In this document: positions 1-64,000 of the stretch, in pieces
How positions within the stretch are numbered: the first letter of the stretch is position 1
Layout: each line of letters starts with the position of its first letter
Source of the DNA: Chromatiales bacterium
GTDB lineage: Bacteria > Pseudomonadota > Gammaproteobacteria > SZUA-152
NCBI GenBank assembly: GCA_026982555.1
Contig: JALSGT010000062.1
Span: 2,610-66,609 of the forward strand
Direction of reading: 5' to 3'
DNA: 64,000 nt
The notes under the pieces: model-generated
The model's database searches: none
What the model saw: only the letters and a program-made list of their open reading frames with translations
Told to the model about the DNA's origin: nothing
Program-made: the position numbers and the translations under genes

Positions 1-1
1 A

Positions 2-1012
2 GTGGAACTGGCCGTTTCCAATCAGGCCAAAATTATCAATATTGATGGTTTGCACGAAATCGAGTGGATTGCGGATCTGGCGAAGCAGTATGGTCATCGC
101 CAGCGGGTCGGTGTGCGGGTAGTGACATCGGTGGGGTGGTCAGCGCAGTTTGGCCTGGGCATCGACAATGGTGATGCGTTGAAGGCATTTCAGCAATTAT
201 GTCAGCACGAACAGCTTGAACCTTGTGGCATACATGTACATCTGGGTACCGGGATTCGCGATATAGAAATCTACCTGACGGCGATAAAAGAAGTATTGGA
301 ATTTGCCCGTGTGCTGAAACGTGACCTTGATATTGATATTCGCTATTTTGATTTTGGCGGCGGTTTTGGTGTGCCCACTGTCCGGGAATTTTCCGGCGTG
401 GATATGATGATGCGAAACAATGACATGCCGGTGCGGCCCTTGGACACAGAGGCCTGCCCCAATATCTCGGAGTACGGGAAAGCCATTTCCCGGTTGATGA
501 GTCAGTATTATTCTTTGACTGACCCTGATGCGCCCACCCTGATATTTGAACCGGGACGCGCCATTACCAGCAGTGCGCAGATTTTGTTGCTGGAAGTACT
601 GGCCACCAAAGCTGGCGCTAATAACGTCACCAATATTATCGCCAATGGCGGAAAAAATATCGCTATGCCAACGGGCTACGAATATCACGAGTTGTTTGTG
701 GCCTCAAAAATGAGTGCGCCGCGTAGTGGACGTTGCAGTGTATTTGGCCCCCTGTGTCATCCCGGCGATATACTTTTCAAGCTAAAAGAACTGCCTGCCG
801 TTAACGCGGGCGATATTTTGGCGATCATGGATGCCGGCGCTTATTTTGTGCCGAACCAGATGAATTTTTCCAATCCGCGACCCTCGGCGGTCATGTTGCA
901 GGGAGGCAAGGCGGAGTTGATTCGTGAGCGGGAAAGTTTCGAGGACATCATTTCCCTGGATCAGTTACAAACTGAAGCCAGTCAGGGTGATTCTGCGGTG
1001 GTCAATCAATGA
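2..1012 (+). CDS. PLP-dependent decarboxylase, Orn/DAP/Arg decarboxylase fold (exosortase A system-associated type); 5' end truncated by the window edge
   Basis: The ORF is open to the window edge. It carries fold-type III decarboxylase motifs HVHLGT, FDFGGGFGV, EPGRA and GPLCHPGD. It sits immediately upstream of the XrtA-associated GT and xrtA, as in canonical XrtA loci (recalled from memory). Confidence 0.8.
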   Translation: MELAVSNQAKIINIDGLHEIEWIADLAKQYGHRQRVGVRVVTSVGWSAQFGLGIDNGDALKAFQQLCQHEQLEPCGIHVHLGTGIRDIEIYLTAIKEVLEFARVLKRDLDIDIRYFDFGGGFGVPTVREFSGVDMMMRNNDMPVRPLDTEACPNISEYGKAISRLMSQYYSLTDPDAPTLIFEPGRAITSSAQILLLEVLATKAGANNVTNIIANGGKNIAMPTGYEYHELFVASKMSAPRSGRCSVFGPLCHPGDILFKLKELPAVNAGDILAIMDAGAYFVPNQMNFSNPRPSAVMLQGGKAELIRERESFEDIISLDQLQTEASQGDSAVVNQ

Positions 1013-1030
1013 TTTGCAGGGCTGACTGAC

Positions 1031-2263
1031 GTGGAAGACCTGTTATTTCTCACTCATCGCATTCCTTATCCTCCCAACAAGGGTGATAAGATTCGTTCAT
1101 TTAATCTGCTCAAACAGCTGGTCAAAGATTATCGGGTACATCTTGGCACATTTATTGATGACCCTGTTGACTGGCAATATGTTGCCGAACTGGACAAACT
1201 TTGCGGGGAGACCTGTTATGAGGGGCTGAATCCGCTTTTTGCCAAATTGCGCAGTACCCGGGGTTTTCTCACGGGCGAGGCGTTGACGGTGCCTTACTAT
1301 CAGAATGCACGCATGCGCAACTGGGTGGATGCGACCCTGCGTGAGCATGCCATAAAAAGGGTGCTGGTTTTTTCTTCGGCGATGTGTCAGTACCTGTTAC
1401 AGGACAGTACCAGTCATATTCGCCGTGTGGTCGATTTTGTCGATATTGATTCCGATAAATGGCAGCAATACAGCGAGTCGTTAAAATGGCCCATGAGCTG
1501 GTTGTACAAACGTGAAAGCAAAACCCTGCTGACATTTGAGCGCCGTGTGGCCCGACAGTTTGATGCCTCAATTTTTGTATCGCAGACTGAATCGGACATG
1601 TTCAAAAAACTGGCACCGGAAAGCGCCTCCCGGGTGAGTTATATCGAAAACGGTGTTGATGCCGACTATTTTTCCCAAAATCAACGTCTGCAAAACCCCT
1701 ATGCACCGGGGGAGCGGGTATTGGTGTTTACAGGGGCAATGGATTATTGGGCCAATGCCGATGCGGTTGTGTGGTTTGCGCAAACGGTGTTCCCAAAGAT
1801 TCTTCAACGGGTGCCTGATGCACGGTTTTATATTGTCGGGGGACGCCCTGGCGAGGGGGTCAAAAAACTGGGTGCGGGGGCCGGTGTTCATGTGACAGGC
1901 TCTGTCAAAGATATTCGCCCTTATCTGGCTCACGCACAGGCTGCCGTTGCCCCGTTAAGAATTGCACGAGGTGTGCAAAACAAGGTGCTGGAGGCAATGG
2001 CCATGGAAAAACCCGTGCTGGCAACCTCGGCGGCACTGGATGGTATTGTGGGCTGTCCGGCACTGGAAACGCTGAGAGCGGATGAGCCGGAAGAGATGGT
2101 AAACAAGGCTGTTGACTTATTGACGACAGACCGTGGTGAGGCATTGGGTAAAGCGGGCCGTTCCTGTATTACTGAACATTACGACTGGACTCGCAACCTC
2201 AGTCGAATAGAACAGTTGTTGGAAAATACCGGCGACAGCAGTACAGGGGCGGAAAACCGATGA
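1031..2263 (+). CDS. GT-B glycosyltransferase, PEP-CTERM/exosortase-associated type
   Basis: GTG start. The N-terminus LFLTHRIPYPPNKGDKIR is typical of the XrtA-associated sugar transferase family. It has the GT-B C-terminal motif RGVQNKVLEAMAMEKPVLAT. Its stop overlaps the xrtA start (ATGA). Confidence 0.8.
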   Translation: MEDLLFLTHRIPYPPNKGDKIRSFNLLKQLVKDYRVHLGTFIDDPVDWQYVAELDKLCGETCYEGLNPLFAKLRSTRGFLTGEALTVPYYQNARMRNWVDATLREHAIKRVLVFSSAMCQYLLQDSTSHIRRVVDFVDIDSDKWQQYSESLKWPMSWLYKRESKTLLTFERRVARQFDASIFVSQTESDMFKKLAPESASRVSYIENGVDADYFSQNQRLQNPYAPGERVLVFTGAMDYWANADAVVWFAQTVFPKILQRVPDARFYIVGGRPGEGVKKLGAGAGVHVTGSVKDIRPYLAHAQAAVAPLRIARGVQNKVLEAMAMEKPVLATSAALDGIVGCPALETLRADEPEEMVNKAVDLLTTDRGEALGKAGRSCITEHYDWTRNLSRIEQLLENTGDSSTGAENR

Positions 2264-3918
2264 GTGGTACGAATCCGCTAACACAGGAAACCACAAAAAA
2301 TGCTGGTGACGATGACGGTATCGTTTCGACAAAAATGCCTGTTGTGAGTGCGGACGCCCACCATAAAAATGACCACTGGCGAAATGCCCTGATCTCTTTT
2401 GGCGTGCTTTTGTTGGTGACGCTAATCCTGTATTGGGAGACCGCTGCCTCCATTGTGGCGATCTGGATACGCTCAGAAACCTATGCCCATGGATTTTTGA
2501 TATTGCCAATCAGCATTTATCTTGTGTGGCAACGCCGGAAACAGTTGCGCCAGATGGTGCCTGTACCAAACTTGATGGCATTGCCGGTATTGGCCGTTGC
2601 TCTCTTGTTATGGTTAGCGGCGTGGGTTGCAGAAGTTCAACTCATACAGCAACTGGTTTTTGTTGGCCTCATTCCCCTTTTGGTGGTGCTGCTGTTTGGC
2701 AATGCTGTGGCAAGGGCAATGATGTTTCCCCTTGGCTATTTGATTTTTGCAGTACCCTTTGGTGAATTTCTGGTTGCGCCATTACAGGATCAAACGGCAT
2801 GGTTCGCCGTGCAGGCGTTGATATTGAGCGGGATACCTGTCTATTGGGAAGGGCTTTACCTCACCATTCCCGGCGGGCATTTTGTGGTGGCCGAAGGCTG
2901 TAGCGGTATTCGTTATCTGATTGCCTCCATTGCGCTCAGCAGCATTTATGCCTACATGACTTATCGCAGTTACTGGAAACGTACCGGTTTTATTTTATTG
3001 GGTATCATTGTGCCTATCGTTGCCAATGGCATACGTGCCTACGGCATTGTGCTGATCGCTTATCTCAGCGATATGCGTATTGCCACCGGAGTGGATCATA
3101 TCCTCTACGGCTGGGTTTTTTTCGGCATCGTTATGTTGTTGCTCTTCTGGTTTGGGTCTTTCTGGCGTGAGGAACCCATTGATGATTCCAATGTTCTGAA
3201 AAAACCACAAACCGGCCCCGTTGTACCGTCATCAAATAATTATCGAATGATGATTGCTTCAGCTTTTGCCATTGTTTTTCTTGCAGGTGGTACTTACGCC
3301 AGCAGCTTGTTGAGCGATTCATCCGCTGGCACAGGGCAGGAGGTGCGTCTTGAACTGCCGGAATCATCGGGTGTATGGGCGGGACCAACTGCCAGTGACG
3401 ATACCTGGCAACCCAGTTATACCGGTGCAGACAAGACTATTTACCGGCAATATCAAAACCAGGCTGAAACGGTTTATTTTTATGTTGCCTACTACGGAAA
3501 CCAGGATAATGGCAAGGAACTGGTCGGCTCTCTTAACCGGGTGTATGACCAGGAACAGTGGCGTCGTGTGCAGGATAATAGTATCTCCGTCACCATGCTG
3601 TCTGGAAAAAGTGTTTCTGTCGCAGAAACGGATATTCGCTCTGCGGACAAACGTCGCATCGTCTGGCACTGGTACAACATTAATGGTGCGGTTACGGCCA
3701 GCCGCGTGAAGGCCAAAATGCTGGAATCATGGGAGCGCCTGAGAAATCACAAGGTTGATGCGATGTTAGTGGTGGTTGCAAGGGACTACACGATAGATCC
3801 GCAAGAAGCGCGTGATGATTTAAAGGATTTTCTTGCGAATGTAGGCGCTGATATTGTTGTGGTAAATGAGAATACTGACACTGCAAAAGTCAATATTGTT
3901 GCGCCGGATCAACAATGA
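2260..3918 (+). CDS. xrtA: Exosortase A with fused C-terminal EpsI-family domain
   Basis: Polytopic N-terminal half with exosortase active-site-like motifs EGCSGIRYL (Cys), ANGIRAYG (Arg) and DHILYGWVFFG (His). An extra TM segment (MIASAFAIVFLAGG) follows, then a soluble roughly 200-aa domain typical of EpsI. Starts and stops overlap on both sides, suggesting translational coupling. Confidence 0.85.
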   Translation: MSGTNPLTQETTKNAGDDDGIVSTKMPVVSADAHHKNDHWRNALISFGVLLLVTLILYWETAASIVAIWIRSETYAHGFLILPISIYLVWQRRKQLRQMVPVPNLMALPVLAVALLLWLAAWVAEVQLIQQLVFVGLIPLLVVLLFGNAVARAMMFPLGYLIFAVPFGEFLVAPLQDQTAWFAVQALILSGIPVYWEGLYLTIPGGHFVVAEGCSGIRYLIASIALSSIYAYMTYRSYWKRTGFILLGIIVPIVANGIRAYGIVLIAYLSDMRIATGVDHILYGWVFFGIVMLLLFWFGSFWREEPIDDSNVLKKPQTGPVVPSSNNYRMMIASAFAIVFLAGGTYASSLLSDSSAGTGQEVRLELPESSGVWAGPTASDDTWQPSYTGADKTIYRQYQNQAETVYFYVAYYGNQDNGKELVGSLNRVYDQEQWRRVQDNSISVTMLSGKSVSVAETDIRSADKRRIVWHWYNINGAVTASRVKAKMLESWERLRNHKVDAMLVVVARDYTIDPQEARDDLKDFLANVGADIVVVNENTDTAKVNIVAPDQQ

Positions 3919-5123
3919 CAAAATCGCGTTCCGTCAACATTGGAGAAACCGGCGAAGACATGAAGGCTCAGCATACTTCGGCTGTACGAACTCCTCTTGT
4001 TGCGCATATTATTTTTCGCCTGGATGTGGGAGGGTTGGAAAACGGTCTTGTCAACCTGATCAACCGGACACCCCCTGGGCGTTATCGGCATGCCGTGATC
4101 TGCCTGACCGAATATACCGATTTTAAACAGCGTATTCTGAGTGACGATGTGCCGTTTTTTGCGCTGCACAAGCGTGAAGGTATCGATTACAAAATGTACC
4201 TTGATTTATGGAAATTACTGCGTAAATTGCGTCCCGATATTGTTCATACCCGAAATCTGGCAGCGATGGAAGGACTGGCCCCCGCGTTGTTGGCGGGTGT
4301 ACGCTGCCGTGTTCATGGAGAACACGGCCGGGAAATGGACCTCAATAGCAGTGAGTGGAAATACGCATTGTTACGGCGACTTTTTCGTCCGCTGGTACAC
4401 AAATACATTCCGCTTTCCCAGGATCTTGAAACCTGGTTGCGTGATAGCATTGGAGTGCCGGACAAAAAAATGGCGCAGATATACAATGGCGTTTCGTTGG
4501 ACACATTTTCTCCTGCTGTGCCTGCGCGCGAAAACCTTCCTCTGGAAAATTTTGCTGCGGCTGATTGTCTGGTCATCGGTACGGTCGGTCGGTTGGCGGC
4601 TATCAAGGATCAGGCTAACCTGGCCCGGGCTTTTGTGAAACTACTTGATGTTGTACCCGACGGACGAAAAAAATTGCGTCTGGTTATTATTGGAGATGGT
4701 CCCTTGAAGGCGGAAGTGTTGGATATTCTGGAAAAAGCCAATGCTGCCGATCTGGCCTGGTTGCCGGGTTCTCTGGATAATGTCCCCCAGCTCATGCGGT
4801 GTTTCGATGTGTTTGTTCTGCCGTCGAAATCAGAAGGTATTTCCAATACGATTCTGGAGGCCATGGCCACTGGACTTCCGGTGGTGGCGACCCGTGTTGG
4901 CGGGAATCCCGAGCTGGTGGAAGAAGGGATAACAGGGGAACTGGTTCCGGCGGAAAACCCGGCTGCGTTGGCAATGGCACTACAGAGCTACATCGATGAT
5001 AAAACCAAACAACAAAAGCAAGGACGCGCAGGACGGGCGCGTGTGGAACAACAGTTTTCTATCGAAAACATGGTGAACGAATATCTCACTGTCTATAGTG
5101 ATCTGCTGGCCGTAAAACATTGA
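3915..5123 (+). CDS. Group 1 (GT4-like) glycosyltransferase, PEP-CTERM/exosortase-associated type
   Basis: Motifs HIIFRLDVGGLENGL and PSKSEGISNTILEAMATGLPVVATRVGGNPELV (the E-x7-E region). The start may be internal (MKAQH...). Confidence 0.8.
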   Translation: MTKSRSVNIGETGEDMKAQHTSAVRTPLVAHIIFRLDVGGLENGLVNLINRTPPGRYRHAVICLTEYTDFKQRILSDDVPFFALHKREGIDYKMYLDLWKLLRKLRPDIVHTRNLAAMEGLAPALLAGVRCRVHGEHGREMDLNSSEWKYALLRRLFRPLVHKYIPLSQDLETWLRDSIGVPDKKMAQIYNGVSLDTFSPAVPARENLPLENFAAADCLVIGTVGRLAAIKDQANLARAFVKLLDVVPDGRKKLRLVIIGDGPLKAEVLDILEKANAADLAWLPGSLDNVPQLMRCFDVFVLPSKSEGISNTILEAMATGLPVVATRVGGNPELVEEGITGELVPAENPAALAMALQSYIDDKTKQQKQGRAGRARVEQQFSIENMVNEYLTVYSDLLAVKH

Positions 5124-5160
5124 ATACCGCTATTTAATATAATCGTAATCACTCAGCTTG

Positions 5161-5288
5161 GCTTTTAGAAGTGTGTAACATTATCAAACCAAGTGTTGTA
5201 AACGCAAAGGGCGCAGAGACGCAAAGAGCGCAAAGAAAAACAGCATATATTTTGCGTTCTTTGCGCCTTCGCGAACTTTGCGTTAAAT
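5161..5288. repeat. REP-like imperfect palindrome built from iterated CGCA(A/G)AG units (family 2, copy 1)
   Basis: The sequence gttgtaaacgcaaagggcgcagagacgcaaagagcgcaaag ... tttgcgttctttgcgccttcgcgaactttgcg lies directly after the stop of the 3915..5123 gene. It is homologous, in inverted orientation, to 33181..33290. Confidence 0.6.
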
Positions 5289-5384
5289 ACCCGGTGATGT
5301 TTAACGGTAGTGTGTTTTTGGCGTTTAATTCACATATTTAAAATAATTTTATTGAAAGTAATAAAGGGTTAACGGACAGTTATT

Positions 5385-7283
5385 GTGTGTGGACTAACAG
5401 GCATTTTTGATACGCGTTCAAAGCGCGAAGTGGACCGGGATTTACTGGTGCGTATGAATGAATCACTGTTTCATCGCGGGCCGGATGAAGGTGGTATTCA
5501 TACTGCGCCGGGTTTAGGCATGGGGCATCGTCGCCTGTCCATTATTGATCGTTCCGGGGGGCAGCAACCTCTGTTTAATGAAGATGGATCAGTGGTTGTG
5601 GTGTTCAACGGTGAAATTTACAATTTTGCCGAACTGGCAAAAGAGCTGCGCCAGAAAGGGCACACATTTCGCACACATTCCGATACCGAGGTGATTGTGC
5701 ATGCCTGGGAGGAATGGGGCGAAGCCTGTGTTGACCGTTTTCGCGGCATGTTTGTTTTTGCGATATGGGACAGTAAACGGGAACAATTGTTTATTGCGCG
5801 AGACCGGTTAGGTATCAAACCGCTGTATTATTCAATGCTGTCCAATGGACACTTCATTTTTGGCTCGGAATTGAAAGCGCTTTTACAGCACCCTGACCTT
5901 CCTCGCACTATCGAACCAACGGCGGTTGAAGATTATTTTGCTTACGGGTATGTACCCGAGCCTAAAACCATACTTTCCCACGCACATAAATTATCACCCG
6001 GATACACGTTGTCCATTACCCGGGATGGGCGTACGCCTGTTTGCAAGCAGTATTGGGATGTGCCTTTCACGCCATTGCCCAAACAGGAAGAAGCGGAATA
6101 CGCCAAAGAACTTGCTGATCGCATGACCGAAGCGGTGAAAATTCGCATGGTCGCCGAAGTGCCATTAGGGGCATTTCTTTCCGGTGGGCTGGATTCCAGC
6201 GCCGTGGTCGCGATGATGGCGGGTTTGTCCGATGATCCGGTCAACACCTGTTCAATTGCCTTTGCTGATCCGCGTTATGACGAATCTGGTTATGCTAATG
6301 AAGTCGCGAAACAATACAACACGCAACACACCGTCTGGCAGGTGGACAGCGATGATTTTGATCTGATTGATCGTTTGGCAATGTTGTACGATGAACCGTA
6401 CGCGGACAGTTCCGCTATTCCCACTTATCGGGTGTGTGAGCTGGCCAGGAAAAAGGTCACAGTGGCACTTTCCGGTGATGGCGGTGATGAAATTCTGGCG
6501 GGGTATCGACGTTATCAATGGTTTATGCGCGAGCAGAATCTCCGTGACGTATTCCCTCAGGGTTTTCGCAGTCTGGTGTTTGGCGGTTTGGGGAAGGTGT
6601 ACCCCAAGGCGCTGTGGGCTCCCCGGGTTTTTCGTGCCAAAGCGTTATTTCAGTCGCTGGCAAAAACGCCCGTCGAAAGCTATTTCGATATTTCCTGTGT
6701 GCTGAAGGACTCCCTGCGTCAGCAGCTTTTTTCACCCTCATTCCGATCAGAGCTTCAAGGTTATCATGCGCTCGAGGTGTTAAAAGGGCATGACAAAAAT
6801 TCACCGGCGGAGCACCCTTTATCAAAGATGCAATATCTGGATATGAAGACCTATCTTCCCGGTGATATCCTGACCAAGGTGGATCGTGTCAGCATGGCGC
6901 ATGCCCTGGAAGTGCGGGTGCCGTTACTGGACCACAAGGTGGTGGAGTGGGCATCGGGTTTGTCACCGGATCTGAAGCTGCGGGGTAACGACGGAAAATA
7001 TCTGTTCAAAAAAGCCATGGCACCGCACTTGTCACAGGATCTCATGTATCGGAAAAAACAGGGGTTTGCGGTACCTGTTGCACAATGGTTCCGTGGTCCG
7101 CTGCGTGAACGGGTACGGGAATCTGTGTTGAGTGATTGTCTGCTGGATACCGGTATATTTGACCGTCGTTTTCTGACCCGTTTAATTGATGATCATCAAT
7201 CGGGTTTGCAGGATCACAGTGCGGCCTTGTGGTCGTTGTTTATGTACGAGTCATTTCAGCGTCAGGTTTTGGGCGGAAAATGA
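5385..7283 (+). CDS. Asparagine synthase (glutamine-hydrolysing) family amidotransferase, exosortase A-associated type
   Basis: GTG start followed directly by Cys (MCGLTGIF), as required for an Ntn glutaminase. PP-loop FLSGGLDSSAV. Length 632 aa. Confidence 0.9.
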   Translation: MCGLTGIFDTRSKREVDRDLLVRMNESLFHRGPDEGGIHTAPGLGMGHRRLSIIDRSGGQQPLFNEDGSVVVVFNGEIYNFAELAKELRQKGHTFRTHSDTEVIVHAWEEWGEACVDRFRGMFVFAIWDSKREQLFIARDRLGIKPLYYSMLSNGHFIFGSELKALLQHPDLPRTIEPTAVEDYFAYGYVPEPKTILSHAHKLSPGYTLSITRDGRTPVCKQYWDVPFTPLPKQEEAEYAKELADRMTEAVKIRMVAEVPLGAFLSGGLDSSAVVAMMAGLSDDPVNTCSIAFADPRYDESGYANEVAKQYNTQHTVWQVDSDDFDLIDRLAMLYDEPYADSSAIPTYRVCELARKKVTVALSGDGGDEILAGYRRYQWFMREQNLRDVFPQGFRSLVFGGLGKVYPKALWAPRVFRAKALFQSLAKTPVESYFDISCVLKDSLRQQLFSPSFRSELQGYHALEVLKGHDKNSPAEHPLSKMQYLDMKTYLPGDILTKVDRVSMAHALEVRVPLLDHKVVEWASGLSPDLKLRGNDGKYLFKKAMAPHLSQDLMYRKKQGFAVPVAQWFRGPLRERVRESVLSDCLLDTGIFDRRFLTRLIDDHQSGLQDHSAALWSLFMYESFQRQVLGGK

Positions 7284-7377
7284 AAAACTGCCAGTACGAT
7301 CAGTTGAACCTGAATATTGCGCCATTCCACGGTAGAATAATCCGGGTGGTATTTTCAGAATATTATAGTGGTCATGA

Positions 7378-8658
7378 ATGAAACCAACGGCAATTAGTTT
7401 ATTTTGTGGTGCAGGTGGGTGTTCTCTTGGGTTCAAACAAGCGGGCTATTCCATTTTGTATGCAAATGATAAAGATGTTGCCGCAGTTGAGACTTATAAA
7501 AAAAATTTTCCTGGAACCTTATGTAGCCATGAAGATATTAATAATCTGGATTTCAAGGAAGTGATGACTGCTGTCGGTTTACAGTCTGGAGAACTTGACA
7601 TTCTTATTGGTGGCCCACCTTGCCAGGGGTTTTCAACAGCTGGAGCCCGTTTTTGGGATGACCCAAGAAATCACCTGCTTAAAAGCTATGTGCGGGCACT
7701 CAAAATAATAAACCCAAAATGGTTTATAATGGAAAACGTTGAAGGATTGCTAACTTCAAATAATGGAAAATATGTGTTTGAAGCTGCCAGTGCGTTTACT
7801 GAACTTGGATATGCTATCCGAATTGAAAAAATATATTCTCAAGAATATGGCGTTCCTCAAAGACGAAAACGAGTGCTGATTGTTGGTAATCAACTTGGTC
7901 ATGATTTTAAAGTGCCTGAACCAACCTTAAAAGTGTCTGGCCAGATTTTCAGAAATTCTGATGTTACGATCAGTCATGCCATAAGCAGTCTTCCTTCTGC
8001 AACAAGTAATAAGTTTCATGTTTTAAAACCTTTGAATGTACCGCCAATTGATGATTTTGACTTATTGCTAAGAGGGGACTCAACAGAAATAACGGATCAT
8101 TATTTTTCGGAAGTCAAAGGTATTCAGCTGGAAAGAATCGCAGCCTTAAAGCCGGGCCAGACAATGAAGGATTTACCTTTAAAGCTTCAGCATGAATCAT
8201 TCAAAAAAAGGGCTAACAGACGAGTAGCTGATGGCACGCCAACGGAAAAACGAGGTGGCGCACCTTCAGGCTTAAAGAAATTACATGCCAACGAACCGTG
8301 TTTAACGATAACGAGTGCAGCCACGCGGGAACTTATCCATCCTGTTGAAGATCGTCCTTTGACTATTCGAGAATCAGCGCGCATACAGACTTTCCCGGAT
8401 AGTTTCAGTTTTTGTGGCAATGCATCACAGAAAATACAGCAGGTGGGTAATGCAATTCCACCGCTATTGGCACGCATATTTGCCGAACACATCAAGGATG
8501 ATTACGGTTTTAATACCAAATCCACAGGCCCCGGAAAAATACTTGGGTTTTCGCTCACAAAAGCAGGTGCAATGAGCCCGGCCCTTAAACGAACAGAGCT
8601 GTTGTTAAGAAGGCTTTCAAGTAATAACAAGGACCAGCAGGGAAACCTGTTCGAATAA
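7378..8658 (+). CDS. dcm: DNA (cytosine-5)-methyltransferase
   Basis: All canonical m5C-MTase motifs are present: I LFCGAGG, IV GGPPCQGFS, VI ENVEGL, VIII QRRKRVLIVG, IX RESARIQTFPDSF, X GNAIPP. A roughly 150-aa variable target-recognition region lies between VIII and IX. Confidence 0.92.
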   Translation: MKPTAISLFCGAGGCSLGFKQAGYSILYANDKDVAAVETYKKNFPGTLCSHEDINNLDFKEVMTAVGLQSGELDILIGGPPCQGFSTAGARFWDDPRNHLLKSYVRALKIINPKWFIMENVEGLLTSNNGKYVFEAASAFTELGYAIRIEKIYSQEYGVPQRRKRVLIVGNQLGHDFKVPEPTLKVSGQIFRNSDVTISHAISSLPSATSNKFHVLKPLNVPPIDDFDLLLRGDSTEITDHYFSEVKGIQLERIAALKPGQTMKDLPLKLQHESFKKRANRRVADGTPTEKRGGAPSGLKKLHANEPCLTITSAATRELIHPVEDRPLTIRESARIQTFPDSFSFCGNASQKIQQVGNAIPPLLARIFAEHIKDDYGFNTKSTGPGKILGFSLTKAGAMSPALKRTELLLRRLSSNNKDQQGNLFE

Positions 8659-8662
8659 CAAT

Positions 8663-9694
8663 ATGTCTGGCACAGCTTTTATTAGAAATCTGTATTCAAA
8701 ATGTAAAATGCACGGCTCAGGTGGTGCTCAGGTGGTTCTGTCAGACAGTGAACTGTTATCTTTAATTTCAATCGCAATAAACGATTTGGGTTGGTCGTTT
8801 GAGGGCGCTGATATAAATGCCATTACATTACCTGATGATGCATACTATCGAATACCTTTAAGCTGGTTTGATGAGCAAAAATATAATGATATTACACCTG
8901 AGTTAATCCTTGATTCTTTAGCATTATGTTTTAATAAGGATAATGACTTTGGGTTGTTTATTGAAAACCTTTCAGCCTTGCACCGTCGTCGAATTAAATA
9001 CAGAAGAATTCTTTCTTTTCAACCAGTGCCTGATATGGACCAAATTGGCCCCAGAGTCCTTTTGGAATATGGAGAGTGTCATACTGCTCTTCTTGCTAAC
9101 TGGATGGTTTGGCGTAAATGGATTTATGATATAGACAATCGTTCTGCACAGGAAACAGGCTATTTATTTGAGCCAATTCTGGCGAGTTGTCTCGGCGGTG
9201 AGCCTGTTGGGGCAAGAAACTCTCCCGTTAAAAGACTTGACTCTGATGGTCAGCCGATAAATAAAGGTCGGCAAATTGATTGTTTCGTTCCAGCCAGCAA
9301 TCGCACCTATGAACTTAAGCTGCGCGTTACCATTGCGGCTAGCGGACAAGGTAGATTCAGCGAAGAACTTTCATTTCCTGTTGAAAGTCAGGCGGCAGGG
9401 TTTATACCTGTATTATTAGTTTTAGATCCAACGCCATCGGACAGGTTGACTGAGCTGTCAAATAAATTTATGCAATGCGGTGGTGCATTCTATCATGGTG
9501 AAGAAGCATGGAACCATATCGAGGAAGAAGCAGGGGATGTGATTTCTGTTTTCATAGAAAATTATATTAAACCGGTAATACAAAGCATAGAAGACATTGA
9601 AATACCATTGCCGCAATCGATTAATCTACGCTGGTCAGAAAAAACCATCGAGATTTCAAATGAAGAACATAATTATATAATTGCTCGGGCATAA
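8663..9694 (+). CDS. Putative type II restriction endonuclease, PD-(D/E)XK-like; specificity unknown
   Basis: Starts 4 nt after the dcm stop and shares the same AT-rich composition. Candidate catalytic signature ...YLFEPIL... RQIDCFVPASNRTYELKLRV (E ... D-x12-E-L-K). I recognised no other family. Confidence 0.6.
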   Translation: MSGTAFIRNLYSKCKMHGSGGAQVVLSDSELLSLISIAINDLGWSFEGADINAITLPDDAYYRIPLSWFDEQKYNDITPELILDSLALCFNKDNDFGLFIENLSALHRRRIKYRRILSFQPVPDMDQIGPRVLLEYGECHTALLANWMVWRKWIYDIDNRSAQETGYLFEPILASCLGGEPVGARNSPVKRLDSDGQPINKGRQIDCFVPASNRTYELKLRVTIAASGQGRFSEELSFPVESQAAGFIPVLLVLDPTPSDRLTELSNKFMQCGGAFYHGEEAWNHIEEEAGDVISVFIENYIKPVIQSIEDIEIPLPQSINLRWSEKTIEISNEEHNYIIARA

Positions 9695-9750
9695 GTGCTA
9701 ATGAATTTGGCGTATATATGTGCCACTGAAAAATCGGGATTTAGTCAGCG

Positions 9751-10959
9751 ATGAAAATATTACACGTACTGGATCATTCCATTCCGCTTCATAGTGGGTA
9801 CACTTTTCGTACAGCGGCGATTTTGCGTCAGCAGCATGCCATGGGCTGGGAAACATTCCATCTCACCAGCCCAAAGCATTATCTGGATTCGCCTGCGGAA
9901 GAGGATATCGATGGGTTGCATTTTTATCGCACGCCTCCGGTTTCCAGCTGGCTGGCAAAACTGCCCATACTGAATCAGCTGGCGATTATTCCGGCGCTGA
10001 CCTGTCGGCTGGAGAAAGTGTTGGCCGAGGTGAAACCGGATATCCTGCATGCACATTCTCCGGCATTAAACGGTATTGCCGCGTTACGGGCGGGGCGTCG
10101 TTTGGGCATTCCAGTGGTTTATGAGGTGCGTGCGTTTTGGGAGGATGCCGCCGTTGATCATGGTACTTCAAGTGAGGGTGGCCTCCGCTATCGTTTGACG
10201 CGCGCCATGGAAACGCATGTGTTACGACGGGCCAATGCCGTTACGACTATTTGTGAGGGTTTGCGAGGCGATATCGCTAACCGGGGGGTTGCAGAAAACC
10301 GTATTACGGTGATCCCCAATGCGGTGGATGCAGAAAAATTTGAAGTGGGTGGTGTGGCGGACCCCGCACTGTTGAGTGAACTTGGACTTGAGGGAAAACA
10401 GGTGCTGGGTTTCATCGGTTCTTTTTATGCCTATGAAGGGCTTCCCTTATTGGTGGAGGCCATGCCCGGAATATTAAAAACAAATCCGGATGCGCGCCTG
10501 CTGCTGGTTGGTGGTGGGCCGCAGGATGAACAGTTGCGCAAGCAGGTGAAGGATCTGGGGCTGGATCAGCAGGTTATCTTCACTGGCCGGGTTCCCCATG
10601 AGCAGGTGCAGCGTTATTACAATCTGGTGGATATTTTTGTTTATCCACGTCTTTCCATGCGCCTGACAGATCTGGTTACGCCACTAAAACCGCTGGAAGC
10701 GATGGCGCAGGGACGCATTGTGTTGGCATCCGATGTTGGGGGGCACAAAGAATTAATTGTCGATGGAAAAACGGGGTGTTTGTTTCGTGCAGGTGACGCC
10801 GGTGCGCTTGCCGATGCCGCTATTGAATTGTTTGATCAACGCGAGCATTGGGCTGATTTACGCAAGGCCGGGCGCGAATTTGTGGACCGGGAACGGAACT
10901 GGCCTGTCAGTGTGGCACGCTATCGTGATGTTTACGCCATGGCGATGGCAGGTCAATAG
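9751..10959 (+). CDS. Group 1 glycosyltransferase, exosortase A-associated type
   Basis: MKILHVLDHSIPLHSGYTFR N-terminus. GT-B C-terminal region TPLKPLEAMAQGRIVLASDVGGHKELI. Confidence 0.8.
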   Translation: MKILHVLDHSIPLHSGYTFRTAAILRQQHAMGWETFHLTSPKHYLDSPAEEDIDGLHFYRTPPVSSWLAKLPILNQLAIIPALTCRLEKVLAEVKPDILHAHSPALNGIAALRAGRRLGIPVVYEVRAFWEDAAVDHGTSSEGGLRYRLTRAMETHVLRRANAVTTICEGLRGDIANRGVAENRITVIPNAVDAEKFEVGGVADPALLSELGLEGKQVLGFIGSFYAYEGLPLLVEAMPGILKTNPDARLLLVGGGPQDEQLRKQVKDLGLDQQVIFTGRVPHEQVQRYYNLVDIFVYPRLSMRLTDLVTPLKPLEAMAQGRIVLASDVGGHKELIVDGKTGCLFRAGDAGALADAAIELFDQREHWADLRKAGREFVDRERNWPVSVARYRDVYAMAMAGQ

Positions 10960-10961
10960 CC

Positions 10962-12092
10962 GTGTCCCCCAGTCATTCAGAAGATAAAAAAGCGCATGAT
11001 ATGACGGGGCTGAATGTGGTGATGGCGGGTCCGCTGCCACCAGCTATTGGTGGCATGGCAACGGTTATTGGTGATATCAGTCAGTCCAGCCTTGCTGACC
11101 GGGTGGCACTTGTGCCGTTCAATACAGCAAAGCAAACCTCCGAAGGACGGTCCCTGTTAACGGGCATGGTTGCCCGTGTCAGTTTGTGGAAGCGCTGGGC
11201 ATCCGCATTGCGTGGCAAAGGCCCGACTGTCGCGCATATTCATACCTGTAGCGGGCTGACCTATTTTCTGGACGGGACATTGTTGATTATTGCGCGGTTA
11301 TTGGCACAACCGGTGGTATTGCACATTCATGGTGCCCGTTTTGACCATTTTTTGGATGAATTGCCTGCGCCGCTATTGTTTCTCGCCAGATGGCTGGCAC
11401 GTCGGGCCAACCGGGTGGTGGTGTTGTCGAAGACCTGGCAGGAAACCCTGACGGACAGACTGCCCGGCGCGCAATTACGTGTTATTGCCAATGGTGTTCC
11501 TGTGCGTGATGAGCCGGTGGAAACAGAAAATGCGACGCAAACCGTGTTTATTTTATTTCTCGGCAATTTGTCGCAACGCAAGGGTGTGTGGGAATTGATT
11601 GATGCCATGCGTGCCGTTCCGCTCGAGGCCACGCTGGCCTTGGTGGGCGGGGAAGATGACCCGGGTATTTCAGATGCAGCGCAGGCCCGTATTAACGAGG
11701 CGGGCATGACGGATCGCGTCAAGCTGATTGGACCGGCCTATGGCGAGGATAAACACCGTTGGCTGGAAAAAGCCGATATTTTTGTGCTGCCCTCACATGC
11801 GGAAGGTTTGCCCATTGCCCTGCTTGAAGCAATGGGCGGAGGTATCCCGGCGGTAGTGACGGCGGTGGGGGCAATGCCCACGGTCATCGATGACGGGGTT
11901 CAGGGGAAAGTGGTACTGCCGGGTGATGTTGATGCCTTGTCTGCCGCATTAACGGCGCTGGTTAATGATCAGGCGTTACGACGGACGATGGGAGAAGCGG
12001 CTCGCAAACGCTGTCTTGCCGATTATGGTGTAGAGCGTAGCGCGGAAAATTATCTGCGTTTGTATGCAGAAATAGTCAGTATTGAGAAATAA
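10962..12092 (+). CDS. Group 1 glycosyltransferase
   Basis: PSHAEGLPIALLEAMGGGIPAVVTAVGAMPTVI (E-x7-E region). GTG start at 10962; an alternative ATG lies at 11001. Confidence 0.8.
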   Translation: MSPSHSEDKKAHDMTGLNVVMAGPLPPAIGGMATVIGDISQSSLADRVALVPFNTAKQTSEGRSLLTGMVARVSLWKRWASALRGKGPTVAHIHTCSGLTYFLDGTLLIIARLLAQPVVLHIHGARFDHFLDELPAPLLFLARWLARRANRVVVLSKTWQETLTDRLPGAQLRVIANGVPVRDEPVETENATQTVFILFLGNLSQRKGVWELIDAMRAVPLEATLALVGGEDDPGISDAAQARINEAGMTDRVKLIGPAYGEDKHRWLEKADIFVLPSHAEGLPIALLEAMGGGIPAVVTAVGAMPTVIDDGVQGKVVLPGDVDALSAALTALVNDQALRRTMGEAARKRCLADYGVERSAENYLRLYAEIVSIEK

Positions 12093-12262
12093 ACCAGCGG
12101 TACCGGCACGCTGAGTGTTGTTAACGCAGAGGAAACAAAAAAATAAGGCTTTGTGGTCATAACAACGAAAAAGAAGGCCGGGGAATAGATAAAAAATGGT
12201 AAAATACGGCACTTATCTATTTATGTCTTGCATATTCTGCACGACGACAAACTCACACTGAT

Positions 12263-13618
12263 ATGAAAAACCTGTACACCTCATTAATATCCGGTGCCGT
12301 ATTTCCCTTGCACGAAAAGCTGAAGGGACATACCACCGTCAGCGTCAAAAAGGCCATGGAAAACAGTCAGTGGTGGTCTCGCGAAGCATTGGAAACGTAC
12401 CGTGTGCAGCGTTTGCAGGCCTTTCTTTCCCAGGTTTATGCGCATGTACCTTATTACCGGTCCCTGTTTGACGGGCTTGGGTTTGATGTTTCATCGGTGA
12501 AATCCGTTACTGATCTTCAGCAGTTGCCTTTTCTGGACAAAAAGCTGATCAAAGACAATCAGCAGGATTTAAAAGCGGATAATGCGACTCAGCTTTCACA
12601 ATTCAATACAGGCGGGTCATCTGGAGAACCGCTGGTCTTTTTTATTGGACATTCCCGCGTGAGTCACGATGTTGCCGCCAAGTGGCGTGCGACACGCTGG
12701 TGGGATGTGGATATTGGTGACAGGGAAATTGTACTCTGGGGCTCACCGATTGAACTGGGTGCCCAGGACCGGTTTCGTTTGTTGCGTGACCGCATGTTCA
12801 GGTCAACATTACTGCCTGCTTTTGAAATGTCTGAAACTCACTTGAATGAGTTTATCGCTGCCATTCGTTCCATACGTCCGCGCATGTTGTTCGGTTATCC
12901 ATCGGTACTGGCGCACATTGCCCAGCATGCAGAAAGCAAGGGTTTGCCGTTAGACGATCTTGGCATCAACGTCGCTTTTGTGACGTCAGAGCGATTGTAT
13001 CCGGAGCAACGGGAAAAAATTGAACGCAGTTTCGGTTGCAAGGTGGCCAATGGTTACGGTGGGCGTGATGCTGGTTTTATCGCTCACGAATGTCCCGAAG
13101 GGGGCATGCACATCACCGCAGAAGACATCATCGTTGAGATCGTAGACTCGCAGGGCAACGTTGTGCCGGATGGCGAAAGCGGTGAAGTGGTTATTACTCA
13201 TCTGTTCACCGATGACTTTCCCTTTATTCGCTATCGTACCGGCGATGTGGCTTCGTTGAGTACAGAAACCTGTTCATGTGGGCGTGGATTGCCCATGCTC
13301 AAGGAAATTCACGGCAGAACCACTGATTTTATTATTGCTGCCGATGGCACCGTGATGCACGGGTTGGCACTGATTTATGTATTACGTGAAATAGAAGCCA
13401 TAACGTCATTTAAAATTATTCAGGAAACCCTGGAATGGACGCGTGTGGAAGTGGTGGGTGATGAACACTTTTCAGAACAGCATGTTGCAACTATCAGATC
13501 CGGTTTTAAACAACGTCTTGGCGAGAATGTCAGCATTGATGTGGAAAGGGTGGAAAAAATAAAACCGGAGCGATCAGGAAAATATCGTTATGTTATCAGC
13601 AAGGTTGCGGTGACATAG
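12263..13618 (+). CDS. Phenylacetate-CoA ligase / CapK / F390-synthetase-like adenylate-forming enzyme
   Basis: FNTGGSSGEPLVF (P-loop-like AMP-binding motif), YRTGD, and a C-terminal SGKYRYV lysine motif. Length 451 aa. Confidence 0.78.
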   Translation: MKNLYTSLISGAVFPLHEKLKGHTTVSVKKAMENSQWWSREALETYRVQRLQAFLSQVYAHVPYYRSLFDGLGFDVSSVKSVTDLQQLPFLDKKLIKDNQQDLKADNATQLSQFNTGGSSGEPLVFFIGHSRVSHDVAAKWRATRWWDVDIGDREIVLWGSPIELGAQDRFRLLRDRMFRSTLLPAFEMSETHLNEFIAAIRSIRPRMLFGYPSVLAHIAQHAESKGLPLDDLGINVAFVTSERLYPEQREKIERSFGCKVANGYGGRDAGFIAHECPEGGMHITAEDIIVEIVDSQGNVVPDGESGEVVITHLFTDDFPFIRYRTGDVASLSTETCSCGRGLPMLKEIHGRTTDFIIAADGTVMHGLALIYVLREIEAITSFKIIQETLEWTRVEVVGDEHFSEQHVATIRSGFKQRLGENVSIDVERVEKIKPERSGKYRYVISKVAVT

Positions 13619-13665
13619 GTGTGTGATTTGACGTGAAATACGGTTATTGATTTGATAAGCGGAGC

Positions 13666-15696
13666 ATGAAATTGGGATTTGGAAAAAAACTGCGTGGTGC
13701 GGCTATATTTCTGGTGGTCGTTGTGTTGGCGCTGGTGGGCGGATTTGCGGCTGAACACTATTTATCAAAAGATATTTCGCTGGCTGATGTGGCCTGGGAA
13801 GGGCCGGTATCGGGTGAGAATCGTTACGTGTTTTACCCCCGGTATTTACCGGAGAACTGTGAGGAAAAGCTGGCAGCCCTTGATAAGGGGGAACTGAAAC
13901 TGGATAGCACTGCGTCGAGGGGCATTGGCCTGAACCCGGAATGGGATCTGGGTGACAATGTCTCCGGGTACTCCTATTTTTATCTTCATTCTTTGCGGTT
14001 TACTGCATGCCTCATCAAAGCGGGAGGTGAGGGAGATATTGTGCGTATGTCTCAGGCAGACAGCATCTTGCGCAGTTGGTTGGCAGGCAATCCACAGGAT
14101 GCTCCTGCCTCTGACTGGGCATGGACCGAACATGCGACATCCTGGCGTTCTATTGCATTTTCCTGGTTTTTGCTGACAGCGCAACGGGTGAATTATCTTG
14201 ATGCGGATAATATTGCGATGTTTAGCGATGCGATTGCCGAGCATGCGGCATTTGCCCGGCGGCCTTCGATTTACCGGCCTGATCATAATCATGGGTTGAA
14301 TAATGCGCTTGCCCTGCTGGCGCTGGCCACGGTAGAGACTGACTCCCGGTTGCAACGTGAGTTATTGCAGCTGGGGTTTTCCCGGGCTGAACAGCAAATG
14401 GCGGATAATGTTTCCGCTGACGGTATTCATCTTGAACAATCCGGTTTTTATCATTTTTATACGCTTCATTCATTTCTCGAAATACTGCGTGTTGCCCGGA
14501 ATATTGGTTGGCCTATCTCCGACCGGTATCAACAAAAACTCGCGCACATGATTACGGCTGGCCTCTACATGGCAGGGGCGGATGGTGAAGTGGACGGCAT
14601 GCCTTACAGCAAACCGGGAGAAGAGATGACCGTGTTGTTTGATATGAACCCGGATCTTGTGCGTAACGGCCATCTGCTCGATACAAAGGGCAATGTGATC
14701 GATACTTCCCCGCGCAAACGACTGGGTGTTTTTGCAGAGGGCGGATACAGTTTTTTTGTGGCGGAACAAAAAGACGATATTGAGATAGTCTTTCATACAC
14801 GTATTCTGGAAGCCCCGCATGCTCTCCGGGATGCGCTGGGAATCAGCGTGCGTAATGGTGATGGGGTATTAATACCGTTTACGTCCACCATGTATACATC
14901 GGAGAATTATCGCCACTGGCGGGAATATTTCTCAAGTTCGGCTTCGCATAATGGCGTGACGGTGGAAGGCGTGGAGCAAGTGCCGCTGAGTCGTCGTCGT
15001 GAAGGTTTACCCGCCCTGCTAGCAGATTCCTGGAAACTGAATGCTATTGTGGAATCAGCAGGGCTTGGGGACTGGTTTGCGGGATTCCGGCGGCGGCATC
15101 AGCTCGACCGGCTAAGTCTTCAGGAGCGTGCGGTGCCCAGCGGAGGACTTGTTCTGAATTCCGGCAGCAAAGGCATTGTGGATTATGTTACAGCAGAGCA
15201 CACAACTTATGAGGGTGTCAAACAGACACGGACAGTGGTTAAAGTAGGGGCAGGTTTGTTGTTGGTTTGGGATCGTCTTCGTGGTGACACGGTGAATCGT
15301 TATACCCAGCAGTTTCATTTTTTACCTGACAGCTCCGTTGAGCTGAAAGGGAGAGCCGGGATTATTAAAAGAAACGGGAAAGTGATTGCCCGGGCACAGC
15401 AATTGATGCCGGTTGAGACACAGGTGTGCAAGGGCCAGGAACAACCCGCTCCTTGTGGCTGGTACACTGATTCGCCTTTTTTGCCTCATGCCACGCCGGT
15501 TTTAATGCATTCAGCGAATGATGCGCAGGTGGAGTTTTTATGGGTATTGCAATCCGGAGAGGCGGCCTTAACAGCGCTCCGAAAAGATGACGGCAACGGC
15601 GATGCCCGCAGAATACAGGTTGATGTGAATGGTTCACAATACACGATAGAATTGACGGACCGGGGAGTGAGCGCCGAACTTGCAGCAGCTTCGTGA
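13666..15696 (+). CDS. Heparinase II/III-like (alginate-lyase-fold) protein with N-terminal membrane anchor
   Basis: N-terminal TM segment AAIFLVVVVLALVGGFAA. Motifs RPDHNHGLNNALALLAL and DGIHLEQSGFYHFY resemble the heparinase II/III N-terminal toroid signature (NHG ... EQSxxYH). Confidence 0.65.
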   Translation: MKLGFGKKLRGAAIFLVVVVLALVGGFAAEHYLSKDISLADVAWEGPVSGENRYVFYPRYLPENCEEKLAALDKGELKLDSTASRGIGLNPEWDLGDNVSGYSYFYLHSLRFTACLIKAGGEGDIVRMSQADSILRSWLAGNPQDAPASDWAWTEHATSWRSIAFSWFLLTAQRVNYLDADNIAMFSDAIAEHAAFARRPSIYRPDHNHGLNNALALLALATVETDSRLQRELLQLGFSRAEQQMADNVSADGIHLEQSGFYHFYTLHSFLEILRVARNIGWPISDRYQQKLAHMITAGLYMAGADGEVDGMPYSKPGEEMTVLFDMNPDLVRNGHLLDTKGNVIDTSPRKRLGVFAEGGYSFFVAEQKDDIEIVFHTRILEAPHALRDALGISVRNGDGVLIPFTSTMYTSENYRHWREYFSSSASHNGVTVEGVEQVPLSRRREGLPALLADSWKLNAIVESAGLGDWFAGFRRRHQLDRLSLQERAVPSGGLVLNSGSKGIVDYVTAEHTTYEGVKQTRTVVKVGAGLLLVWDRLRGDTVNRYTQQFHFLPDSSVELKGRAGIIKRNGKVIARAQQLMPVETQVCKGQEQPAPCGWYTDSPFLPHATPVLMHSANDAQVEFLWVLQSGEAALTALRKDDGNGDARRIQVDVNGSQYTIELTDRGVSAELAAAS

Positions 15697-15724
15697 ATGT
15701 GAAGAAAAACCGCCGTCCTTTGAT

Positions 15725-16915
15725 ATGAAAACAAACAATACCGCTCACCCGCCCCAACTGGACATTGTTGCTATGGCTCCCAATGCGTGGGATGGGCCGT
15801 GGATGAATCGGCAGCAGCTGCTTTCACGGCTGGGAAGCCAGCACAATATTGTTTATACCAACGGCTTGTGGAGTGTGTGGGACAGAGATCAGGCAGCGTG
15901 GAAAGCAGCATCGGTCAACGGTGAATTTTGCGCTCAGGATCAGGTGCTGGTGGATCATCCCCCAAAGTTTTTGCTGCGCTGGCCCCGGTTTTCGACGCTT
16001 GATCATCTGGCAATCCGTATGGCAATACGCCGTTGGACACGGGCCTGGGGTGTAAAGAAAAATGCTCTTCGAGTTGTCTATTTGTTTCATCCGCAGTTTT
16101 ACCCCTATGTTAAAAAAATCCAGGCCGATTTTGTGGTTTACCATGCCTATGACATGCTCAGTTTGACGCCTGGGTGGAATCGTGAGTTGGAGGAGCAACA
16201 GCAGGCGCTTTTAGCCATGGCCGATCTGGTGCTGGCATCATCGGATATTATTGCTGAAGAGCTTGCGGCAATTAGCGGAAAACCCGTCGAAGTGCTTCCC
16301 AATGGTGCGGACTTTACGGCTTTTTGCGGTGCGGCTACAGGAGATTGTCCCGAACCTGATGATCTTGCAAACATTCCCCATCCACGCATTGGCTATGTGG
16401 GAAATCTTAATCTCAAGGTTGATTTTCCATTAATTGCTTCACTGGCAAACGGTCAGCAGAACTGGAATTTTGTCTTTGTCGGCGGCAAAGGGAAACTGGA
16501 TGCCCGCACGCAAGAGGGATTTGATGAGTGTGCCAGGCTAAAAAATGTCTATTTTCTCGGTGCGAAAAACTACCGTGAGATACCGGGTTATGCTGCCAAT
16601 ATGGATGTCAATCTCATGTGTTATCGAGTGGAAGGCGACGTGTGGACCCGTGGTATATATCCATTGAAACTTCATGAATATCTGGCCACAGGAAAGCCGG
16701 TTGTCAGTTCCGGTATTCCCAGTGTCGTTCCTTTTGAATCAAATGTTGCCATTGCGCGCACCGCTGATCAGTGGCCGGAATTGATAGAAGCGGCATTGCA
16801 GGGCAACGGTGCGGGCAGCACAGAGCAAAGACGCATGGTGGCAAAAGAAAACAGCTGGGATGCGAGAGCAGAGCGGTTGAACGTTTGTTTGACAGATATG
16901 CTGAATGATCAATAA
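15725..16915 (+). CDS. GT-B glycosyltransferase (distant paralogue of 41703..42914)
   Basis: Blocks shared with the 41.7-kb gene: PNAWDGPWMNRQQLLSRL / PDEWGGPWESRHQVLTRL, IPHPRIGYVG, and YPLKLHEYLATGKPVV / YPLKLHEYLAAGKPIV. I prefer the ATG at 15725 to the TTG at 15680, which overlaps the upstream gene. Confidence 0.7.
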   Translation: MKTNNTAHPPQLDIVAMAPNAWDGPWMNRQQLLSRLGSQHNIVYTNGLWSVWDRDQAAWKAASVNGEFCAQDQVLVDHPPKFLLRWPRFSTLDHLAIRMAIRRWTRAWGVKKNALRVVYLFHPQFYPYVKKIQADFVVYHAYDMLSLTPGWNRELEEQQQALLAMADLVLASSDIIAEELAAISGKPVEVLPNGADFTAFCGAATGDCPEPDDLANIPHPRIGYVGNLNLKVDFPLIASLANGQQNWNFVFVGGKGKLDARTQEGFDECARLKNVYFLGAKNYREIPGYAANMDVNLMCYRVEGDVWTRGIYPLKLHEYLATGKPVVSSGIPSVVPFESNVAIARTADQWPELIEAALQGNGAGSTEQRRMVAKENSWDARAERLNVCLTDMLNDQ

Positions 16916-17004
16916 AACGTATCTATTTTTTTGATACTGTACTTTTGAGCGTAAATAGTGATGTATCACCGCTTATAACGCCTATGACAGCGAGAGCCTG
17001 ATAA

Positions 17005-18342
17005 ATGAGAGACATAGCTGTAACGCTTATCGTTTTTGGCGTATTACCCTATATCCTGATGCGACCCCACATTGGCGTGTATGCGTGGTCGTGGATCGGG
17101 TATATGGCTCCTCACCGGTTAGGGTGGGGGTTTGCCGCTAGTTTACCTTTTGCTGCACTGATCGGAGCAGCAACATTGGTTGCCCTGTTGTTTTCGAAAG
17201 AGCCAAAGCGCATTCCACTGACACCGATAACAGTCACCTTGATATTGTTTTTGGTATGGATGGTGATTACGACAATATTTGCCATTCACCCGGACGAGGC
17301 GATGGCGAAATTGTCCAAGGTGCTTAAAATACAATTAATGATTTTTCTTACCTTGATGTTATTCAACCACCGGGAGCGTATTCACGGGTTGGTTTGGGTC
17401 ATTGTTATTTCATTGGGGTTTTATGGCGTGAAAGGAGGCATTTTCACATTGTTGACCGGTGGACAATTTCACGTCGTCGGGCCTCCCGGCAGTTTTATTG
17501 TGGGTAATACCTCGCTGGCACTGGCGCTGGTGATGGTGGTGCCGCTTATGCGTTATTTGTATACCCAGGCAGATAATAAGTGGGTTAAACGTGGGCTTAT
17601 TGCGGCAATGGGGTTTTCTGCATTGTCGATACTGGGTTCTTATTCCCGGGGAGGGCTGCTTGCTATCGCCGCCATGGGCGCCTTTATGATACTCAAAAGC
17701 AAGAAGCGGGGGATGATGATAGTCGTGCTGATTTTAGCTATTCCCGTGGCTGTTGCATTTATGCCGGAGCGTTGGACGGCGCGTATGCAGACGGTGCAAA
17801 CTTATGAAGAAGATGCTTCTGCCATGGGACGTATCACCGCGTGGCTGTTTGCCATTGAAATGGCAAAGGGCCGGTTTTTAGGAGGAGGTTTTGAGTCTTT
17901 TACACCCGCTAACTATCATCTTTATGCCCCCGAGATTGTTGAGATGTTAATGGAAAAGGCAGCCGGGCGTTATCAGGGGGCTCACAGCAGCTATTTTTCA
18001 GTGTTGGGAGAGCATGGTTTTGTTGGATTATTCCTTTTTCTGCTATTAGGGTTTGTATCATGGCGTACGGGGTCGTGGGTGACGAAGCATGCGGCTGATT
18101 CCGATAGTTTGGCGTGGGCAAAAGAACTTGCGGGAATGATTCAGGTCAGTCTGGTGGGGTTTGCCGTGGGCGGAGCATTTCTCTCGCTGGCTTATTTTGA
18201 TCTTCTGTATCACTTGATGGCACTGCTGGTTTTGTTGAAGTTACAAGTAGAGCAATCCCTTGCTGCGGGAAATACGGATAGGCAATCGACGTTATCACAC
18301 GATAACCCGAAAATACCTATGCAACGTAGAGGTGGATATTAA
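17005..18342 (+). CDS. O-antigen ligase/polymerase (Wzy_C)-like polytopic membrane protein, exosortase A-associated putative O-glycosylation ligase type
   Basis: About 10-12 predicted TM helices. Wzy_C-like SRGGLLAIAAMGAFMIL and a periplasmic-loop HSSYFSVLGEHGFVGL motif. Confidence 0.75.
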   Translation: MRDIAVTLIVFGVLPYILMRPHIGVYAWSWIGYMAPHRLGWGFAASLPFAALIGAATLVALLFSKEPKRIPLTPITVTLILFLVWMVITTIFAIHPDEAMAKLSKVLKIQLMIFLTLMLFNHRERIHGLVWVIVISLGFYGVKGGIFTLLTGGQFHVVGPPGSFIVGNTSLALALVMVVPLMRYLYTQADNKWVKRGLIAAMGFSALSILGSYSRGGLLAIAAMGAFMILKSKKRGMMIVVLILAIPVAVAFMPERWTARMQTVQTYEEDASAMGRITAWLFAIEMAKGRFLGGGFESFTPANYHLYAPEIVEMLMEKAAGRYQGAHSSYFSVLGEHGFVGLFLFLLLGFVSWRTGSWVTKHAADSDSLAWAKELAGMIQVSLVGFAVGGAFLSLAYFDLLYHLMALLVLLKLQVEQSLAAGNTDRQSTLSHDNPKIPMQRRGGY

Positions 18343-19094
18343 TGTCCCGGAAAGACTCTTCAAAAAGCAGTAATTTTGAACGCGGCTGGAAAAAACGCTT
18401 TGGCCAATATGCTGATGCACGAGATGACGATGCGGGTATTGCGGGTTGGACGCAAAGCGGACTGGAGACTCGTGTTCGTAACTTTGATGCTTTGTGGGCA
18501 CCAACCACTGAGGCGCGTTCATGGCTGGATGCCGGCTGTGGTGCGGGCACCTACTCCCGGTTTATGGCGGGCAAGGGAAAGCAGGTTATTGGGCTGGATT
18601 ATTGTTTTCCTGCTGTGAAAAAGGCATTAAGCCGAAGTTCTGATGGCGTGGGGTGGGGGGTTGCGGATGTCACACGATTACCCATCGCAAATGGAAGCTT
18701 TGATGGCGCCATATGTTTTGGTGTTACTCAGGCATTATCAACGTCGAACGACGTGTCCCGGGAGCTGGCCGCCGCAGTGAAACCTGGCGGAGAAATATGG
18801 ATCGACGCGCTGAACAGTGCCTGCCTGCCACATCTTATTGGTCGATTGAAACGGAAACTTTTGCAGCGTGATATGCATTTGCGTTATGAGTCGCCACGGC
18901 AGCTTCGTCGTGCCATGGAAGATGCAGGGATTGTGAAACTAAAACGCTACTGGATTCCGATTTTGCCTTACCGTTTTTGTCGTTATCAATGGTTGTTTGA
19001 AACCCGGGTGATGCGCTGGTTATTGCATTCAGTGCCGGTACTCGGCGCACTCTTAAGTCATGGGTTTGTGATAAAAGGATACCGGCAGCAATGA
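18342..19094 (+). CDS. Class I SAM-dependent methyltransferase
   Basis: Motif I LDAGCGAGTYS; post-I GLDY; motif II FDGAICFGV. The start overlaps the upstream stop by 1 nt. Confidence 0.8.
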   Translation: MSRKDSSKSSNFERGWKKRFGQYADARDDDAGIAGWTQSGLETRVRNFDALWAPTTEARSWLDAGCGAGTYSRFMAGKGKQVIGLDYCFPAVKKALSRSSDGVGWGVADVTRLPIANGSFDGAICFGVTQALSTSNDVSRELAAAVKPGGEIWIDALNSACLPHLIGRLKRKLLQRDMHLRYESPRQLRRAMEDAGIVKLKRYWIPILPYRFCRYQWLFETRVMRWLLHSVPVLGALLSHGFVIKGYRQQ

Positions 19095-19131
19095 ATAATC
19101 ATTCCATTTTAGAAAATAAAGGAATAAGTAA

Positions 19132-20115
19132 ATGAGAGCACTGGTTCGTGCGGCAAGCGCAATTGTTTCTTCAAAGGGTGCTAATGCCAAATTGCTTATA
19201 TTACTTTACCATCGAGTACATCCGGTTGCTGATCCACTGCGTCCGGATGATGTGGACGCGGTTGCGTTTGATTGGCAGATGGAAGTTTTGGCACGCTATT
19301 TCACGCCATTGGCTCTGGATAATGCTATGGAGCTTCTTCGGCAAGGAAAGTTACCTGCCAATGCAGTCTGCGTCACTTTTGATGACGGTTATGCCGATAA
19401 CGTTGAGGTGGCGCTACCTATTCTGCAACGCTGGGCTGTACCCGCTACCTTTTTTCTGACCACTGGGTTTTTTGAGCATGGTTGCATGTGGAATGACCGT
19501 GTTATTGAATTATTGCGGAAAGTGGATACACCAAAGGTATCTCTATTAAACCTGGGGCTGGGTGAATACGAAATAACATCGATGGACGCGAGACTGCAAA
19601 TGGTGAATTCGGTGCTTCGTCAATTAAAGCATTTGCCACTTAAGGAAAGAGATCAGCAGGTTCAGCGTCTTGAGAATGAATTGAATAGTGATGTTTCATA
19701 CTCCCCCATGATGAAAAAAGAGCAGGTGTCGGTATTGCTCAAGGCGGGAATGGGTGTGGGCGCACATACCGTTAATCATCCTATACTTGCGAAAATCAGC
19801 CTGGATGAAGCAAGGCAGGAAATTGAGTCAGGGAAACAACAGCTGGAGATGTTGACTGAAAAGGAAGTTACCCTGTTTGCTTATCCCAATGGGGCTCCAG
19901 GCAAGGACTATGGTGTGGAGCACGTTGATTTGGTAAAAGCGGCAGGTTTTGATGCTGCTTTTTCAACAGCCTGGGCGGCAGCACAACACACGGACGATTT
20001 TATGCAAATGCCGCGTGTGGGATCCTGGGATAATACGCGGTTTCGTTTTTATTTGCGTTTGGTGCGTAACTATCGTATCGGAAATGCAGAGCGTGTAGTT
20101 GTGGATGCCGGGTAA
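19132..20115 (+). CDS. Polysaccharide deacetylase (NodB homology domain)
   Basis: VCVTFDDGYADN (Asp-Asp metal/catalytic motif) and HTVNHP (His-His motif). Confidence 0.85.
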   Translation: MRALVRAASAIVSSKGANAKLLILLYHRVHPVADPLRPDDVDAVAFDWQMEVLARYFTPLALDNAMELLRQGKLPANAVCVTFDDGYADNVEVALPILQRWAVPATFFLTTGFFEHGCMWNDRVIELLRKVDTPKVSLLNLGLGEYEITSMDARLQMVNSVLRQLKHLPLKERDQQVQRLENELNSDVSYSPMMKKEQVSVLLKAGMGVGAHTVNHPILAKISLDEARQEIESGKQQLEMLTEKEVTLFAYPNGAPGKDYGVEHVDLVKAAGFDAAFSTAWAAAQHTDDFMQMPRVGSWDNTRFRFYLRLVRNYRIGNAERVVVDAG

Positions 20116-20128
20116 TATGCCTGTAGCA

Positions 20129-20153
20129 ATTGAACCTGAAATTCGCAGTTGAA
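20129..20153. repeat. Possible solo terminal-inverted-repeat remnant of the MITE family
   Basis: ttgaaCCTGAAATTCGCAGTTGAatgg aligns to the MITE left end ttaaaCCTAAATTCCGCAGTTGAccg with about 19 matches and two 1-nt indels. It lies between convergent genes. Confidence 0.4.
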
Positions 20154-20179
20154 TGGCCGGGAATTTTTTGGGTGGACTA

Positions 20180-22027
20180 TTACTCGTGTGCCTGAAGCCA
20201 AAGCTCAAGCATCATGAACACCCAGATTGCTGTGCCGTAATATGCGGCGTGTTCATCGCGATGTTGACGCGTCAGGTTGTCAATAAATTCAGGGCGAACA
20301 AAGTCCCGGCGTTTCAGGTCCGTCAAACTATCCTTTGCGAGTTGCTGTAGCTGGGGGTGGGAGGACAACCAGATGCCAAAGGGCAGCCCAAAACCGTGTT
20401 TGCTTTTGCTTTGTACCTGCGGCGGTAAAAAATCACGCAGCGCTTCTTTGAAAAAATAACGCAGCTTCAATCCCTTAACCTTGAAGTCAGGTGGAATGCG
20501 GGTTGAAAAGTCAATGAGGTTGTCTTGAAGTAACGGAAACTGTGCATCAACGCCTGCCAGTGAACACATGCGTGTGACCTTGCGAAGATCATTGTCAGCC
20601 AATACCTGTTTCCATTCGAGGTAGAGCATGCGATTGATGATGGAATCACTGCGGGTATTCGCGTATCGCTCGCGTTGGAGTTTCTGTGGGTGATCAGTGT
20701 CGATTGAGGAAAGAAAATTGTCAGTGAATACTTCTTTGGCGACAATGCGATTGATAAAATTGTAGCTTTCCAAACGATCAGGCAGTGGAATGTTGGCTTG
20801 TTCGATATAACTGCGGGCTTTGCGGATGGGCATGATATTTTTGCCACCGGGAAAGGCAAAAACCAAAGGCTCCAGCAGTCGGCTTCGCAGCATTCCCGGT
20901 GCGCAGCCATAAAACTCAAAAATCTTTTGTTGCGCGTACCGTTCGTTTCCTCCGAATAATTCGTCACCGCCATCACCGGACAACAGGGTATCGGTACCAT
21001 CATTTTTTGCCAGCAGTGCGCAAAAATAGGTGGGTACCGCAGAGGCATTTCCAAAAGGCTCATCATAGGCGCTGGCGATACGGGGAATCAAATCACAGAC
21101 ATCTTCCGGTGTGACATAGTATTCATGATGAAGGGTGCCATAAAATTTTGATGATGCACGGGCGTAATCCATTTCATCGTAGCCTTTGGCGGCAAATCCG
21201 ATGGAATATGTGTTTACCGGTTTTCCCAGTACTTTTCCAAGCATGCCGGATACCGCAGAACTATCCACACCTCCGCTGAGAAATGCGCCGATTGTCCCCG
21301 TCGTGTCCGTACAGTTTTTTACTGCCGACTGTAGCTCGCTATAGAGTTCATTTTTGAAACGTGAAAAATCACCGTGTTTGGCATCATTAAAGCGGGGGTT
21401 CCAATAGGTCTCTATTTCCAGTTTTCCACGTTTAAAATGTGCGTACTGTCCGGGCAGTAATTTTTGTTGTTCGTGATAGATGGTGCCAGGGCTGGGAACG
21501 GCGTGAAAAAACAGATAAGAGAAAATGTGTTGATTGTCGATGGTGGCGTCCATTTCCGGGTGTTGCCGAACGGCATCGGCAGTGGAGCCAAAAACCAGTC
21601 CACCCTGCGTTGTTTGTCCGTAACACAGGCGCTGGATTCCTATGCGATCAATGGCCAGTATTGCTTCGTTTTTATTATTGTCAATAATGGTAAGCTCGAA
21701 GGAGCCATGCAGATAATTGAGGAGTTTTGGGCCGTGCTGTTGGTAGGCATTCATCAGCGTGGCGGCATGTCCCTGCTCTTGTGCCTGTGCTGAAAAGTTT
21801 TCATCCAGCCAGATGGGTTGGCCGATCATTGAAATGATCAGATCGTTGCTTTCGAGAAAATGCAGGCGATCTTCCCTGGCCTGCACAAGCAGTGCTTGCG
21901 AACCGGATTTTTTCGTTACAGAATGCGTCACTGGCGCGGGAACCAGTCCGCAGGCCATGGTGTTCAGTAAGGTTGTGGAAGTGTATTTATTACACTCCAG
22001 GTTCATCCAGCCACAAATTCCAGTCAT
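20180..22027 (-). CDS. Asparagine synthase (glutamine-hydrolysing) family amidotransferase, second copy
   Basis: PP-loop FLSGGVDSSAV and GDGGDELFGG. The N-terminus reads MTGICGW, so the catalytic-type Cys is residue 5 rather than 2. Confidence 0.88.
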   Translation of the reverse strand: MTGICGWMNLECNKYTSTTLLNTMACGLVPAPVTHSVTKKSGSQALLVQAREDRLHFLESNDLIISMIGQPIWLDENFSAQAQEQGHAATLMNAYQQHGPKLLNYLHGSFELTIIDNNKNEAILAIDRIGIQRLCYGQTTQGGLVFGSTADAVRQHPEMDATIDNQHIFSYLFFHAVPSPGTIYHEQQKLLPGQYAHFKRGKLEIETYWNPRFNDAKHGDFSRFKNELYSELQSAVKNCTDTTGTIGAFLSGGVDSSAVSGMLGKVLGKPVNTYSIGFAAKGYDEMDYARASSKFYGTLHHEYYVTPEDVCDLIPRIASAYDEPFGNASAVPTYFCALLAKNDGTDTLLSGDGGDELFGGNERYAQQKIFEFYGCAPGMLRSRLLEPLVFAFPGGKNIMPIRKARSYIEQANIPLPDRLESYNFINRIVAKEVFTDNFLSSIDTDHPQKLQRERYANTRSDSIINRMLYLEWKQVLADNDLRKVTRMCSLAGVDAQFPLLQDNLIDFSTRIPPDFKVKGLKLRYFFKEALRDFLPPQVQSKSKHGFGLPFGIWLSSHPQLQQLAKDSLTDLKRRDFVRPEFIDNLTRQHRDEHAAYYGTAIWVFMMLELWLQAHE

Positions 22028-22149
22028 TTAAATTGGGTCAACTTTCTTTGGGGGAACGCCTGTCAGTGTCACGTTGGTGAACACTGGAACGAAAGCAGCG
22101 GCATTGCTCAGCGCTTTCCGAAACAGCGATTCCTTGAGTATGGTGTCAG

Positions 22150-22887
22150 TTATTGTTTCTGTTGGTCTTCTTGCTGTAGATGCGCACTTTTTTGTTTTTC
22201 GGGGATATCTTTCCATGCCCCGAGTTTTTTCAGTTTGTTTTTTAGTCCGGGGAGAGGGAAACCCATGGAATAAGCGATGTGGGCGTGCTTCAGTGCAGCC
22301 GGATAATCATTTCTTTCAATCAGCAGAAGTCCGAGATTATAGTGTATTTCAGAATTGTTCGGTGTTATTGACAGTGCTGACTCATATTGCTCCTGGGCTT
22401 TCGCGTATTTTTTTTGCTTGTGCAGATAAATGGCATAAAGCATAGGTGCCGTGGCATCCACTGGCCGGGGTTTCGGTGACGGTTTGTACTCGATAGCTTT
22501 TCGGAAATAGTATTCAACGTTTTTGTCCGGCGGGTGCGGGTATTCCGGCAGCCAGCGAGCCATGAATTGAAGACCTTGCGGGTGGTTTGGAAACCAGCGC
22601 AGAATGAAGTCAATCTCTCCCCAGATATTGTAATGCTTTCCTCCCGTGTATCCATTGGTCACCTGGTTCTGAGCGGGTACCAGATGATTGGAGTTTACTG
22701 AGCGAAGATACTCATGTGTCCACGAACTCGTGTCGTAGTAGTCATTAGGACCGCCTTCCACAATTGCCTGGACATTGGCAGGAATCAGTACATACAAAGC
22801 GAGAAAGATGATGAACGGCTTGATAAGCCCTGGATGTGAGTTTTTGTTGTATGGGCAAATCGTCGGCGGGTAAAGAGTATTGTCCAT
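22150..22887 (-). CDS. TPR-repeat protein with N-terminal signal/anchor
   Basis: Hydrophobic segment PFIIFLALYVLIPANVQA. C-terminal TPR-like repeats (AIYLHKQKKYAKAQEQYESALSITPNNSEIHYNLGLLLIERNDYPAALKHAHIAY). Confidence 0.6.
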   Translation of the reverse strand: MDNTLYPPTICPYNKNSHPGLIKPFIIFLALYVLIPANVQAIVEGGPNDYYDTSSWTHEYLRSVNSNHLVPAQNQVTNGYTGGKHYNIWGEIDFILRWFPNHPQGLQFMARWLPEYPHPPDKNVEYYFRKAIEYKPSPKPRPVDATAPMLYAIYLHKQKKYAKAQEQYESALSITPNNSEIHYNLGLLLIERNDYPAALKHAHIAYSMGFPLPGLKNKLKKLGAWKDIPEKQKSAHLQQEDQQKQ

Positions 22888-23161
22888 TTTTGTTGGCGAC
22901 CTTTGAAAGGAGGGTTCCTCAATAATCAGTTTTATTGGCTGTGGATTTCGGTCGGGAAAACCGGTGCCTCATCAAGTTGCTCACGGGAGCTATTCTATTG
23001 CAAAAAAATGGGATAGTACAGAGAACGATTGAGTTGTTCCTGTTGCATATTATCCGTATTATTGCGGGGATGGTGGCAGCGGGTGTCGCCGTATCGATTA
23101 CAGAATGATCAACATTATTTTTGGCACGACTGGCGAGTGATGCAAGCTATATCCGTGGTGT

Positions 23162-23291
23162 TTGAGATTTAGGCTTTTAGTGTGCGTCATATTCATGGCA
23201 AGGCGAAATGACGAGTAATAGCCGGACTATTGCGAGGAGTTTCAACGATGCCATGGAATGAAGAGGGCGTACAATAAAACCTAAATCTCAA
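23162..23291. repeat. Short inverted-repeat element sharing a roughly 40-nt internal module with MITE copies A and C
   Basis: The ends ttgagatttaggc ... acctaaatctcaa are inverted repeats. The internal ggcaaggcgaaatgacgagtaatagccggactattgcgagg is the reverse complement of cgcaatagcgggctattactcctcatcgcgccttgcc in copy A, at about 35/40 matches. Confidence 0.45.
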
Positions 23292-23302
23292 TCGCTACGG
23301 GT

Positions 23303-24487
23303 ATGCATATGATGGGCGCAGGAAAAGCACAGATGCCATCGGGCAGACTGATTATCCTTGGAGCCAGCGTGACTGCGCTGGCCATTGTGCGTAATGCCGC
23401 CGCCATTAATGTGACCCCGGTGTTGCTGGATACCCGTGAGGGCGTTGCTTTTCGGTCTTCGCTGGCACAGTCATTTTATTGTGACGGATATGACGACAGT
23501 GAGGTGTTGCACACGCTGCTGGCGATGGGCCGGGCCGGACAAGGGGCGCTTATCGCAACCAGTGATCGCTGGATTGATTTTCTGGTGGTTAATCGCACTC
23601 AACTGGAACAGGTTTTTGATCCGCTGCTTCAGGCCAGTAATGATGTTTTGTCAATTTGTACTGACAAACTTCGGTTTGCGCACTGGTGTGATGAAAATAA
23701 TGTGGCAGCTCCGCTTTTGCACCAGGTTAATGAACTGGGGTTGTTGTCGGAGGCAGAAGAACATTATCCGCTACTGGTGCGTCCGTACAAAGGCGTGATG
23801 AATTCATCGGCTCATGGGCTTCCCAAGGCGGTAGAAGTGGTTGATCGCACGGCGCTTCAGCAGTGCCTGAAAAAATTTCGTGATGCACAGGTTCAGCCCA
23901 TTGTTACGCAATCGCTGCTCGGTCTTGATTTAACACAATATTCCGTCGGGCTGGCACGCAATGACAAACGAATGGTGAGCTTTGTTGCGGAAAAGTTACG
24001 GCCTGTTGCGAGCCAGTGTGCAGTGGGTTGCTATGTGGCGTTACGTGAAAACCCCGTGGTGGAAAAGTTGGCGCGTGATGTGGCGGATCATCTCGATTAT
24101 TTTGGTATTGCAGAGTTTGAAATTCTGCATGCAAAAAAAACCGGGGAAAATTATTTGATCGAGATTAACGCCCGACCCTGGATTCAATATGAACTCGGCC
24201 TCCGGTCGGGACATAATTTGTTGCAGGTTCTCCTGGATACCCCGGTCTGTGATGTTTCCCCGGAAAAAAAATCCGGTATCTACTGGCTGGATTTCAATGA
24301 CGACCTGTTTAATTGTTTTTCCCGCAGTGTGGGTATCGTGCGCAAAGGGGAGGTCTCTTTGTTTCGCTATTTTGTTTCGTTGCTGCGGGCCAATGCTTTT
24401 GCAAAGTGGCACCTTCGGGATCAACGGCCATTTTGGTGGGCGATGGGTCGCTCAATATCTGACATTTTTACTCGTGGCCGTCGTTGA
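23303..24487 (+). CDS. ATP-grasp domain protein (carboxylate-amine ligase-like)
   Basis: YPLLVRPYKG, GIAEFEIL and YLIEINARPW are typical ATP-grasp motifs. Confidence 0.7.
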   Translation: MHMMGAGKAQMPSGRLIILGASVTALAIVRNAAAINVTPVLLDTREGVAFRSSLAQSFYCDGYDDSEVLHTLLAMGRAGQGALIATSDRWIDFLVVNRTQLEQVFDPLLQASNDVLSICTDKLRFAHWCDENNVAAPLLHQVNELGLLSEAEEHYPLLVRPYKGVMNSSAHGLPKAVEVVDRTALQQCLKKFRDAQVQPIVTQSLLGLDLTQYSVGLARNDKRMVSFVAEKLRPVASQCAVGCYVALRENPVVEKLARDVADHLDYFGIAEFEILHAKKTGENYLIEINARPWIQYELGLRSGHNLLQVLLDTPVCDVSPEKKSGIYWLDFNDDLFNCFSRSVGIVRKGEVSLFRYFVSLLRANAFAKWHLRDQRPFWWAMGRSISDIFTRGRR

Positions 24488-24513
24488 AAGGCTGTGAGGA
24501 TTCGGAGCGGTGT

Positions 24514-25755
24514 ATGTCCAAACGTGTATTGATGGTGGCATTTCAGTTTCCTCCCTTTCAGGGAAGTAGCGGTATTCATCGCACCTTGAGTTTTTGCCGG
24601 TATTTACCGGAAAACGATTGGCAGCCATTGGTGCTGGTACCAAAGGCGCGCGCCTATCCGCGTCAGTCGGATGACTTGTTAGGTAAGATCCCCAAGGAAC
24701 TGGTGGTGAAAAAAACCTTTGCTCTGGATGCTGCGCGAGATTTGGCCATCATGGGCCGGTATCTGCGCTGGTCGGCCATTCCGGATCAGTGGGCGAGCTG
24801 GTGGTTCAGTGCGGTGCCTGCCGGACTGCGGATGATCAAACAGTATCGCCCGCAGGCTATCTGGTCCACTTATCCCACCTCGTCAGCACATATGATTGCG
24901 ATGACTCTGCAACGGATTAGCGGCCTGCCCTGGATTGCCGATTTTCGCGATCCCATGATTTATGAAAGTTTTCCCACGGAACCCGTGACTCGCCGCAGCC
25001 GCTCCTGGCTGGAGCGAAAAACCTTGCAGAATTGTACCCGGGCGGTGTTTGTCACCCCCAGTGCGCGAGCGCTGTATCGCGAGCGCTATCCGTCATTGCC
25101 GGACTCGCGTTTTGCGTTGGTTTCCAATGGTTACGATGAAGAAAGTTTTTCGTCGTTGTCAGAGGCGGTACCCGCATCAACGGATGTCAACAGGCCGCTT
25201 GTGCTGGTACACAGTGGTCTGCTGGAGCCGCAAGACCGTAATCCCGAACCGTTCTTTGCCGCGCTGGCAAAATTGCTGGAGCAGGGGAGCATTCAGCGGA
25301 AAAAACTGAAGGTCATCTTGCGTGCGAGTGGTGATGCATTACTGTACCAGGAACAGATCAAGGCGCGTGGTCTGTCCGATGTGGTAACGCTGGAGCCTCA
25401 TTGCTCCTACCAGCAGGCTCTGGAGGAAATGCTTTCCGCCGATGGCCTGCTGGTGTTTCAGGGACCGGATTGCAATCGACAAATCCCCGGCAAGATTTAT
25501 GAATATATCCGTGCCCGCAAACCTATTTTATCACTGGTGGATATGCAGGGTGATACAGCGCAACTGTTGAAAACTCTCGGCATTGATACCTATGCAAAGA
25601 TTGACGATGCAGAGAGTATTGCCCAGGCATTGGATCGTTTTATCACATTGGTGGGGCAGGGCCAGGCACCCGTGGCAAGTGAAGAAGATGTACTGCGGTT
25701 TTCACGTCACCACAAGGCGATTGAATTGGCGCAGTTATTGGATTCCGTCCTGTGA
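24514..25755 (+). CDS. Probable GT-B fold glycosyltransferase
   Basis: VLMVAFQFPPFQGSSGIHRTLSFCRYL N-terminus and a Rossmann-like C-terminal half (LVLVHSGLL ... IYEYIRARKPILSL). I prefer the ATG at 24514 to the overlapping TTG at 24484. The family call is by resemblance only. Confidence 0.55.
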   Translation: MSKRVLMVAFQFPPFQGSSGIHRTLSFCRYLPENDWQPLVLVPKARAYPRQSDDLLGKIPKELVVKKTFALDAARDLAIMGRYLRWSAIPDQWASWWFSAVPAGLRMIKQYRPQAIWSTYPTSSAHMIAMTLQRISGLPWIADFRDPMIYESFPTEPVTRRSRSWLERKTLQNCTRAVFVTPSARALYRERYPSLPDSRFALVSNGYDEESFSSLSEAVPASTDVNRPLVLVHSGLLEPQDRNPEPFFAALAKLLEQGSIQRKKLKVILRASGDALLYQEQIKARGLSDVVTLEPHCSYQQALEEMLSADGLLVFQGPDCNRQIPGKIYEYIRARKPILSLVDMQGDTAQLLKTLGIDTYAKIDDAESIAQALDRFITLVGQGQAPVASEEDVLRFSRHHKAIELAQLLDSVL

Positions 25756-27021
25756 TGTGACATCCATGCGTTTTTGTGAGACCCGTTTTTGTATCTTTGT
25801 GATGACCTGTGGATTATTGGCCACATAGGCTTGGGCAGCAGCCCGTTGCCGGGTCAAGTGCTGCTCAATGTTTGCCACTGATATCAGAGACCCAAACTCA
25901 AGTTTAACGGTATCTTTCGGGCAATCATTGCCAAGCATCCGGTTCAGCATCAGGTCACCTAATTCTTTGCGGTAATGAGCCGGTTCCCAAAACCAGTTCA
26001 TAACATCTGCTGGTTTTTTATCCACAGGCTCAGCTTCGGTTGTGTAGGCGTTGTAGCCGCTGAAATCCCAAATGACATCGTGGCTATAACCGTCAGTGAG
26101 TTTGACAAGTTCCCGTTTCCATTGCTCGAATAACGGCCACTTGCCTGTCTGGCGAATACTTTCCAGATACTGGGCATGGTAGGGATTTATAAATAAAATA
26201 AGTTCGGCACTGTGTTTTTTACTGGTTTCCATGAGCTGTTTCAATGCTTCGAAGTCACGAGACCAACGGGTGCCTGCATGATATATCGACCAGTTTTTTC
26301 CCAGCAGTGTGGATATGACCTGGTCGTTTTTCTGTCGAAACAAAACAGCTTGACCTTCACTGTGAATAATATCCAGATAGTCCCTGGCGGGGTTGAATCC
26401 CCATTCTGTCTGATTGCTGGCATTGATGTTGCCTTGAGAGGCGATGGTTTGAAGTGAGTCTTCCAGGGTATCTAACGAAAGCACAGTGGTCACGTAATCC
26501 CGAATGGATTGCCGCCAGTATGTGTCATTATCCTGACCTGTTGCGGTGACGGATAACCGGTGTTCAAATTCCCTGACTGCCGGAGGCCACTGGTAGGGGT
26601 CAGCATGATTTTCCGGAGCAACCAGGAAATCAAGAAAATCGACCCCGACAATCATCAGCTTTGCCGGGGTGCTGGCAAGTGCATGTTGTGTTTGGCGCAT
26701 CTGCATGTATACGCTGGCTCCCGGGGTTGTCAGACTATAAACCGGTCGTTTTTCAACAGGCCAGCATTCATGATCAGGATCAAGTCCCATCTCCGGCCGG
26801 GAATTCCCGATAATCAATGCATGTGGCTGAACGCGGGTGACCTGATAAGGTTTGACAACCCGGACTCTTGTGTTTGCTGTCGGTTTCTTTTCATTAAACC
26901 CCGATATCCGGGCTGTACCGAACAAACCATAAGGGTCTACCAGATAGTTGAATCCCGCTGTTGTGATGAGCAACAGCAGAAGCACTATTATCCATGAGCG
27001 AAGAAAATGTTTGGGATTCAT
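25735..27021 (-). CDS. Periplasmic partner protein of the MBOAT O-acyltransferase (DltD/AlgJ-like role inferred)
   Basis: I moved the start to the ATG at 27021 (MNPKHFLRSWIIVLLLLLITTAGF signal anchor), 7 nt after the MBOAT stop. The track's longer ORF would overlap the MBOAT gene by 143 nt. The function is inferred from its position downstream of an AlgI-like gene. Confidence 0.5.
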   Translation of the reverse strand: MNPKHFLRSWIIVLLLLLITTAGFNYLVDPYGLFGTARISGFNEKKPTANTRVRVVKPYQVTRVQPHALIIGNSRPEMGLDPDHECWPVEKRPVYSLTTPGASVYMQMRQTQHALASTPAKLMIVGVDFLDFLVAPENHADPYQWPPAVREFEHRLSVTATGQDNDTYWRQSIRDYVTTVLSLDTLEDSLQTIASQGNINASNQTEWGFNPARDYLDIIHSEGQAVLFRQKNDQVISTLLGKNWSIYHAGTRWSRDFEALKQLMETSKKHSAELILFINPYHAQYLESIRQTGKWPLFEQWKRELVKLTDGYSHDVIWDFSGYNAYTTEAEPVDKKPADVMNWFWEPAHYRKELGDLMLNRMLGNDCPKDTVKLEFGSLISVANIEQHLTRQRAAAQAYVANNPQVITKIQKRVSQKRMDVTSQDGIQ

Positions 27022-27028
27022 GTTGTGC

Positions 27029-28618
27029 TTAAAATTGGAAGTAGAGGAATTCTGACACGCTGGACAGAGAGAGCAGCCCGCAGGCGGAGGTGATGGCAAT
27101 GAATATTCCCCATGTCCGGGTTGGCTGCCATGTTGAACGCTTTTCCAGTATTTTCGTGAGTTGAAGGGCATCAGCGACGCCGGATTTGTGTTTATTGAAC
27201 GCAGGGGAAAAATGTCTCATTATTTCCTGTGTATTCGGCATAAACAGCGCAATGAACAGCAGTGCGATTATCCATAAATAGGTGAAGAGAAATTGAGATC
27301 CTCCGCCGAGATAAAATGTCATTCCCAGATCATTGAGAAGTGTCTGGAAACCACCCATGCGGATGGCGATGGCATTGGGGATGGCAAACCCGTTCTGCCC
27401 GCTCATACCTTCCAGAATAGCAATGGCTGACGATAAATCGGATGCGCGAAAAAAGACCCAGCCGATAACAACGCAGAAAAAGGTGAGTCCCCAGGCCGCG
27501 ATTTTATAGAACGGGGCTGCCCGTCCTGCGGTAAGGTTCAGCGTGCTTTGTATTTTCCGCCAGCCATGGTTGACGGCCAGGTATATGCCGTGCAGACCAC
27601 CCCATATCACAAAAGTCCAACCGGCCCCGTGCCAAAGTCCACCTAACAACATGGTGATCATCATGTTGGAATAGCGCCGATAGTGTCCTTTTTTGTTGCC
27701 GCCTAACGGTATGTATACATAGTCCCGCAAAAAACGTGAAAGGGTCATATGCCATCGACGCCAAAACTCCGAGATGCTGGTGGCCTTGTAGGGCGAATGA
27801 AAATTCAGGGGGAGTTTGATGCCAAACATGCGTGCTGCACCAATGGCCATATCGGAATAGCCGGAGAAATCAAAATACAGTTGCAGGGTATAGGCAAGGG
27901 CACCGCCCCATGCCTCGAAAAAGGTTAATGTTTCACCTTGTGCGGCGGCATCAAAGACGGGACTTGCATATACGGCGATACCATCTGCCAGCACCACTTT
28001 TTTGAAAAGGCCAATGGAAAAAATGGCGATGCCGACAGATAAATCATCTGCGTTGAAGCGCAGTGTTTTTTTCGACATGAATTGCGGGAGCATTTCCCGG
28101 TGATGCACAATGGGACCGGCGATCAGCTGCGGGAAAAAGGTGACGAACAGGGCGTAGTGTAAAAATTTGAACTCACTGGTTATGCCTTTGTGAGCATCAA
28201 TCAGGTATGCAATTTGCTGGAAAGTGAAGAAAGAAATAGCCAGGGGAAGTATGATGGTTTCCAGTTGAAAAGAGGTTTCTGCGACAATATTAAAATTTGA
28301 AACGAAAAAATTGGCATACTTGAAATAGCCGAGCGCCCCAAGATTTGCGACTATTCCAATGGTTAACAGAATTTTCCCCTGTCGCACAGCACCATTCGAG
28401 TGATGACGAGCCAGTAATTTTCCCATGCCATAATTAATGACCATGGATAAAATAATCAGTGCCAGATAGGTAACACTCCACCATGCATAGAATATCAACG
28501 AAGCGGAAACCAGCCAGGCGATAGCGGGCTCATGACCGTACCGGGAAATGACAAAGAAAAAGACTGCCAGGGTTATGGGAAGAAAGGCGAGAATGAACTC
28601 ATAAGAGTTAAAGAGCAT
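27029..28618 (-). CDS. MBOAT-family membrane O-acyltransferase (AlgI/PatA-like)
   Basis: Polytopic. FWRRWHMTLSRFLRDYVYIPLGGN and the invariant-His region LLGGLWHGAGWTFVIWG. Confidence 0.9.
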   Translation of the reverse strand: MLFNSYEFILAFLPITLAVFFFVISRYGHEPAIAWLVSASLIFYAWWSVTYLALIILSMVINYGMGKLLARHHSNGAVRQGKILLTIGIVANLGALGYFKYANFFVSNFNIVAETSFQLETIILPLAISFFTFQQIAYLIDAHKGITSEFKFLHYALFVTFFPQLIAGPIVHHREMLPQFMSKKTLRFNADDLSVGIAIFSIGLFKKVVLADGIAVYASPVFDAAAQGETLTFFEAWGGALAYTLQLYFDFSGYSDMAIGAARMFGIKLPLNFHSPYKATSISEFWRRWHMTLSRFLRDYVYIPLGGNKKGHYRRYSNMMITMLLGGLWHGAGWTFVIWGGLHGIYLAVNHGWRKIQSTLNLTAGRAAPFYKIAAWGLTFFCVVIGWVFFRASDLSSAIAILEGMSGQNGFAIPNAIAIRMGGFQTLLNDLGMTFYLGGGSQFLFTYLWIIALLFIALFMPNTQEIMRHFSPAFNKHKSGVADALQLTKILEKRSTWQPTRTWGIFIAITSACGLLSLSSVSEFLYFQF

Positions 28619-29065
28619 GTATGTTAGTTCCTTCGATCATATTGTCTTTGCTCAGCATTCCTGATTTGAAAAGTCTTTGACGTGGGAGCAGGTCGAGATT
28701 CAGAAGAGGTGTATGGAATCCGCGAATGTTGAATCCCAGCCTAATGCATATAGCATTACTGACGGCGCCCTTAATTATTTTTTTGGTTGCATTGACGTTA
28801 GCCGGGAATTGTACCGCAGGAGTCCGGGCATAGAAACCGGGACAGCCGACGGACAGTATTGGACCAGGGGATTAATTTTTGATAGGCCAGGAAAGGTACG
28901 GTGTTTTAGATCCCCAAATCCCCAGATAACACCGATTCCGCCAACCATTTGAATTTGTTTGAGTAAATTCCCGGGCGCTCGTGTCATTTTTTATAAGTAA
29001 ATAGCCGGTCATTCCAACACCAAAAGCCGAAACGGTCATCCAAAATACGATACCCATCGATATAC

Positions 29066-29917
29066 TCAGGGCGCAATACTGACAGGGGTCATGCGAATAC
29101 CCAAAGGGCCGCGTTGCACGTAAAACTCCATGCGTCTGTTGTCTCGCATAACCTCAATGGTGATTGTTTCATTGATGTCACCCTGGGTTGTGGCACTGCG
29201 CAGGTCTCGCCCATTGTAAATTCTCTGGTTGTCGTAACGTAAAATCTGATCGCCGGGCTGTATTCCTGAATTATCGGCGGAAGAACCGCTCAACACGCTT
29301 TGTACCGCAATCTGGTTGGGTTGGCCGCTGGCAAACAAATAGGCGGCATAGGCTTCTTCGTCCAGTTCTTCTTTCAGGTTACTGGTTTGTGCTTCCAGTT
29401 TTTGCAGTTCTTCGCGATAACGGGCACTGCCAAGCCAGCCTTCGCGTATGGCTTTGTCGCGCAGGTAAAGTGTTTCCAGTTCCTGTTTTTCAAAGCGTTC
29501 TTTTAATTGCTGTGCCTCGGCAGTATCCATTCCTGCATCGATTAACGCCTGTTGGTTGAACCAGGTGCTGTTTGCGCGAGTGGAGGATATTGTGTTGTGC
29601 GGGGCGGTTGTCGGGTTTTCTTCTGTTTGGGTGACGTTTTGTTTTTCGAGTAATGTGATTTTTTTATCCAGTTGAGCGACCTGGGCTTGCAGGCTTTTTC
29701 GAGCCTCTATTTCTTGTTGCAGTTTTTGCGCGATGTTGTTGATGTTGATATCGATGTTGGCAATTTCTGCGGGAGCGGGCGATGTTGCTATATTTTGCGC
29801 GGTTGTGACGGCCATCGGTTTTATTGCCGGGGGCACGGTGTCAGGTGATTGCAGTAGCAGGCCGATGACAAGGCCAATGATAACGGCGAAGGCGAGGCTG
29901 ATGATGGATAGGCGCAT
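29066..29917 (-). CDS. Membrane-anchored coiled-coil protein with C-terminal PDZ domain
   Basis: ATG at 29917 preceded by aggaa. TM segment ISLAFAVIIGLVIGLLL. Heptad-like QQEIEARKSLQAQVAQLDKKITLLEKQ. PDZ-like GIQPGDQILRYDNQRIYNGRDL ... ITIEVMRDNRRMEF. Confidence 0.65.
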   Translation of the reverse strand: MRLSIISLAFAVIIGLVIGLLLQSPDTVPPAIKPMAVTTAQNIATSPAPAEIANIDININNIAQKLQQEIEARKSLQAQVAQLDKKITLLEKQNVTQTEENPTTAPHNTISSTRANSTWFNQQALIDAGMDTAEAQQLKERFEKQELETLYLRDKAIREGWLGSARYREELQKLEAQTSNLKEELDEEAYAAYLFASGQPNQIAVQSVLSGSSADNSGIQPGDQILRYDNQRIYNGRDLRSATTQGDINETITIEVMRDNRRMEFYVQRGPLGIRMTPVSIAP

Positions 29918-30111
29918 GGGTTTGGTTTCCTGGTGTATGATTGTCGGGTAAATGACTGTCGTCACAGGGTTAAAGGTGAAAATCCTGCAAAGGAAAATTT
30001 TCTTTGCAGACGCTGCGGTAATAATACCGCTGGTATTCTGTGGGTGGTCGTGCCTGTGTCACAAATGTATTGTTACTCCTCTGTTCCGACAATGGTGTTT
30101 TGATGAGAGTT

Positions 30112-31815
30112 CTATTGCCATTGGCCCTCGCGGATACGGTTAATCGCTGCCGCCAGTTCGTGCAGCCGGGGCAGGGCGAGATTACCTACTTTATAGGGAC
30201 TGAAAATATCGAGCCCGTGGCGCTGCGCGTCGGCGATCACTTTTTGTAATCCCTGAATCAGGTTTTCATTGCTGGCGGCATAATGTTGCGAAAAATAATA
30301 AATCATCAGGCCGATGCTGCGGGTTTGACCAATGTCGATAAGTTGTTCTACCTGCGAGAGGTCAATGTGATGCTCCCCGTACAATAAATCATTCACGCCG
30401 CGTGTATTGATTTTGACTTCCCGATGGGCGCGGGCGGGGCTGAGTACGTCGGCGCCGGGACAACGGCTGACCGGTGCGTCAAATGTTTTGCCGGGTATGG
30501 TTGCGGGGGGAATGGGCCTTGCCAGCGCCCGGGCCTGTTCGGTCACGTCGTGAGGTTGATAGGCATCAAGCATGATCACGGTATCGGCCACATCAAAATA
30601 ATCACCGGAACCGCCCATTACAATGACGGAAGACACACCGCGTTGCTGGTACAAATCCCGTACCCGGTGAATCAGCGGGGTGATGGGCTCTTTGTCATCT
30701 GCCACCAGCGCCTGCATGCGTTTATCACGAATCATAAAGTTGGTGGCGGAGGTGTCTTCGTCGATGAGTAATAATTGTGTACCGCATTCCAGTGCTTCGA
30801 TGATGTTGGCGGCTTGCGAGGTGCTGCCACTGGCGTTTTCCGTGGAAAATGCCACGGTGTCGCGACCAAAGGGCAGGTGGTCAATAAAGGGGCTGATATT
30901 GACCCGTGAAATGGCACGGCTGTCTTCTGCGCGGACTTTCACGGCACTTTCGACGGTGGCAACACGCTCGCGGCCATCACCGGGGATGTGGTTGTATACG
31001 CCACGTTCCAGTGCGTGCAGCAGGGTGGACTTGCCGTGGAAACCGCCGCCGACAATCAGAGTGATACCGTGGCCGATGCCGAGGCCGCGTATTTCACCTG
31101 CGTTGGGCAGGGTTACCGTGTGTGCCAGTGATTCAGGTGCCCGGAAGGGGAGTGCATCTTTGCGCAGCGGGCGGTCATCCACACCGCTGGCGCGCGGCAG
31201 CAATGCACCGTCGGCAACAAAGGCGACCAGCCCGGCTTCTTGCAGCCAGTGGCGCAGGGCATTCTGGTCTTCCACACTGTGTACATGTTGGCGGATTTGC
31301 TGGCCGTCGAGGTTTTGGTAATACAGTGCGGCGTCGATGACTTTGGGCAGTTCATCGATGAGCATGGCGACAGCTTCTTGTCCTGCGGCACGTCGCCCCT
31401 GCGCAGGCAGACCCAGGGTGAACCGTGCTTCAATAATGTCCGTGTTTACCAATACCGCATTGCGTACCAGTACTTGCTGGCCGCTGGTGGATATATGAAA
31501 TTCACCACTGCCCCCACTGCCCCGGTGGCCTTTGACAAAGCGGCCAATGGCGTGTTGGATGGCGCGGCCAAGAAAATCCTCCAGTGCCATGCGGCGCACG
31601 TCGGTTTGCCACAGTTCGGGAGGAAATGCAGCTTTGCGGGTATCAACTGAGACACTGATGCGCGAAGGTGTGGCGAAGGGGTCGCCTTGTACGTGATCAA
31701 TACTGAGGGCAAAGGCCGGGAAGGTGTAGGTTCCGGTGATGGCTTTGTAGGCTTTGTAGCCTTTGCCGTCCAGTGCCAGCAGTTTGTTGTGTAAGCTGTC
31801 CATTGGTTTCGTCAT
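30112..31815 (-). CDS. ABC_ATPase-family protein (predicted ATPase of the ABC class, PF09818-like)
   Basis: N-terminal LDGKGYKAYKAITGTYTFPAFALSIDHVQGDPFATPSRISV. Walker A GGGFHGKSTLL. Walker B LLLIDEDTSATNF. The start is uncertain (31815 or 31803; the TTG at 31866 is less likely). Confidence 0.75.
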   Translation of the reverse strand: MTKPMDSLHNKLLALDGKGYKAYKAITGTYTFPAFALSIDHVQGDPFATPSRISVSVDTRKAAFPPELWQTDVRRMALEDFLGRAIQHAIGRFVKGHRGSGGSGEFHISTSGQQVLVRNAVLVNTDIIEARFTLGLPAQGRRAAGQEAVAMLIDELPKVIDAALYYQNLDGQQIRQHVHSVEDQNALRHWLQEAGLVAFVADGALLPRASGVDDRPLRKDALPFRAPESLAHTVTLPNAGEIRGLGIGHGITLIVGGGFHGKSTLLHALERGVYNHIPGDGRERVATVESAVKVRAEDSRAISRVNISPFIDHLPFGRDTVAFSTENASGSTSQAANIIEALECGTQLLLIDEDTSATNFMIRDKRMQALVADDKEPITPLIHRVRDLYQQRGVSSVIVMGGSGDYFDVADTVIMLDAYQPHDVTEQARALARPIPPATIPGKTFDAPVSRCPGADVLSPARAHREVKINTRGVNDLLYGEHHIDLSQVEQLIDIGQTRSIGLMIYYFSQHYAASNENLIQGLQKVIADAQRHGLDIFSPYKVGNLALPRLHELAAAINRIREGQWQ

Positions 31816-31874
31816 GTTTTTGCGCGTTTCTGTTTTATCGTGCTTAATGGACAATCTGCCAAACAAAAAAATCC

Positions 31875-33179
31875 ATGTCTATGTTCTTCAAAAAAAAATC
31901 CGGCACCCATCAACGTACCGTCAACCAGAGCATCGTGGCCTGGGCGCTTTATGATTGGGCGAATTCCGCTTTTGCCACCACGGTGATGGCGGGATTTTTC
32001 CCGATTTTTTTCAAGCAATACTGGAGCGCAGGTGTCGCCAGCACAGAAAGCACTTTTCATTTGGGCGTGGGTAATGCATTAGCGAGTTTGTTCATTGTAC
32101 TGGTGGCACCATTGTTGGGGGCGATTGCAGACAGAGGTGGTTTGCGTCGGCGGTTTTTGTTTTTGTTCGCAGGGACGGGCATGGTGGCCACGGCAGCACT
32201 TTATGGGGTGGAGCAGGGTGAGTGGCTGATGGCGCTGGTATTGTTTGTCACTGCAACCATTGGTTTTATGGGGGCAAACGTCTTTTATGATGCCTTGCTG
32301 GTCAGTGTGGCGAAAAAATCACAGTGGGATTTCATTTCGGCTTTGGGTTATGCGCTGGGTTATCTGGGCGGTGGCCTGTTATTTTCCGTGAATGTGGCGA
32401 TGAGTTTGTCGCCGGAAAGTTTTGGTCTGGAGAGTGCAACCGAGGCGGTGCGTTTGTCGTTTATCAGCGTTGCTGTCTGGTGGGCGGTATTTTCCCTGCC
32501 GTTGTTATTATTGGTGAAAGAAACACCGCCTGCGCAGCGGGTTTCCGGCTGGGCTGTGGCGCGGGCCGGTTACGCGCAATTAGTGGATACCTTTCATCAC
32601 CTGCGGCAGATGCGTGTGGTGGTGATTTTTTTGCTGGCTTATTGGTTTTATATCGACGGTGTGGATACCGTGGTGCGCATGGCGGTGGATTATGGTCTTT
32701 CCATTGGCTTGCAGCAGGAGAATCTGATTACTGCCTTGTTGATCACTCAGTTTGTGGGGCTGCCTGCGACGTTGCTCTTCGGTTTTCTCGCGGCGAGAAT
32801 GGGGACCGGGGGGCAGGGGGCGAAAAGAGGTATCTTTTTTGCGTTAGTTGTTTATGTACTGGCGGTGATCGGTGCTTTTTTCATGGACAGCAGTGCAGAA
32901 TTTTATGCGTTGGCGGTAACAATTGGTCTGGTGCAGGGTGGGGTGCAGGCGCTGAGTCGCTCACTGTATGCGCGGATGATTCCCCTAGACAAATCTGCTG
33001 AGTTTTTCGGTTTTTACAACATGCTGGGGAAATTTGCGGCTGTACTGGGGCCATTGCTGGTGGGTGCGGTCAGTCTGGCTTCTGGCAGCCATCGTTGGGG
33101 GATGCTGTCAGTCGTGGTGTTATTTTTAGTGGGAGGATGGTTGCTGGCTAAAGTGGATGTGCGGCAGATTCGGCAGTGA
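31875..33179 (+). CDS. MFS transporter, UMF1/Atg22-like family
   Basis: AWALYDWANSAFATTVMAGFFPIFFK signature and about 12 TM helices. Confidence 0.8.
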   Translation: MSMFFKKKSGTHQRTVNQSIVAWALYDWANSAFATTVMAGFFPIFFKQYWSAGVASTESTFHLGVGNALASLFIVLVAPLLGAIADRGGLRRRFLFLFAGTGMVATAALYGVEQGEWLMALVLFVTATIGFMGANVFYDALLVSVAKKSQWDFISALGYALGYLGGGLLFSVNVAMSLSPESFGLESATEAVRLSFISVAVWWAVFSLPLLLLVKETPPAQRVSGWAVARAGYAQLVDTFHHLRQMRVVVIFLLAYWFYIDGVDTVVRMAVDYGLSIGLQQENLITALLITQFVGLPATLLFGFLAARMGTGGQGAKRGIFFALVVYVLAVIGAFFMDSSAEFYALAVTIGLVQGGVQALSRSLYARMIPLDKSAEFFGFYNMLGKFAAVLGPLLVGAVSLASGSHRWGMLSVVVLFLVGGWLLAKVDVRQIRQ

Positions 33180-33180
33180 T

Positions 33181-33290
33181 TTTAGCGCAAAGTTTTTAGT
33201 GTTTTTCTCCTCTGCGCCCTTTGCGTCTTTGCGACCTCTGCGTTTACAACACGTTACTTGTTATTACCACGACAGCATAACCTCTAAAGA
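33181..33290. repeat. REP-like element of CGCA(A/G)AG iterations (family 2, copy 2, inverted relative to copy 1)
   Basis: The reverse complement reads gtgttgtaaacgcagaggtcgcaaagacgcaaagggcgcagag ... aactttgcgctaaa and aligns along its length with 5161..5288. It begins 2 nt after the MFS stop. Confidence 0.6.
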
Positions 33291-33310
33291 CACTGGAACG
33301 ATTGTCCTAT

Positions 33311-33385
33311 TGTAGGTTGGTGGTGAGCTTGCGAACCCCAACAGCATAGCAGCGCCGGGGTTCGCAAGTTCACCGCCGACCTACA
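33311..33385. repeat. Long REP-type hairpin (29-nt arms, 17-nt loop); possible bidirectional terminator
   Basis: tgtaggttggtggtgagcttgcgaacccc / ggggttcgcaagttcaccgccgacctaca, with 3 mismatches, all compatible with G-U pairs on one strand. It lies between convergent genes, and the right arm overlaps the last codon and the stop of the response regulator. Confidence 0.6.
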
Positions 33386-33854
33386 CCAGCTCAGGTTGCT
33401 GATTCAGCGATAACCAGTAAGGGCCGAGCTGGCCAATGGTTTTCATGAATTCATCAAAATCCACGGGCTTGCGGATGTAACTGTTGGCCCCCAGGCCATA
33501 CCCCTGGAGGATGTCCTCTTGTTCGGCAGAAGAGGTTAGAATAACCACAGGTAGATAGCGGGTATGTGCCGCGGCACGCAGTCTTTTTAATACGCCGAAA
33601 CCATCGATCCTGGGCAGTTGAATATCGAGCAATACCAGGGCAGGTATTTGTGCGGCATCACGCCCTTCGTACTTTCCTTCTGCAAACAGGTAATCCAGTG
33701 CCTCGACACCATCCCGGGCGACAACAATTTCATTCATCACATTGTTTTTGGTCAGGGCTCTTAGCGTGAGCGCTTCGTCATCAGGGCTGTCTTCAACCAG
33801 TAAAATTGTATTGCGTGTTACGCTGGGAAGCATTGATTGTAATCCGTGTATCAC
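33381..33854 (-). CDS. Single-domain response regulator (CheY-like receiver only)
   Basis: LLVEDSPDD acidic pocket, LVLLDIQLP phospho-acceptor Asp, VVILTSS and YIRKP. 157 aa with no output domain and no adjacent kinase. Confidence 0.9.
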   Translation of the reverse strand: MIHGLQSMLPSVTRNTILLVEDSPDDEALTLRALTKNNVMNEIVVARDGVEALDYLFAEGKYEGRDAAQIPALVLLDIQLPRIDGFGVLKRLRAAAHTRYLPVVILTSSAEQEDILQGYGLGANSYIRKPVDFDEFMKTIGQLGPYWLSLNQQPELV

Positions 33855-33924
33855 TCATTCATTTTCGTTGTATACAGTTAAATAGAAACCCGTCAGCTTG
33901 TCTACGGTCTCTCTGGTAAATAAT

Positions 33925-34159
33925 CCTAGATTCCGCAGTTGACCGCTTCGAGGATGTATTAACATTTTGATAAATAGCTGGTTTGGTGGTTTTGGCGCAT
34001 TCACCTGGTTGAGTGAGTTGCTACGACCTGTATAGCACGTTGCCTTTTGCGCCTAGCCGCGTTGCGCATCGTCGCAATAGCGGGCTATTACTCCTCATCG
34101 CGCCTTGCCAGCCACAAAATTCAACGCACGCTACAGGCCATTCAACTGCGGCATCCAGG
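33925..34159. mobile_element. MITE-like non-autonomous element, copy A (235 bp)
   Basis: Terminal inverted repeats CCTAGATTCCGCAGTTGA ... TCAACTGCGGCATCCAGG, flanked by the direct repeat ATAAT on both sides (33920-33924 and 34160-34164). No ORF. Homologous over its full length to 52442..52639 and 60953..61185. Confidence 0.72.
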
Positions 34160-34201
34160 ATAATACCTGTTGCTAATCATCATTTTGTATAGACGGGTGG
34201 T

Positions 34202-37200
34202 TTATTTTACTGAGAGGGATAGGGGTTTCCACGCTAACATATCAGTAAATAACAGTCCTGCTTTAATGGGTAACGTTGGCCACAGGCGTTGAATGCCAAT
34301 GCGATAGTAGTTGAGCTGTGGTTGATAGTGTTCGGCCAGCGCGTCGAGTTTGGCTGTATTATCAATGTGATGGGTTTTGTAATCCACCAGCCAGATACAT
34401 TTTTTACTGATAACCAGACGATCAATAATGCCATACACACTTTGGCCTTCGTTAGTGTAATGCAGCGGCACTTCGTTGTGTGCATTGATGAACTGCGCGG
34501 GGTCAAACAGATGGCTGAATGTTGCTGAGTGGAATACGGTGTTGGCGCTGTTGAACCATGTTATCAAGTGGTCATCATCTGTTGACAGGTCTAACTCAGT
34601 GGCGACACGCTGTGGAATATCTGTCGCCTGTTCGCTCAGTAACTGCAACATGCGATGAATGGCGATGCCGCGAGTGCGGGCATCCGGGTCAGCCATATGG
34701 GGCGTCAGAGGCGCAGCCGGACTGACTGATATGTTGCTGGGGGCAATGTTGCTTTTTGGTTTTTCCAGGATAAGTGGCTGAATTTTATGTTGTGGTACGG
34801 TGTCAGCCTCTGGCACGGCAGTGGTTTCTGTTATGTGTGTTGCTGCTTGACCACTGGTGAATATCCATCCAGTGGTTGACAGTTCTTCAGCGGTTTCAAC
34901 AAAGGGCGCTTGCAAAAAACCATACCAGCCTAATGCGTCTCCACGCCGTGGCTGACAACCGGAAATAAACAAAAATTGTTTGGGGCGGGTAATGGCCACA
35001 TACAGCAGGTTGGCATCCTCTCGTGTTTCTGCCTTTGCATGCTGGTCGAGAATATTTTGTGTGAAAGTATCTTGTTGTTCTTTAGTGCCCGTCAGCAAAA
35101 AACTGACGGGACGCGGTGCTTGTGCCGGCCAGTCCACAATGGCCTGGTGTGCGACAGAATTGTTGCGTACGTTGGTGCTGTCCACCAAAAAAACCACGGG
35201 TGCTTCCAGACCTTTAGCGGCATGAATCGTCATCAGGCGGACACGGGAACCCGCCTGCAAAGGGCTGCCTTCATCCGGCGCATCCTGTTCCTGCTGTTGC
35301 AGGGTGTGCAGTCGCGATACAAAACGTCCAATGGAGGGATAGCGGCCACTGTCGATTTCCAATGCCAGTTCAATAAAGCGTGTGAGGTTGGCTGCCACCC
35401 GATGTTGCAGGTGTGCCGGATAGGCTGAATGGTAGCGGTTGAGTACATCGCCTTCACAGTAAATGCGATCCAGTAAATCGTGTACGGGCAGGGTGTCTAC
35501 CTGTGCCCGCCAGCGTGACAATAGCATGTGCGCGCGTTGTAAGGCGCTGCTCCTGTTTTCAAGGGCAACAATTGTCGTCAGGCGATCTATCCACTGGCCA
35601 TCTGTATGACTGGCGAGGGCAATGAGATCTTCGTGGCTGCAATCAAACAGGGGGGAGCGCAGTACGCTGGCGAGTCCAAGATTGTTGAAGGGGGTGACCA
35701 GTAATGACAATAAACGTACCAGGTCTTGCACTTCCAGGCTTTGCAGCAGGGTGCCGCGATTAGCTCCGATGTAAGGGATGTCGGCTTCGCGCAGGGCTTT
35801 TTCGTAGTCACCGGCGTGGGTGCGATGGCGCAGCAGAATAATAATATCGCCGTAATTCAATGGGCGCGCTGCATCGGTGGTGCCGGTGAGGGTATTGTTG
35901 TCAATCAGGTGACGGATTTTTTTTGCCACCAGCCGACCCTCTTCAAGGTGACGCTGATCCTGTTTTAGCAGGCGGGGCGTTTGCAGGGGGTTGCGCAGGG
36001 GGGCGCATAACTCGCCAGATGTTCTGTCCGTGCTTCCTGTTTCGTCGTCTGCGGCAGCAATGAGGGGTAAAAATTCAACGTGCCCCCACAGTTGCGGATG
36101 ATGCGTGGCATGGGTGGAAAATTGCATGAGCTGTTGATGCAGTGGACCCTCGCCAAACACACGGTTCACCAAGGTCATAATGGCTTCTGCGGAACGCCAG
36201 GAAGTGTCCAGCGGCTGGGTGATGGCATCAAGCTGTGTATCCAGCCAGTTTTGTGCGGTAACAAACAGTTCCGGGTCGGCGCGTCGAAAGCGATAAATGG
36301 ATTGTTTATTGTCGCCCACCAGAAACACGCTACGGCTGTGCCGGGTTTCATTGGCTGCCAGTTCTTCCAGCAATGGCAGGATGAGTCGCCACTGGGTGGG
36401 GTTGGTATCCTGAAATTCATCAATCAGTAAATGGTCTATGCGTTGATCCAGTTTGTACTGAATCCATTGAACATTGTCACTGTGATTTAACAACTGGTAA
36501 GCCTGCCATTCCAGGTCCGCAAAATCCAACAGGCGTTGTTCGGTTTTCAGTTGTTGATAGTGGGCCAGTAATGCATTGCCCGCCTGATACCAGGCACCGG
36601 TACGGCACAGTGTGTCCATGGCGTTGCGAATGTTCAGGGTCTGTGCAATTTGTTCACATATCCGGTGGTGGAGTTCCAGAAAGCGTTGTTGGCCTGTGTC
36701 ACCCATGGATTTTGCCTGGGTTTTGGACTCTTTGCGTGCCAGTGGTGTGCCGGAAGCCGTTAAAAAGGCTTTACAGCATTGTGCAAAACGTCTGTCGGGC
36801 TTCTCGTTTTCATCGCGGGCGATAGCGAGGGCATCTAATGCCGCAGCATTTTTTTTGCCGGGATGTTTTTGCAGCAGGCCCACAAATTCTGCGAGCAGGG
36901 TCAGTGTGGCCGTGTTGAAAAAATCGGTTTCCGGTTTATCCGTTGCACTGACATTGAGCTGTGTGCTCAATGTTTCCATGGCAAAGCCGAGCGGGTCCGC
37001 TTGTGACTCGGTGAAGGCCCACCAGTCACTGCGATGTTCGAGAAAACGGTTGAGCGCGGTTTGTGTATTGGCCAGACTGTTGCAGCTTTCAAACAGTGTT
37101 TCGATGGCCTGGGCATTATCGCTCTGCGGGTGGCGACTGGCGTCTGCACATAAAGCATCCCAGGCGGCACGTTTTAATTCCGCGGTAGATTCCAGTAATT

Positions 37201-37621
37201 CAAAACCGGGTGGAATACCGGCCTCCAGCGGGAAGCGTCGCAGGATATCCTGGCAAAAGGCATGGAAGGTGGTGGTTTTTACCTTGAAAGGCGAGCGCAA
37301 TAAATCTTCGTACAGTGTGGTGGCTCGTTTGAGTGTCACAGCATCAGCGGGCGCATCGATTTGCTGAAGTAAGGTTTTCAGCCCGGCAGGTGTACTCTGC
37401 GCCAGTTCCAGCAGGCGGGCATTGAGGCGGGTCTGCATTTCTGTGGCGGCCTTGCGGGTAAAAGTGACCGCAAGGATGCCGTCGGCCCGTGCGCCAGCAA
37501 GCAGTAAGCGAATCAGCCGGGTGACCAGCAACCAGGTTTTGCCAGTGCCTGCGGAGGCGTTAACAGTGGCGTTATGTTCGGGGTCGCAAGCGCGCAGGGG
37601 GTTGGCCATGGTGAGGCGCAT
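34202..37621 (-). CDS. UvrD/Rep-family helicase fused to a C-terminal RecB-type PD-(D/E)XK nuclease (AddA-like)
   Basis: Walker A ASAGTGKTW, motif II LLIDEFQDTNPTQW, C-terminal nuclease motif GIIDRLV ... WLVDYKTH. Length 1139 aa. Confidence 0.85.
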   Translation of the reverse strand: MRLTMANPLRACDPEHNATVNASAGTGKTWLLVTRLIRLLLAGARADGILAVTFTRKAATEMQTRLNARLLELAQSTPAGLKTLLQQIDAPADAVTLKRATTLYEDLLRSPFKVKTTTFHAFCQDILRRFPLEAGIPPGFELLESTAELKRAAWDALCADASRHPQSDNAQAIETLFESCNSLANTQTALNRFLEHRSDWWAFTESQADPLGFAMETLSTQLNVSATDKPETDFFNTATLTLLAEFVGLLQKHPGKKNAAALDALAIARDENEKPDRRFAQCCKAFLTASGTPLARKESKTQAKSMGDTGQQRFLELHHRICEQIAQTLNIRNAMDTLCRTGAWYQAGNALLAHYQQLKTEQRLLDFADLEWQAYQLLNHSDNVQWIQYKLDQRIDHLLIDEFQDTNPTQWRLILPLLEELAANETRHSRSVFLVGDNKQSIYRFRRADPELFVTAQNWLDTQLDAITQPLDTSWRSAEAIMTLVNRVFGEGPLHQQLMQFSTHATHHPQLWGHVEFLPLIAAADDETGSTDRTSGELCAPLRNPLQTPRLLKQDQRHLEEGRLVAKKIRHLIDNNTLTGTTDAARPLNYGDIIILLRHRTHAGDYEKALREADIPYIGANRGTLLQSLEVQDLVRLLSLLVTPFNNLGLASVLRSPLFDCSHEDLIALASHTDGQWIDRLTTIVALENRSSALQRAHMLLSRWRAQVDTLPVHDLLDRIYCEGDVLNRYHSAYPAHLQHRVAANLTRFIELALEIDSGRYPSIGRFVSRLHTLQQQEQDAPDEGSPLQAGSRVRLMTIHAAKGLEAPVVFLVDSTNVRNNSVAHQAIVDWPAQAPRPVSFLLTGTKEQQDTFTQNILDQHAKAETREDANLLYVAITRPKQFLFISGCQPRRGDALGWYGFLQAPFVETAEELSTTGWIFTSGQAATHITETTAVPEADTVPQHKIQPLILEKPKSNIAPSNISVSPAAPLTPHMADPDARTRGIAIHRMLQLLSEQATDIPQRVATELDLSTDDDHLITWFNSANTVFHSATFSHLFDPAQFINAHNEVPLHYTNEGQSVYGIIDRLVISKKCIWLVDYKTHHIDNTAKLDALAEHYQPQLNYYRIGIQRLWPTLPIKAGLLFTDMLAWKPLSLSVK

Positions 37622-38425
37622 ATTATCCTAACACGTTGGCCGCATCCACTCTCACCCACTGTTTCGGCGTTACTCTGATAATCCACTGATTAGCCGTATC
37701 TTCATAATTCCATGTGGTGCGCAAATAACCAAAGTGCAGAGTAAAGTAGTTTTTCAGAATATGTTGAATTTTCTATAAGGCGTCAGGCGGCGCATTTTTT
37801 ATTCAAAATAATTTGAAAAATACGTTGCCTTTTGCGCTGTTTATTCACTATTTCTGGTGGTAAATGGAGGTGCAACTGATTGAATGTTAGATATTTCAAT
37901 AAATGAAATGAAATCTCGGAAAATGATAATAAGAAAACGGTTTTGCATAACTTGATTTTGCTTCCGCTATAAGCAGTGGTAGTATTCGCAGTTATGTTGT
38001 AGTGCTGTGTCGTTTGGGAATGTTAGGCTGTGCCTGCCCGTTTAGTTTTCGCACCTGTTAGTTTGGTTTTTTGCGATTACCTAACGGTAGCGTACTTCAT
38101 ATCAAAATATCCCATAACTGATTTTAGTGAGAGCAGGTGATGGAAGAGGAAACAGCCGGGCAGGCACACGTTGGATTAAAAAGTTAGCTGCATAACACAT
38201 AAATAATAAGAAGTTGACTTTCGTTTGCTTAGGTTAGGAATAAAAGCGTCAATCATCAATTAGGGGAGGTGTTTATTCTTGGTTACAGTCATATTTAATT
38301 TTATTTAGGAACCGATTGTTTTGTCGGAGAGCTAAGCCGGGTTGAAGTCAAAGAAACTTTAATATTCTGGAACGTTAGCTTGATATTGTTTTTACGCAGG
38401 AGCACGCAGGAGAGTAGGTATAAGC
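37622..38425. promoter_or_regulatory. 804-bp AT-rich non-coding region upstream of the repeat lipoprotein gene and of addA (divergent)
   Basis: There is no ORF of 60 aa or more on either strand and the composition is strongly AT-rich. It contains the 15-mer ACGTTGCCTTTTGCG (37822-37836), which also occurs in all three MITE copies. I could not place a promoter with confidence. Confidence 0.4.
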
Positions 38426-40588
38426 ATGGATACAAGGAAAAAAATTATTATTGCGGGGATTTTAACGTCATCACTGGTGATCGCAGGCTGTAGCGATAAC
38501 GCATCCGACGATTCCTCTTCAAATTCAGAACCAGAACCAAAACCAGATGGTATTTACTCTCTTAACCTGACTGGAGGCCTGGGTGGTACCAATGGTGGGT
38601 CAGGTGGTGACGGTAACAATGTCAGCCTTTACAAGGCAGCAGGTACGGGAAGTGTCGAAGTGCTGGCCGACGGCGCCGCTGATGCCGGTTTTACCCGTAT
38701 TACCCCCGATGTCAACCTGGGGAGTAATCCGCTGGATATTACAACGGGTATTACCGTCGATGTTTTTGCGGAAGACGCGGATGAGCCCGCTGCGGGCACT
38801 CCCTATCTGATTGAGGATAACGGAAGACTGTTTGTATCGGACGGTAATACTGTTCTGGGTGACGAAGCCCCGGTAACGGGCATTAGCGTCGCCAGTGGCG
38901 TTACCTTGACCCTTGGTCTCAACGACACAACTTACGCCCGAATCAGTTTTGATAACGACGTGCTCAATTCCGGTGTCATAACCACGGCGGATATCGATGA
39001 GCTGCATCGTGGTGGTTTGCGCATTTATCCTGCATCGTATGTGGGACAGGCTGACAGCCGTATTGATACTGCCGGTACACAGGACAGTCAAAACGGTGGT
39101 GATGTGCTGATATCAGCTGATTATTCTGTATACAATCATGGCGCAGTTAACACAAGCGGATCAGATAGCGTCGATGACGATGCTGCTGCTGGCGGATATG
39201 TTGAACTCTATGCCGACTATCTCGTGCAAAACACCGGTGATATTGATAGCTCGGGTGGTGATGCCCCCAACGGTGAGGCAGGTCGTGGCGGGAATATTGA
39301 TCTGGCATCCGATTTTGGCAATATGTATAACAGCGGTCGTCTGGTCAATTATGGCGGTGATGGCCAGCTCGGCGGCGACGGCGGCCTGATTAATCTCTAT
39401 GCCGTTGGTGACATGCTGAACAGCGGTGATATCAATGCCCGGGGCGGTATCGGTGGCGCAGATGACGGCGGTAATGGTGCCAGCGTCGAGATGTACGCTT
39501 CCGGTCGCAAACTGGTGAACAGTGGTAACATTTTGGCCGCAGGTGGTAATACAACCGATGCTGATTCCGATGGTGGTGACGGTGGAGAGTTGTATGTTTA
39601 TGCAGAGTACGGCCCTGTTGACAGAGACGCACCCGCAGGTGGTCTTTTTGTTTCCGGCAATATTGATCTTTCCGGCGGCGACGCGGTAGCGACAGGTTAT
39701 GGTGACGGTGGTGTTGCCGGTTCCATTGATGTTCAGGTCTATGGCTCCAATTATCCTTCCGAAGTGGGCTTGGCCCTCCTGGGTTATACCGATATTGACA
39801 CCACAGGTGGTGATGCCAACTTTGGTGGTTCTGCCGGTGATGTGCTTATCTTCAACGATAGCGTGCAGGCCAATGCCGGTGTATACGTGCCGTCTGGCAA
39901 TGTCACCAACGAAGCCGACGTGACTGCTCGTGGCGGCAGTGTCGTGGCGGAGGCGGAAACAATACCGGCGGATGGTGGATCAGGTGGTAATTTCAGGCTG
40001 GAAACTGAAGATAAATATGGTTACATCAATCCTCAGCTGGAGATAACGACTAACAAAGGCAATATTGATGTGTCGGGTGGTAATGGTCTGGAATCAATGA
40101 TGAACGATATCAATCGTTCCGGCTCTGTCTGGCTTTGGGGTTACAACGGCGTCACCAATACCGGCAACATCACTGCAAATGGCGGCGCTGATCTGGGCAC
40201 CGACGGTGATGACACAGGCTACGGTGGTTATGCCAATGATATTGAAATGTATGCAGAGCTAGGCCAGGCCAGCAACAGCGGCAGCATTACGAATAATGGT
40301 GGTGCTGGTGAATACCGGGGTGGTCGTTCAGATGGTTTTAAACTGTATGGAATCACAGTCAGCAATAGTGGTGTGATCAGCTCGAATGGTGGTAATGCAG
40401 ATGCAAGTCTGGAGGGTTCTATCGGTGGCTCCGGTGGCTGGGTTGAGTTTTTCTCGCCGGGTGGTGTTGCCGGTGTGACTCATTCAGGCTCCGTAAGCCA
40501 CACTGCCGGTACGGGTGAAACCGCTAACGATGGTGGTGCCTTTATTCGCGGTGGCATGTGTGTCAGTGGTGATTGTAAGCCTCAGTAA
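38426..40588 (+). CDS. Gly/Asp-rich repeat lipoprotein (predicted surface or periplasmic beta-solenoid-like protein), unknown family
   Basis: Lipoprotein signal MDTRKKIIIAGILTSSLVIAG|C with Ser at +2, then an S/D/P-rich linker. Ten or more degenerate units of the form N(S/T)G-x-I-x3-GG-x(4-10)-GG-x-GG-x-(I/V)-x-(L/M)-Y-A follow. The C-terminus is CVSGDCKPQ. Confidence 0.7.
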   Translation: MDTRKKIIIAGILTSSLVIAGCSDNASDDSSSNSEPEPKPDGIYSLNLTGGLGGTNGGSGGDGNNVSLYKAAGTGSVEVLADGAADAGFTRITPDVNLGSNPLDITTGITVDVFAEDADEPAAGTPYLIEDNGRLFVSDGNTVLGDEAPVTGISVASGVTLTLGLNDTTYARISFDNDVLNSGVITTADIDELHRGGLRIYPASYVGQADSRIDTAGTQDSQNGGDVLISADYSVYNHGAVNTSGSDSVDDDAAAGGYVELYADYLVQNTGDIDSSGGDAPNGEAGRGGNIDLASDFGNMYNSGRLVNYGGDGQLGGDGGLINLYAVGDMLNSGDINARGGIGGADDGGNGASVEMYASGRKLVNSGNILAAGGNTTDADSDGGDGGELYVYAEYGPVDRDAPAGGLFVSGNIDLSGGDAVATGYGDGGVAGSIDVQVYGSNYPSEVGLALLGYTDIDTTGGDANFGGSAGDVLIFNDSVQANAGVYVPSGNVTNEADVTARGGSVVAEAETIPADGGSGGNFRLETEDKYGYINPQLEITTNKGNIDVSGGNGLESMMNDINRSGSVWLWGYNGVTNTGNITANGGADLGTDGDDTGYGGYANDIEMYAELGQASNSGSITNNGGAGEYRGGRSDGFKLYGITVSNSGVISSNGGNADASLEGSIGGSGGWVEFFSPGGVAGVTHSGSVSHTAGTGETANDGGAFIRGGMCVSGDCKPQ

Positions 40589-40610
40589 TCAGGTTTTGAA
40601 CGAGGTATCG

Positions 40611-40642
40611 GCGTGGCGGGATTTTCCCGCCACGCTTTTTTT
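40611..40642 (+). terminator. Rho-independent terminator after the lipoprotein gene
   Basis: gcgtggcggg-attttc-ccgccacgc (perfect 9-10 bp GC-rich stem) followed by T7, 23 nt after the stop. Confidence 0.85.
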
Positions 40643-40668
40643 AACTCTGAAATAATGGATGGTATGAA

Positions 40669-41430
40669 ATGGCTTCTTCTTACAGGCTGCTTTGCCAAAT
40701 ATTGTTTACCAGTATTGTTCTTTTTATGAGCAGCCAGCTTTGGGCTGAGTCACCTCATGTTTCTTATGATAAATCAACAGATACGATTTCTATCGTGGCA
40801 ACGGATGCATCGTACAAAGCAATAATGGCACGTATTGCGACGCTGAGCGGTGTTGAAATTCTTATGGACCCCAAAGCTGAACATAATATTACTATCGAGG
40901 TGAGTGATTTGCCTCTCGAAACGGCGCTGAAGCAACTGAGCCGTCAAACCAGTTTTGTGCTTATTCATGATATTCCTGAAACGGATGTGAATGAATCCCA
41001 GGAGAAATCAGTTCAGCCTGTACTGGTTCGTATGCGCATACTGCCGGAAGGTGAGTTTACTACGGATGCGATATACCCTGTTTTGGCCCCTGGGGGTGAA
41101 GCTTTTATTCGAGAAAAAAATCGTTACTTAGCACCTGCCCAGCAGGTTGACATTTTTAATCATGCCCAAAGGCGTTGGGAAGCCCGGCTGAAAGCAATGT
41201 CGCCGGAAAAACGGGAAAAACTTCTGGATATCGCACAAGAAAAACGTGAACAAATGGCCCAGAATCGTGCTGAACAGGCGCAAAGAAAAAAAGAACTTGC
41301 AGAAAAGCGCGAAGCTTATAAAAAACGACGTGATGCCCGGCTTGAGGAATTAAAATTAATGGACCCGGAACGATATGAACTCCGAATGAAACGGCGAATG
41401 GAAAGGCAGCAGGGCGTTAACAGCGAGTAA
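40669..41430 (+). CDS. Secreted protein with an STN/secretin-N-like module and a K/R/E-rich coiled-coil tail
   Basis: Sec signal MASSYRLLCQILFTSIVLFMSSQLWA|ES. ISIVATDASYKAIMARIATLSGVEILMDPKAEHNITIEVSDLPLETALKQLSR follows the STN pattern. C-terminal RRWEARLKAMSPEKREKLLDIAQEKREQMAQNRAEQAQRKKELAEKREAYKKRRDARLEEL. Confidence 0.6.
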   Translation: MASSYRLLCQILFTSIVLFMSSQLWAESPHVSYDKSTDTISIVATDASYKAIMARIATLSGVEILMDPKAEHNITIEVSDLPLETALKQLSRQTSFVLIHDIPETDVNESQEKSVQPVLVRMRILPEGEFTTDAIYPVLAPGGEAFIREKNRYLAPAQQVDIFNHAQRRWEARLKAMSPEKREKLLDIAQEKREQMAQNRAEQAQRKKELAEKREAYKKRRDARLEELKLMDPERYELRMKRRMERQQGVNSE

Positions 41431-41702
41431 AAATATCACTGACATCTGATCTGGCACGACGTTGTGAGCGCGATTATATTGAATCGGTTTTGGTGGAGCG
41501 GTGAGTGATTTTGTGCCATACAGCCGGGTCAGAATGAAATAAATTAAGTGGTATCACAAAAAAATAGTGGGTGACTTAACGCTGATAATAAGGCAGATTA
41601 CCCGTTTTGAGGGTAGTGTTTGGGCAAGGGAAGCGCCTAATATCGTTGTGCTGAGAAAATTATTTCCAGCTTTCCCTGAAATTAGCGACAAGGAAACACA
41701 AA

Positions 41703-42914
41703 ATGCCAGAAAATGATCGTCCGCCCTATATGCCAGATGTCGGTATCACGGCTGTTGTGCCTGATGAGTGGGGTGGTCCCTGGGAGTCTCGTCATCAGGT
41801 TTTAACCCGGCTGGCAAAGTATTTTAATGTTGTGTGGGTAAACCCCGTGGAATGGTGGAATGAATCATGGTTTGGGGCTCGCAGTGACAGATTTTTGTCT
41901 TCTCGAACTCAGGATTTACCGCATGGGTTTTCAGTTTTTGACAGAAGTTATTTTTTCCCCGGTTTTGGAAAGCCATGGATTGACTATGCCAGTGAATACA
42001 GCCGTCTTGCCATCGCAAGGAATACATTGCGAAAGCGAGGCAGCAAAGCGCACGTACTTTACCTTTGGAGAGATTCATTTTTCTCCGCGATGGATCGGGG
42101 AAGGTATGATGCAAGCTGTTATCACATTGATGACGAGTATACTTTTTCGGATGTTGATATTCCTAATTCCCCCAGAGAGGAAAACCTGATTAAAAGAGTT
42201 GATCAGGTTTTTATTTCTTCTCCTGCCCTGATGGCTAAAAAAGGGCATTTAAATTCACAGACTGCCCGCATTCCTAATGGGGTAAATGTTCGTGAATATA
42301 TCATCCCCAAGGATGAGCCCGAAGATATGGTGGGTATTCCCCACCCGCGAATCGGTTACGTTGGTATTATCAAACGGCAGTTGAATGTTGATTTGTTACT
42401 TGAAGTGGCAGTACGACACCCCGAATATTCTTTTGTGTTTGTTGGTCCAAAACGGCCTGACCTGCAAGATGATGGAAAAAAGTGGGAAAAGCTTGAGTCG
42501 CTTTCCAATACATATTTCGTTGGAGGAAAGCCGGTTTTTGAGCTTCCCGCCTATACGCAGCATATGGATGTTTGCATGTTGTGTTATACCCTTAACGACT
42601 ACACGAAGTATATCTATCCGTTAAAGCTGCATGAATACCTTGCTGCCGGCAAGCCTATTGTGGGTGTCCCGCTGGAGTCTTTAAAAGGGTTCGCTGAATA
42701 TATCCATTTTGCCGTTACCGTTGATGAATGGGAAGCTGGAATTCAGTTGGCTTTGAATGATGCGTCACGATCAGATGAAAGGGTGGAGGCACGAAAAAAT
42801 GTTGCGCGTGAGCATGACTGGGATGTGTTGACGTATAAAATTGCGCATAAAATCTGCGAACGTCTTGGCCCAGACTATGTAGCACGGTTACCGGAAGAAA
42901 CAAAAATAGAATAA
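41703..42914 (+). CDS. GT-B glycosyltransferase (distant paralogue of 15725..16915)
   Basis: It shares sequence blocks with the EPS-locus gene (see that feature) and lies between two secreted-protein genes. Confidence 0.7.
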   Translation: MPENDRPPYMPDVGITAVVPDEWGGPWESRHQVLTRLAKYFNVVWVNPVEWWNESWFGARSDRFLSSRTQDLPHGFSVFDRSYFFPGFGKPWIDYASEYSRLAIARNTLRKRGSKAHVLYLWRDSFFSAMDRGRYDASCYHIDDEYTFSDVDIPNSPREENLIKRVDQVFISSPALMAKKGHLNSQTARIPNGVNVREYIIPKDEPEDMVGIPHPRIGYVGIIKRQLNVDLLLEVAVRHPEYSFVFVGPKRPDLQDDGKKWEKLESLSNTYFVGGKPVFELPAYTQHMDVCMLCYTLNDYTKYIYPLKLHEYLAAGKPIVGVPLESLKGFAEYIHFAVTVDEWEAGIQLALNDASRSDERVEARKNVAREHDWDVLTYKIAHKICERLGPDYVARLPEETKIE

Positions 42915-43280
42915 TTGGAATCGCAAAAATTGCGAACCAATGAATACAATCCCTCCACAACATGCACGTTGTATTTGTGTACCTCTTGGCGAATTAATAT
43001 TTCGGGCCGTCGGTTTTTTTTACACCTTTCGCATGTTTGCCATGGATGACGGTCATAATTGGCTGAATTATAAGTAAAAAAAATAGATGGTACACAATGT
43101 GCTTGGAACCATAGCATTGCAGTATGTAATGGCAACGTTATATGCAGTCGGCGTTTTATGCTCCCATTGGTTCGGATGCTCAAGTAGGAGACAGGGAATT
43201 GTTTGGATGTTGGGCACCAGTTGGCTTTGAATCGGTGGGAAAGTTGTTTACGGATTTGAAGTGCTTACAGGTGATTTGTT

Positions 43281-46200
43281 ATGGTGGTAAGGCTAGATAG
43301 AAGTAGACTGTATTGCGGTGCGATTGTCGCACTGTTCTTATTGATCAGCGTGAGCACAGCACAGGCAATGTCATTTACATCAGATGATTTTAGTTCCTCT
43401 TCTCTGGACGCATCATTGTGGACCGTAGTTGATCCCCGTGGTGACAGTACACTCCAGTTAAACGGTACCCAGTTAACTATTTCCGTACCCGATGGCCTGA
43501 GCCATGATCTCTGGGAAACCGATCAGAATGCTGTTCGTGTTTTGCAGAATATTGACGATACCGATTTTGAGATTGAAATAAAGTTTGAATCGAACCTGAG
43601 CCAACGATTTCAGGTTCAGGGGTTATTTGTTGAGCAGGATGATCAAAATTTTCTGCGGTTCGATTTTTATTATGATGGTGCTGTTCTTCGTGTTTTTGCG
43701 GCGAGTTTCATTGCTGGAATCCCTACGATTCAACATGAGGCAATCATTACAAATGGCTCGCCGCTATACCTGCGCGTTCAACGGGCAGGGGACCAGTGGA
43801 CGCAGTTTTATTCCTATGATGGTACTAACTGGAATCAGGGCGCGGCATTTTCACACCCGTTGCTTGTCACAAGAGCTGGTCCCTTTGCGGGTAACGCTGG
43901 CAGCCCCGCTCCCGCGTTTACCGCAGTGGTTGATTATGCTTTCAATACCGCGTCCCCGATTATTTTTGAAGATGCAAACGATCCTCTCGATACTATGCCT
44001 CCGTCTATTTCAGATATTGCGATACAGGAAGGCCCGACGCGGGCCCGGGTAAGCTGGTCAACGGATGAGCCGACAATAGGGGCGGTTGAGTATGGCACAA
44101 CGGCCAGCTTTGAGCTTGGGCAGGTTGCCACCGTATCAGGCGGCCAGCAATTTGATGTTTTGCTCGATAATCTCTTACCGGACACAACTTACTATTTCCG
44201 GATTACATCGGAGGATGCCAATGGCAATACCCGGCAGTCAGAGGCATCGCAGTTTGTGACCGCAACTGATGCAGTGCCGCCTGGCCCTTTGATAGACGTA
44301 TGGTATGGTCCAAATCAGCGATTTGGGAATCTGGGTACGCCTCAGCGCTGGGTCAATATTGTGGGTAAAGTGACAGATCCAAATGGCGTGAAATCCCTGT
44401 CCTATCGCGTCAACGGTCAACCTGCCCGACAGCTTTCAATGGGGCCTGATGAAAATCGTTTACATTCTTTAGGCGATTTCAATGCTGAAATCAATGCAGT
44501 TGGGCCGGATGCCGAGTTGAATGTCGGTTTGAATACTGTTGAAATTACGGCGGTGGATAATCTCGATTATTCCACCGTTGAAGTTGTTACTGTGGAATTC
44601 AGCAATAATACTGTTTGGTCACTGCCATATGCTGTCGATTGGTCAAGTGTTACGCAGCCCTGGGATGCGGTTCAAATTGTCGATGGGCTTTGGGATATAC
44701 AAGGTTCTGAAGCCCGGCCTTTGGAACTGGGCTACGACAGGCTGATTGCCATTGGTGATATGTCCTGGACGGATTATGAAATTACCGTGCCGTTTACTGT
44801 GCATGGACTTGAGCCGGGTTATGTTTACGCTGGCCCCTCATTCAGTCCGGGAATCGGTGTTTTATTACGGTGGAGCGGACACTTTGACTGGAATGGCGCG
44901 CAACCTAATACGGGCTGGTGGTCATTTGGCGGGTTTGGGTGGTATCGCTGGAGACAGCCATCTGCGGGTGGTGAGCGTTTTCAAATCATGGGCAATGATG
45001 GCAGTATCATTGCGGATCGCGCTGAATCAAATTTCCCGTTCGGTGTTCCTCATGTTCTCAAGATGAGAGTAGAAACGCCGCCTAACGAAGGCAGCATATA
45101 CAGTCTCAAGATGTGGGAGCAGGCGCAACCTGAGCCGGCGGGATGGGATCTTGTCTCCCAGGAATTACCCACAGACCCTCAAAGCGGTTCACTGCTTCTG
45201 GTTGCACATCATGTTGACGCAACCTTTGGTAATGTCACGATTGTTCCCGCAGGAGATACGACAGGGCCCACGAACAGCAATATTCAGGTGACCAGCTCAG
45301 AAACAGTGGCGACCATTAGTTGGGTGACGAATGAGCCAGCAGCGGTGTCTCTGGCGTATGGTGTTACCAGTAATTATGAATTGGGAACGGTCTCCGACCC
45401 TGCTCTGAATACCAGCCACTCCGTCGAGCTTACCGGGTTAAGCTCTGCTACCGCCTACCAATTCCAGCTGACGGCGACGGATGAAACCGGGAACAGCAGC
45501 AGTTCCGTGAACAGGATTTTTGCCACTTCGGGCGTGATTCCACCTGGCCCGCAATCGGATTATTTTAATGCCGCGACACTGGATGCCCGCTGGACCACAG
45601 TAGACCCGCTGAATGATAACAATGTCACACTGACCGGCACCCAGGTTGCACTGAATATTGTTGGTGGCCCATCGCATGATGTGTGGGCCTCAGGCAACGA
45701 TACCTTGCGTTTGATGCAAGATGTCCTGGACCAGGATTTTATGGCGGAAGTGAAATTTGACTCTCTGCCAACTCAGCAGTATCAGATACAAGGGATACTG
45801 GTTGAGCAGGACAATGATAATTTCCTGCGCTTTGATTATTTTAGTGATGGAACAGACCTGCGGATATTTTCGGCCAGCTTTGTCAACGGGGTACCGACGG
45901 TGCGAGTGGACGATGTTGTATCATTAAGTGCGCCGATGTATCTGCGTGTAGTACGAGTGAGTGACACCTGGATATTGTTGTACAGCGGGGATGGCGTGAG
46001 CTGGACAGCGGCGGGAAGTTATATGCATAGCTTGCAGATGAATACCATGGGTATATTTGCTGGCAATGCACAGGCAGGTAATGCACCTGCCTATACTGCA
46101 CTGGTGGATTATTTTTTGACGGATGTTGAAGCACCGATTCCGGATACCACCCCGCCACTGATTGATAATATTGTGGTGGACAGTGCGGGTGAAGAAGCAA

Positions 46201-49200
46201 CACTGAGCTGGATAACGGATGAACCTGCTGACAGTCAGGTTATGTACGGCACGGCACCCGGGACGTATGAACTGGGTACCGTATCGAGCGCGACACTGAC
46301 ACAGAACCACAGTATTACCCTGACGGGACTGACTCTCGGCACTGTGTATTACTACCAGGTGAGTAGCAGTGATGCGGACAACAATACTGGTAGCAGCGTT
46401 GATCTTAATTTCCTTGCGGAAGATCTGACAGCACCGACAATCAGCGATGTTCAAATTGTGAGAGTGGATAGCAGTGCGACCATCAGTTGGGTCACCAATG
46501 AACCTGCCGACAGTATGCTCGACTATGGCGAGACCACTGCCTATGAGCTGGGTACGGTTTCGAGTGCTGCAGGTACCAGTCACTCTGTTGTGCTTAACGG
46601 ATTGACGCCAGGTGTCATGTATTATTTCCAGCTTACGGCGACCGATAGCAGCAATAACAGCGGCAGTTTATCGAATCAGGCATTTTTAATGTTTGGGCCA
46701 CAATCAGATGACTTTAATGCCGCAACACTGGATGCCCGCTGGATCACGGTAGACCCGCTGGGTGATAACAGTGTTGCATTGACGGGCAGTCAGCTTGAGT
46801 TGAATGTTACCGGCGGTCAGCCGCACGATGTGTGGACTTCGGGCAACGATGCCTTGCGTTTAATGCAAACAGTGGTAGATCAGGACTTTGTGGTGGAAGT
46901 AAAGTTTGATTCTCTGCCAACTCAGCGATATCAGATACAAGGCATTCTGGTTGAGCAGGACAATGGTAATTTCCTGCGTTTTGATTATCTGAGTGATGGC
47001 ACGGACCTGCGGATATTTTCGGCCAGTTTTGCCAATGGAGTGCCGACAGCGCAAATAAATAATATTGTGTCGTTGGGTGTACCTCTGTATTTACGTGTGG
47101 AACGAGTGAGTGATACCTGGACACTGTCTCACAGTGAGGATGGTGCGAACTGGACAGTGGCTGGAAGCTATGTACACAGTCTGCAAGTGAATACTATCGG
47201 TGTGTTTGCGGGTAACACTGGCGGGAGTGGTTCCCCGGCCTACACCGCACTGGTGGACTCTTTTGTGACGAATGCGGTGGTACCTGTCCCGGATACGACT
47301 GCGCCACTGATTGATAATGTTATGGTGGATCGTGCGGGTGAGGAAGCAACGTTGAGCTGGACAACGGATGAACCTGCTGACAGTCAGGTCATGTATGGCA
47401 CGGCACCGGGGACATATGAACTGGGTACCGTATCGAGTGCGGCGTTAACACAAAACCATAGCATTACCTTGACGGGGCTGATCCCCGGCACCGTGTATTA
47501 CTACCAGCTGAGCAGTCGTGATGCGAACAACAACACCGGCAGCAGTGCCGATCTTAATTTCCTGGCGGAAGACCTGGTGCCGCCGACGATCAGTGATGTT
47601 CAGGTTACGAGAGCTGACAGCAGTGCAACCATCAGCTGGATCACAAACGAACCCGCCAGTAGTGTGCTTGAGTATGGCGAGACTAATGCCTACGAGCTGG
47701 GCTCAGTTTCGAGTGGCAGCACAGGTACCAGTCACTCTGTTGTGCTGAGTGGGTTAACGTCTGATGTTATGTATTATTTCCAGCTCACGGCGACTGATGG
47801 CAACAATAATAGCAACAGTCTGTCGAATCAGACATTTATGATGTCCGGGGTACAATCGGATGACTTTAACACGACGATATTGGATTCCCGCTGGACCACG
47901 ATAGACCCGCTGGGCGATAACAGTGTTGCATTAACGGGCAGTCAGCTTGAGCTGAGTGTCGCGGGTGGTCAGCCGCATGATGTGTGGATCTCGGGCAACA
48001 ATGCTTTGCGTTTAATGCAAACCGTGGTGGACCAGGATTTTGTGGCGGAAGTGAAGTTTGATTCTCTGCCGACCCAGCGATATCAGATACAAGGCATTCT
48101 GGTTGAGCAGGACAATGGTAATTTCCTGCGCTTTGATTATATTAGTGACGGCACGGACCTGCGGATATTTTCGGCCAGCTTTGTTGATGGTGTACCTACG
48201 TCACGGGTTTACGATGTTGTGTCACCGGGTCTGCCACTGTATTTACGTGTGGAGCGGGTGGGGGACACCTGGACGCTGTCGTATAGCGGGGACGCTGTGA
48301 ACTGGACGATAGCTGTCAGTTATGTACACAGCCTGCAAGTGAATGCCATCGGCGTGTTTGCAGGTAACACCGGAGGGAGTGGTTCTCCTGCTTACACGGC
48401 ACTGGTGGATTATTTTCTTACGAATGCCACAGCCTTTGTTCTGGATACGATTCCACCAGTGATCGGCGATATTATGGTGGACAGTGTGGGCGAAGAAGCA
48501 ACACTGAGCTGGACAACGAATGAACCGGCAAACAGTCAGGTCATGTACGGCACGGCACCGGGGACATATGAACTGGGTACCGTATCAAGTGCGGCGTTAA
48601 CACAAAATCACAGCATTACCCTGACGGGACTGACCCCCGGTACCGTGTATTACTACCAGCTGAGCAGCAGTGATGCAGACAACAACACCGGTAGTAGTGC
48701 CGATCTTAATTTCCTTGTGGAAGACCTGACGGCACCGGTGATCAGTAATGTTCAAGTCGTGAGAACGGCGGCCAGTGTGACCATCAGCTGGGTCACCAAT
48801 GAATCCGCCAGTAGTGTGCTTGAGTATGGCGAGACTAATGCCTACGAGCTGGGCTCAGTTTCGAGTGGCAGCACAGGCACCAGTCACTCTGTTGTACTGA
48901 GTGGGCTAACGCCTGACGTTGTGTACTATTTACAGATCACGGCAACTGACAACAGCAATAACAGCAGTTTAGTGAATCAGACGTTTTTAATATCGGACTC
49001 ACAATCGGATGATTTTAACACCACAATATTGGATGCCCGCTGGACCGTGGTGGATCCGCTGGGTGATGGCAGTGTTGGTCTGACGGGCAGCCAGCTTGAA
49101 CTGAATGTCCCCGGTGGTCAGTCTCACGATGCATGGACCGCAGGTAACGATACATTACGTTTAATGCAAAATGTCGAGGACCAGGATTTTGTGGCGGAAG

Positions 49201-49589
49201 TGAAGTTTGACTCCCTGCCAACCCGGCGATATCAGATACAAGGCATTCTGGTTGAGCAGGATAATGGTAACTTCCTGCGTTTTGATTATATTAGTGACGG
49301 CACGAGCCTGCGGATATTTTCGGCCAGTTTTGTGGATGGAGTACCCACGTCACGGGTTTACGATGTTGTGTCGTTGGACGCACCGTTGTATCTGCGTGTG
49401 GAGCGGGTGGGTGATACCTGGACATTGTCGCACAGTGGGGATGGTGTGAGCTGGACGGTGGCCGTGAGTTATGTGCATAGCCTGCAGGTGAATGCCATTG
49501 GTGTATTTGCCGGTAACACATGGGGCGCTGGTTCACCTGCCCACACAGCACTGGTAGACTATTTTACGACGGATGCAGTTGCGCAGTAA
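43281..49589 (+). CDS. Giant secreted multidomain protein (2102 aa): 5 ConA-like lectin/glucanase-type modules, 1 divergent jelly-roll region and about 8 FN3-like modules
   Basis: Signal peptide ...IVALFLLISVSTAQA|MS. Recurring roughly 200-aa module SDDF..(L)D.RW..VDP.GD ... HD.W ... RL.Q ... DF..EVKFDS ... YQIQGILVEQD..NFLRFDY ... LRIFSA ... LYLRV.R.GD.W ... S.DG..W ... FAGN ... YTALVDYF. Recurring FN3-like module (A)TISWVTNEPA.S ... YG ... YELG.VSS ... HS(I/V).L.GL.P..VYY(Y/F)Q(L/V). No C-terminal PEP-CTERM, LPXTG or T9SS-like tag is visible. Confidence 0.85.
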   Translation: MVVRLDRSRLYCGAIVALFLLISVSTAQAMSFTSDDFSSSSLDASLWTVVDPRGDSTLQLNGTQLTISVPDGLSHDLWETDQNAVRVLQNIDDTDFEIEIKFESNLSQRFQVQGLFVEQDDQNFLRFDFYYDGAVLRVFAASFIAGIPTIQHEAIITNGSPLYLRVQRAGDQWTQFYSYDGTNWNQGAAFSHPLLVTRAGPFAGNAGSPAPAFTAVVDYAFNTASPIIFEDANDPLDTMPPSISDIAIQEGPTRARVSWSTDEPTIGAVEYGTTASFELGQVATVSGGQQFDVLLDNLLPDTTYYFRITSEDANGNTRQSEASQFVTATDAVPPGPLIDVWYGPNQRFGNLGTPQRWVNIVGKVTDPNGVKSLSYRVNGQPARQLSMGPDENRLHSLGDFNAEINAVGPDAELNVGLNTVEITAVDNLDYSTVEVVTVEFSNNTVWSLPYAVDWSSVTQPWDAVQIVDGLWDIQGSEARPLELGYDRLIAIGDMSWTDYEITVPFTVHGLEPGYVYAGPSFSPGIGVLLRWSGHFDWNGAQPNTGWWSFGGFGWYRWRQPSAGGERFQIMGNDGSIIADRAESNFPFGVPHVLKMRVETPPNEGSIYSLKMWEQAQPEPAGWDLVSQELPTDPQSGSLLLVAHHVDATFGNVTIVPAGDTTGPTNSNIQVTSSETVATISWVTNEPAAVSLAYGVTSNYELGTVSDPALNTSHSVELTGLSSATAYQFQLTATDETGNSSSSVNRIFATSGVIPPGPQSDYFNAATLDARWTTVDPLNDNNVTLTGTQVALNIVGGPSHDVWASGNDTLRLMQDVLDQDFMAEVKFDSLPTQQYQIQGILVEQDNDNFLRFDYFSDGTDLRIFSASFVNGVPTVRVDDVVSLSAPMYLRVVRVSDTWILLYSGDGVSWTAAGSYMHSLQMNTMGIFAGNAQAGNAPAYTALVDYFLTDVEAPIPDTTPPLIDNIVVDSAGEEATLSWITDEPADSQVMYGTAPGTYELGTVSSATLTQNHSITLTGLTLGTVYYYQVSSSDADNNTGSSVDLNFLAEDLTAPTISDVQIVRVDSSATISWVTNEPADSMLDYGETTAYELGTVSSAAGTSHSVVLNGLTPGVMYYFQLTATDSSNNSGSLSNQAFLMFGPQSDDFNAATLDARWITVDPLGDNSVALTGSQLELNVTGGQPHDVWTSGNDALRLMQTVVDQDFVVEVKFDSLPTQRYQIQGILVEQDNGNFLRFDYLSDGTDLRIFSASFANGVPTAQINNIVSLGVPLYLRVERVSDTWTLSHSEDGANWTVAGSYVHSLQVNTIGVFAGNTGGSGSPAYTALVDSFVTNAVVPVPDTTAPLIDNVMVDRAGEEATLSWTTDEPADSQVMYGTAPGTYELGTVSSAALTQNHSITLTGLIPGTVYYYQLSSRDANNNTGSSADLNFLAEDLVPPTISDVQVTRADSSATISWITNEPASSVLEYGETNAYELGSVSSGSTGTSHSVVLSGLTSDVMYYFQLTATDGNNNSNSLSNQTFMMSGVQSDDFNTTILDSRWTTIDPLGDNSVALTGSQLELSVAGGQPHDVWISGNNALRLMQTVVDQDFVAEVKFDSLPTQRYQIQGILVEQDNGNFLRFDYISDGTDLRIFSASFVDGVPTSRVYDVVSPGLPLYLRVERVGDTWTLSYSGDAVNWTIAVSYVHSLQVNAIGVFAGNTGGSGSPAYTALVDYFLTNATAFVLDTIPPVIGDIMVDSVGEEATLSWTTNEPANSQVMYGTAPGTYELGTVSSAALTQNHSITLTGLTPGTVYYYQLSSSDADNNTGSSADLNFLVEDLTAPVISNVQVVRTAASVTISWVTNESASSVLEYGETNAYELGSVSSGSTGTSHSVVLSGLTPDVVYYLQITATDNSNNSSLVNQTFLISDSQSDDFNTTILDARWTVVDPLGDGSVGLTGSQLELNVPGGQSHDAWTAGNDTLRLMQNVEDQDFVAEVKFDSLPTRRYQIQGILVEQDNGNFLRFDYISDGTSLRIFSASFVDGVPTSRVYDVVSLDAPLYLRVERVGDTWTLSHSGDGVSWTVAVSYVHSLQVNAIGVFAGNTWGAGSPAHTALVDYFTTDAVAQ
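45552..49589 (+). repeat. In-frame tandem DNA repeat, period 1149-1152 bp, about 3.5 copies, inside the giant gene
   Basis: Unit starts caatc(g/a)gat(t/g)a(t/c)tttaa at 45552, 46701, 47853 and 49002. Long stretches are near-identical between copies, for example 47670-47760 vs 48823-48913 and 46901-47040 vs 48060-48200, which differ at only scattered positions. Confidence 0.88.
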
Positions 49590-49670
49590 TGCCGTAATAA
49601 AATCAGCATCGGGTGGTATTTAAACCCGAAGAAGGTGTGTTTCCAATTGTTATGTTAGTGCTGACTTGAT

Positions 49671-49704
49671 ACCCATGGCCATTAAGATATTAATGGCCAT
49701 GGGT
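49671..49704 (+). terminator. Hairpin terminator between the convergent giant gene and the GT2 gene
   Basis: Perfect 14-bp stem acccatggccatta / taatggccatgggt with a 6-nt loop, followed by a T-rich tract on the + strand. It lies 82 nt after the giant gene stop and 9 nt from the GT2 stop. Confidence 0.7.
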
Positions 49705-49712
49705 TTATGTTT

Positions 49713-50639
49713 TTATTTGCGGGCTCGTTTGCGCCTTATTTCATTGACGAGTTCTTTCCATAATTCCTTCCGCAGCCAAAAAAGCTCTTTACCGACCGAT
49801 TTTAGTAAATCAAGCTTATGCTGAAAGGACAGCGGTGAACGAATAATGCTGGAAGCAATTTTTTGGAGACAGGTCCATGATTGCAACGAAATGCGGTTTT
49901 TGGTTGCCGGGTCGTAGAATTCCTGTTTACTTGCTGTTTCAGCTTCGGGCCATGAAAAAGATTGGTCATGGCGTCTCATTGATAGCAGGCAGTCAGGCAC
50001 CTCACAGAATTTGCCGAGCAGTATCAGTTCGATGAGCAGTGTCGTATCTGCACCAATGTAATTGCCGATCAAGCGCGTTTTTCGCAGAGCATCTGATTGA
50101 ATAAGACCGAATATATACGTTCCCTTCCATCCAGAGACACGCTTGCCTGAGCGCTGGAACATTTCCATTAATGCATGGTATCGCATGCGTGGATCATTTG
50201 AGGTCAGGCTCAGATAGTCATCCAGTACCAGACCTTTGATTGGTGTTCCCTGGTCGTCAATACCATCTCCCCTGGAAAACGCCAACACGGCTTCAGGATC
50301 ACTCCGGCCAGCTTTCAGGCAACTTTCCAGATACGTTGGCTCGCAAATATCATCAGCAGCTGCCCATTTGAAATAGTCTCCTGTTGCTAATGCAAATGTG
50401 TTGTTAAAATTCCATGCGGCACCCCGGTTATGGTCATAACGGTAGTATCGAATACGTTCATCATTAGTCGCGTATTTTTCACAGATTTCACCTGTGCGAT
50501 CTGTTGAGCCATTGTCAGATATGATGAGTTCAAAATCCGGGAAGGTTTGGCCTAGAATGGAGTCTATTGCTGCGCTGAGGAATTTTTCACCGTTGTAAAC
50601 GGGAATGCCGATACTGATTAGCGGTTTTTTTGTCATCAA
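49713..50639 (-). CDS. Family 2 glycosyltransferase
   Basis: ISIGIPVYNGEKFLSAAIDSILGQTFPDFELIISDNGSTD, a classic GT-A/GT2 N-terminus. Confidence 0.9.
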   Translation of the reverse strand: MMTKKPLISIGIPVYNGEKFLSAAIDSILGQTFPDFELIISDNGSTDRTGEICEKYATNDERIRYYRYDHNRGAAWNFNNTFALATGDYFKWAAADDICEPTYLESCLKAGRSDPEAVLAFSRGDGIDDQGTPIKGLVLDDYLSLTSNDPRMRYHALMEMFQRSGKRVSGWKGTYIFGLIQSDALRKTRLIGNYIGADTTLLIELILLGKFCEVPDCLLSMRRHDQSFSWPEAETASKQEFYDPATKNRISLQSWTCLQKIASSIIRSPLSFQHKLDLLKSVGKELFWLRKELWKELVNEIRRKRARK

Positions 50640-50673
50640 TTGCTAAACCCTGTTGTCACATAATCTATTTTAT

Positions 50674-52158
50674 TTAGTTATTAGATTTTAGTTTTTCTTT
50701 TATAATATCAAAAAGTTTGATTTCCATGGAGGTTTCCGGATGTGTTGTACATATGCGCAGCAATAAAAAGAGACTGGCAAAATAGCTTGCGGCGCCAACA
50801 GCAGATAACGATATCAGTTTAATCAGGTGCGCCAGAATTGATGAAGTCTCACCCCATAGCGTCAGTGCAGATAAAACGATTGCGGCCATAAATAAAGAAG
50901 AAACAACAGGCCGCCACAGCAGGCTTATGACTTGTAACAGGTTGAGGTTCAGTTTGCGTGACAGGATGATGAAATTGATTGGCATCGACAGAAAAGCGAT
51001 TATGGCAATGGCCCAGGCTGCCATCAGGACGCCACTGGAGGCCAGTGCCCATATGATGGCAGGATAAATGAGGAAAACAGTAAATATTGATAAATAGGTA
51101 ATTATTTTAGGAATTCCCAATGCCAGGTATATTGCCCCCGTATTTGCTTGCAGCGCACGGAATATTCCTGTTATAGCAAGAGCCTGGATAAGGGGAATGC
51201 TATCTAACCACTTTTGTCCCAGAAAAACCTGAACAAGAGGGTCGGCCAAAAGAGCGATACCTGTGCCAATGGGTACGGTAAAAAGTGCAACCAGAGAGAA
51301 AACATCAAGAAAGCCTTTTCTCAACATCGCGATATCATTAGACATCTTGGCATATCCGGGAAATACCGCCCGGGTAACAGGGAATACCAGTTCAGATGTG
51401 GGAAGATTAGATATCTCATAGGATACGCTGTACATCCCAAGTGCTTGTGTTCCCGCCATTTTGCCGATAACAAAATCAATGCCGCGAATATTGACGAAAA
51501 TCAGAATATTGTTTATCAGCATCCACTTTGAAAAATGAAAAAGCTCCGAGGCTTTGGCAAGAGAAAAACGTGGTCGATAGGGGTGCATCATATAGCTTAT
51601 TATCAGGCCAACAAGCTTTGATGTGATGATGCCGGCAACAAGTGCCCAATAGTTTTTGAAGGTGAAGGCAAGGGATATGGTGACAAGGAAAGATACAATT
51701 TTTTGTATGAGCAGAAAATTAAACTCTTTCCTGAAGTTAAGTTCCTTACGAAATGCAACGATACCGATGTTTTCAAAACCCTGAATCAGTGTCGCCAGGG
51801 CAAGAAAGTGCATTATCCCTGCGAGATTCGGCTCCTCAAAGAAAGCCGCCGCCGGATTCGCAAGCAAGAAAAGGGCAGTAGCGGCAAAAATGGCGTACAA
51901 CACATTGAATGTCCATGCCGTATCGTAGTGCTGCCGGGAAGCCTTTTGGTTCTGGATCAGCGCAAGGTCAAAACTGAATGCGCCCATAATTTCCAGTGCG
52001 GCAAAAATGGCCATTGCGATGGCGACAAGCCCGAAATCCTCGGGTACAAGCAGGCGGGCCAGTATTACCGTACTAATCAGGCCAAGGCCACGCTGGGAAA
52101 ATTTAAAAAGCACCATCCACCCGGCACCCTTGGCCATTTTTTTATTTAAGTCCTCCAT
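50674..52158 (-). CDS. Wzx-like polysaccharide flippase (MOP/PST family, Polysacc_synt)
   Basis: KGAGWMVLFKFSQRGLGLISTVILARLLVPEDFGLVA N-terminus typical of PST flippases. About 14 TM helices, 494 aa. Confidence 0.8.
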   Translation of the reverse strand: MEDLNKKMAKGAGWMVLFKFSQRGLGLISTVILARLLVPEDFGLVAIAMAIFAALEIMGAFSFDLALIQNQKASRQHYDTAWTFNVLYAIFAATALFLLANPAAAFFEEPNLAGIMHFLALATLIQGFENIGIVAFRKELNFRKEFNFLLIQKIVSFLVTISLAFTFKNYWALVAGIITSKLVGLIISYMMHPYRPRFSLAKASELFHFSKWMLINNILIFVNIRGIDFVIGKMAGTQALGMYSVSYEISNLPTSELVFPVTRAVFPGYAKMSNDIAMLRKGFLDVFSLVALFTVPIGTGIALLADPLVQVFLGQKWLDSIPLIQALAITGIFRALQANTGAIYLALGIPKIITYLSIFTVFLIYPAIIWALASSGVLMAAWAIAIIAFLSMPINFIILSRKLNLNLLQVISLLWRPVVSSLFMAAIVLSALTLWGETSSILAHLIKLISLSAVGAASYFASLFLLLRICTTHPETSMEIKLFDIIKEKLKSNN

Positions 52159-52441
52159 TGATACCCCGGCATGAGATTTAAACCACCCGCATTAGATTAG
52201 TACAACACTGCGCCAGAGACCTCTGGGGAACGGCATGAGTTGTAAGTGAAAAAACCGCACAGCATACCAAATAGATCACTATTTTACTTTGTTTGTGTGA
52301 GGTGCAAAGTACCACTAACAGATTGACACGTACTTGGATTATTATTTTGTACTAGGCCCGAGTTTAGGCTGGCTTTGAGTGACAATTTGAAAATGGGGTC
52401 TACACGGGAAAATCACAGGTTTTTGGTCGGCGATGGTTAAA

Positions 52442-52639
52442 CCTAAATTCCGCAGTTGACCGCTTCGAGGATGTATTCACATTTTGATAAATCGCTTGCT
52501 GGGTGGTTTTGGCGCATTCATTGGTTGAATGAGTCGCGACGACCTGTATAGCACGTTGCCTTTTGCGTCTGGCCGCGTCGCGCCTTGCCAGCCACAAAAT
52601 TCAACGCACTCTACAGGCCGTTCAACTGCGGAATCTAGG
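52442..52639. mobile_element. MITE-like element, copy B (198 bp; lacks a roughly 35-bp internal module)
   Basis: TIRs CCTAAATTCCGCAGTTGA ... TCAACTGCGGAATCTAGG flanked by the direct repeat TTAAA (52437-52441 and 52640-52644). It lies in the divergent wzx / rfbF intergenic region. Confidence 0.75.
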
Positions 52640-52957
52640 TTAAATGACGGTCATGAATTACTGAATTGTGGTCATGAGTTACACAAGCGGTTGGAACGCA
52701 AATGAGAAAAGGCCGGCAAGGGAGAAAGTCGGGCTGGCTATGTTATCATTGCCCCCGAAAACGGGGTCCCACCCTGTGAAGAAATGGAGCCGATTTTAAG
52801 CTCCCGGCATATAGAGCTGCTGAGCATTCCACTGTTGGTGTAAGCCAAGGTAAGATGGCGACCTCCGGCTGTTGTTGTGTGGCGGAGCAGGGTATAAGGC
52901 CGTGCCGGAGTTGTGGGTGCATTGGATGACAGAAAACAAGATAACTTGGAGAATTAT

Positions 52958-53728
52958 ATGAAAGTAGCGTTTCTGGCAGGAGGATACGGTACTCGCCTGG
53001 CGGAGGAGACCGAAGTACGCCCGAAGCCGATGGTTGAGATTGGCGGGCATCCCATTCTTTGGCACATCATGATGCATTACCATCGCTATGGGTATAACGA
53101 ATTTGTTGTTGCACTGGGTTACAAGGGCGATTACATCAAGCGCTGGATGAAGGATTTTGCTTCATTAAACGGCCATTTGACGGTGAAAACAGCGACCGGC
53201 AAGGTGACTTCTCACGGTGCAAACAACCCGGACTGGACCGTGGATCTGGTGGATACCGGGTTAACCACACTCACCGGCGGACGTATCAAGCGCCTGCAAC
53301 CCTGGGTGGGGGAAGAGACGTTCATGCTGACCTGGGGAGATGGTGTTTCTGACGTGGACCTCGACAAACTGCTTGCATTCCACAAATCTCATGGCAAGTT
53401 GGCGACAATGACGGCGGTGCGTCCACCTGCACGTTACGGCCACCTGGAATTCGACGGCGACAAAATCATGAGCTTTACGGAAAAACCACAAACCAGCGAA
53501 GGCTGGATCAATGGTGCTTTTTTTGTACTGGAGCCGGGTATTTTTGATTATATTTCCGGTGACCAGATCATGTGGGAGGAGGAGCCGCTTGAGAATCTTG
53601 CAAAAGATGGTCAATTGATGGCCTATCGTCATGATTCTTTTTGGCAGTGCATGGATACATTGCGCGAAAAACATCTTTTGGAACGTTTGTGGCAGGCAGG
53701 GTCTCCGCCATGGAAAACATGGGAATAA
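52958..53728 (+). CDS. rfbF: Glucose-1-phosphate cytidylyltransferase
   Basis: MKVAFLAGGYGTRLAEETEVRPKPMVEIGGHPILWHIMMHY. 257 aa from the ATG at 52958, which has GGAG 6 nt upstream. The C-terminal WQCMDTLREK motif is typical of RfbF. Confidence 0.9.
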   Translation: MKVAFLAGGYGTRLAEETEVRPKPMVEIGGHPILWHIMMHYHRYGYNEFVVALGYKGDYIKRWMKDFASLNGHLTVKTATGKVTSHGANNPDWTVDLVDTGLTTLTGGRIKRLQPWVGEETFMLTWGDGVSDVDLDKLLAFHKSHGKLATMTAVRPPARYGHLEFDGDKIMSFTEKPQTSEGWINGAFFVLEPGIFDYISGDQIMWEEEPLENLAKDGQLMAYRHDSFWQCMDTLREKHLLERLWQAGSPPWKTWE

Positions 53729-53734
53729 TGTGAA

Positions 53735-54757
53735 ATGAAAGTATTAGTAACAGGACATTCGGGGTATATCGGGACTGTATTGGTTCCCATGTTGTTGGAC
53801 CACGGACATGATGTTTCCGGGCTGGATAACGGCTGGTTTGAACACTGCGTGTTCACGGGTGAAGTGGTTCAGATACCCGGCATTAAAAAAGATGTGCGTG
53901 ACGTGGAAAAAGCGGACCTGGAAGGCTTTGATGCGATTATTCATCTGGCAGGTCTATCCAATGACCCGCTGGGTGATTATCGGCCTGGCCTGACCGAAGA
54001 GATTAACGACAAAGCCTCCGTCAGGATCGCCACGCTGGCGAAAGAAGTGGGGGTTGAGCGATTTATATTCGCCTCATCATGCAGCAACTATGGCGCTTCG
54101 GGTGATCAGTTTTTAACCGAAGATGCTGCCTTTAATCCGGTGACCCCTTACGGCGTGTCCAAAGTCAAAGTGGAAGAAGGGTTGGATAAACTGGCCGACG
54201 ACAGCTTTTGTCCCGTTTATTTACGCGCATCCACCGCCTATGGCATGTCACCGATTATTCGTTTCGATCTCGTGCTTAACAATTTGACGGCATGGGCTTT
54301 CACAACGGGTCAAGTATATCTGAAGAGTGACGGCACACCGTGGCGTCCCATTGTGCATGTGGAGGATATCTGTCGTGCCTATGTGGCAGCTCTGCATGCA
54401 CCACGGGATGTGGTTTTCAATCGTGGCTTCAATGTAGGCACTACCACGGAAAACTATCAGATCCGTGAGCTTGCGGAAATCGTGCAGGATGTCGTGCCCA
54501 ATTGCCGTGTTGAGTTTGCCGACGATGCCGGGCCGGACAAACGTTGTTATCGGGTTGACTGTAATCGTATTGCCACTGAACTCCATGAGTTCAAACCGCA
54601 ATGGACTGCACACCAGGGTGTTGTGGAACTGTACGAAACCTACAAGAAAGTGGGTTTGACGCTCGACGAATTCGAGGGAGAGAAATTCAAACGTATCGCA
54701 CATCTTCAGAAATTAGTAAAAGATAAAAAACTGGATGAAACGTTGCGCTGGGCCTGA
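53735..54757 (+). CDS. Extended SDR, NAD-dependent sugar epimerase/dehydratase/reductase family
   Basis: VLVTGHSGYIGT (GxxGxxG), SSCSNYG, PYGVSK (YxxxK). I did not recognise it as a canonical CDP-glucose 4,6-dehydratase. Confidence 0.82.
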   Translation: MKVLVTGHSGYIGTVLVPMLLDHGHDVSGLDNGWFEHCVFTGEVVQIPGIKKDVRDVEKADLEGFDAIIHLAGLSNDPLGDYRPGLTEEINDKASVRIATLAKEVGVERFIFASSCSNYGASGDQFLTEDAAFNPVTPYGVSKVKVEEGLDKLADDSFCPVYLRASTAYGMSPIIRFDLVLNNLTAWAFTTGQVYLKSDGTPWRPIVHVEDICRAYVAALHAPRDVVFNRGFNVGTTTENYQIRELAEIVQDVVPNCRVEFADDAGPDKRCYRVDCNRIATELHEFKPQWTAHQGVVELYETYKKVGLTLDEFEGEKFKRIAHLQKLVKDKKLDETLRWA

Positions 54758-54872
54758 TTCCTGATCAAGGAAAGACACTTTCAGGGTCGGCGTAAATTCA
54801 CGTCAACTGTACGGCCACGGCGTATTGCCCGGTGATGCCGTCACGAACACTTCAACAGGTGAAATTAAGGAT

Positions 54873-56102
54873 ATGAGTGCTGAAATAACTGCTTGCAGAT
54901 CATGCAACAAACCCGGTCTTGAAACCTTTCTGGATTTGGGGCGAACGCCACTGGCAGACCGTATACTGACCCCCGCTCAACTGGAAGAGCATGAGCCAAT
55001 GTATCCGTTGAAAGTGGCTTTTTGTCCCGGCTGCGGACTGATGCAAATTACGGAAACGGTGGAGCCTGATGAACTGTTCTGTGATGACTATCCGTACTTT
55101 TCGTCTTTTTCCGACTACCTGCTTGAGCATTCAAAAGAAAATGTTCTGGATGTCATTGAACGGCGGAAACTGGGAGCCGATAGCTTTGTGGTTGAGCTTG
55201 CCAGCAATGATGGTTACTTGCTGAAAAATTATGTTGAACACGGCATCCCCGTTTTGGGTATCGACCCGGCAGACGGGCCCGCTGCCGCTGCGGAAAAAAT
55301 CGGTGTGCCGACCCGCAATACCTTTTTTACCAAAGCGCTTGCGCAGGAACTGGTTCAGCAAGGGTCGCAGGCTGACGTGATACATGGTAACAATGTACTG
55401 GCACATGTTGCAGACACCAATGGCTTTGTTTCCGGCATGGCAGACCTGCTCAAAGAGGATGGTGTTATCGTGATTGAAGCGCCATACGCCAAGGATTTGA
55501 TTGACCATTGTGAATTCGACACCATTTACCACGAGCATCTCTGCTATTTTTCCGTGACGGCATTAAATAATTTGTTTCGCCAACACGGCCTGTATCTGAA
55601 TGAAATTAAGCAATTGTCTGTCCATGGCGGCTCCCTGCGGCTTTATGTGGAAAAACAGGAAAACATGGGTTCGTCAGTGAAAGATTTACTGGCGCTGGAG
55701 CAAGCAGAAAAAGTTGATAAAATTGATTTTTACCGGGATTTTTCCACTCGGGTTGAAGCGGTAAAAGCCGCATTATTGGCGTTGCTGACTGATCTGAAAT
55801 CCCAGGGGAAAAGTATCGCTGCCTACGGGGCTGCGGCGAAGGGCAGCACACTGATCAACTACATGGGGATTGGCACAGACCTGATTGATTTTGTGGTGGA
55901 TAGAAACATACACAAACAGGGTCGTTTCATGCCGGGGCAACATATCCCGATTTTTGCACCTGAAAAAATAATGGAAGAACGCCCCGATTATGTACTTATT
56001 TTACCCTGGAATGTGACCGACGAAATTCTCAAGCAACAGCAGGAATATCGTGATCAGGGTGGAAAATTTATTGTGCCTATTCCTGAACCAAAAATTATCT
56101 AA
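54873..56102 (+). CDS. Zinc-ribbon SAM-dependent methyltransferase, NDP-hexose C-methyltransferase-like (paralogue 1)
   Basis: N-terminal CRSCN ... CPGCG four-Cys ribbon, a SAM-binding region VVELASNDGYLL, and a C-terminal Rossmann-like domain (IAAYGAAAKGSTLINY). The start is uncertain (ATG 54873 vs TTG 54825). Confidence 0.72.
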   Translation: MSAEITACRSCNKPGLETFLDLGRTPLADRILTPAQLEEHEPMYPLKVAFCPGCGLMQITETVEPDELFCDDYPYFSSFSDYLLEHSKENVLDVIERRKLGADSFVVELASNDGYLLKNYVEHGIPVLGIDPADGPAAAAEKIGVPTRNTFFTKALAQELVQQGSQADVIHGNNVLAHVADTNGFVSGMADLLKEDGVIVIEAPYAKDLIDHCEFDTIYHEHLCYFSVTALNNLFRQHGLYLNEIKQLSVHGGSLRLYVEKQENMGSSVKDLLALEQAEKVDKIDFYRDFSTRVEAVKAALLALLTDLKSQGKSIAAYGAAAKGSTLINYMGIGTDLIDFVVDRNIHKQGRFMPGQHIPIFAPEKIMEERPDYVLILPWNVTDEILKQQQEYRDQGGKFIVPIPEPKII

Positions 56103-56197
56103 GCAGATATCGTTAAGTCATCACAATTGGCCTGAATATAGCCACTGTGATACAGCGCGAAAAATGTATAAAACACTATTTTAGAGATAGCAAAACG

Positions 56198-57385
56198 ATG
56201 AATACAGAACACACATGCCCCAGCTGTAACACCGATAATATGCAAGTTTTTTATGAACAAAAATCGGTACCTTCAAATAGTTGCATACTGTTAGACAGTG
56301 AAAAAGCGGCCATTGAATATCCGCGTGGAGACATAGAGCTTTGTTTTTGTCCCGAATGCGGTTTTATGTCCAATATGGCATTCGACGCGAAACTGACCGA
56401 ATATTCCGGGCGCTATGAAGAAACACAGGGCTTTTCAGGCACGTTTAACAAATTTCATCACGCATTGGCGGAGCGACTCGTTGAGCGTTACGACCTGCAT
56501 GACAAGGACGTTCTGGAAATTGGCTGTGGCAAAGGTGAATTTATCACCATGCTGAGCGAGCTGGGAAACAACCGGGGGGTCGGGTTTGATCCCGGCTATC
56601 GTGCTGATCGTAATGCCAGTGAAAGCGCGCAAAAGAATGTCACATTCATTACGGATTTTTATTCAGAAAAATACAGTGATTATCAAGCTGATTTTTTATG
56701 TTGCAAGATGACACTGGAGCATATTCACCCAACCTCCGACTTCATTAATACCGTGCGCCGATCCATTGGTGACCGGGAAGACACCATTGTGTTTTTCCAG
56801 ATACCGGAATCAACACGCATTCTGCGCGATTGTGCATTTGAAGATATTTATTACGAGCATTGCTCCTATTTTTCCCCCGGGTCATTGGCAAGATTGTTTC
56901 GCGCAAAAGGGTTTGATGTAATCAATATCGAAACGGAATACGATGATCAATACCTGACGATTGAAGCCCGGCCAAGTAATGGCAGCCCGCAAAGCGCGGT
57001 GCTTGAACAGGAAAACGATCTTGAATCATTGAAAGAGCTGGTGGCGACCTTTCCTCAACGGCTTAAAGAAAAATTATCCGGGTGGCAAAAAGAACTGGAT
57101 GACCTGCATGCAAATGGCAGTAAGGTGGTGTTGTGGGGATCAGGGTCAAAGGGCGTTTCATTTTTGGCGACGCTGGATGCAGGCGACAACATTGAATACG
57201 TGGTGGACATCAATCCGCACAGACAGGGCTATTACATGTCAGGCACCGGACAGGAAATCGTCTCCCCGGATTTTTTGAAAGAGTATCAGCCGGATGTGGT
57301 GATCGTCATGAATGCCATTTATTGTGATGAAATTGGGGAAGACCTGAAAAAGCTGGGGCTGTCTCCAAAGATCATGGCAGTTTGA
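56198..57385 (+). CDS. Zinc-ribbon SAM-dependent methyltransferase, C-methyltransferase-like (paralogue 2)
   Basis: CPSCN ... CPECG; VLEIGCGKGEF motif I; C-terminal VVLWGSGSKGVSFL. Clearly paralogous to 57414..58616. Confidence 0.75.
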   Translation: MNTEHTCPSCNTDNMQVFYEQKSVPSNSCILLDSEKAAIEYPRGDIELCFCPECGFMSNMAFDAKLTEYSGRYEETQGFSGTFNKFHHALAERLVERYDLHDKDVLEIGCGKGEFITMLSELGNNRGVGFDPGYRADRNASESAQKNVTFITDFYSEKYSDYQADFLCCKMTLEHIHPTSDFINTVRRSIGDREDTIVFFQIPESTRILRDCAFEDIYYEHCSYFSPGSLARLFRAKGFDVINIETEYDDQYLTIEARPSNGSPQSAVLEQENDLESLKELVATFPQRLKEKLSGWQKELDDLHANGSKVVLWGSGSKGVSFLATLDAGDNIEYVVDINPHRQGYYMSGTGQEIVSPDFLKEYQPDVVIVMNAIYCDEIGEDLKKLGLSPKIMAV

Positions 57386-57413
57386 TGGCAATGTCAGCAG
57401 GAGAAGAATAGCA

Positions 57414-58616
57414 ATGGCTGATACACACGAAGAAAAGTGTCCTGTTTGTGACTCATCGAATATCGATGCCTCCATTGATATTCCTGACGTTCCCATTTAT
57501 TGCAATGTGCTCTGGCCTTCGCGCGAGGTGGCTTTGGACGCAGCAAAAGGGGATATCTCGGTAGGTTACTGCCGTGAGTGCGGGCATGTATTCAACACAT
57601 CTTTTGATCCTTCGCTGATGTCTTACACAGAGGATTATGAAAACTCACTTCACTATTCTCCCACTTTTAACGAATATGCAGAGTCTCTTGCATCAAGACT
57701 GCTCGAAAAATATCAGCTCAACAACAAAAGCATCATCGAAATTGGTTGTGGCAAGGGTGACTTCCTTTCCATGCTGTGTGCGAAAGGTGAAAATCGCGGC
57801 TATGGTTTTGATAAAAGCTTTGAAACTGATCGAGTGGCATCAGACACGCACAAGAACATCACGTTTATCCAGGATTTCTACGGCGAAAAATATGCCGATT
57901 ATGATGCCGACCTGATTGTCTGCCGACACGTACTTGAGCATATCCAGCATCCGCAACGTTTCCTTCAAGACATCCGGCAGGTCATTGGTGACCGCACAGA
58001 CACGGTGGTGTATTTTGAAGTGCCCAATGCGTTATACACACTGAAAGACATGGGTATCTGGGATCTTATTTATGAGCACTGCGGATACTTTAATGTTAAC
58101 TCGTTATCCCGGGCATTTGAACTTGCCGGGTTTGACGTTTGTGAAACGGGCGAATCTTTTGGCGGGCAATTTATTTACCTGGAAGCAAAGCCGCGTACCC
58201 GTGAAAATACGGTAGATAAAAACAGTACGATAGCACTGCAAAAACGGGAGCTGGAAGACCTGGCTACCTGCGTGACGGCATTTGAAAGTAACTATAAGGC
58301 CAAAGTGGACGGGTGGCGTAAAAAACTGGACGCACTGCAAAAGAATAACGAAAGCGCAGTGATCTGGGGCGGAGGATCAAAAGGCATTACGTTCCTGAAT
58401 GTCTTGCAGACGGAACAGGTCATTGCTCATATTGTAGACCTGAACCCCCATAAACAGGGATTGTTTGCGCCGGGAACAGGACAGGAAGTCATCGGGCCGG
58501 AAGCCTTGAAAGCATTGCGTCCGGAACATGTCATCATCATGAATGGTATTTATCAGGATGAAATTACGGGCATGCTGGCTGATCTTGGAATTACCGCAGA
58601 AATCAGTTGTGTTTGA
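57414..58616 (+). CDS. Zinc-ribbon SAM-dependent methyltransferase, C-methyltransferase-like (paralogue 3)
   Basis: CPVCD ... CRECG; IIEIGCGKGDF motif I; C-terminal AVIWGGGSKGITFL. Confidence 0.75.
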   Translation: MADTHEEKCPVCDSSNIDASIDIPDVPIYCNVLWPSREVALDAAKGDISVGYCRECGHVFNTSFDPSLMSYTEDYENSLHYSPTFNEYAESLASRLLEKYQLNNKSIIEIGCGKGDFLSMLCAKGENRGYGFDKSFETDRVASDTHKNITFIQDFYGEKYADYDADLIVCRHVLEHIQHPQRFLQDIRQVIGDRTDTVVYFEVPNALYTLKDMGIWDLIYEHCGYFNVNSLSRAFELAGFDVCETGESFGGQFIYLEAKPRTRENTVDKNSTIALQKRELEDLATCVTAFESNYKAKVDGWRKKLDALQKNNESAVIWGGGSKGITFLNVLQTEQVIAHIVDLNPHKQGLFAPGTGQEVIGPEALKALRPEHVIIMNGIYQDEITGMLADLGITAEISCV

Positions 58617-58619
58617 CCG

Positions 58620-59822
58620 GTGAAAAAAACAGACCTGCTTGTGATCGGTGGGGGCGTCATCGGTCTTAATATTGCCCTGGCCTTCCAGCGCCGCTATCCC
58701 CGACAAAAAGTGGTTTTGCTGGAAAAAGAAACACAGTTTGGTGCGCATGCCAGTGGCAGAAACAGTGGCGTATTGCACGCGGGCTTTTATTATACGGCAG
58801 ACAGCTTAAAAGCTCGTTTTACCCGGGAAGGAAACAAGCTGTTAACCGAGTATTGCGTGGAAAGAGGCTTGCGAATCAATCGCTGCGGTAAGCTGGTTGT
58901 CACACAAAATGAAGCAGAATTGGAAACGCTGGATGTGTTGTTGCAACGGGGGAAAGCCGGTGGAATAACGGTGCATGAACTCACCGAGCGTGAGGCCCAT
59001 GACATTGAACCCCGGGCAAAAACCTATCAAAGAGCACTTTTTTCACCCACAACCTCATCGGTTGATCCACTGGAAGTAGTGGAATCCATGGTGCAAGACG
59101 CAAAAGATATCGGTATTGAAATCCTTACCGGAACCGCCTATCTGGGACGAAAGGGGCAGGAAATTCGTACCACTCAGGGGAAAATTCTGGCGGGTTATGT
59201 CATTAATGCCGCTGGCTTATACGCGGACAAAGTTGCGCAGGATTTTGGGTTTTCGGAACACTACAGAATTATTCCTTTCAAGGGGCTTTATCTTTACAGT
59301 GATGAACCAGTTGGTTCGCTGCGCACGCATATCTACCCGGTTCCGGATCTTCGCAATCCTTTTTTGGGCGTACATTTCACCTTGACAGCGGATGGCCATG
59401 TGAAAGTAGGGCCAACAGCAATCCCGGCTTTTTGGCGGGAACATTATAATGGGTTTGAAAACTTCAGCGCATCAGAGGTTTTTGAAATTACGATGCGCGA
59501 ACTGGGCTTGATGCTGAACAACGATTTTGGTTTTCGCAAACTCGCTGTCACCGAAATGTCAAAATATTACAGACCGCGTATGGTGAAGCTGGCGTCCAAT
59601 CTTTTATCCGGTATGGATAAAAAAGCATACCGTCGGTGGGGGCGGCCCGGTATTCGTGCCCAGCTATTTGATTTGCGCAACAGGCGTTTAGAGCAGGATT
59701 TTTGTTTTGAAGGTGATCAGAACTCCTTTCACGTATTAAATGCTGTATCGCCTGCCTTTACCTGTTCGATTCCTTTTTGTGAATATCTGATTGATCAGGT
59801 TGCAATAAGTCGTTCACAATAA
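58620..59822 (+). CDS. FAD-dependent oxidoreductase, L-2-hydroxyglutarate oxidase (LhgO)-like DAO family
   Basis: GTG start. DLLVIGGGVIGLNIAL dinucleotide-binding motif, SGRNSGVLHAGFYY, and a C-terminal FHVLNAVSPAFTCS typical of LhgO-like proteins. Confidence 0.78.
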   Translation: MKKTDLLVIGGGVIGLNIALAFQRRYPRQKVVLLEKETQFGAHASGRNSGVLHAGFYYTADSLKARFTREGNKLLTEYCVERGLRINRCGKLVVTQNEAELETLDVLLQRGKAGGITVHELTEREAHDIEPRAKTYQRALFSPTTSSVDPLEVVESMVQDAKDIGIEILTGTAYLGRKGQEIRTTQGKILAGYVINAAGLYADKVAQDFGFSEHYRIIPFKGLYLYSDEPVGSLRTHIYPVPDLRNPFLGVHFTLTADGHVKVGPTAIPAFWREHYNGFENFSASEVFEITMRELGLMLNNDFGFRKLAVTEMSKYYRPRMVKLASNLLSGMDKKAYRRWGRPGIRAQLFDLRNRRLEQDFCFEGDQNSFHVLNAVSPAFTCSIPFCEYLIDQVAISRSQ

Positions 59823-59848
59823 CGGTATTTAGCCTCTTTAATTAGCCT

Positions 59849-60928
59849 TCAAAAGAATTGACGGACAATCAGATTTGCCGCCTGTTCAATGCCATCCGGG
59901 CGGGGTGGTGTGGGGGCTTTGCTTATGCATAATGTTTCAATGATGTTTACAATATTACCGGTTGCAAAATCATCCGGTTGTATTTCGATGCAGCGTCCAT
60001 GCAGTTTCAGCCAGTCAGTCAGGCAATCAACTTCCGGCCAGTTTTTTCGTTGCAAATACAATACCGGAATACCCAAGCAGGCGGCCTCCACAAAACTGCC
60101 GTATCCGGGTTTGGTGATCAGTGCATCACATGAAGCCAACACGTCAGCAAAGGGCATGTTGAGGCTTTCCAGGTCGAGGGTATCCGGGTGTTGTGAGTGC
60201 CAGGCTGTGGGTACGATAAAACGCACTCCGGGTTGTCGGGGCCAACTGTGGACAGGCAGATGTAAATCCATGCCGCCCAGTGAAAGCATGACGAGGCGTT
60301 GCCCCGGATGCAGACCGATCTGGCTGGCGATTTCAGTTTTCCGGTTTTCCCCAAGCTGTGCAACCGGACCGATGACTTGTGTGTTGTGTAAATCAGGCAT
60401 CGACATGGACGGTGTGAGCTGCAAAAAAACATGGGCACCCTGGTAAGCCGCCAAAATCTGTTGGAAAATGGTGTCTGCTTCTGGCCTGACATTGAGAAAA
60501 TAATGTTTATAAATATCGGCCCAGTTCAAAGAGCACATGGCAATGGACGGTATGTTGGCGCGTTTTGCGCCTGCCAGTGCGAGGTAGGGGACATTGGCCA
60601 GCAGCAGATCCGCATCAAGTGCGGATAGCTGTGAGGCTTCCGCAGAAACCTTGTCTTCCCAGTGTGTGTGAAAATCACGATAGGCTTCGGCGCTTTCATT
60701 TTCTGACACTTGCAAGGCACTTGCTTGTATCATTCCGATGTCTGTGTTGGTGGGCTGTATGTCGATATTCTGGCCGAACCGTTCAAGTAGTTTGTCTTTG
60801 GGCGCATTGCTGCGAATGGTCACGCGGAGGTTGGGTAATCGCTTTTGTAAAGCTCGAACGATAGGAGCCGTTTGGCCGATATGGCCAAAGCCGTGGGAAG
60901 ACAAAGCGACAACAAGGTGGCGGGTCAT
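59849..60928 (-). CDS. GT-B fold glycosyltransferase (GT1/GT28-like)
   Basis: N-terminal ALSSHGFGHIGQTAPIVRAL and C-terminal CDALITKPGYGSFVEAACLGIPVLYL resemble the MGT/Glyco_tran_28_C pattern. Confidence 0.55.
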   Translation of the reverse strand: MTRHLVVALSSHGFGHIGQTAPIVRALQKRLPNLRVTIRSNAPKDKLLERFGQNIDIQPTNTDIGMIQASALQVSENESAEAYRDFHTHWEDKVSAEASQLSALDADLLLANVPYLALAGAKRANIPSIAMCSLNWADIYKHYFLNVRPEADTIFQQILAAYQGAHVFLQLTPSMSMPDLHNTQVIGPVAQLGENRKTEIASQIGLHPGQRLVMLSLGGMDLHLPVHSWPRQPGVRFIVPTAWHSQHPDTLDLESLNMPFADVLASCDALITKPGYGSFVEAACLGIPVLYLQRKNWPEVDCLTDWLKLHGRCIEIQPDDFATGNIVNIIETLCISKAPTPPRPDGIEQAANLIVRQFF

Positions 60929-60952
60929 GATTTTGGCCGGTTAATATTTAAA

Positions 60953-61185
60953 CCTAAATCCAGCAGTTGATCGCTTAGAGGATGTAATGACACATTGATA
61001 AGCATTATATTTTGAGTTTTTGTTGGGTTCACTGGTTGGGTGGGTTGCTATGGTCGGTATAGCACGTTGCCTTTTGCGTCTGGCCGCGTTGCGAATCGAC
61101 GCAATAGCGGGCTATTACTTCTCTAGCATCTTGTCAGCCACAACATTCAACGTACTCTACCGGCCATTCCGTCGCAGATTTTAGG
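60953..61185. mobile_element. MITE-like element, copy C (233 bp, most diverged)
   Basis: TIRs CCTAAATCCAGCAGTTGA ... CCGTCGCAGATTTTAGG flanked by the direct repeat TTAAA (60948-60952 and 61186-61190). It lies between a divergent GT gene and a protease gene. Confidence 0.7.
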
Positions 61186-61321
61186 TTAAATGCGAATATG
61201 ATGGGGCAATCATGTTCTGCTTGGTGTTTTCGGTCAACGTGTTTGTGAAATGGAGGTTGTTGTGAAAGAAAAAAAGGATGCTTTTGAAGGTGATCGTTTG
61301 GCATTCCGGTGCCCTTCGAGA

Positions 61322-62077
61322 ATGTTGTTTTTGATTTTTTTCATAGCTTGTCTGGTAGGGGGGAGCGCCAGTCATGCCAGTGAAATGATTGCTACCATCG
61401 CGAAGGTAAAGAAAAGTGTTGTGGGTGTGGGTACACTGATGCCAACACGCAGTCCGCGGGCCAGTCTGTTTGGAACAGGATTCATTGTTGCCGATGGGAA
61501 TCATGTTTTGACCAATGCTCATGTGGTGTCTCGGGAGCTTGATTTTCAAGGTAAAGAATCATTGGTGGTTTTTATTGGGCATGGAATGAGTCCGGAGGCG
61601 CGTGTTGCGAGCATTGCACAACTTGATAAAGAGCATGATTTGGCGTTGCTCAAAATCTCTGGCCCGCCATTAACGCCGCTTTTGTTAGGTGACTCGGGTA
61701 CTGTACAAGAAGGTCAGGGAATCGCATTTACGGGCTATCCTATTGGTGCGGTACTAGGCCTGTTTCCAGTGACACACCGTGGGATTATTTCTGCTATTAC
61801 ACCCATTGCCATACCGTTGGACAGCGGGCGGCAACTTACCCCGAGCCTGATAAAGCGTTTGCGCGCACGCTATGATGTATTTCAATTGGATGCGACAGCC
61901 TACCCGGGTAATAGTGGTAGTCCGTTGTATAATCCTGCCACGGGAGAGGTTATTGGGATTCTGAATATGGTTTTTGTAAAAGAATCCAGGGAGACGGTGC
62001 TACAGAAACCGAGTGGGATCGCCTATGCGATCCCCAGTCGCTATGCGGTTGATCTTATTGATAAACTTAATGATTAG
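61322..62077 (+). CDS. Secreted trypsin-like (S1/S1C) serine protease without a PDZ domain
   Basis: Signal MLFLIFFIACLVGGSASHA. Catalytic triad contexts TNAHVV (His), DLALLKI (Asp) and GNSGSPL (Ser). An upstream alternative start lies at 61250. Confidence 0.85.
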   Translation: MLFLIFFIACLVGGSASHASEMIATIAKVKKSVVGVGTLMPTRSPRASLFGTGFIVADGNHVLTNAHVVSRELDFQGKESLVVFIGHGMSPEARVASIAQLDKEHDLALLKISGPPLTPLLLGDSGTVQEGQGIAFTGYPIGAVLGLFPVTHRGIISAITPIAIPLDSGRQLTPSLIKRLRARYDVFQLDATAYPGNSGSPLYNPATGEVIGILNMVFVKESRETVLQKPSGIAYAIPSRYAVDLIDKLND

Positions 62078-62215
62078 TCAGCTGTAGATATTCATTTGCA
62101 CATTGCTTAAAACTATGTAAGGTGTTGATATTATTTTGAATATTTATCATGAGCGCGGCTTTGTGTACAATAGGGGCAACGATAACCGATGGAATTGAAG
62201 TAACGCCAAAATACT

Positions 62216-62467
62216 ATGTTTGATCACGTAAAAACCGTATTGGGTGAGGCCCTGCAAATCGAAGAACGTACCTCGGAAATGACGGGGGGCACGCTTTTGT
62301 TGGGTAATCTTCCTGAGCTGGATTCTATGGCGGTGGTCACCGTATTAACTGCACTGGAAGACAATTTTGGCTTTGTAATCGATGACGATGACTTGGTGTC
62401 TGACGCTTTTTTAACGCTTGGCAGCTTGGTGAACTTTGTCGAAGATAAAACCCGTCGGTGCGCCTGA
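62216..62467 (+). CDS. Acyl carrier protein-like (phosphopantetheine attachment site)
   Basis: 83 aa and acidic. LPELDSMAVVTVLTALEDNFG contains the DSx Ser attachment motif at the start of helix 2. Confidence 0.72.
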   Translation: MFDHVKTVLGEALQIEERTSEMTGGTLLLGNLPELDSMAVVTVLTALEDNFGFVIDDDDLVSDAFLTLGSLVNFVEDKTRRCA

Positions 62468-62627
62468 AAGCACTGGCTGTTGACTCAAGGTGTAAAGGGT
62501 TTGGTGTCTACATGTTGCTGTGTCATGGCGATTAGAATGAAGCTCATACGAGTCGGGAGTTAATACCGCTCTTTATCGCGGTTTAATGGCTTGGGGTTTA
62601 ATTCCCCACAGCGTGCTGTGATACCGT

Positions 62628-62721
62628 CATTCCGGCCTGTTTTTAGCCGGAATCCATAGATTGCCTAAAAGCGCCCACTTTTGGTGAACTCCCGTCACTC
62701 CGGGCCTTCGCCGGAGTGACG
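62628..62721. repeat. Cluster of REP-like hairpins
   Basis: cattccggc-ctgttttta-gccggaatc (62628-62655) and cgtcactccgg-gccttcg-ccggagtgacg (62693-62721), in a 420-bp non-coding stretch. Confidence 0.45.
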
Positions 62722-62846
62722 TGATGGTATTGATACTCCGCTTTTGTGTAGCAAAAGTCGAGCGTTAGCGAGATAGCTTGCTGCGGGGTAGTTTATTTTT
62801 TACACTTTGGCCGCAACGAAAAAAAATCAAAACAATCCCACAAAAA

Positions 62847-62881
62847 CACCGTTCCCCACATATGGGAAACGGTGTTTTTTT
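62847..62881. terminator. Bidirectional rho-independent terminator
   Basis: caccgttcccca-cat(a)-tgggaaacggtg followed by T7 on the + strand and by a T-rich tract on the - strand. It lies 6 nt downstream of the stop of the minus-strand gene 62887..63090. Confidence 0.75.
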
Positions 62882-62886
62882 ATGCG

Positions 62887-63090
62887 CTAGCTAAAAGCCT
62901 GTCCTGGCTTTGCTCTCGTTTTTTTCAGAATGGAAGCCAGTGGACAAAACCCGGTAAATGCCGATTGGAACATATTGATGCCTACAAAGGCGGTCAACCA
63001 TAGCCAGTTGGCAGAATGCAGCTGTGACAATGCAAGACTGCTTATGATAACAATGCCTGCAAAAGCAAAAATAATTTTATCGATGTTCAT
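62887..63090 (-). CDS. Small inner-membrane protein, DUF2892/YgaP-C-like
   Basis: [22 protein letters not shown] ... [29 protein letters not shown] (two TM segments, FTGFCP motif). I prefer the ATG at 63090 because GGAG lies 8 nt upstream. Confidence 0.6.
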
Positions 63091-63347
63091 AATATGCTCC
63101 AAGGGCATCTTTGTGCTGTATAGTTAATTAGAATATTAGCATAATCTAATTGATATGACGACACCAAGGGGGAAGTTTTTCAGGACCGGGGGCACAGTCA
63201 AAGATTCCTCGTTGCTTGCCGATAGTGGAAGTAAATTCTCACGGTTTTTGTGATGTGTGGGTATGCTATTTATAACTTACTGTATTTTCTATAAATAATG
63301 AAGTTTTTGAAGCTAGGAATACGTAAGCATATGATGAAGGATCTATT

Positions 63348-64000
63348 TTGACAGGAAGCCCAGTGGTAAATGGCAGGGATCGACGTGCTTATGAGCGCTA
63401 CCCGGTTAATCTGCGTGCAAAAGTCAATTCTCAGGGAGCGGTAGCACGGGAGTGTGTGGTACGGGATTTTTGCGTTGGGGGCATGTATCTGGTATTCGAG
63501 TATGCAGTAGAGGGTGCCAATGTGGCGCATCTGTACTCACCGGTAAAAAATGCCCAGGTTGCCATTGAGTGTTCAGTGCCGGGCGGTGAAACCCCCCGTC
63601 TTTTGACGCTTTCCGCACAGGTGGTGCGCAAACAGGGGGATGGGTTTGCCCTGCGTTTTATCAATCCTGACTTGGGCGCATTACAAACACTTCTGGATTA
63701 TGCCAAGTCTTTGCGCAAAAAGAATGATGAGCAATGCGCAGAAGAACATTGTCTGGTGTCGCTGAACAGCGAAATATTTAATGGCAAAAGTGCGCGGGAA
63801 ATCATCGAGCACTGTAACCGGATGGTCAATGACACGGCGGGTCATCTGGTGGCTCGGTTTCATGAAGATGTTGTGGATTATCTGATTGAGGTATCTAAGG
63901 CATCACTCGATATTGCTGAGCAAAATACTTATTTTGATGCTTTGAAAGTGCTGAATAATGCCAAAGATACATTGGGTAAGCATTTTCTTGTAGCACTTGA
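63348..64000 (+). CDS. PilZ-domain protein, 3' end truncated by the window edge (not in the supplied ORF track)
   Basis: The frame is open from the stop at 63324-63326 to the window end. TTG at 63348 has AAGGA 6 nt upstream (alternative GTG at 63363). N-terminal DRRAYERYPV ... VVRDFCVGGMYL ... GDGFALRF matches the PilZ RxxxR / (D/N)xSxxG pattern. Confidence 0.6.
   Translation, partial: MTGSPVVNGRDRRAYERYPVNLRAKVNSQGAVARECVVRDFCVGGMYLVFEYAVEGANVAHLYSPVKNAQVAIECSVPGGETPRLLTLSAQVVRKQGDGFALRFINPDLGALQTLLDYAKSLRKKNDEQCAEEHCLVSLNSEIFNGKSAREIIEHCNRMVNDTAGHLVARFHEDVVDYLIEVSKASLDIAEQNTYFDALKVLNNAKDTLGKHFLVAL

Follow-up and report, generated by a model that had tools for sequence, protein, structure and literature searches.

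Three short non-coding sequences in a 64-kb stretch of DNA of an uncultured gammaproteobacterium (hereafter, the window) are very probably non-autonomous MITE copies, derived from and mobilised by an insertion sequence of the IS1380 family. In the mechanism proposed here, an IS1380-type DDE transposase, supplied in trans and presumably acting from elsewhere in the genome or population, would recognise TIRs of 18–23 bp, CCTA(G/A)ATTCCGCAGTTGA(CCGCT), and would insert the element at an AT-rich WTNAW target by means of a 5-bp staggered cut, the repair of which would leave the 5-bp direct repeats. A MITE family of mobile origin had already been proposed in the initial annotation of this DNA, and the TIRs, the duplications, the number of copies and the polymorphism of copy A were all in agreement with it. 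The coordinates of the three copies and of their parts are collected in the table.

Table. Positions of the three MITE copies (A, B and C) and of their parts in the window; in the plus orientation, the transposase-proximal (IRL-like) end of an element comes first and its IRR-like end last.
Feature	Position	Strand	Sequence or basis
Left target-site duplication, copy A	33920–33924		ATAAT; this 5-mer is single in the L122 empty site
Copy A	33925–34159 (235 bp)	+	TIRs, homology, absence from relatives
Left TIR, copy A	33925–33942	+	CCTAGATTCCGCAGTTGA; family conservation reaches position 23 (...CCGCT)
Small hairpin relic, copy A	34001–34017	+	TCAC-CTGGTTGA-GTGA
Long imperfect hairpin (~120 nt), copy A	34023–34141	-	Folding energy and family alignment
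Right TIR, copy A	34142–34159	-	CCTGGATGCCGCAGTTGA on the minus strand, 2 mismatches
Right target-site duplication, copy A	34160–34164		ATAAT
Left target-site duplication, copy B	52437–52441		TTAAA
Copy B	52442–52639 (198 bp)	+	Both TIRs perfect
Right target-site duplication, copy B	52640–52644		TTAAA
Left target-site duplication, copy C	60948–60952		TTAAA
Copy C	60953–61185 (233 bp)	+	Degenerate TIRs: left CCTAAATCCAGCAGTTGA, right ...TTCCGTCGCAGATTTTAGG
Right target-site duplication, copy C	61186–61190		TTAAA

The members of the family terminated in the TIR sequence given above, also written CCTA(G/A)ATTCCGCAGTTGACCGCT, and in its reverse complement. The 13-mer core of the TIR was found ten times in the window, compared with 2.1 matches expected from shuffles, and an independent repeat search of the window also recovered the three-copy family. 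No further full copies were detected in the window by a profile search built from the copies. Copy A was 77% identical to copy B, when the 36-bp internal deletion of the latter was counted, and 80% identical to copy C. This deletion, which removes the tip of the long hairpin, is the main difference between copy B and the other two. All three copies were non-coding and, at 198–235 bp, smaller than the approximately 500 bp taken as the upper size of a MITE. Hence the coordinates, the repeat search and the shuffles agreed with the initial description of three homologous non-coding elements with TIRs and exact 5-bp flanks. Since the TIRs of copy C are clearly degenerate, above all in the right arm, this copy is probably no longer mobilisable.

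A transposase-encoding element with the same ends was identified in Lacunisphaera (Opitutaceae). This element of 1,516 bp (L094, 4342–5857) carried the TIRs CCTAAATTCCGCAGTTGA and CCTAAAATCCGCAGTTGA, with the same 18-bp end as the MITE, and was flanked by a CTTAT/CTTAT duplication. Its single ORF of 474 aa was assigned by the NCBIfam model “IS1380 family transposase” (NF033539) with 189.7 bits, for a cutoff of 180, and by Pfam to DDE_Tnp_1_4 (7e-30). Four more full IS1380 elements, belonging to a related subgroup, were found on a Polaromonas plasmid and on three metagenome or MAG contigs (L120 and L132–L134). Their TIRs were of the type CCTAAATCCGGCAGTT, diverged from that of the MITE, and exact 5-bp duplications (TTAAA, GTTAT and ATCAG) flanked three of them, the flanks of L132 matching at four of the five positions. 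The homologues of the Lacunisphaera and Polaromonas transposases were very abundant, and the three Polaromonas-type elements fetched carried the diverged TIR. Among the matches listed, no full element other than the verrucomicrobial L094 carried the identical TIR, and the proteobacterial full elements found were those of the diverged type.

The window itself had been described as devoid of a transposase, and in fact no IS1380 transposase was found there by tblastn. Likewise, none was present in 685 kb of related metagenome loci, and no transposase ORFs were observed beside unpaired TIRs or next to the gammaproteobacterial copies. A transposase gene flanked by the same TIRs was located in Lacunisphaera, and in neither the window nor the gammaproteobacterial loci. 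The mobilisation in trans suggested in the initial annotation was reinforced by the fact that the same TIR bounds an IS1380 element with a 5-bp duplication of its own. The ends, the length of the duplication and the homology of the left end tie the MITE to the IS1380 family. In L094 (4342–4440), L058 and L086, a perfect palindrome, CAACTGCGgCGCAGTTG, was also observed approximately 80 bp inside the transposase-distal end. This palindrome combines two oppositely oriented TIR cores, is part of the sequence that encodes the C-terminus in full IS1380 elements and may be a second, putative transposase-binding site.

The layout of the family was obtained from an alignment of 33 full-length members from many genomes, in which the plus strand of copy A served as the reference. 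It consisted of the left TIR (positions 1–23), an AT-rich variable stretch of approximately 50 nt, a small hairpin (approximately 77–93), the motif CGCTAC, the long hairpin (approximately 98–218) and the right TIR. The consensus of the small hairpin was TTCACCC-N3-5-GGGTGA, followed by (C/T)GCTAC (34019–34024 in copy A). The hairpin TCACC-N-GGTGA was located 77–102 bp from the transposase-proximal end in the MITEs and the full elements alike (83–102 bp in the latter), and in the full IS1380 elements it overlapped the ribosome-binding site and the start codon of the transposase. In L120 and L132–L134 it took the form TCACCAAATGGGTGA at the annotated ATG, and in the Polaromonas-type elements the arrangement was GGAG-TCACC-AAATG-GGTGA, the loop of which contains the annotated ATG. 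Since this small hairpin is common to the MITE and the full elements, the left ~95 bp of the MITE derive from the IRL end and the translation-initiation region of the parent element.

The same small hairpin was observed in short non-coding elements of Opitutia, Akkermansia, Paraglaciecola, Endozoicomonas and other genomes, the rest of the interior being unrelated; some of these elements were simple fold-backs with the small hairpin at the tip. One such class, of 163–178 bp, with the same TIR and a near-perfect fold-back ending in TCACC-N-GGTGA, was found in the Gammaproteobacteria MAG CBDDKY01 (L004, L057, L097 and L107), where nested and tandem insertions also occurred (for example, L004 3323–3541). 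The retention of the hairpin where nothing is encoded suggests a role in cis in transposition, for which it would have been kept, for instance as a putative subterminal binding site. To our knowledge, the cis requirements of the IS1380 family are poorly defined. The TIR and the TCACC-N-GGTGA hairpin approximately 80 bp inside it, both conserved in all of the non-coding derivatives, are thus candidate cis-acting sites.

Regarding the gene context, copy A was located 42 bp past the stop codon of an AddA-like helicase-nuclease gene and 70 bp ahead of the gene of a response regulator; the minus strand encodes both. Copy B separates a Wzx-type flippase gene from a nucleotidyl-transferase gene, and copy C a 359-aa ORF from the gene of a trypsin-like protease; both copies lie in divergent intergenic regions of a surface-polysaccharide cluster. 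When placed on the genes of the window, the copies therefore occupied the positions first assigned to them, the rr/addA junction and the wzx-rfbF and GT-protease divergent gaps. An AT-rich target, together with selection against genic insertions, would in any case place the copies at gene boundaries.

It had further been suggested that the copies could donate promoters or terminators to these genes, and this was not sustained by the data: consensus scans detected no sigma-70 promoters and no intrinsic terminators inside copies A, B and C, and the orientation of the elements showed no bias with respect to the flanking genes (six co-directional versus seven anti-directional tandem contexts). These last counts also ruled out that the orientation of the hairpin tracks host transcription. 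A distance of 24 bp separates copy C from the start codon of the 359-aa minus-strand ORF, upstream of which it lies, so that the promoter of this ORF must be situated inside the element or on its far side. Just beyond copy C (61237–61209), a weak match to the promoter consensus did not exceed the chance level. Other repeats were also observed in the window. A 2,102-aa ORF (43281–49589, plus strand), adjoining the polysaccharide genes, contained four tandem units of approximately 1,150 bp (383 aa) with ~80% identity (repeats at 45500–49300). A second family of short repeats of approximately 64–90 bp, ~80% identical and rich in CGCAAAG/GCGCAGAG motifs (GTGTTGTAAACGCAAAGGGCGCAGAGACGCAAAGAGCGCA...), was present at 5182–5245 and, inverted, at 33200–33263, one of them in the convergent gap between the MFS transporter gene and the response-regulator gene. 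Motifs of the CGCAAAG type also occurred inside verrucomicrobial members of the MITE family (L090 and L027).

The long hairpin had no counterpart in the full IS elements examined, which have no room for it, and it is therefore specific to the MITE. Its secondary structure was backed by compensatory changes. In an analysis of covariation with 27 members, 25 of the 30 consensus pairs showed double changes, 91.1% of the cells were paired compared with 66.6% in column shuffles (a value reached in 0 of 500) and 29–46% in slid registers, and 194 double-change cells were counted compared with 61 in the shuffles; as the copies share descent, neither these changes nor the mismatches counted below are independent events. 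The hairpin was also asymmetric between strands. The reverse orientation folded more stably in 29 of the 33 members, by 16 kcal/mol on average, and a comparison of the arms that used no folding energies gave 183 G.U-type mismatches on the reverse strand versus 59 on the other. For copy A, the minus-strand RNA reached -60.5 kcal/mol (z -6.3), versus -32.0 kcal/mol (z -0.46) for the plus strand. No Rfam family matched the window at the gathering score, or copy A at E≤1.

This strand asymmetry suggests a constraint on a single-stranded form (RNA or ssDNA) that runs in the IRR-to-IRL direction and is antisense to the start of the ancestral transposase, and the ~120-nt hairpin would then act as a single strand read in that direction. 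A structured RNA with compensatory changes had been named at the outset as the alternative to a mobile element. Such changes do conserve the hairpin, but alongside mobility and not instead of it, so that the question becomes whether the MITE carries a functional RNA in addition. An RNA of this kind, transcribed from the IRR side and regulatory or stabilising in effect, would comprise the ~120-nt hairpin, perhaps joined to the antisense of the region where the transposase starts, and would extend the IS1380 explanation; it might, for instance, restrain the parent transposase as an antisense RNA, as RNA-OUT does for IS10, or be an RNase target within host mRNAs. The compensatory changes, the asymmetry and the restriction of the hairpin to the MITE speak for it. 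However, the copies contain no promoter-like site, no Rfam family was matched, the tandem contexts showed no orientation bias, and copy B has lost the tip of the hairpin and yet keeps perfect TIRs. Additionally, the shared descent of the copies reduces the weight of the counts, and a role at the DNA level or a strand-biased mutation could also account for the hairpin. A functional RNA is hence a minority hypothesis, which we consider unlikely.

Distinctly unlikely is the stronger proposal that the MITE is a cross-phylum vehicle, borne by IS1380, for a conserved strand-specific RNA of ~120 nt that is antisense to the transposase start, regulates the parent transposase or host transcripts and is maintained by selection. 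If it were true, the family would be an element maintained by selection on its RNA, and more than a passive deletion derivative. A stand-alone imperfect palindrome of 147 bp, homologous to the long hairpin, was also recovered by the profile search elsewhere in the window (23154–23300, plus strand). It lacked the TIRs of the family and a clear duplication and had approximately 20 extra basal pairs (CCGTGGTGTTTGAGATTTAGG...CCTAAATCTCAATCGCTACGG). Its plus-strand RNA reached -67.5 kcal/mol (z -9.8), and it ended 3 nt before the ATG of the ORF 23303–24487. This palindrome may be a relic left by rearrangement, or else a hairpin module in its own right.

The spread of the family and its target were analysed in other genomes and in metagenomes. 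The scan of genome contigs for the TIR used a pattern with 15 specified bases, permissive enough to give many chance matches; real members were among the matches listed, which did not include the window's own genome. The pairing of TIRs in the 117 genome loci listed and in the window gave at least 73 short elements, at least 44 of them with perfect 5-bp duplications. Furthermore, a 21-mer of the window's subfamily led to 82 metagenome loci, which belong to the sample series that also yielded the relatives compared below; in these loci, 59 full-length elements, 54 distinct insertion sites and 46 cases with perfect duplications were counted. In all, related elements were observed at more than 100 different sites in other genomes and metagenomes, and near-identical 18-bp ends occurred in genomes of gamma- and betaproteobacteria, of verrucomicrobia and of Fibrobacter. 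Among the paralogues of copy A that were recovered, the nearest was only 91% identical, so that a very recent burst is not documented, and a distant blastn search of copy A against plasmids gave no match. Several short-read contigs ended 50–140 bp inside MITE or IS termini (L119, Logan SRR7968108; L016; L030; L044), which indicates that the family fragments the assemblies of these organisms. The family thereby breaks short-read assemblies of uncultured sulfur-cycle gammaproteobacteria, and it offers strain-level insertion markers.

The target consensus was obtained from the 90 perfect 5-bp duplications present among the genome matches listed and the metagenome loci. Position 2 was T in all 90 and position 4 was A in 89; positions 1 and 5 were A or T in 86 and 87, respectively, and the centre was free. 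At least 20 different 5-mers were represented, and WTNAW fitted 83 of the 90. The near-invariance of T2 and A4 reflects a preference for the target and is not part of the element. The variety of 5-mers, their exact duplication and the many unrelated loci identified the elements as MITEs. These exact pairs, together with the empty site of copy A described below, upheld the initial view that the flanks are genuine duplications of AT-rich targets; since the 5-mers vary among elements, they do not belong to a longer repeat, and with many copies elsewhere and a polymorphic site for copy A the family is not confined to the window.

The same invariant positions might instead indicate a 3-bp (TNA) duplication, with an element one base longer at each end and a partner other than IS1380. 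Duplications of 3 bp occur in some IS5-family groups. Most of the duplications are TTNAA or ATNAT, for which both models hold equally, and ATTAT, the target of copy A on the minus strand, is palindromic in this sense, so that its empty site would also be predicted by a 3-bp duplication and an element 1 nt longer at either end. Because such targets are ambiguous, the 5-bp model rests on the 19 of the 90 duplications whose outer positions break the palindrome (ATAAA, TTAAT and CTGAA are examples) and which are nevertheless repeated exactly, and on the full elements, where CTTAT, GTTAT and ATCAG each occur twice. Moreover, a 3-bp duplication would need the outer base to vary between copies of one subfamily, and the partner actually found belongs to the IS1380 family, for which 5-bp repeats are documented. 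A 3-bp duplication is accordingly very unlikely.

The insertion of copy A could be followed directly, by comparison with the loci of AddA relatives from other assemblies, in all of which addA and the response-regulator gene were adjacent. The spacer between these genes was 368 bp in the window, 128 bp in a relative with a 97%-identical AddA (L122/L123) and 127 bp in one at 92% (L124). The difference of 240 bp between the window and L122 corresponds to the 235-bp element plus one 5-mer. The L122 spacer contained a single ATTAT, in ...caacaggtATTATttaccag... (longer stretch, ...tagcaacaggtATTATttaccagagag...), and the minus strand of the window read ...tagcaacaggtATTAT-element-ATTATttaccagagag..., with ATTAT on both sides of copy A; the rest of the spacer was otherwise identical. 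The relatives at 92% and 86% AddA identity also lacked the element at this site, and in a relative at 82% the ATTAT target was kept in a spacer of 265 bp with extra sequence. With the element absent from the relatives at 97%, 92% and 86%, an insertion in the lineage of the window is the parsimonious reading, and copy A has provably been inserted recently. Among named organisms, the nearest AddA proteins, ~50% identical, were those of Thiohalomonas, Sulfurivermis and Kaarinaea. A copy in L117, 76% identical to copy A, was rejected as an orthologous insertion because its gene context was different.

The search for empty sites was thus successful for copy A, with an exact site in the 97% relative, and recovered none for copies B and C, for which the metagenome loci matched just the MITE part of both regions. 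Look-ups of exact proteins returned only the same contig for the response regulator beside copy A and for the epimerase, and no record for the protease.

The precise empty site also bears on whether a transposon is involved at all. The three sequences might be structured ncRNA genes or palindromes of the REP/BIME type, the flanking 5-mers being part of the repeat. The covariation of the interior hairpin, the near-invariance of positions 2 and 4 of the flanking 5-mers and the related palindrome without TIRs at 23154–23300 would fit such a reading. It is extremely unlikely, given the precise absence of copy A in close relatives, the exact duplication of each of at least 20 different flanking 5-mers, the identical ends on a transposase-encoding IS with its own duplication, and the lack of an Rfam family; besides, REP elements make no target duplications and have no such TIRs. 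Readings as a retron, an integron attC site or a group II intron were set aside, since the elements are already explained by their TIRs and 5-bp duplications together with the IS1380 partner.

An IS1380-derived MITE, as favoured here, can be compared with several known systems. Within the IS1380 family, ISEcp1 has the IRL CCTAGATTCTACGT and AT-rich 5-bp direct repeats (PMC6061673), and IS1247, of 1,672 bp, also has 5-bp direct repeats (PMC3281130). The first nine bases of the ISEcp1 IRL are identical to those of the MITE end, CCTAGATTCCGCAG; AT-rich 5-bp target duplications are shared with ISEcp1, IS1247 and ISPme1, and the full element with the identical TIR passes the IS1380 cutoff. Unlike ISEcp1, the elements of the window are only 198–235 bp long, lack a transposase and contain an interior hairpin that is absent from the full elements examined. 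ISEcp1 is known for its outward promoter and its one-ended capture of adjacent genes, neither of which was found in the window copies, and the family is medically relevant in that ISEcp1 spreads blaCTX-M.

The IS1380 transposases have eukaryotic relatives in the piggyBac superfamily, for which they serve as the prokaryotic outgroup (PMC10813416). The resemblance to piggyBac extends to the ends (CCYTA...TARGG) and to a short AT-only palindromic target, TTAA for piggyBac and WTNAW for the MITE; the duplication of piggyBac is, however, of 4 bp and not of 5 bp, and the host of the MITE is bacterial. With the REP/BIME elements, which are mobilised by RAYT tyrosine transposases, the family has in common abundant intergenic palindromes with a strand-specific structure and a GTAG-containing motif (CGCTAC on the opposite strand) adjoining the hairpin. 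REPs are sequences of 20–40 nt that carry GTAG 5' of the stem and have neither TIRs nor target duplications. The MITE is set apart from them by its TIRs, its 5-bp duplications and its ~120-nt hairpin.

The bacterial MITEs that fold into hairpins include ERIC/IRU of enterobacteria, Correia/NEMIS of Neisseria and RUP/BOX of pneumococci, all of them short multi-copy sequences of intergenic regions that encode nothing, carry TIRs and target duplications and form a stable hairpin once transcribed. Other transposases or targets are associated with those families (TA duplications, for example), and their sequences show no similarity to the window copies. In those families the paired arms of the whole element essentially make up the hairpin, whereas here a separate, asymmetrically placed hairpin of ~120 nt is enclosed by an IS-derived left end on one side and the right TIR on the other. 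The literature searched contained no account of a MITE derived from IS1380 or of this terminal sequence, which is not proof of novelty. The elements are most fittingly regarded as a new family within the well-known MITE kind, with two notable features: the conserved subterminal hairpin, which the parent elements share, and the MITE-specific, strand-asymmetric long hairpin.

Follow-up and report, generated by a model that had tools for sequence, protein, structure and literature searches.

A widespread gene pair adjoins a probable lineage-specific polysaccharide island in a Chromatiales genome

Our analyses of a 64,000-nucleotide stretch of a Chromatiales genome (the window) suggest that an 11-kb run of four surface-related genes is probably two independent units that are adjacent by chance. 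Unit A (38426-41430) is a widespread, autonomous and uncharacterised bicistron of the genes P1 and P2. Unit B, which runs from about 41587 to at least 59822, is a polysaccharide island specific to this lineage; P3 and P4 are its first two genes. The undescribed part of the region is the P1-P2 pair, for which we infer a function below. All four ORFs (720, 253, 403 and 2102 aa) lie on the plus strand, exactly where a first-pass annotation had placed them. The dN/dS values of 0.08-0.23 across the four genes indicate purifying selection.

P1 is preceded by an 804-bp spacer (37622-38425) that separates it from the divergent addA gene on the minus strand. The spacer is AT-rich, as described earlier, with a GC fraction of 0.384 vs 0.489 for the whole window. 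Two blocks within it (37874-38073 and 38262-38425) are kept in relatives with 74-76% P1/P2 identity, where the spacer is about 1.15 kb long. Because it holds these conserved blocks, it is probably the promoter and long 5' leader of P1; an Rfam search of the spacer returned no family match. The first-pass annotation had also placed the four genes next to the exosortase system, which is true only loosely: about 9 kb of unrelated genes intervene, encoding among others a PDZ-domain protein, an ABC-class ATPase, an MFS transporter, a response regulator and the AddA helicase. The XrtA locus does encode the O-glycosylation ligase ascribed to it (PEP_O_lig_1, 17005-18342). PEP-CTERM substrates of XrtA carry a C-terminal PEP motif, a hydrophobic helix and a basic tail. 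P1, P2 and P4, which end in ...CVSGDCKPQ, ...RQQGVNSE and ...YFTTDAVAQ, have neither this nor another C-terminal sorting signal, in line with the earlier reading, and NCBIfam gave no PEP-CTERM model match at E<=0.01.

The P1-P2 pair was found in eight independent genomic contexts, with identity down to 29%. In these contexts, P1 homologues of about 707-824 aa are without exception followed directly downstream by a P2 homologue, a pairing borne out by HMM searches and BLASTP, and the contexts share no third gene. The more distant contexts all lack P3 and P4. The four genes remain together in the closest relatives (86-97% P1 identity), and their co-localisation, which the first-pass annotation had set as its test, fails outside this group.

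The break between the units falls at 41432-41586. Five relatives (L006, L007, L012, L013 and L018) retain the response-regulator gene together with AddA, the spacer, P1 and P2, and are without P3, P4, the GT2 glycosyltransferase and the Wzx flippase. Their match to the window at the nucleotide level, traced in L006, L007 and L012, breaks off at 41431; relatives with 74-76% P1/P2 identity lose homology precisely at the stop codon of P2. The gene that follows P2 in relatives without the island encodes AddB or a T2SS ATPase. On the other side of the break, homology to the window starts at 41593 in L024 and at 41587 in L025; both carry IS fragments at the P2-P3 junction, and L025 carries an alginate-lyase gene there as well. 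The island would have inserted where relatives have addB straight after P2.

The first-pass annotation had proposed a single dedicated matrix or adhesin module, with P1 as the anchor, P4 as a lectin scaffold, P3 as the enzyme that glycosylates one or other of these, and P2 in a supporting role. The adjacency of the four genes on one strand and their shared arrangement in relatives at 86-97% P1 identity are consistent with such a module. Our scan also found no terminator-like site 3' of P2, and therefore read-through from P2 into P3 may occur in this lineage. Because the closest relatives keep the four genes together, a functional link restricted to the lineage may exist. However, P1-P2 stands without P3 or P4 in all the more distant contexts, homology is lost at the P2 stop codon, the P2-P3 junction is interrupted by IS elements and the alginate-lyase gene, and the P3 family consists of general exopolysaccharide (EPS) glycosyltransferases without P4-like partners. 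A single module thus has very little probability and appears largely refuted by synteny.

P1 (38426-40588, plus strand) is an acidic, Gly/Asp/Asn-rich lipoprotein (Gly 19%, Asp 10%, pI 4.05) with 97 Asp+Glu vs 24 Lys+Arg. Its N-terminal signal peptide leads to the lipobox LVIAG-C22, which by sequence conforms to the [LVI][ASTVI][GAS]C ending of bacterial lipoproteins (SPase II substrates), and Cys22 is kept in at least 90% of a family sample of 20 members. At least 198 homologues were found, and there was no match to P1 in Pfam, NCBIfam, PADLOC or PHROGs. The AF2 model (pLDDT 91.6) is all-beta over residues 44-720 and predicts a beta-solenoid with high confidence. It has no significant structural match in PDB or BFVD; its weak structural neighbours (TM-scores <=0.25) are mostly extracellular proteins, namely adhesins, tailspikes and ice-binding proteins. 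An autotransporter or TPS adhesin is defined by a C-terminal beta-barrel translocator, or by an N-terminal TPS domain with an adjacent TpsB gene. Neither Pfam nor NCBIfam matched such a domain in P1, the model contains no barrel, and no transporter gene adjoins the pair in any locus examined. P1 would be exported by Sec and then lipidated, and would be sent to the outer membrane because the residue following the lipid Cys is Ser. Its mature form would be an acidic beta-solenoid of about 680 residues, tethered by a disordered linker some 20 residues long. We interpret P1 as a candidate abundant structural lipoprotein of the envelope or surface, adhesin-like or cation-binding.

The 40610-40646 segment between P1 and P2 (plus strand) forms an intrinsic-terminator-like hairpin, with a 12-bp stem containing nine G-C pairs and a T7 run, that ranks first among the terminator-like sites in our scan. 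A hairpin and U-tract are present in the P1-P2 spacer at all nine loci inspected, although the stem sequences differ between lineages, and eight of the nine spacers gave z-scores of -2.6 to -4.9 against shuffled sequence. The conservation of this terminator hairpin implies that P1 would be made in large excess over P2.

P2 (40669-41430, plus strand) is a secreted protein that consists of a signal peptide, an N0/STN-like beta-alpha domain (residues about 30-125), an invariant motif LAPxGEAFIREKNR (139-152) and a 95-residue Glu/Arg/Lys-rich helix. A profile search recovered 781 representatives at E<=1e-3, and the best of these were mostly full-length matches of 230-290 aa. The STN-like module and charged coil reported earlier were both recovered. 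In Foldseek, the top matches of the N-terminal domain were the N0 domains of XcpQ, GspD, PilQ and LspD (probability 0.90-0.96), with a TM-score of 0.64 to GspD N0 (4jtm); the E-values were weak (0.06-0.2) because the domain is short. The modelled domain (pLDDT about 80-87) supports a secretin N0/STN assignment at the level of the fold. Pfam STN (PF07660) scored 12 bits in the window's P2, below the gathering threshold of 28.4 bits, and matched 11 of 14 family members, all below threshold (best E 5.6e-4). No Pfam or NCBIfam family covers P2, and the earlier statement that the first two proteins lack a characterised family holds. We also considered P2 as a secretin or TonB-dependent transducer, proteins with a C-terminal secretin domain or 22-strand barrel, and rejected this: P2 has 253 aa, ends in the helix and has no such Pfam domain.

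N0/STN domains elsewhere mediate periplasmic protein-protein docking. P2 would be periplasmic, with a domain of this partner-docking kind and a charged helix that would span about 13 nm, and it may be a low-copy accessory partner that places or anchors P1. The pair could instead work inside the envelope, with P1 as a periplasm-facing acidic cation buffer or spacer and the P2 helix as a periplasmic strut. The strong acidity of P1, the length and charge of the P2 helix and the periplasmic nature of N0/STN domains would all suit this arrangement, as would the lack of a dedicated outer-membrane exporter (Slam, TpsB or autotransporter barrel) near any locus. However, most of the weak structural neighbours of P1 are extracellular, and at comparable divergence the dN/dS of P1 and P2 is somewhat above that of AddA (0.14-0.23 vs 0.08-0.12), a mild difference in evolutionary rate that is not decisive. 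We consider the envelope-internal arrangement unlikely, and favor P1 as a candidate structural lipoprotein of the envelope or surface with P2 as its accessory partner.

The first gene of Unit B, P3 (41703-42914, plus strand), encodes a cytoplasmic, TuaH-like GT-B glycosyltransferase of an EPS-locus family. The GT-B assignment made earlier was confirmed by Glyco_trans_1_4 (PF13692; 32.5 bits vs a gathering threshold of 27) and Glycos_transf_1 (30.1 bits vs a cut-off of 26.4). The best NCBIfam match was TuaH (NF047676; 114.7 bits, E 4.4e-33), and P3 was rejected as a TuaH equivalog, which requires 550 bits. It is indeed a paralogue of the glycosyltransferase at 15680-16915 in the window's XrtA locus (31% identity, 2e-50). 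Among at least 1904 homologues, one with 49% identity sits in another XrtA/EpsH locus right after the priming transferase. In 76 of 80 metagenomic loci, the P3-like gene has no P4-like neighbour and lies among GT2, AsnB-type amidotransferase, sugar-nucleotide, Wzx or O-ligase-like genes. P3 is an ordinary EPS glycosyltransferase; its partners would be the GT2 and Wzx flippase, together with the products of the CDP-sugar and C-methyltransferase genes.

P4 (43281-49589, plus strand) is a 2102-aa secreted protein with the ConA-like and FN3 make-up previously described. Its five ConA-like modules match GH43_C2 (146.3 bits vs a gathering threshold of 22.7) and DUF1349 (138.1 bits vs 32.4), each in five stretches, and eight FN3-type modules match Pur_ac_phosph_N (206.3 bits in eight stretches) and fn3 (91.2 bits). 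The order is signal peptide, ConA-like, FN3, region 331-655, FN3 and then 3.5 tandem units (ConA-like, FN3, FN3) of 383-384 aa, with 73-84% mutual identity, that make up the C-terminal two thirds. Orthologues were found only in close relatives (P3 at least 85% identical). A lectin matrix scaffold, as proposed earlier, is reasonable for P4 alone and not as part of a four-gene module. From its domains, P4 would be a secreted multivalent scaffold that binds polysaccharide and cross-links the matrix. Alternatively, region 331-655 might hold an activity that makes P4 an enzyme acting on polysaccharide, or an adhesin that binds a receptor. These roughly 325 residues have no family match beyond a faint Ig and no solved structure by sequence, and GH43_C2-type modules elsewhere partner glycoside hydrolases, according to the Pfam family description. 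However, Pfam, NCBIfam and the PDB sequence search detected no catalytic domain in P4, and tandem binding-type modules are typical of multivalent binders. An enzyme or adhesin is thus quite improbable, and a polysaccharide-binding scaffold remains our preferred reading.

P3 and P4 belong with the genes downstream, outside the four-gene cluster of the first-pass annotation. The P4 and GT2 genes converge on a palindromic hairpin (49671-49704; 15-bp stem, then T-rich sequence) that is likely a bidirectional terminator. It is followed on the minus strand by the GT2 gene (49713-50639; Pfam/NCBIfam) and the Wzx/MOP flippase gene (50674-52158; Polysacc_synt_3, 266.8 bits), both of which remain beside P3-P4 in L010, L011 and L022. 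Domain matches identify a sugar-nucleotide operon on the plus strand (52913-59822), with genes for a glucose-1-phosphate cytidylyltransferase, an SDR epimerase/dehydratase, three sugar C-methyltransferases and an FAD oxidoreductase. A possible GT1-like ORF at 59849-60928 has a sub-threshold match only. This gene content is typical of glycan loci. A Wzx/Wzy-dependent locus comprises a MOP/Wzx flippase, glycosyltransferases, sugar-nucleotide genes, a Wzy polymerase and a priming transferase. The flippase, P3, GT2 and CDP-sugar genes are present at 41.6-59.8 kb; the stretch of the island that lies inside the window yielded neither Wzy nor a priming transferase, and the right end of the island lies beyond the window.

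Operons are known, for example those for pilins and fimbriae, in which a major structural subunit gene is followed by an attenuating terminator and accessory genes. The P1-P2 pair resembles these in the strong conserved terminator, here predicted from sequence, between a structural-looking first gene and a small accessory gene, but has no homology to pilins, ushers or chaperones. P1 shares a predicted long beta-helix of short Gly/Asn-containing repeats, one per coil, with its only structural neighbours, the beta-solenoid surface proteins: autotransporter passengers such as Ag43 and the chlamydial Pmps, TpsA adhesins, and MpIBP, a Ca-dependent ice-binding beta-helix. In Pmps, each GGA(I,L,V)/FxxN repeat forms one coil of a beta-helix (PMC11166332). 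The likeness is weak, and unlike these proteins P1 is a lipoprotein without a beta-barrel, TPS domain or nearby partner transporter gene. P1 was also rejected as an RTX Ca-binding beta-roll: its repeat, NxGxI...GG...GGxGGxIxL, differs from the GGxGxDxUx nonapeptide (HemolysinCabind), and the 20 family members gave no Pfam match even at E<=1. P2 has the fold of the N0/STN domains of secretins, TonB-dependent transducers and FecR-type anti-sigma factors, and the weak sequence signals agree; it differs as a free 25-kDa protein without a secretin barrel, TonB-dependent barrel or anti-sigma module, and its motif and long charged helix are its own. P3 resembles the TuaH-type GT-B enzymes of EPS loci, XrtA/PEP-CTERM-associated ones among them, in its Glyco_trans_1_4 domain and XrtA-locus relatives, but falls far below the equivalog cut-off.

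In Vibrio cholerae, the matrix proteins RbmA (tandem FN3) and RbmC/Bap1 (lectin) are encoded in the rbm cluster, which has vps polysaccharide gene clusters on either side. RbmA is a direct binder of VPS with a role in organising the matrix (PMC5605196). By analogy, P4 is probably a polysaccharide-binding matrix scaffold like RbmA and RbmC: it is likewise secreted, combines FN3 and lectin-type modules and lies within an exopolysaccharide locus. It has no sequence relationship to the Vibrio proteins, however, and its putative binding modules are DUF1349/GH43_C2 ConA-like rather than beta-prism or beta-propeller lectins. P4 is also ten times larger than RbmA and contains 3.5 recent tandem duplications.

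The first-pass annotation had read four adjacent plus-strand genes as one dedicated matrix or adhesin module: P1, a lipoprotein (38426-40588); P2, a secreted N0/STN-like protein (40669-41430); P3, a GT-B glycosyltransferase (41703-42914); and P4, a giant protein of ConA-like and FN3 modules (43281-49589). The four open reading frames were recovered at exactly these coordinates, and the 804-bp AT-rich spacer reported upstream of them was confirmed (37622-38425; GC 0.384 versus 0.489 for the window). P1, P2 and P4 alike lack a C-terminal sorting signal, as had been noted. All four genes are under purifying selection (dN/dS 0.08-0.23). The observation is real but misassembled. The correct units are a gene pair, P1-P2, and a glycan island that starts near 41587 with P3-P4. 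A four-gene system was suggested because the genes are adjacent and lie beside an EPS/exosortase region, but no such unit exists.

Comparison with homologous loci from other genomes and metagenomes revealed where the two units part. The four genes do not co-occur as neighbours across relatives, an outcome that the first-pass annotation had named as refuting its module: P3 and P4 stand beside the pair only in the closest ones, at 86-97% P1 identity (L010, L011, L014, L015, L022 and L023). Loci with 74-76% P1/P2 identity (L006, L007, L012, L013 and L018) retain the response regulator, AddA, the long spacer, P1 and P2, and contain none of P3, P4, the GT2 gene or Wzx. The nucleotide homology of these relatives to the window stops exactly at the P2 stop codon (41431), after which L006, L012 and L013 carry AddB and L007 carries a T2SS ATPase gene. 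From the other side, two loci with an 85% identical P3 (L024 and L025) align to the window only from 41593 and 41587, respectively. L024 has an IS4/5 (DUF4096) fragment immediately before P3 (203-616), ahead of where homology starts, and in L025 the 3' end of P2 is separated from P3 by an alginate-lyase plus Ig gene (890 aa) and an rve-type IS (1851-6018). The homology breaks, the IS and the alginate-lyase gene at P2/P3 therefore identify 41432-41586 as a boundary and an insertion hot spot.

An addA gene and an AddB-like gene normally form one operon. When L006 (5446-17128) and L012 (3122-14624) were compared with positions 34202-41430 of the window, the pair was located between addA and an AddB-like gene (993 aa, PDDEXK_1), in opposite orientation. 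No AddB was found within the window, whose lineage has acquired another island, at least 20 kb long, at the same addA/addB site. The addB/addA junction looks like an insertion hot spot.

P1 (720 aa) begins with a signal peptide and a lipobox (LVIAG↓C22); a linker rich in Ser, Asp, Asn and Pro comes next. The remainder contains 19% Gly, 10% Asp and 8% Asn and has a pI of 4.05. AlphaFold2, run on a 20-sequence alignment, predicted residues 44-720 as a confident all-β solenoid (pLDDT 91.6, pTM 0.89) and residues 1-41 as disordered. Its coils consist of 11 or more x-N-x-G-x-I-x3-GG-(x)n-GG-x-GG-x-I-x-L repeats, and a CxxxxxC pair at the C-terminus is kept in most family members. Foldseek returned no significant match for P1 in the PDB (best E 0.04, TM ≤0.25) or in BFVD, a sequence-profile search of the PDB gave no match, and 20 family members had no Pfam match at E≤1. 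The weak structural neighbours are generic β-helices, including β-helical adhesins, tailspikes, Ag43 and Ca-dependent ice-binding proteins. Assignment of P1 as an RTX protein, an autotransporter or a TpsA adhesin was rejected.

P2 (253 aa) has a cleavable-looking signal peptide (...LWA↓ES), a compact β-α domain and, at its C-terminal end, a 95-residue helix with 27 Lys+Arg and 19 Asp+Glu. The modelled N-terminal domain has an N0/STN-like fold, as judged by Foldseek, and weak sequence signals concur. An invariant LAPxGEAFIREKNR motif follows this domain, in a region that the model shows as disordered. A P2 profile search without a word index retrieved 781 family representatives at E≤1e-3, and the best matches were mostly 230-290 aa long and aligned over their full length. 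The profile also matched large proteins of 848-1348 aa with 4-7 tandem copies of the N0/STN-like domain (P0373, P0383, P0398 and P0411). Pfam and NCBIfam cover neither P1 nor P2, in agreement with the initial failure to place them in a characterised family.

At least 198 P1 homologues were identified, the closer ones mostly ~705-750 aa and the distant ones up to 800-1000 aa; a source name accompanies only about a quarter of them and is always 'hypothetical protein'. Gene tables placed a P2 homologue directly after the P1 homologue in eight independent contexts, from uncultured Gammaproteobacteria, metagenomic contigs of other lineages and Bermanella sp. R86510 (29% identity). This adjacency is supported by HMM searches of six-frame ORFs and by BLASTP (25-37% identity, E 2e-22 to 4e-48), and the pair is also present in MAGs labelled Nitrospirota and Deltaproteobacteria. 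Owing to overly strict search patterns, a genome scan with the P2 alignment recovered five loci only, all from MAGs of close Gammaproteobacteria, and the pair's taxonomic breadth therefore rests on metagenome matches. An insertion sequence splits P2 in L009, and P2 is absent beside two distant P1-like genes, the second paralogue of L019 and a DUF7151-type gene of L020.

The pair contexts share no third gene, as judged from neighbours of 393, 429, 444 and 453 aa. Two genes were considered as P3 relatives and rejected as unrelated to P3: the glycosyltransferase that precedes P1 in L004, and the 393-aa gene of L001. On the metagenomic contig L019 (2708-15652), two P1 paralogues (824 and 831 aa) occur, with a P2 homologue after the first only. 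A CapK_C-domain gene (453 aa) that resembles the CoA-ligase-like ORF of the window (12263-13618) lies between this P2 homologue and the second paralogue, which is followed by a 1545-aa Calx-beta protein. A defence or phage origin was rejected because PADLOC and PHROGs gave no match for P1 or P2, and PADLOC none for P4.

At each of the nine loci inspected, P1 and P2 are separated by a spacer with a GC-rich hairpin and, after it, a U-tract (in the window, 40610-40636 plus T7). The stem sequence varies between distant lineages while the structure is maintained, and the eight spacers tested had z-scores of -2.6 to -4.9 relative to shuffled sequence. A terminator scan ranked this hairpin as the top terminator-like site of the region. 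A gene for an abundant structural product that precedes one for a low-copy accessory protein would be expected to show this arrangement. We infer that P1 may be an abundant acidic β-solenoid tethered to the outer membrane, adhesin-like or cation-binding, and that P2 could be its periplasmic partner, docking via the N0 domain or the linear LAPxGEAFIREKNR motif.

Within the long spacer upstream of P1 (37622-38425), blocks 37874-38073 and 38262-38425 are strongly conserved relative to the loci at 74-76% P1/P2 identity; the spacer of these relatives holds an additional ~330-bp insert. One conserved block contains GGAGG and then a 9-codon mini-ORF (TTG GTT ACA GTC ATA TTT AAT TTT ATT TAG, ~38267-38309), and ACGCAGGAG is duplicated (11 bp) immediately upstream of the P1 start. 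A sigma-54-like CTGGAAC...CTTGAT in the P1 leader was rejected by eye: its spacing differs by one from what is required, and it lacks the -12 GC. Rfam identified no family in the spacer and gaps; the only hit, a sub-threshold RpsF leader match in the P3-P4 gap (43009-43089; 20.5 bits versus a gathering score of 37, E 0.87), is most likely due to chance.

P3 belongs to a family with at least 1904 matches, hundreds of them at ~50% identity. A P4-like neighbour was found at only 4 of 80 metagenomic P3-family loci, the four closest. The neighbours over these 80 loci include GT2 (25), AsnB-type amidotransferase (14) and sugar-1-phosphate nucleotidyltransferase (9) genes, as well as epimerase, Wzx, O-ligase-like, XrtA and C-methyltransferase genes. 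One family member lies within an XrtA/EpsH-EpsI EPS locus, directly 3' of the priming transferase. P3 is an EPS glycosyltransferase of the ordinary kind and not a partner dedicated to glycosylating the P4 protein.

The upstream XrtA/PEP-CTERM locus is genuine (stp1, XrtA-EpsI, stp2, amidotransferase, stp3, PEP_O_lig_1), and both features attributed to it were found: a full-length P3 paralogue (31% identical, 2e-50) and a putative O-glycosylation ligase, PEP_O_lig_1. A heparinase II/III-like gene (676 aa) overlaps at its end with the paralogue (13666-16915 for the two); such pairing of a lyase-like gene and a TuaH-like glycosyltransferase may recur as a module of EPS loci. The locus is interrupted between the amidotransferase and stp3 by a dcm-type DNA cytosine-5 methyltransferase (7378-8658) and a 343-aa ORF with no family assigned (8663-9694), which may be an inserted restriction-modification pair (7378-9694).

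P4 (2102 aa) carries a signal peptide, five ConA-like modules (DUF1349/GH43_C2) and eight FN3-type modules. Residues 758-2102 form 3.5 tandem units of 383-384 aa each (ConA-like + FN3 + FN3) with mutual identity of 73-84%; these repeats were demonstrated at the protein level, as their period of ~1150 bp exceeds the Tandem Repeats Finder limit. Residues 331-655 had no match beyond a faint Ig hit in Pfam and the PDB sequence search, and no catalytic domain was detected in P4 by Pfam, NCBIfam or the PDB sequence search. From its sequence, P4 is predicted to be a multivalent array of carbohydrate-binding-type modules, and these domains suggest an EPS-binding matrix scaffold.

Beyond the four genes of the first-pass annotation, a GT2 glycosyltransferase (49713-50639) lies directly downstream of and convergent with P4, as does a Wzx/MOP flippase (50674-52158, also convergent). 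Divergent from these, a sugar operon (52913-59822) encodes glucose-1-phosphate cytidylyltransferase, an SDR epimerase/dehydratase, three sugar C-methyltransferases and an FAD oxidoreductase. The adjoining GT2, Wzx and CDP-sugar genes therefore make P3-P4 the left end of a polysaccharide locus. The three C-methyltransferases are paralogous and in tandem (Methyltransf_14), 3' of the RfbF-type cytidylyltransferase, and the FAD enzyme passes the NCBIfam cut-off for L-2-hydroxyglutarate oxidase (308 versus 299 bits). Together, the methyltransferases, cytidylyltransferase and FAD enzyme point to an unusual methylated or branched CDP-sugar. A candidate GT1-like ORF (59849-60928) was recognized from a sub-threshold Pfam match and its glycosyltransferase-like appearance only. 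Further along are a trypsin-like protease (61250-62077), an acyl-carrier-protein-like ORF (62216-62467, LDSMA motif) and a possible PilZ-like ORF, noted by eye, that runs past the window end at 64000.

The island itself is a familiar kind of locus, a further case of a lectin/FN3 matrix protein encoded with presumed cognate polysaccharide genes. In function, P4 is best compared with three V. cholerae matrix proteins of FN3 and lectin type, RbmA, RbmC and Bap1, whose genes are located within the vps region. Vibrio cholerae RbmA binds VPS polysaccharide directly (PMC5605196).

Outside the conserved pair, the remainder is ordinary EPS genetics, and the pair is a good uncharacterised target, undescribed in Pfam, NCBIfam, PADLOC, PHROGs, the PDB and the literature searched. 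Its appeal lies in a confidently predicted P1 solenoid without a structural relative and in the free-standing N0/STN domain of P2. It is also a clean target, being compact, with its genes in a strictly conserved order and a terminator conserved between them, and the Bermanella isolate that carries it may be tractable in culture. Its function, once worked out, could add a new envelope or surface protein system. We consider it unlikely that P1-P2 is an unrecognised two-component envelope system of several phyla, in which a dedicated periplasmic partner with a free-standing N0/STN domain displays or anchors an abundant β-solenoid lipoprotein whose fold class is new. If true, this would give surface lipoproteins a new display route or architecture, apart from Slam, autotransporters and two-partner secretion. 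The pair is a member of none of the known kinds that it resembles, with P1 recalling β-solenoid surface proteins and P2 recalling N0-mediated periplasmic docking.

Follow-up and report, generated by a model that had tools for sequence, protein, structure and literature searches.

The window analysed here, a 64,000-nucleotide stretch of a contig from a Chromatiales bacterium, carries at 38426..40588 (+) an open reading frame with an ATG start, the translation of which gives a 720-aa product. A Shine-Dalgarno-like AGGAGAG can be read from the sequence at 38408..38414 (+), 11 nt 5' of the ATG. Close relatives share the final ~110 nt of the leader almost without change, and a search of this conserved leader for a sigma-54 promoter gave no match when 2 mismatches were allowed. 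Neither Rfam nor tRNA scanning of the window returned anything.

The product of this gene is a lipoprotein, as judged from its sequence. Translation and conservation place a predicted signal peptide at residues 1-21, followed by the putatively lipidated Cys22 (38426..38491 (+)). The n-region is positively charged (MDTRKK) and leads via a hydrophobic core to L-V-I-A-G, the lipobox ahead of C22; the residues MDTRKKIIIAGILTSSLVIAG and the C22 behind them conform to the pattern [LVI][ASTVI][GAS]C. The lipobox pattern was observed in 88 of 99 family members, the +2 residue being mostly S or G, and Cys22 reaches at least 90% conservation in alignment A1 and does not vary in alignment A3. Directly after Cys22 lies a linker of 18 residues rich in S, D, P and E (residues 23-40; 38492..38545 (+)). 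It is the least conserved region of the protein and a predicted disordered tether, with pLDDT values in the AlphaFold2 (AF2) model of <50 at residues 1-31 and about 40-53 in blocks up to residue 40. Both the lipobox (IAG before C22) and the S/D/P-rich linker that an earlier note on this DNA had described are thus present. The lipoprotein is rich in Gly (19.4%), Asp (9.9%) and Asn (7.6%), and its mature part has a net charge of -73.

Downstream of the stop codon, a terminator-like hairpin is located at 40610..40643 (+). Its stem region (40610-40636) forms 12 bp with 9 G-C pairs and is followed by T7; the hairpin of the terminator reported in the earlier note is real. The description of the gene as monocistronic, however, is misleading, as a homologous gene encoding 230-282 aa was found about 80 bp downstream of the lipoprotein gene in 13 of the 15 informative loci. 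This pairing persists even where the lipoprotein is only 29% identical, and the partner is missing from the other two loci (L013 and L017). A hairpin with a T-run separates both genes in 11 of 13 loci, the stem sequences being different, and the intergenic interval showed no sigma-70-like site that could serve the second gene. The two genes seem to form one unit with a terminator or attenuator inside it.

In the window the partner gene occupies 40669..41430 (+) and encodes a 253-aa secreted protein, as annotated from adjacency, AF2, Foldseek, STN matches and charge. It is predicted to consist of an N0/STN-like alpha/beta domain (residues ~30-125) and a K/R/E-rich basic helix of ~88 residues (165-252). 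The N-terminal domain was modelled by AF2 with a pLDDT of 73-88. Its top Foldseek matches were all N0 or signalling domains, with probabilities of 0.85-0.98 but E-values of 0.05-0.3, and the comparison with the GspD N0 domain gave a TMt of 0.63. The Pfam STN profile (PF07660) scored 12 bits (E 0.19), under its gathering score of 28.4 bits; STN matches were obtained for 15 of 18 partner members, all of them sub-threshold (best E 5.6e-4). The predicted beta-alpha-beta arrangement and the matches to the N0 domains of XcpQ, GspD and PilQ and to the signalling domains of FpvA and FoxA point to a likeness with secretins and TonB receptors. Unlike these proteins, the partner has no barrel, and its domain stands alone, with a long basic helix attached. 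Charge analysis showed the helix of the partner to be basic and the rod of the lipoprotein to be acidic.

Organisation of the repeat array

The periodic repeat pointed out in the earlier note is genuine, since its motif counts are far over chance and its units are homologous in register. The consensus unit reads G-x-[VLI]-x-N-[ST]-G-[ND]-[ILV]-x3-G-G-[DN] ... G-G-x-[GA]-G-x-[VI]-x-[LIM]-[YFW]-[AG]. The motif N[ST]G-x-[ILV] was observed 8 times against 0.30 expected, and N-x-G-x-[ILVM]-x3-GG likewise 8 times against 0.08 expected; for either motif, none of the 5000 composition-preserving shuffles reached 8. Sub-alignments cut from the 28-sequence family alignment were compared by hhalign, and the units proved mutually homologous in register, with probabilities mostly of 85-98% and E-values down to 1e-12 among the units of residues 234-683 and unit 41-75. 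A unit HMM run against all six translated frames of the window detected 12 significant in-register copies, all confined to the lipoprotein gene, and no paralogue of the lipoprotein within the window. Together with 2-3 degenerate copies, about 14 are present in all.

Directly after the tether lies a first repeat-like coil, LNLTGGLGGTNGGSGGDGNNVSLYK, at residues 41-75 (38546..38650 (+)), which was aligned by hhalign to several canonical units at 90-95%. It is followed by a conserved all-beta segment at residues 76-177 (38651..38956 (+)), whose strands were assigned by DSSP of the model. This segment has no hhalign match to any unit and shows the highest non-glycine conservation of the protein. 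An atypical long unit, delimited by hhalign and conservation, spans residues 178-233 (38957..39124 (+)) and contains the first NSG-x-I motif; no charged residue other than its D178 is conserved in the 99-sequence alignment. The array of 12 canonical units occupies residues 234-683 (39125..40474 (+)), with unit starts at residues 234, 266, 299, 329, 362, 406, 451, 492, 540, 575, 614 and 644, as defined by the unit HMM, the hhalign matrix, the strand pattern and column statistics. Residues 684-720 and the stop codon (40475..40588 (+)) form a C-terminal degenerate unit or cap, which was matched by hhalign to unit 614-643 only (90%) and carries a C-x-S-G-x-C pair (C711, C717) shared by part of the family. 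The earlier description of a protein built of degenerate units has to be corrected for residues 76-177, which are conserved but not repetitive. The unit length of 28-36 aa given at that time was too narrow, as the measured units are 30-48 aa long and the first atypical one reaches 56.

Over 12 units and 28 sequences, the Asn is conserved at 83%, the glycines at 99% and 84% and the I/L/V position at 88%. Family-wide column statistics place this Asn at the end of the first strand (b1) and give 88% and 78-82% for the core I/L/V positions. Identity between units over the 24-residue core is only 8-46% (mean about 29%), and no DNA-level tandem repeat was found within the gene. Therefore, the repeats are old and diverged.

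Predicted fold and its likeness to known beta-helices

The AF2 model built with 99 homologues is all-beta, with a pLDDT of 92.9 and a pTM of 0.90, and the five models ranged from 92.6 to 92.9. The solenoid suggested in the earlier note was accordingly returned by structure prediction as a confident all-beta, solenoid-like model and not as disorder. According to DSSP of the model, each unit has regular short strands in the order b1-b2-arc-b3. Three strands per coil, an Asn ladder and an aliphatic stack are all seen in the predicted model, and the non-repeat segments are modelled confidently as well.

As predicted, the mature part would wind into about 17 coils of one rigid parallel beta-helix (beta-solenoid). 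Each coil would start with b1, whose terminal Asn residues would stack into a ladder, and pass through an S/T-G turn into b2, comprising 2-3 residues around a buried Ile, Leu or Val. A G-G-[D/N] corner would then open a variable arc rich in Gly, Asp and Asn, which would be closed by G-G-x-G-G and lead to b3, a strand of 5-6 residues of the type x-[VI]-x-[LIM]-[YFW]-[AG]. In such a coil the glycine doublets would provide the tight corners and the alternating aliphatic residues the core.

Foldseek searches against the PDB gave nothing significant (best E 0.13, TM <=0.29). The weak matches were all beta-helices, namely tailspikes, EtpA/HMW1/HxuA, DUF4097 adhesin-like proteins, MpAFP and pectate lyases, and right-handed parallel beta-helix proteins prevailed among them. 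The beta-helix label is thus a prediction from the strand pattern and these weak matches. One BFVD match with an E of 2.4e-4 was discarded on account of its TM of 0.23 and rmsd of 21 A.

The right-handed parallel beta-helices of PbH1 proteins and tailspikes share with the model three short strands per coil, an aliphatic stack, an Asn ladder and an elongated rod. Their coils have ~22 residues, whereas those of the lipoprotein have 30-48 and a long Gly-rich arc, and the TM does not exceed 0.29. No profile of the pectate-lyase-like clan (Beta_helix, Pectate_lyase, Glyco_hydro_28, NosD) matched the query at E<=10 or the 28 members at E<=1. TPS/filamentous haemagglutinin proteins (HMW1, EtpA, HxuA) resemble the lipoprotein in having an adhesin-like rod and, locally, the strand-turn-strand motif x-L-x-N-x-G-x-I-x-x-x-G-G. 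In contrast to them, the lipoprotein lacks a TPS domain, has a lipoprotein signal peptide instead of a TpsB partner, and has coils about 50% longer owing to the glycine arc; neither Haemagg_act nor Fil_haemagg was matched in Pfam. The DUF4097 "toastrack" proteins (4ygu, 3pet, 4opw, 3lyc, 3jx8) are beta-helical, lipoprotein-type putative adhesins that recurred among the weak Foldseek matches. They are, however, small, have another repeat and are devoid of glycine arcs, and the DUF4097 profile (PF13349) matched 1 of 28 members at E = 0.13, under its gathering score.

RTX beta-rolls and the Ca2+-dependent MpAFP also consist of acidic Gly/Asp-rich solenoid repeats, and cation-stabilised turns are a possible analogy. 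Their period is 9 or 18-19 residues rather than 30-48. The lipoprotein has an N-terminal lipobox and not the RTX export layout of an uncleaved C-terminal T1SS signal with no N-terminal signal peptide. The regular expression GGxGxDxUx had 0 matches, and no HemolysinCabind match was obtained from Pfam at E<=10. Chlamydial Pmp and autotransporter passengers are likewise predicted beta-helical surface proteins with degenerate Gly-containing repeats. GGA[ILV] and FxxN both had 0 matches and Chlam_PMP was not matched; nor was the Pfam Autotransporter profile, and the repeat scaffold extends to residue ~720, with no C-terminal barrel of the type V kind. For PE-PGRS, GG[AN]GG had 0 matches and there was no PE match in Pfam.

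Extent of the family

At least 843 clusters at 50% identity belong to the family, 476 of them at E<=1e-30. All are unnamed and annotated as "hypothetical" in every source, and their hosts are uncultured Gammaproteobacteria, Nitrospirota and Acidiferrobacterales. In distant members the same core is fused to extracellular stalk modules, namely DUF7151, collagen repeats, Calx-beta or Big_9/cadherin-like modules, with three Calx-beta domains in one case. A three-unit profile search for other architectures retrieved nothing beyond 5 C-terminal fragments from within the family.

Pfam and NCBIfam scans of the lipoprotein gave 0 matches at E<=10, and a Pfam scan of 28 members at E<=1 assigned no beta-helix enzyme or other family. 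PADLOC and PHROGs scans gave nothing apart from signal-peptide noise in PHROGs. Sequence searches of the PDB with the single full-length protein, a 99-sequence profile and a 96-unit repeat profile produced noise only; this noise included antibody CDRs and one signal peptide. Nothing relevant to DUF7151 or to comparable beta-helix lipoproteins rich in glycine came out of a literature search. A partial exception was an unrelated 402-aa antifreeze-like lipoprotein of Flavobacterium. With these null results and the absence of RTX, Pmp and PGRS motifs, no existing family claims the repeats, in line with the earlier note, which set the motif apart from the RTX, Pmp and PE-PGRS patterns. The repeat is predicted from the model to be a variant of the beta-solenoid kind of a type not described before.

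Candidate functions of the lipoprotein and its partner

Taken as a whole, we lean towards a lipid-anchored, beta-helical scaffold or binding protein of the envelope that works with its downstream partner. By the +2 Ser rule, the outer membrane is the probable anchoring site of the lipoprotein, which may be exposed at the surface. The fusions of distant members to DUF7151, collagen, Calx-beta and Big_9/cadherin-like modules argue for an extracellular or envelope role. A non-enzymatic role is suggested by the conserved non-Gly residues of the 99 sequences, which are Asn, Thr or hydrophobic with D178 as the only charged one, and by the lack of matches to CAZy-type beta-helix families in Pfam. For the mechanism, we infer a hyper-acidic rod located in the envelope or at the cell surface on its flexible tether, which would serve as a non-enzymatic scaffold or binding module in adhesion or in matrix, glycan or possibly cation binding. 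The lipoprotein would be produced in excess over the periplasmic partner with which it acts, the latter being expressed by read-through of the conserved intergenic terminator.

It is unlikely, in our judgement, that G-G-[D/N] corners stacked on one another, arcs rich in Asp and the b2 ladder [N/D]-I-[T/D/N] constitute a regular array binding Ca2+, other metals or a crystalline surface in the manner of RTX beta-rolls and MpAFP, making the lipoprotein a cation-, mineral- or ice-binding surface protein. The acidic, Asp- and Asn-rich composition speaks for it, as do the [D/N] found after G-G in 61% of unit positions, the flanks of b2 (N/D and T/D/N) and the three Calx-beta domains of one distant member. 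Judging by isolate names only, the source MAGs originate from mineral-rich or deep-sea environments. The weak Foldseek matches comprised MpAFP (3p4g) and an ice-binding protein of Flavobacteriaceae (5uyt), although E-values of 0.4-1 are not evidence. Moreover, the RTX nonapeptide and HemolysinCabind are absent, the arc residues are poorly conserved except for Gly, and there are no regular T-x-T arrays. Calcium binding by the lipoprotein is a guess from composition.

An enzyme acting on a polysaccharide seems similarly improbable. The lipoprotein would then be a right-handed beta-helix lyase, glycanase or epimerase like the AlgG, PL6 or GH28-type enzymes of other glycan loci, and would trim or otherwise modify an exopolysaccharide or surface glycan produced by the neighbouring genes. 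The predicted beta-helix architecture is compatible with this, and the weak Foldseek matches include pectate lyases, polygalacturonases, a PL6 alginate lyase and phage tailspike depolymerases. The gene pair in the window adjoins a GT4 glycosyltransferase, a GT2, a Wzx-type flippase, NDP-sugar genes and three C-methyltransferases; elsewhere a GT4 lies directly upstream (L003), a CapK_C protein beside the copy (L016) and a GH99 upstream (L017). The wider synteny was nevertheless rejected: the GT4, a giant protein and an AddA-like gene are syntenic in close relatives only, the adjacent glycosyltransferase is not homologous to the GT4 of L003, and other neighbourhoods are unrelated (RND/MMPL, 2-oxoglutarate dehydrogenase, ECF sigma factor). 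No beta-helix enzyme family was matched by sequence even at E<=10, no catalytic-type constellation is conserved, D178 being the one charged residue kept family-wide, and the coil length and glycine content are far from the ~22-residue coils of the pectate-lyase type.

AF2 over-predicts confident beta-solenoids for perfect repeats (PMC11795689). That the solenoid is such an artefact, and the lipoprotein a largely disordered, low-complexity, glycine-rich envelope protein, is very improbable: the model resembles no solved structure in Foldseek and glycine amounts to 19%, but the units here are far from perfect repeats (8-46% identical) and come with a deep alignment, buried aliphatic residues, Asn ladder and Gly corners recur as one pattern across 843 clusters, the members keep their unit number and their length (~700-870 aa), the non-repeat segments are confidently predicted too, and disorder is hard to square with purifying selection on ~700 residues.

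Beyond the envelope scaffold that we favour, a bolder version can be formulated, which we regard as quite unlikely. It sees a hitherto unrecognised envelope module of two components, widespread among uncultured bacteria of marine and vent habitats. In it the wide-coil, glycine-arc solenoid would be of a new class and would stand at the surface as a hyper-acidic rod binding cations or minerals, and the partner, with its free-standing N0-like domain joined to a long basic helix, would be a dedicated periplasmic factor to pilot or dock this rod. If true, the module would provide a new route or accessory for the display of surface lipoproteins.

On the present evidence the lipoprotein is no new kind of biology, as beta-helical surface proteins are common and its function is inferred. 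The gap lies rather in the domain catalogues, since the family lacks a Pfam or NCBIfam model, a name and any relative that is solved or structurally similar. With a definition of the family, hundreds of envelope proteins now listed as "hypothetical" would gain an annotation in environmental Gammaproteobacteria, in Nitrospirota and in related MAGs. The unusual solenoid, with its 30-48-residue coils, three short strands and glycine-closed arc, would be useful for the classification and design of repeat proteins, and the family is a good test case for the reliability of AF2 solenoids on glycine-rich degenerate repeats. Finally, the pairing with an N0/STN-like partner across a conserved terminator provides a testable hypothesis on how such lipoproteins are handled in the envelope.

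The lipoprotein and its repeat units

The ORF at 38426-40588 (+) was confirmed as the earlier note had called it, with a 720-aa product, an ATG start and a Shine-Dalgarno sequence (AGGAGAG) 11 nt 5' of the ATG. As proposed, the N-terminus, MDTRKK-IIIAGILTSSLVIAG/C22, reads as a textbook lipoprotein signal, and it is followed after C22 by an S/D/P/E-rich segment of 18 residues that is disordered in the AlphaFold model. Gly makes up 19.4% of the protein, Asp 9.9% and Asn 7.6%, and its mature form carries 97 acidic and 24 basic residues (net charge -73).

The protein has 8 copies of the motif N[ST]G-x-[ILV], where 0.30 would be expected; for N-x-G-x-[ILVM]-x3-GG, 8 copies stand against an expectation of 0.08. 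Shuffling the sequence 5000 times with its composition preserved never gave as many of either, and the periodicity is far above chance. Homology between units was tested by splitting the 28-sequence family alignment into 17 segments at anchor positions and comparing the sub-alignments pairwise with hhalign. Twelve units (aa 234-683) and the first coil (aa 41-75) were mutually in register, mostly at 85-98% probability (best E 1e-12); unit 178-233 and the C-terminal unit 684-720 gave marginal matches to other units, and residues 76-177 matched none. Scanned over all six translated frames of the window, the unit HMM found 12 significant copies, every one inside the lipoprotein gene. Because this gene contains no DNA-level tandem repeat and the 24-residue unit cores are on average only 29% identical (range 8-46%), the array is ancient and diverged.

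Across 12 units and 28 sequences, the consensus reads G-x-[VLI]-x-N(83%)-[ST]-G(78%)-[ND]-[ILV](88%)-x-x-x-G(99%)-G(84%)-[DN] and, after a variable gap, G-G(89%)-x-[GA]-G-x-[VIF]-x-[LIM]-[YFW]-[AG]. Hence the pattern described earlier, NSG-x-I ... GG ... GGxGG-x-I-x-LYA, holds family-wide; the unit length of 28-36 aa had to be revised to 30-48 aa.

No known family could be assigned. Pfam-A and NCBIfam gave no match to the lipoprotein at E<=10, Pfam gave only two stray matches (both E>0.1) over all 28 aligned members, and PADLOC and PHROGs gave none. PDB sequences returned noise throughout, whether searched with the single sequence, the 741-position family profile or the 33-position unit profile. 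The RTX, Pmp and PGRS readings were discarded, the RTX nonapeptide, GGA[ILV], FxxN and GG[AN]GG each being counted 0 times. Foldseek with the lipoprotein model found nothing in the PDB at E<=0.001; a single BFVD match (E 2.4e-4) was discounted at TM 0.23 and rmsd 21 A. The repeat therefore cannot be placed in an existing family by the searches run, as the earlier note had supposed. That note had also held that a known-family assignment or a disordered model would tell against its proposal; the profile, structure and motif searches gave no family, and the model reached pLDDT 92.9.

Family and predicted fold

A word-indexed search with the lipoprotein recovered 198 relatives, and an exhaustive profile search over 1.84 billion representatives recovered 843 clusters with E<=1e-3, of which 661 reach E<=1e-10 and 476 E<=1e-30. 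Most clusters are 700-870 aa long and align end to end, and the only name given to members in any source is 'hypothetical protein'. Every named genome is a MAG (several Gammaproteobacteria, one Nitrospirota and one Acidiferrobacterales), and one isolate-level relative was found in Bermanella sp. (29% identity). Of the 99 aligned members, 88 have the lipobox, mostly with S or G at +2. Distant members retain the ~680-aa core and carry extracellular modules inserted after the signal peptide, namely DUF7151 (1-6 copies), collagen triple-helix repeats, three Calx-beta domains or Big_9/cadherin-like domains; one has an extra C-terminal DUF1554. These modules argue for a stalk-mounted role of the core that would be envelope or extracellular.

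The AlphaFold2 model built on the alignment of 99 homologues gave pTM 0.90, and all five models fell at pLDDT 92.6-92.9, with values <50 restricted to the signal peptide and linker. According to DSSP, the model is all-beta. Within each unit, a strand of 4 residues runs up to Asn, the Ile lies in a strand of 2-3 residues, an arc with sporadic bridges follows, and the last strand takes in 5-6 residues on x-I-x-L-Y-A. The predicted pattern is that of a parallel beta-helix with three sides, an Asn ladder and an aliphatic core, although its coils are unusually long for this fold because the glycine-closed arc takes up one side. The weak Foldseek PDB matches (best E 0.13, TM <=0.29) are nearly all beta-helices, including the phi29 gp12 and CBA120 tailspikes, EtpA/HMW1/HxuA, antigen 43, pectate lyases, MpAFP and DUF4097-type 'putative adhesins'.

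Non-glycine conservation peaks at aa 76-233, the non-repeat segment and first unit. In the 99-sequence alignment, conservation outside Gly falls on Asn, Thr, Tyr or hydrophobic residues, and D178 is the sole conserved charged residue. This pattern speaks weakly against a conserved catalytic site and favors a scaffold or binding role. A polysaccharide-active beta-helix enzyme is an unlikely reading. Specific binding of cations, minerals or ice, which overlaps the scaffold or binder reading, is likewise doubtful as the function. AlphaFold2 is known to yield confident yet unrealistic solenoids on perfect repeats (PMC11795689), but such an artefact is very improbable here, because the units have diverged strongly, the family keeps the core, Asn and Gly positions, and the non-repeat segments are modelled with equal confidence.

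Partner gene and neighbourhood

The gene had been described as monocistronic, which is misleading, as homologues of a partner gene follow it in most loci. In the window, the partner ORF (40669-41430, +, 253 aa) starts 80 nt past the lipoprotein stop codon. Among the related loci from other genomes (L001-L017), partner homologues (24-87% identity) lie directly 3' in L001-L005, L007-L012 and L015, and also behind one of two lipoprotein copies in L016. The gene is interrupted by an IS element in L014 and absent from L013 and L017. The terminator reported earlier was recovered as a hairpin at 40610-40636 (12 bp, 9 G-C pairs, then T7). In 11 of 13 loci the two genes are separated by an equivalent hairpin and T-run, whose stems are unrelated in sequence between lineages, and no sigma-70-like site was found between hairpin and partner ATG. 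We infer a two-gene unit with a terminator between its genes: most transcripts would end behind the structural gene, which would be the abundant product, and some would read through into the partner gene.

The partner family (22 relatives) is uncatalogued and has no above-threshold Pfam domain; 15 of 18 members have a sub-threshold match to Pfam STN. The protein has a Sec signal peptide, and its AF2 model (pLDDT 72.7) contains an alpha/beta domain (aa 30-125) and a ~88-residue helix (aa 165-252). All top Foldseek matches are secretin N0 domains (XcpQ, GspD, PilQ, LspD) or TonB-transducer signalling domains (FpvA, FoxA), with probabilities of 0.85-0.98 and TMt 0.63 to an isolated N0 domain, at E of only 0.05-0.3. 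The helix is K/R/E-rich (ER/K-type) and basic (+9, pI 10.2), unlike the acidic rod.

Beyond the pair, synteny is limited to close relatives. Genes for a GT4 glycosyltransferase, an FN3/ConA-like protein of 2102 aa, a GT2, a Wzx-type flippase, NDP-sugar functions and three C-methyltransferases make up this neighbourhood; glycan-related genes lie near some distant members and not near others. In the window, the surface-glycan locus (41703-42914 (+) and 49713-59822) encodes GT4, GT2 and the flippase, together with a nucleotidyl transferase, an NAD-dependent epimerase/dehydratase, an FAD oxidoreductase and three consecutive C-methyltransferase-family genes with a Methyltransf_14 C-terminal domain, which suggests a heavily C-methylated deoxysugar. 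The 2102-aa protein (43281-49589, +) has repeated ConA-like (GH43_C2/DUF1349) and FN3/purple-acid-phosphatase-N-like modules with internal ~380-aa repeats 63-72% identical; its gene is syntenic with the lipoprotein gene in close relatives only (L007). Upstream lies an unusually long, AT-rich intergenic leader of 804 bp (37622-38425), whose length is kept among close relatives with conserved blocks CATAACTTGATTTTGCTTCC..ATAAGCAGTGGTAGTATTCG and the last ~110 nt; neither an Rfam match nor a sigma-54 consensus was found in it. The divergent gene at 34202-37621 (-) encodes a 1139-aa UvrD-helicase/PD-(D/E)XK nuclease fusion (AddA/RecB-like), syntenic in L008 and L010.

In L014 (9239-11261), from a distant relative, the partner is split into 109-aa and 153-aa pieces around an IS element (DDE_Tnp_1 transposase), with the lipoprotein gene intact. 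L016 (1708-9496) encodes two paralogues (824 and 831 aa) with a CapK_C protein between them, the partner gene after the first only, and a 1545-aa Calx-beta protein downstream. In Bermanella sp. (L005, 2199-10363), the pair is preceded by genes for an ECF sigma factor, a putative anti-sigma protein of 231 aa and a DUF2341 protein and followed by one for a 444-aa protein, an arrangement that may point to control by envelope stress or an ECF factor in this lineage.

Interpretation

On balance, the lipoprotein is probably a hyper-acidic rod, anchored by lipid and beta-helical, with repeats of a new type. It would act in the envelope or at the cell surface as a scaffold or binding module rather than an enzyme, and would be made in excess over its periplasmic N0-domain partner. 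Beta-solenoid surface and envelope proteins are already well known as a kind, and nothing in these findings overturns current understanding; this repeat, its family and the gene pair are uncatalogued. The family makes a solid candidate new domain family, with an unusual predicted solenoid geometry and a testable partner hypothesis.

Follow-up and report, generated by a model that had tools for sequence, protein, structure and literature searches.

The window, the 64,000-nt stretch of DNA that was analysed, carries a giant gene with a long tandem repeat. The question is whether this repeat is young and still changing, or old and settled at a fixed length. An initial annotation described near-identical units that were recently amplified or still converting each other. 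Our results point toward the second answer. Very probably, this is an old, diverged, in-frame tandem array that arose by duplication of a 1.15-kb block, encodes a secreted all-beta multi-lectin protein, and has a genuine and stable copy number of four. The gene, its modules and the downstream hairpin are arranged as follows:

43281 to 49589, + strand: whole gene, stop codon included; one uninterrupted ORF encoding a 2102-aa all-beta multi-lectin/FN3 protein
43281 to 43367, + strand: probable Sec signal peptide, aa 1-29, ending ...STAQA/M (read off the translation by eye)
43377 to 43961, + strand: lectin module L0 near the N-terminus (aa 33-227), not part of the array; an old paralogue (HMM match)
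43983 to 44267, + strand: FN3 module, aa 235-329 (Pfam fn3 and HMM matches)
44268 to 45260, + strand: conserved core module (aa 330-660) made of an Ig-like sandwich and a galectin/L-type-lectin-like jelly roll
45249 to 45536, + strand: FN3 module, aa 657-752, just before the array (HMM matches)
45552 to 46136, + strand: lectin module L1, unit 1 (HMM match)
46137 to 46700, + strand: FN3a-1 (46137-46421) and FN3b-1 (46422-46700) (HMM matches)
46701 to 47285, + strand: lectin module L2, unit 2 (HMM match)
47286 to 47852, + strand: FN3a-2 (47286-47570) and FN3b-2 (47571-47852) (HMM matches)
47853 to 48437, + strand: lectin module L3, unit 3 (HMM match)
48438 to 49001, + strand: FN3a-3 (48438-48722) and FN3b-3 (48723-49001) (HMM matches)
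49002 to 49586, + strand: terminal lectin module L4 (HMM match), C-terminus ...DYFTTDAVAQ*
49671 to 49704, no strand assigned: hairpin with a 15-bp stem, then a T-rich tail (terminator scan, consensus match)

In the translation, the signal peptide has a basic N-region, a hydrophobic core and an AQA motif. The hairpin, located between the giant gene and a convergent GT2 gene, is likely a terminator.

The repeat starts and periods reported earlier were confirmed. Direct-repeat units begin at 45552, 46701, 47853 and 49002, with spacings of 1149, 1152 and 1149 nt, all multiples of three, and the four units share the frame of a single ORF (43281-49589). Four copies in register that agree at about 80% over 1.15 kb are far more than chance would produce. 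The proposed composition was also borne out by HMM and Pfam matches, each unit consisting of one ConA-like DUF1349/GH43_C2 module (195 aa) and two FN3 modules (95 and 93 aa). The last unit had been read as truncated. The array does close with a lectin module, but whether this is a truncation depends on the phase chosen for the unit; L1 followed by three FN3a-FN3b-lectin blocks fits equally well, and it is this block that was duplicated in one relative.

The units are not near-identical. Pairwise, they share 77-83% of their nucleotides and 72-84% of their amino acids, with an inter-unit dS of 0.55-0.84. Synonymous changes are frequent, as had been noted (dN/dS 0.13-0.22). It also holds that copies 2-4 resemble each other a little more (79.5-83.3% nt identity) than they resemble copy 1 (77.4-78.9%), and that the N-terminal module is much more distant than the array units are (47% aa identity between L0 and L2); the L0 modules of the relatives all fall into one separate clade (95% bootstrap). 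The described runs of dozens of identical nucleotides are present, but amount to just 13 exact words of at least 25 nt common to units within the array, the longest being:

47653 to 47725, + strand: 73-nt word in FN3b-2, the longest exact repeat, which recurs at 48805-48877 in FN3b-3

These words exceed the roughly 25-nt minimum for pairing, and to this extent they favor the view that the repeats were recently amplified or are continuously homogenized, with RecA-dependent expansion and contraction and a Periscope-like length variation within the population. Taken together with a divergence of 17-23%, however, 13 such words make the array a poor recombination substrate. We consider this view, which was that of the initial annotation, very improbable, also in the light of the comparisons with relatives described below.

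Could the copy number itself be wrong? The contig of the window was probably assembled from short metagenome reads, and assemblers do run into difficulty in relatives whose repeats are perfect, so a collapse or inflation of the repeats by a short-read assembler deserves attention. For these relatives, collapse is a real issue. At the window array, which had been flagged as a classic collapse site, it is unlikely. The longest exact word (73 nt) is shorter than the final k-mers or contig-end repeats in related assemblies (141, 151 and 127) and than typical reads, which makes the assembly graph unambiguous. A second assembly carries the identical gene on an independent k141 contig, with one mismatch in 8309 nt, and four other assemblies, made with different assemblers judging by their contig names, are collinear with distinct position-specific substitutions. 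Furthermore, the reading frame is unbroken, and purifying selection acts on each of the units. We therefore give next to no credence to an assembly artefact. Because the array is unambiguous to assemble, four appears to be the genuine copy number, stable in the lineage.

The age of the array can be read from its relatives, all of them metagenome assemblies. Besides the window, collinear four-unit genes are found in P0002/L001, L008 and L010 (88-93% aa identity) and in L012 (97.9% nt identity). A comparison of copy number among related strains had been proposed. All five genomes, at 87-98% identity and including the 98% strain, have the same four units without variation. Units at the same position in different genomes are 89-92% identical (nt), with a dS of 0.25-0.40, whereas paralogous units share 75-87%. 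Paralogue dS is 0.35-1.0, compared to about 0.3 for same-position orthologues in the four other genomes; as values of 0.8-1.0 are near saturation, this timing is relative. L1, L2, L3 and L4 each form a position-specific clade with 100% bootstrap support in four genomes, and 17 columns are fixed within a lectin position yet differ between positions. The positional lectin clades and the low orthologue dS indicate that the four-unit array predates the split of these lineages, contrary to the recent amplification proposed before. Judging from these alignments, the lectin modules have apparently not been homogenized since the amplification. Orthologue dN/dS lies at 0.09-0.22 in every module (0.16 for L1, 0.09 for L3), and each module is evidently under purifying selection.

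The FN3 spacers tell a different story from the lectins. FN3a-2 has no positional clade (0% bootstrap), which indicates conversion, and its orthologous dS of 0.70 is about double that of the other modules (about 0.3). The concerted-site runs between the window and P0002 delimit one tract:

47408 to 47538, + strand: conversion tract of about 130 nt in FN3a-2, with its partner at 48560-48690 in FN3a-3

Within the tract, FN3a-2 and FN3a-3 are 91.6% identical, and outside of it 82.5%. Of 30 informative sites in FN3a-2/3 (window vs P0002), 20 had a concerted and 6 an orthologous pattern, compared to 1 and 36 of 41 in the lectin module (Fisher p = 3e-10). The orthologous to concerted ratios were 125:15 for units 1-2 and 138:11 for units 1-3. 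FN3a-3 and FN3b-3 are mosaic modules, as suggested by their positional-clade bootstraps of 2% and 40%; FN3a-1 and FN3b-1 have 82% and 100%. A second tract of about 75 nt, between FN3b-2 and FN3b-3, is common to the window and its 98% relative L012 only. The 73-nt word, an exact run in an 83%-identity background that was not matched in any permutation of the polymorphic sites (0/5000), is apparently the core of this older tract. L008 and L010 have a B1-like tract in FN3b-3. In L010, L2 and L3 are closer (dS 0.35, with an 88-nt exact run), which suggests that some exchange between lectin modules does occur in relatives.

The simplest account would be that there was no conversion at all, with shared ancestry and purifying selection shaping the units, and chance or lineage-sorting noise producing the concerted patterns. 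Simple divergence does fit most of the array and every lectin module in it, and between the window and L012 paralogue-matching alleles are no more frequent than expected (40 observed, 39.5 expected). This account nevertheless has hardly any probability in our judgement, given the clustering of the concerted sites in FN3a-2/3, the raised FN3a-2 dS, the permutation result for the 73-nt run, and the lineage-specific FN3b variants in the window and L012 and in L008 and L010. Paralogues are closer to each other than to their positional orthologues, as in concerted evolution, in FN3a-2/3 and parts of FN3b, and clearly not in the four lectin modules, FN3a-1 and FN3b-1/2. Conversion thus appears confined to short FN3 tracts of about 70-130 nt and to the past, with none detectable since the 98% split. 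Of the ongoing conversion suggested earlier, the local tracts remain; its continuation does not, as there is no signal since the split from L012.

Looking beyond this clade, the copy number does differ. Syntenic orthologues have two units (P0004/5/6), three units (P0003) or four, and those with two or three are found only at 74-81% identity. L1 groups with the L1 of the two-unit genes, and L2-L4 all fall with the last lectin of these genes. In P0003, a perfect 1205-nt match at an offset of 1152 can be broken down into a 1152-bp duplication and 53 nt of identity at the junction, the pattern expected of an unequal homologous crossover. An assembler looping through the graph could in principle also produce such a perfect duplication. 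A 46%-identical protein of similar architecture, counted apart from the syntenic orthologues, has four units that resemble one another more, with 92% identity between two of them; P0007 has 92%-identical units with exact runs of 342 nt. Two short-read contigs from JGI, L013 and L014, stop right at such a repeat, in a lectin-to-FN3a junction, which implies an extra unit. Their ends are a 127-nt suffix repeating an earlier stretch, and the matching MEGAHIT contigs have one unit fewer.

These wider-family observations, together with the short FN3 tracts, are arguments for an actively varying repeat. Against them stand, for the window gene, the divergence of its units, the 100% lectin clades, the four units in five of five genomes and the absence of a conversion signal after the 98% split. 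The expansion and contraction foreseen earlier is therefore seen in the wider family and not in this clade. Based on these comparisons, expansion by unequal recombination seems to happen in the family.

The old, stable array probably formed as follows. An ancestor with two lectins (L1-FN3a-FN3b-L2), as in the syntenic orthologues, would have expanded to four lectin units by duplication of a 1.15-kb block in which FN3a and FN3b are joined to a single ConA-like (DUF1349) lectin. Unequal homologous recombination at short identical stretches of adjacent lectin modules is the likeliest way for this to have happened. This expansion would have preceded the divergence of the five four-unit genomes. 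Afterwards, the units evolved independently under purifying selection, keeping their positional orthology, and exchange since then was limited to short conversion tracts in the more similar FN3 spacers.

Periscope Proteins, which are defined by highly identical long DNA repeats (Whelan et al. 2021, PMC8201768), are an obvious comparison, along with the variable-length repeat surface proteins SasG, Rib/alpha-C, Esp and CdrA (PMC8201768). The window protein is likewise long and secreted and has globular domains repeated in tandem, with long in-frame repeats in the DNA encoding them; unit number differs among its orthologues, and perfectly identical repeats occur in at least one relative. However, the window repeats lack the hallmark of high DNA identity (77-83%, longest exact word 73 nt), and the clade is fixed at four units in five genomes instead of varying at strain level. 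Unlike the Periscope stalk domains, the window unit includes a putative ligand-binding lectin module. Surface proteins of this kind are anchored to the cell and use their repeats as a stalk that carries a functional domain at its far end. In the window protein, no surface anchor (PEP-CTERM, LPXTG or other) was recognized in the translation, in which the protein stops at L4 with no tail after it. Compared to classical concerted evolution, the array shares the within-genome closeness of FN3a-2/3 and, in a relative, the one-period perfect duplication with its 53-nt junction. It differs in that homogenization is limited to short tracts, from which the window lectins escape, keeping their position-specific sequences.

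What does the array encode? Pfam searches of the whole protein returned DUF1349 (3e-40), GH43_C2 (1e-42) and Pur_ac_phosph_N/FN3 (8e-62). PF07081 (138 bits, cut-off 32.4) and PF17851 (146 bits, cut-off 22.7) each matched five stretches, and PF16656 (206 bits, 8 stretches) and PF00041 (91 bits) support the FN3 assignment; NCBIfam gave a sub-threshold match to the FN3 region only. The AF2 model of L2 (pLDDT 95.4, 14 strands) is a ConA-like sandwich. Foldseek placed it with GH43 C-terminal sandwiches and, with a probability of 1.00, with 6ms3, the DUF1349 structures 3o12 and 3mep, and ERGIC-53, and it superposes on DUF1349/GH43_C2-type beta-sandwiches at a TM of about 0.7-0.77. L2 is thus predicted to be a two-sheet jelly-roll beta-sandwich of the DUF1349/ConA-like superfamily, similar to the DUF1349 (PF07081) and GH43 C-terminal domains (PF17851; 3o12, 3mep, 6ms3, 2exh). 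Unlike the GH43_C2 examples, the window modules stand alone, in tandem with FN3 spacers and without a GH43 catalytic propeller. The core module has no significant Pfam match, only a sub-threshold one to Big_7. It was present in 118 of the 120 best homologues, as a single copy in each row inspected. Its AF2 model (pLDDT 91.8) retrieved the GALC lectin domain, VIP36 and the YesU-like 1oq1 in Foldseek.

The gene sits in an exosortase-type exopolysaccharide locus, with an exosortase EpsH/EpsI fusion, many GT4 genes, a Wzx flippase, a Wzy-like protein and a polysaccharide deacetylase. A role as PEP-CTERM/exosortase substrate was considered and rejected, the C-terminus (...ALVDYFTTDAVAQ*) coming right after the lectin fold without a PEP motif, TM helix or basic tail. 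We know of no ligand for any DUF1349 protein, and our literature search found no functional study of this domain. The fold and the genomic neighborhood suggest that the lectin modules bind carbohydrate and that the protein may be a multivalent binder of the exopolysaccharide of the surrounding locus. Biofilm matrix lectins such as Vibrio RbmC/Bap1 and Pseudomonas LecB, and the tandem carbohydrate-binding-module arrays of secreted glycan-active proteins, offer a parallel. As in these, several beta-sandwich modules of sugar-binding type on one chain would give multivalent avidity, and the gene lies within an exopolysaccharide biosynthesis locus. Unlike them, the window protein has no recognizable catalytic domain, and it showed no relationship in sequence to those proteins.

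A bolder reading, which we regard as speculative and rather unlikely, is that of a valency-tunable cross-linker of the exosortase-locus exopolysaccharide matrix. Its lectins would have position-specific glycan specificities, and the cohesion of the floc or biofilm would be set as unequal crossovers between short islands of identity add or remove whole blocks. The P0003 duplication and the lectin-to-FN3a junctions in two metagenomes would then be events in progress, and the actual functional center of the protein might be its Pfam-less module, either as a new lectin or as a jelly-roll lyase-like domain.

Anyone annotating this locus or checking its assembly can trust the four-unit structure, and no collapse-prone or hypervariable flag is needed. 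The array represents ordinary domain-array evolution, in which a specialist will find nothing surprising. The orthologue series, from two units, to three with a perfect 1152-bp duplication, to four diverged ones, is a natural example of the birth of a domain array and its subsequent divergence, with FN3 spacers still exchanging sequence and lectin modules not. Its 53-nt crossover junction illustrates how little identity suffices for expansion. The family, in which DUF1349 lectin arrays occur together with a conserved core, is uncharacterized and widespread in metagenomes, and could reveal a new class of matrix lectins.

The giant lectin/FN3 gene (43281-49589, + strand) is a single intact open reading frame in the window, encoding 2102 amino acids. 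A repeat search placed the starts of the repeat copies at 45552, 46701, 47853 and 49002, with spacings of 1149, 1152 and 1149 nt, and a self-offset scan of the window recovered the same offsets, plus the sums 2301 and 3450. All periods are divisible by three. Pfam detected five ConA-like DUF1349/GH43_C2 stretches and eight FN3-type stretches in the protein, and HMMs built on the repeat units gave the module bounds listed below. Together, these searches bear out the unit coordinates, periods and module content of the initial annotation. Tandem Repeats Finder gave no match, which is no evidence against 1.15-kb repeats, as the longest period it handles is 500 nt. Antisense open reading frames within the gene (e.g., 45924-46583) were taken as spurious overlaps.

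Modules of the giant protein, by residue (L, lectin; FN3a and FN3b, spacers after each lectin; bounds from unit-derived HMMs)
33-227: L0
235-329: FN3
330-660: central module, no Pfam family
657-752: FN3 before the array
758-1140: L1-FN3a-FN3b
1141-1524: L2-FN3a-FN3b
1525-1907: L3-FN3a-FN3b
1908-2102: L4

The units (U1 to U4) had been described as near-identical, yet they share only 77-83% of their nucleotides and 72-84% of their amino acids. Between-unit dS is 0.55-0.84, with dN/dS of 0.13-0.22 (Nei-Gojobori). In the self-offset scan, the best 300-nt window between units reached just 90% identity, and only 13 exact words of at least 25 nt are common to units within the array. The longest of these (73, 56 and 38 nt) all join units 2 and 3. 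Units 2-4 do resemble one another more than they resemble unit 1, though the difference is modest, and L0, outside the array, shares only 47% amino acid identity with L2.

Pairwise identity of the units, from the codon alignment (nucleotide; amino acid)
U1-U2: 78.9%; 76.2%
U1-U3: 77.7%; 74.1%
U1-U4: 77.4%; 72.3%
U2-U3: 83.3%; 81.2%
U2-U4: 79.5%; 78.5%
U3-U4: 81.5%; 84.1%

A protein search retrieved close homologues of differing lengths. In the DNA of each, P0002-P0006 are all syntenic with the giant gene, with a convergent GT2 gene and a Wzx flippase downstream in five of five. A GT1-like gene lies upstream for P0002-P0005, a side which the P0006 contig does not show, and P0007 sits on a short contig without informative neighbours.

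Homologues of the giant protein (identity; length)
P0002: 90%; 2103 aa
P0003: 77%; 1714 aa
P0004: 80%; 1337 aa
P0005: 81%; 1340 aa
P0006: 74%; 1338 aa
P0007: 46%; 2123 aa

Genome and metagenome scans added three full-length four-unit genes, at loci L008 (2102 aa), L010 (2109 aa) and L012 (2103 aa). The last, on a 176-kb contig, is 97.9% identical to the window gene in the codon alignment. Five genomes of the clade all keep four units; P0003 has three units, and P0004, P0005 and P0006 have two. More broadly, the 120 best homologues carry from two to seven lectin modules per protein.

The array is old. In codon alignments, the modules of the window gene and P0002 pair by position, with orthologues 89-92% identical in nucleotides (dS 0.25-0.40) and paralogues 75-87%. 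Across four genomes every lectin position forms its own clade with 100% bootstrap, as do FN3b-1 and FN3b-2, and FN3a-1 does so with 82%. Furthermore, 17 lectin columns, each fixed within a given position, differ between positions. Orthologous dN/dS is 0.09-0.22 in each module, indicating that all four units are kept by selection. L1 groups with the L1 of two-unit orthologues and L2-L4 group with their terminal lectin. This clustering and the positional clades therefore point to an ancestor, L1-FN3a-FN3b-L2, which grew by duplications of FN3a-FN3b-lectin blocks. This enlargement preceded the divergence of the four-unit genomes, and the recent amplification suggested earlier does not agree with the fully supported lectin clades. 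The array does end in a lectin; that its last unit was called truncated merely depends on the unit boundary chosen, because growth was by FN3a-FN3b-lectin blocks.

Gene conversion, the other process proposed in the initial annotation, has left local traces. We compared quartet site patterns between the window gene and P0002, in which sites group either the orthologues or the within-genome paralogues.

Quartet site patterns, window gene and P0002 (sites grouping orthologues; sites grouping paralogues)
Units 1-2: 125; 15
Units 1-3: 138; 11
Units 2-3: 62; 26
Units 2-3, FN3a module only: 6; 20
Units 2-3, lectin module only: 36; 1

Nearly all paralogue-grouping sites of units 2-3 lie in one FN3a block (Fisher p = 3e-10 against the lectin module). 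Here, a tract at about 47408-47538 paired with 48560-48690 is 91.6% identical, versus 82.5% in the remaining FN3a. FN3a-2 and FN3a-3 form no positional clades (0% and 2% bootstrap), and for FN3a-2 the orthologous dS rises twofold, to 0.70. A second tract, in FN3b-2/FN3b-3, encloses the 73-nt exact run (permutation, 0/5000). Its variants are common to the window and L012 and absent from P0002, L008 and L010, so that it arose in the common ancestor of the first two; in L008 and L010, FN3b-3 has an FN3b-1-like stretch instead. More recent micro-conversion, in which window or L012 alleles would be copied from paralogous units, was rejected, as 40 of the 76 polarised differences between the two arrays agree with a paralogue, where 39.5 ± 2.4 would be expected. 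Conversion thus holds for past tracts in FN3a-2/3 and FN3b-2/3, but neither for the lectins nor at the timescale separating the window from L012.

RecA-dependent exchange requires roughly 25-30 nt of perfect identity, and at a divergence of 15-20% rejection by mismatch repair makes it rarer by orders of magnitude. With only 13 words of the needed length, exchange in the window array is possible but rare, which fits the unchanged architecture across the five genomes. Nor is the window gene likely to be a collapsed assembly. Its longest exact word is shorter than 150-nt reads and than final k-mers of 127-151, the sizes to which the names and ends of contigs in related assemblies point, and therefore the units are resolved unambiguously. 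A second assembly (ERZ27262642, contig k141_295177) contains an identical gene, with one mismatch over 8309 nt, so that two assemblies agree across the giant gene to the base.

For relatives with identical repeats, the concern about copy-number change and collapse is justified. The P0003 gene (locus L002, GCA_964411295.1 CAYPKN010000010.1) repeats 1205 nt without mismatch at an offset of 1152: nucleotides 2780-3984 of the gene equal 3932-5136 (whole repeat 2780-5136, or locus 7780-10136). The match spans an exact 1152-bp period and 53 nt more. It could have originated by unequal recombination in a two-unit ancestor, between lectin C-terminal ends with a common 53-nt identical stretch. The perfect duplication could be explained either by a very recent expansion or by loop traversal of the assembler. 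In P0006, L1 and L2 are homogenised, being 95% identical with a dS of 0.13. In the P0007 gene (locus L006, Ga0316204_10018741, 1187-7558), the array consists of four units, each about 1167 nt long; two of these are 92% identical, and exact runs extend to 342 nt. The four lectins form a monophyletic group (99% bootstrap), a sign that this array was amplified or homogenised independently; the contig stops almost at the gene borders.

Two JGI contigs, L014 (Ga0316204_10023408) and L013 (Ga0316202_10002509), are 100% identical over about 4004 nt to the P0004 and P0005 genes, respectively. After L2, both have no stop codon and continue for 71 nt identical to the FN3a-1 start before the contig ends. 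The final 127 nt of each exactly duplicate its earlier L1-end/FN3a-1 stretch. This resembles a vertex of a de Bruijn graph with k = 127 and implies reads that run from L2 into the start of an FN3a. Such ends would be explained by a variant with at least three units and a perfect duplicate, which either was lost from the MEGAHIT contigs through collapse or pruning or is a minority variant.

The closest named concept to the giant gene are the Periscope proteins, variable-length repeat surface proteins defined by highly identical DNA repeats and strain-to-strain variation in repeat number (PMC8201768). Both features were tested and neither was found in the giant gene, whereas some relatives approach them. 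The giant gene is an uncharacterised new case of the well-known in-frame domain array from tandem duplication, old and diverged.

The window carries an exosortase (XrtA/EpsH-type) exopolysaccharide locus, with parts at 1-31000 and 49713-56102. Besides the two features listed first below, it includes six GT4-type glycosyltransferases, two Asn-synthase-like amidotransferases, an AMP-binding enzyme, a Wzy_C-like protein, a polysaccharide deacetylase, an MBOAT, a GT2, a Wzx flippase and sugar-nucleotide enzymes.

Features of the window
2260-3918: EpsH+DUF3485 (EpsH/EpsI) fusion
13666-15696: heparinase II/III-like protein
7378-8658: C-5 cytosine DNA methylase, adjoined by a 343-aa open reading frame without Pfam match
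34202-37621, - strand: 1139-aa UvrD-type helicase fused to a PD-(D/E)XK nuclease (AddA/RecB-like), between the polysaccharide locus halves
38426-40588 (720 aa) and 40669-41430 (253 aa): open reading frames directly upstream of the GT1-like gene, no significant match in Pfam or NCBIfam
49671-49704: perfect hairpin with a 15-bp stem (ACCCATGGCCATTAA...TTAATGGCCATGGGT) and then a T-rich tail, between the giant gene and the convergent GT2 gene; likely a terminator

The methylase region (7378-9694), in the middle of the polysaccharide locus, has the lowest GC of the window (42% versus about 49%) and could represent an inserted restriction-modification module. Whatever the gene orientation, every 2-kb bin has a positive GC skew (0.05-0.19), and the cumulative skew rises monotonically over 1-64000. 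The entire window thus seems to belong to a single replichore, with + as the leading strand.

The giant protein has a probable Sec signal peptide at its N-terminus, as read from the translation, and neither an anchor nor a PEP-CTERM tail; a role as PEP-CTERM exosortase substrate was accordingly rejected. Against the PDB, a sequence search with the protein gave weak FN3 matches only, and NCBIfam just a sub-threshold match in an FN3 region. The AF2 model of L2 (pLDDT 95.4) is a ConA-like sandwich, nearest to GH43 C-terminal domains, the DUF1349 structures 3o12 and 3mep, and the L-type lectin ERGIC-53. Of 11 papers matching a full-text literature search for DUF1349, the 10 listed include no functional study of the domain by title and abstract.

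Of the 120 best homologues, 118 contain the central module (44268-45260, about 330 aa), as a single copy per row inspected, which makes it the conserved core of the family. Its invariant motifs include YDR, RW.GH and AHH.D. A profile search gave nothing meaningful, and Pfam one sub-threshold match (Big_7, 17.9 bits against a cut-off of 24.1). As for a hidden catalytic domain, weak matches to jelly-roll lyases (PL14/PL20, E about 1e-3) stand beside an AF2 model (pLDDT 91.8) with only an Ig-like sandwich and a galectin/L-type-lectin-like jelly roll. By inference from fold and neighbourhood, the giant protein is most likely a secreted multivalent glycan binder, acting on the polysaccharide of its own locus or on external glycans.
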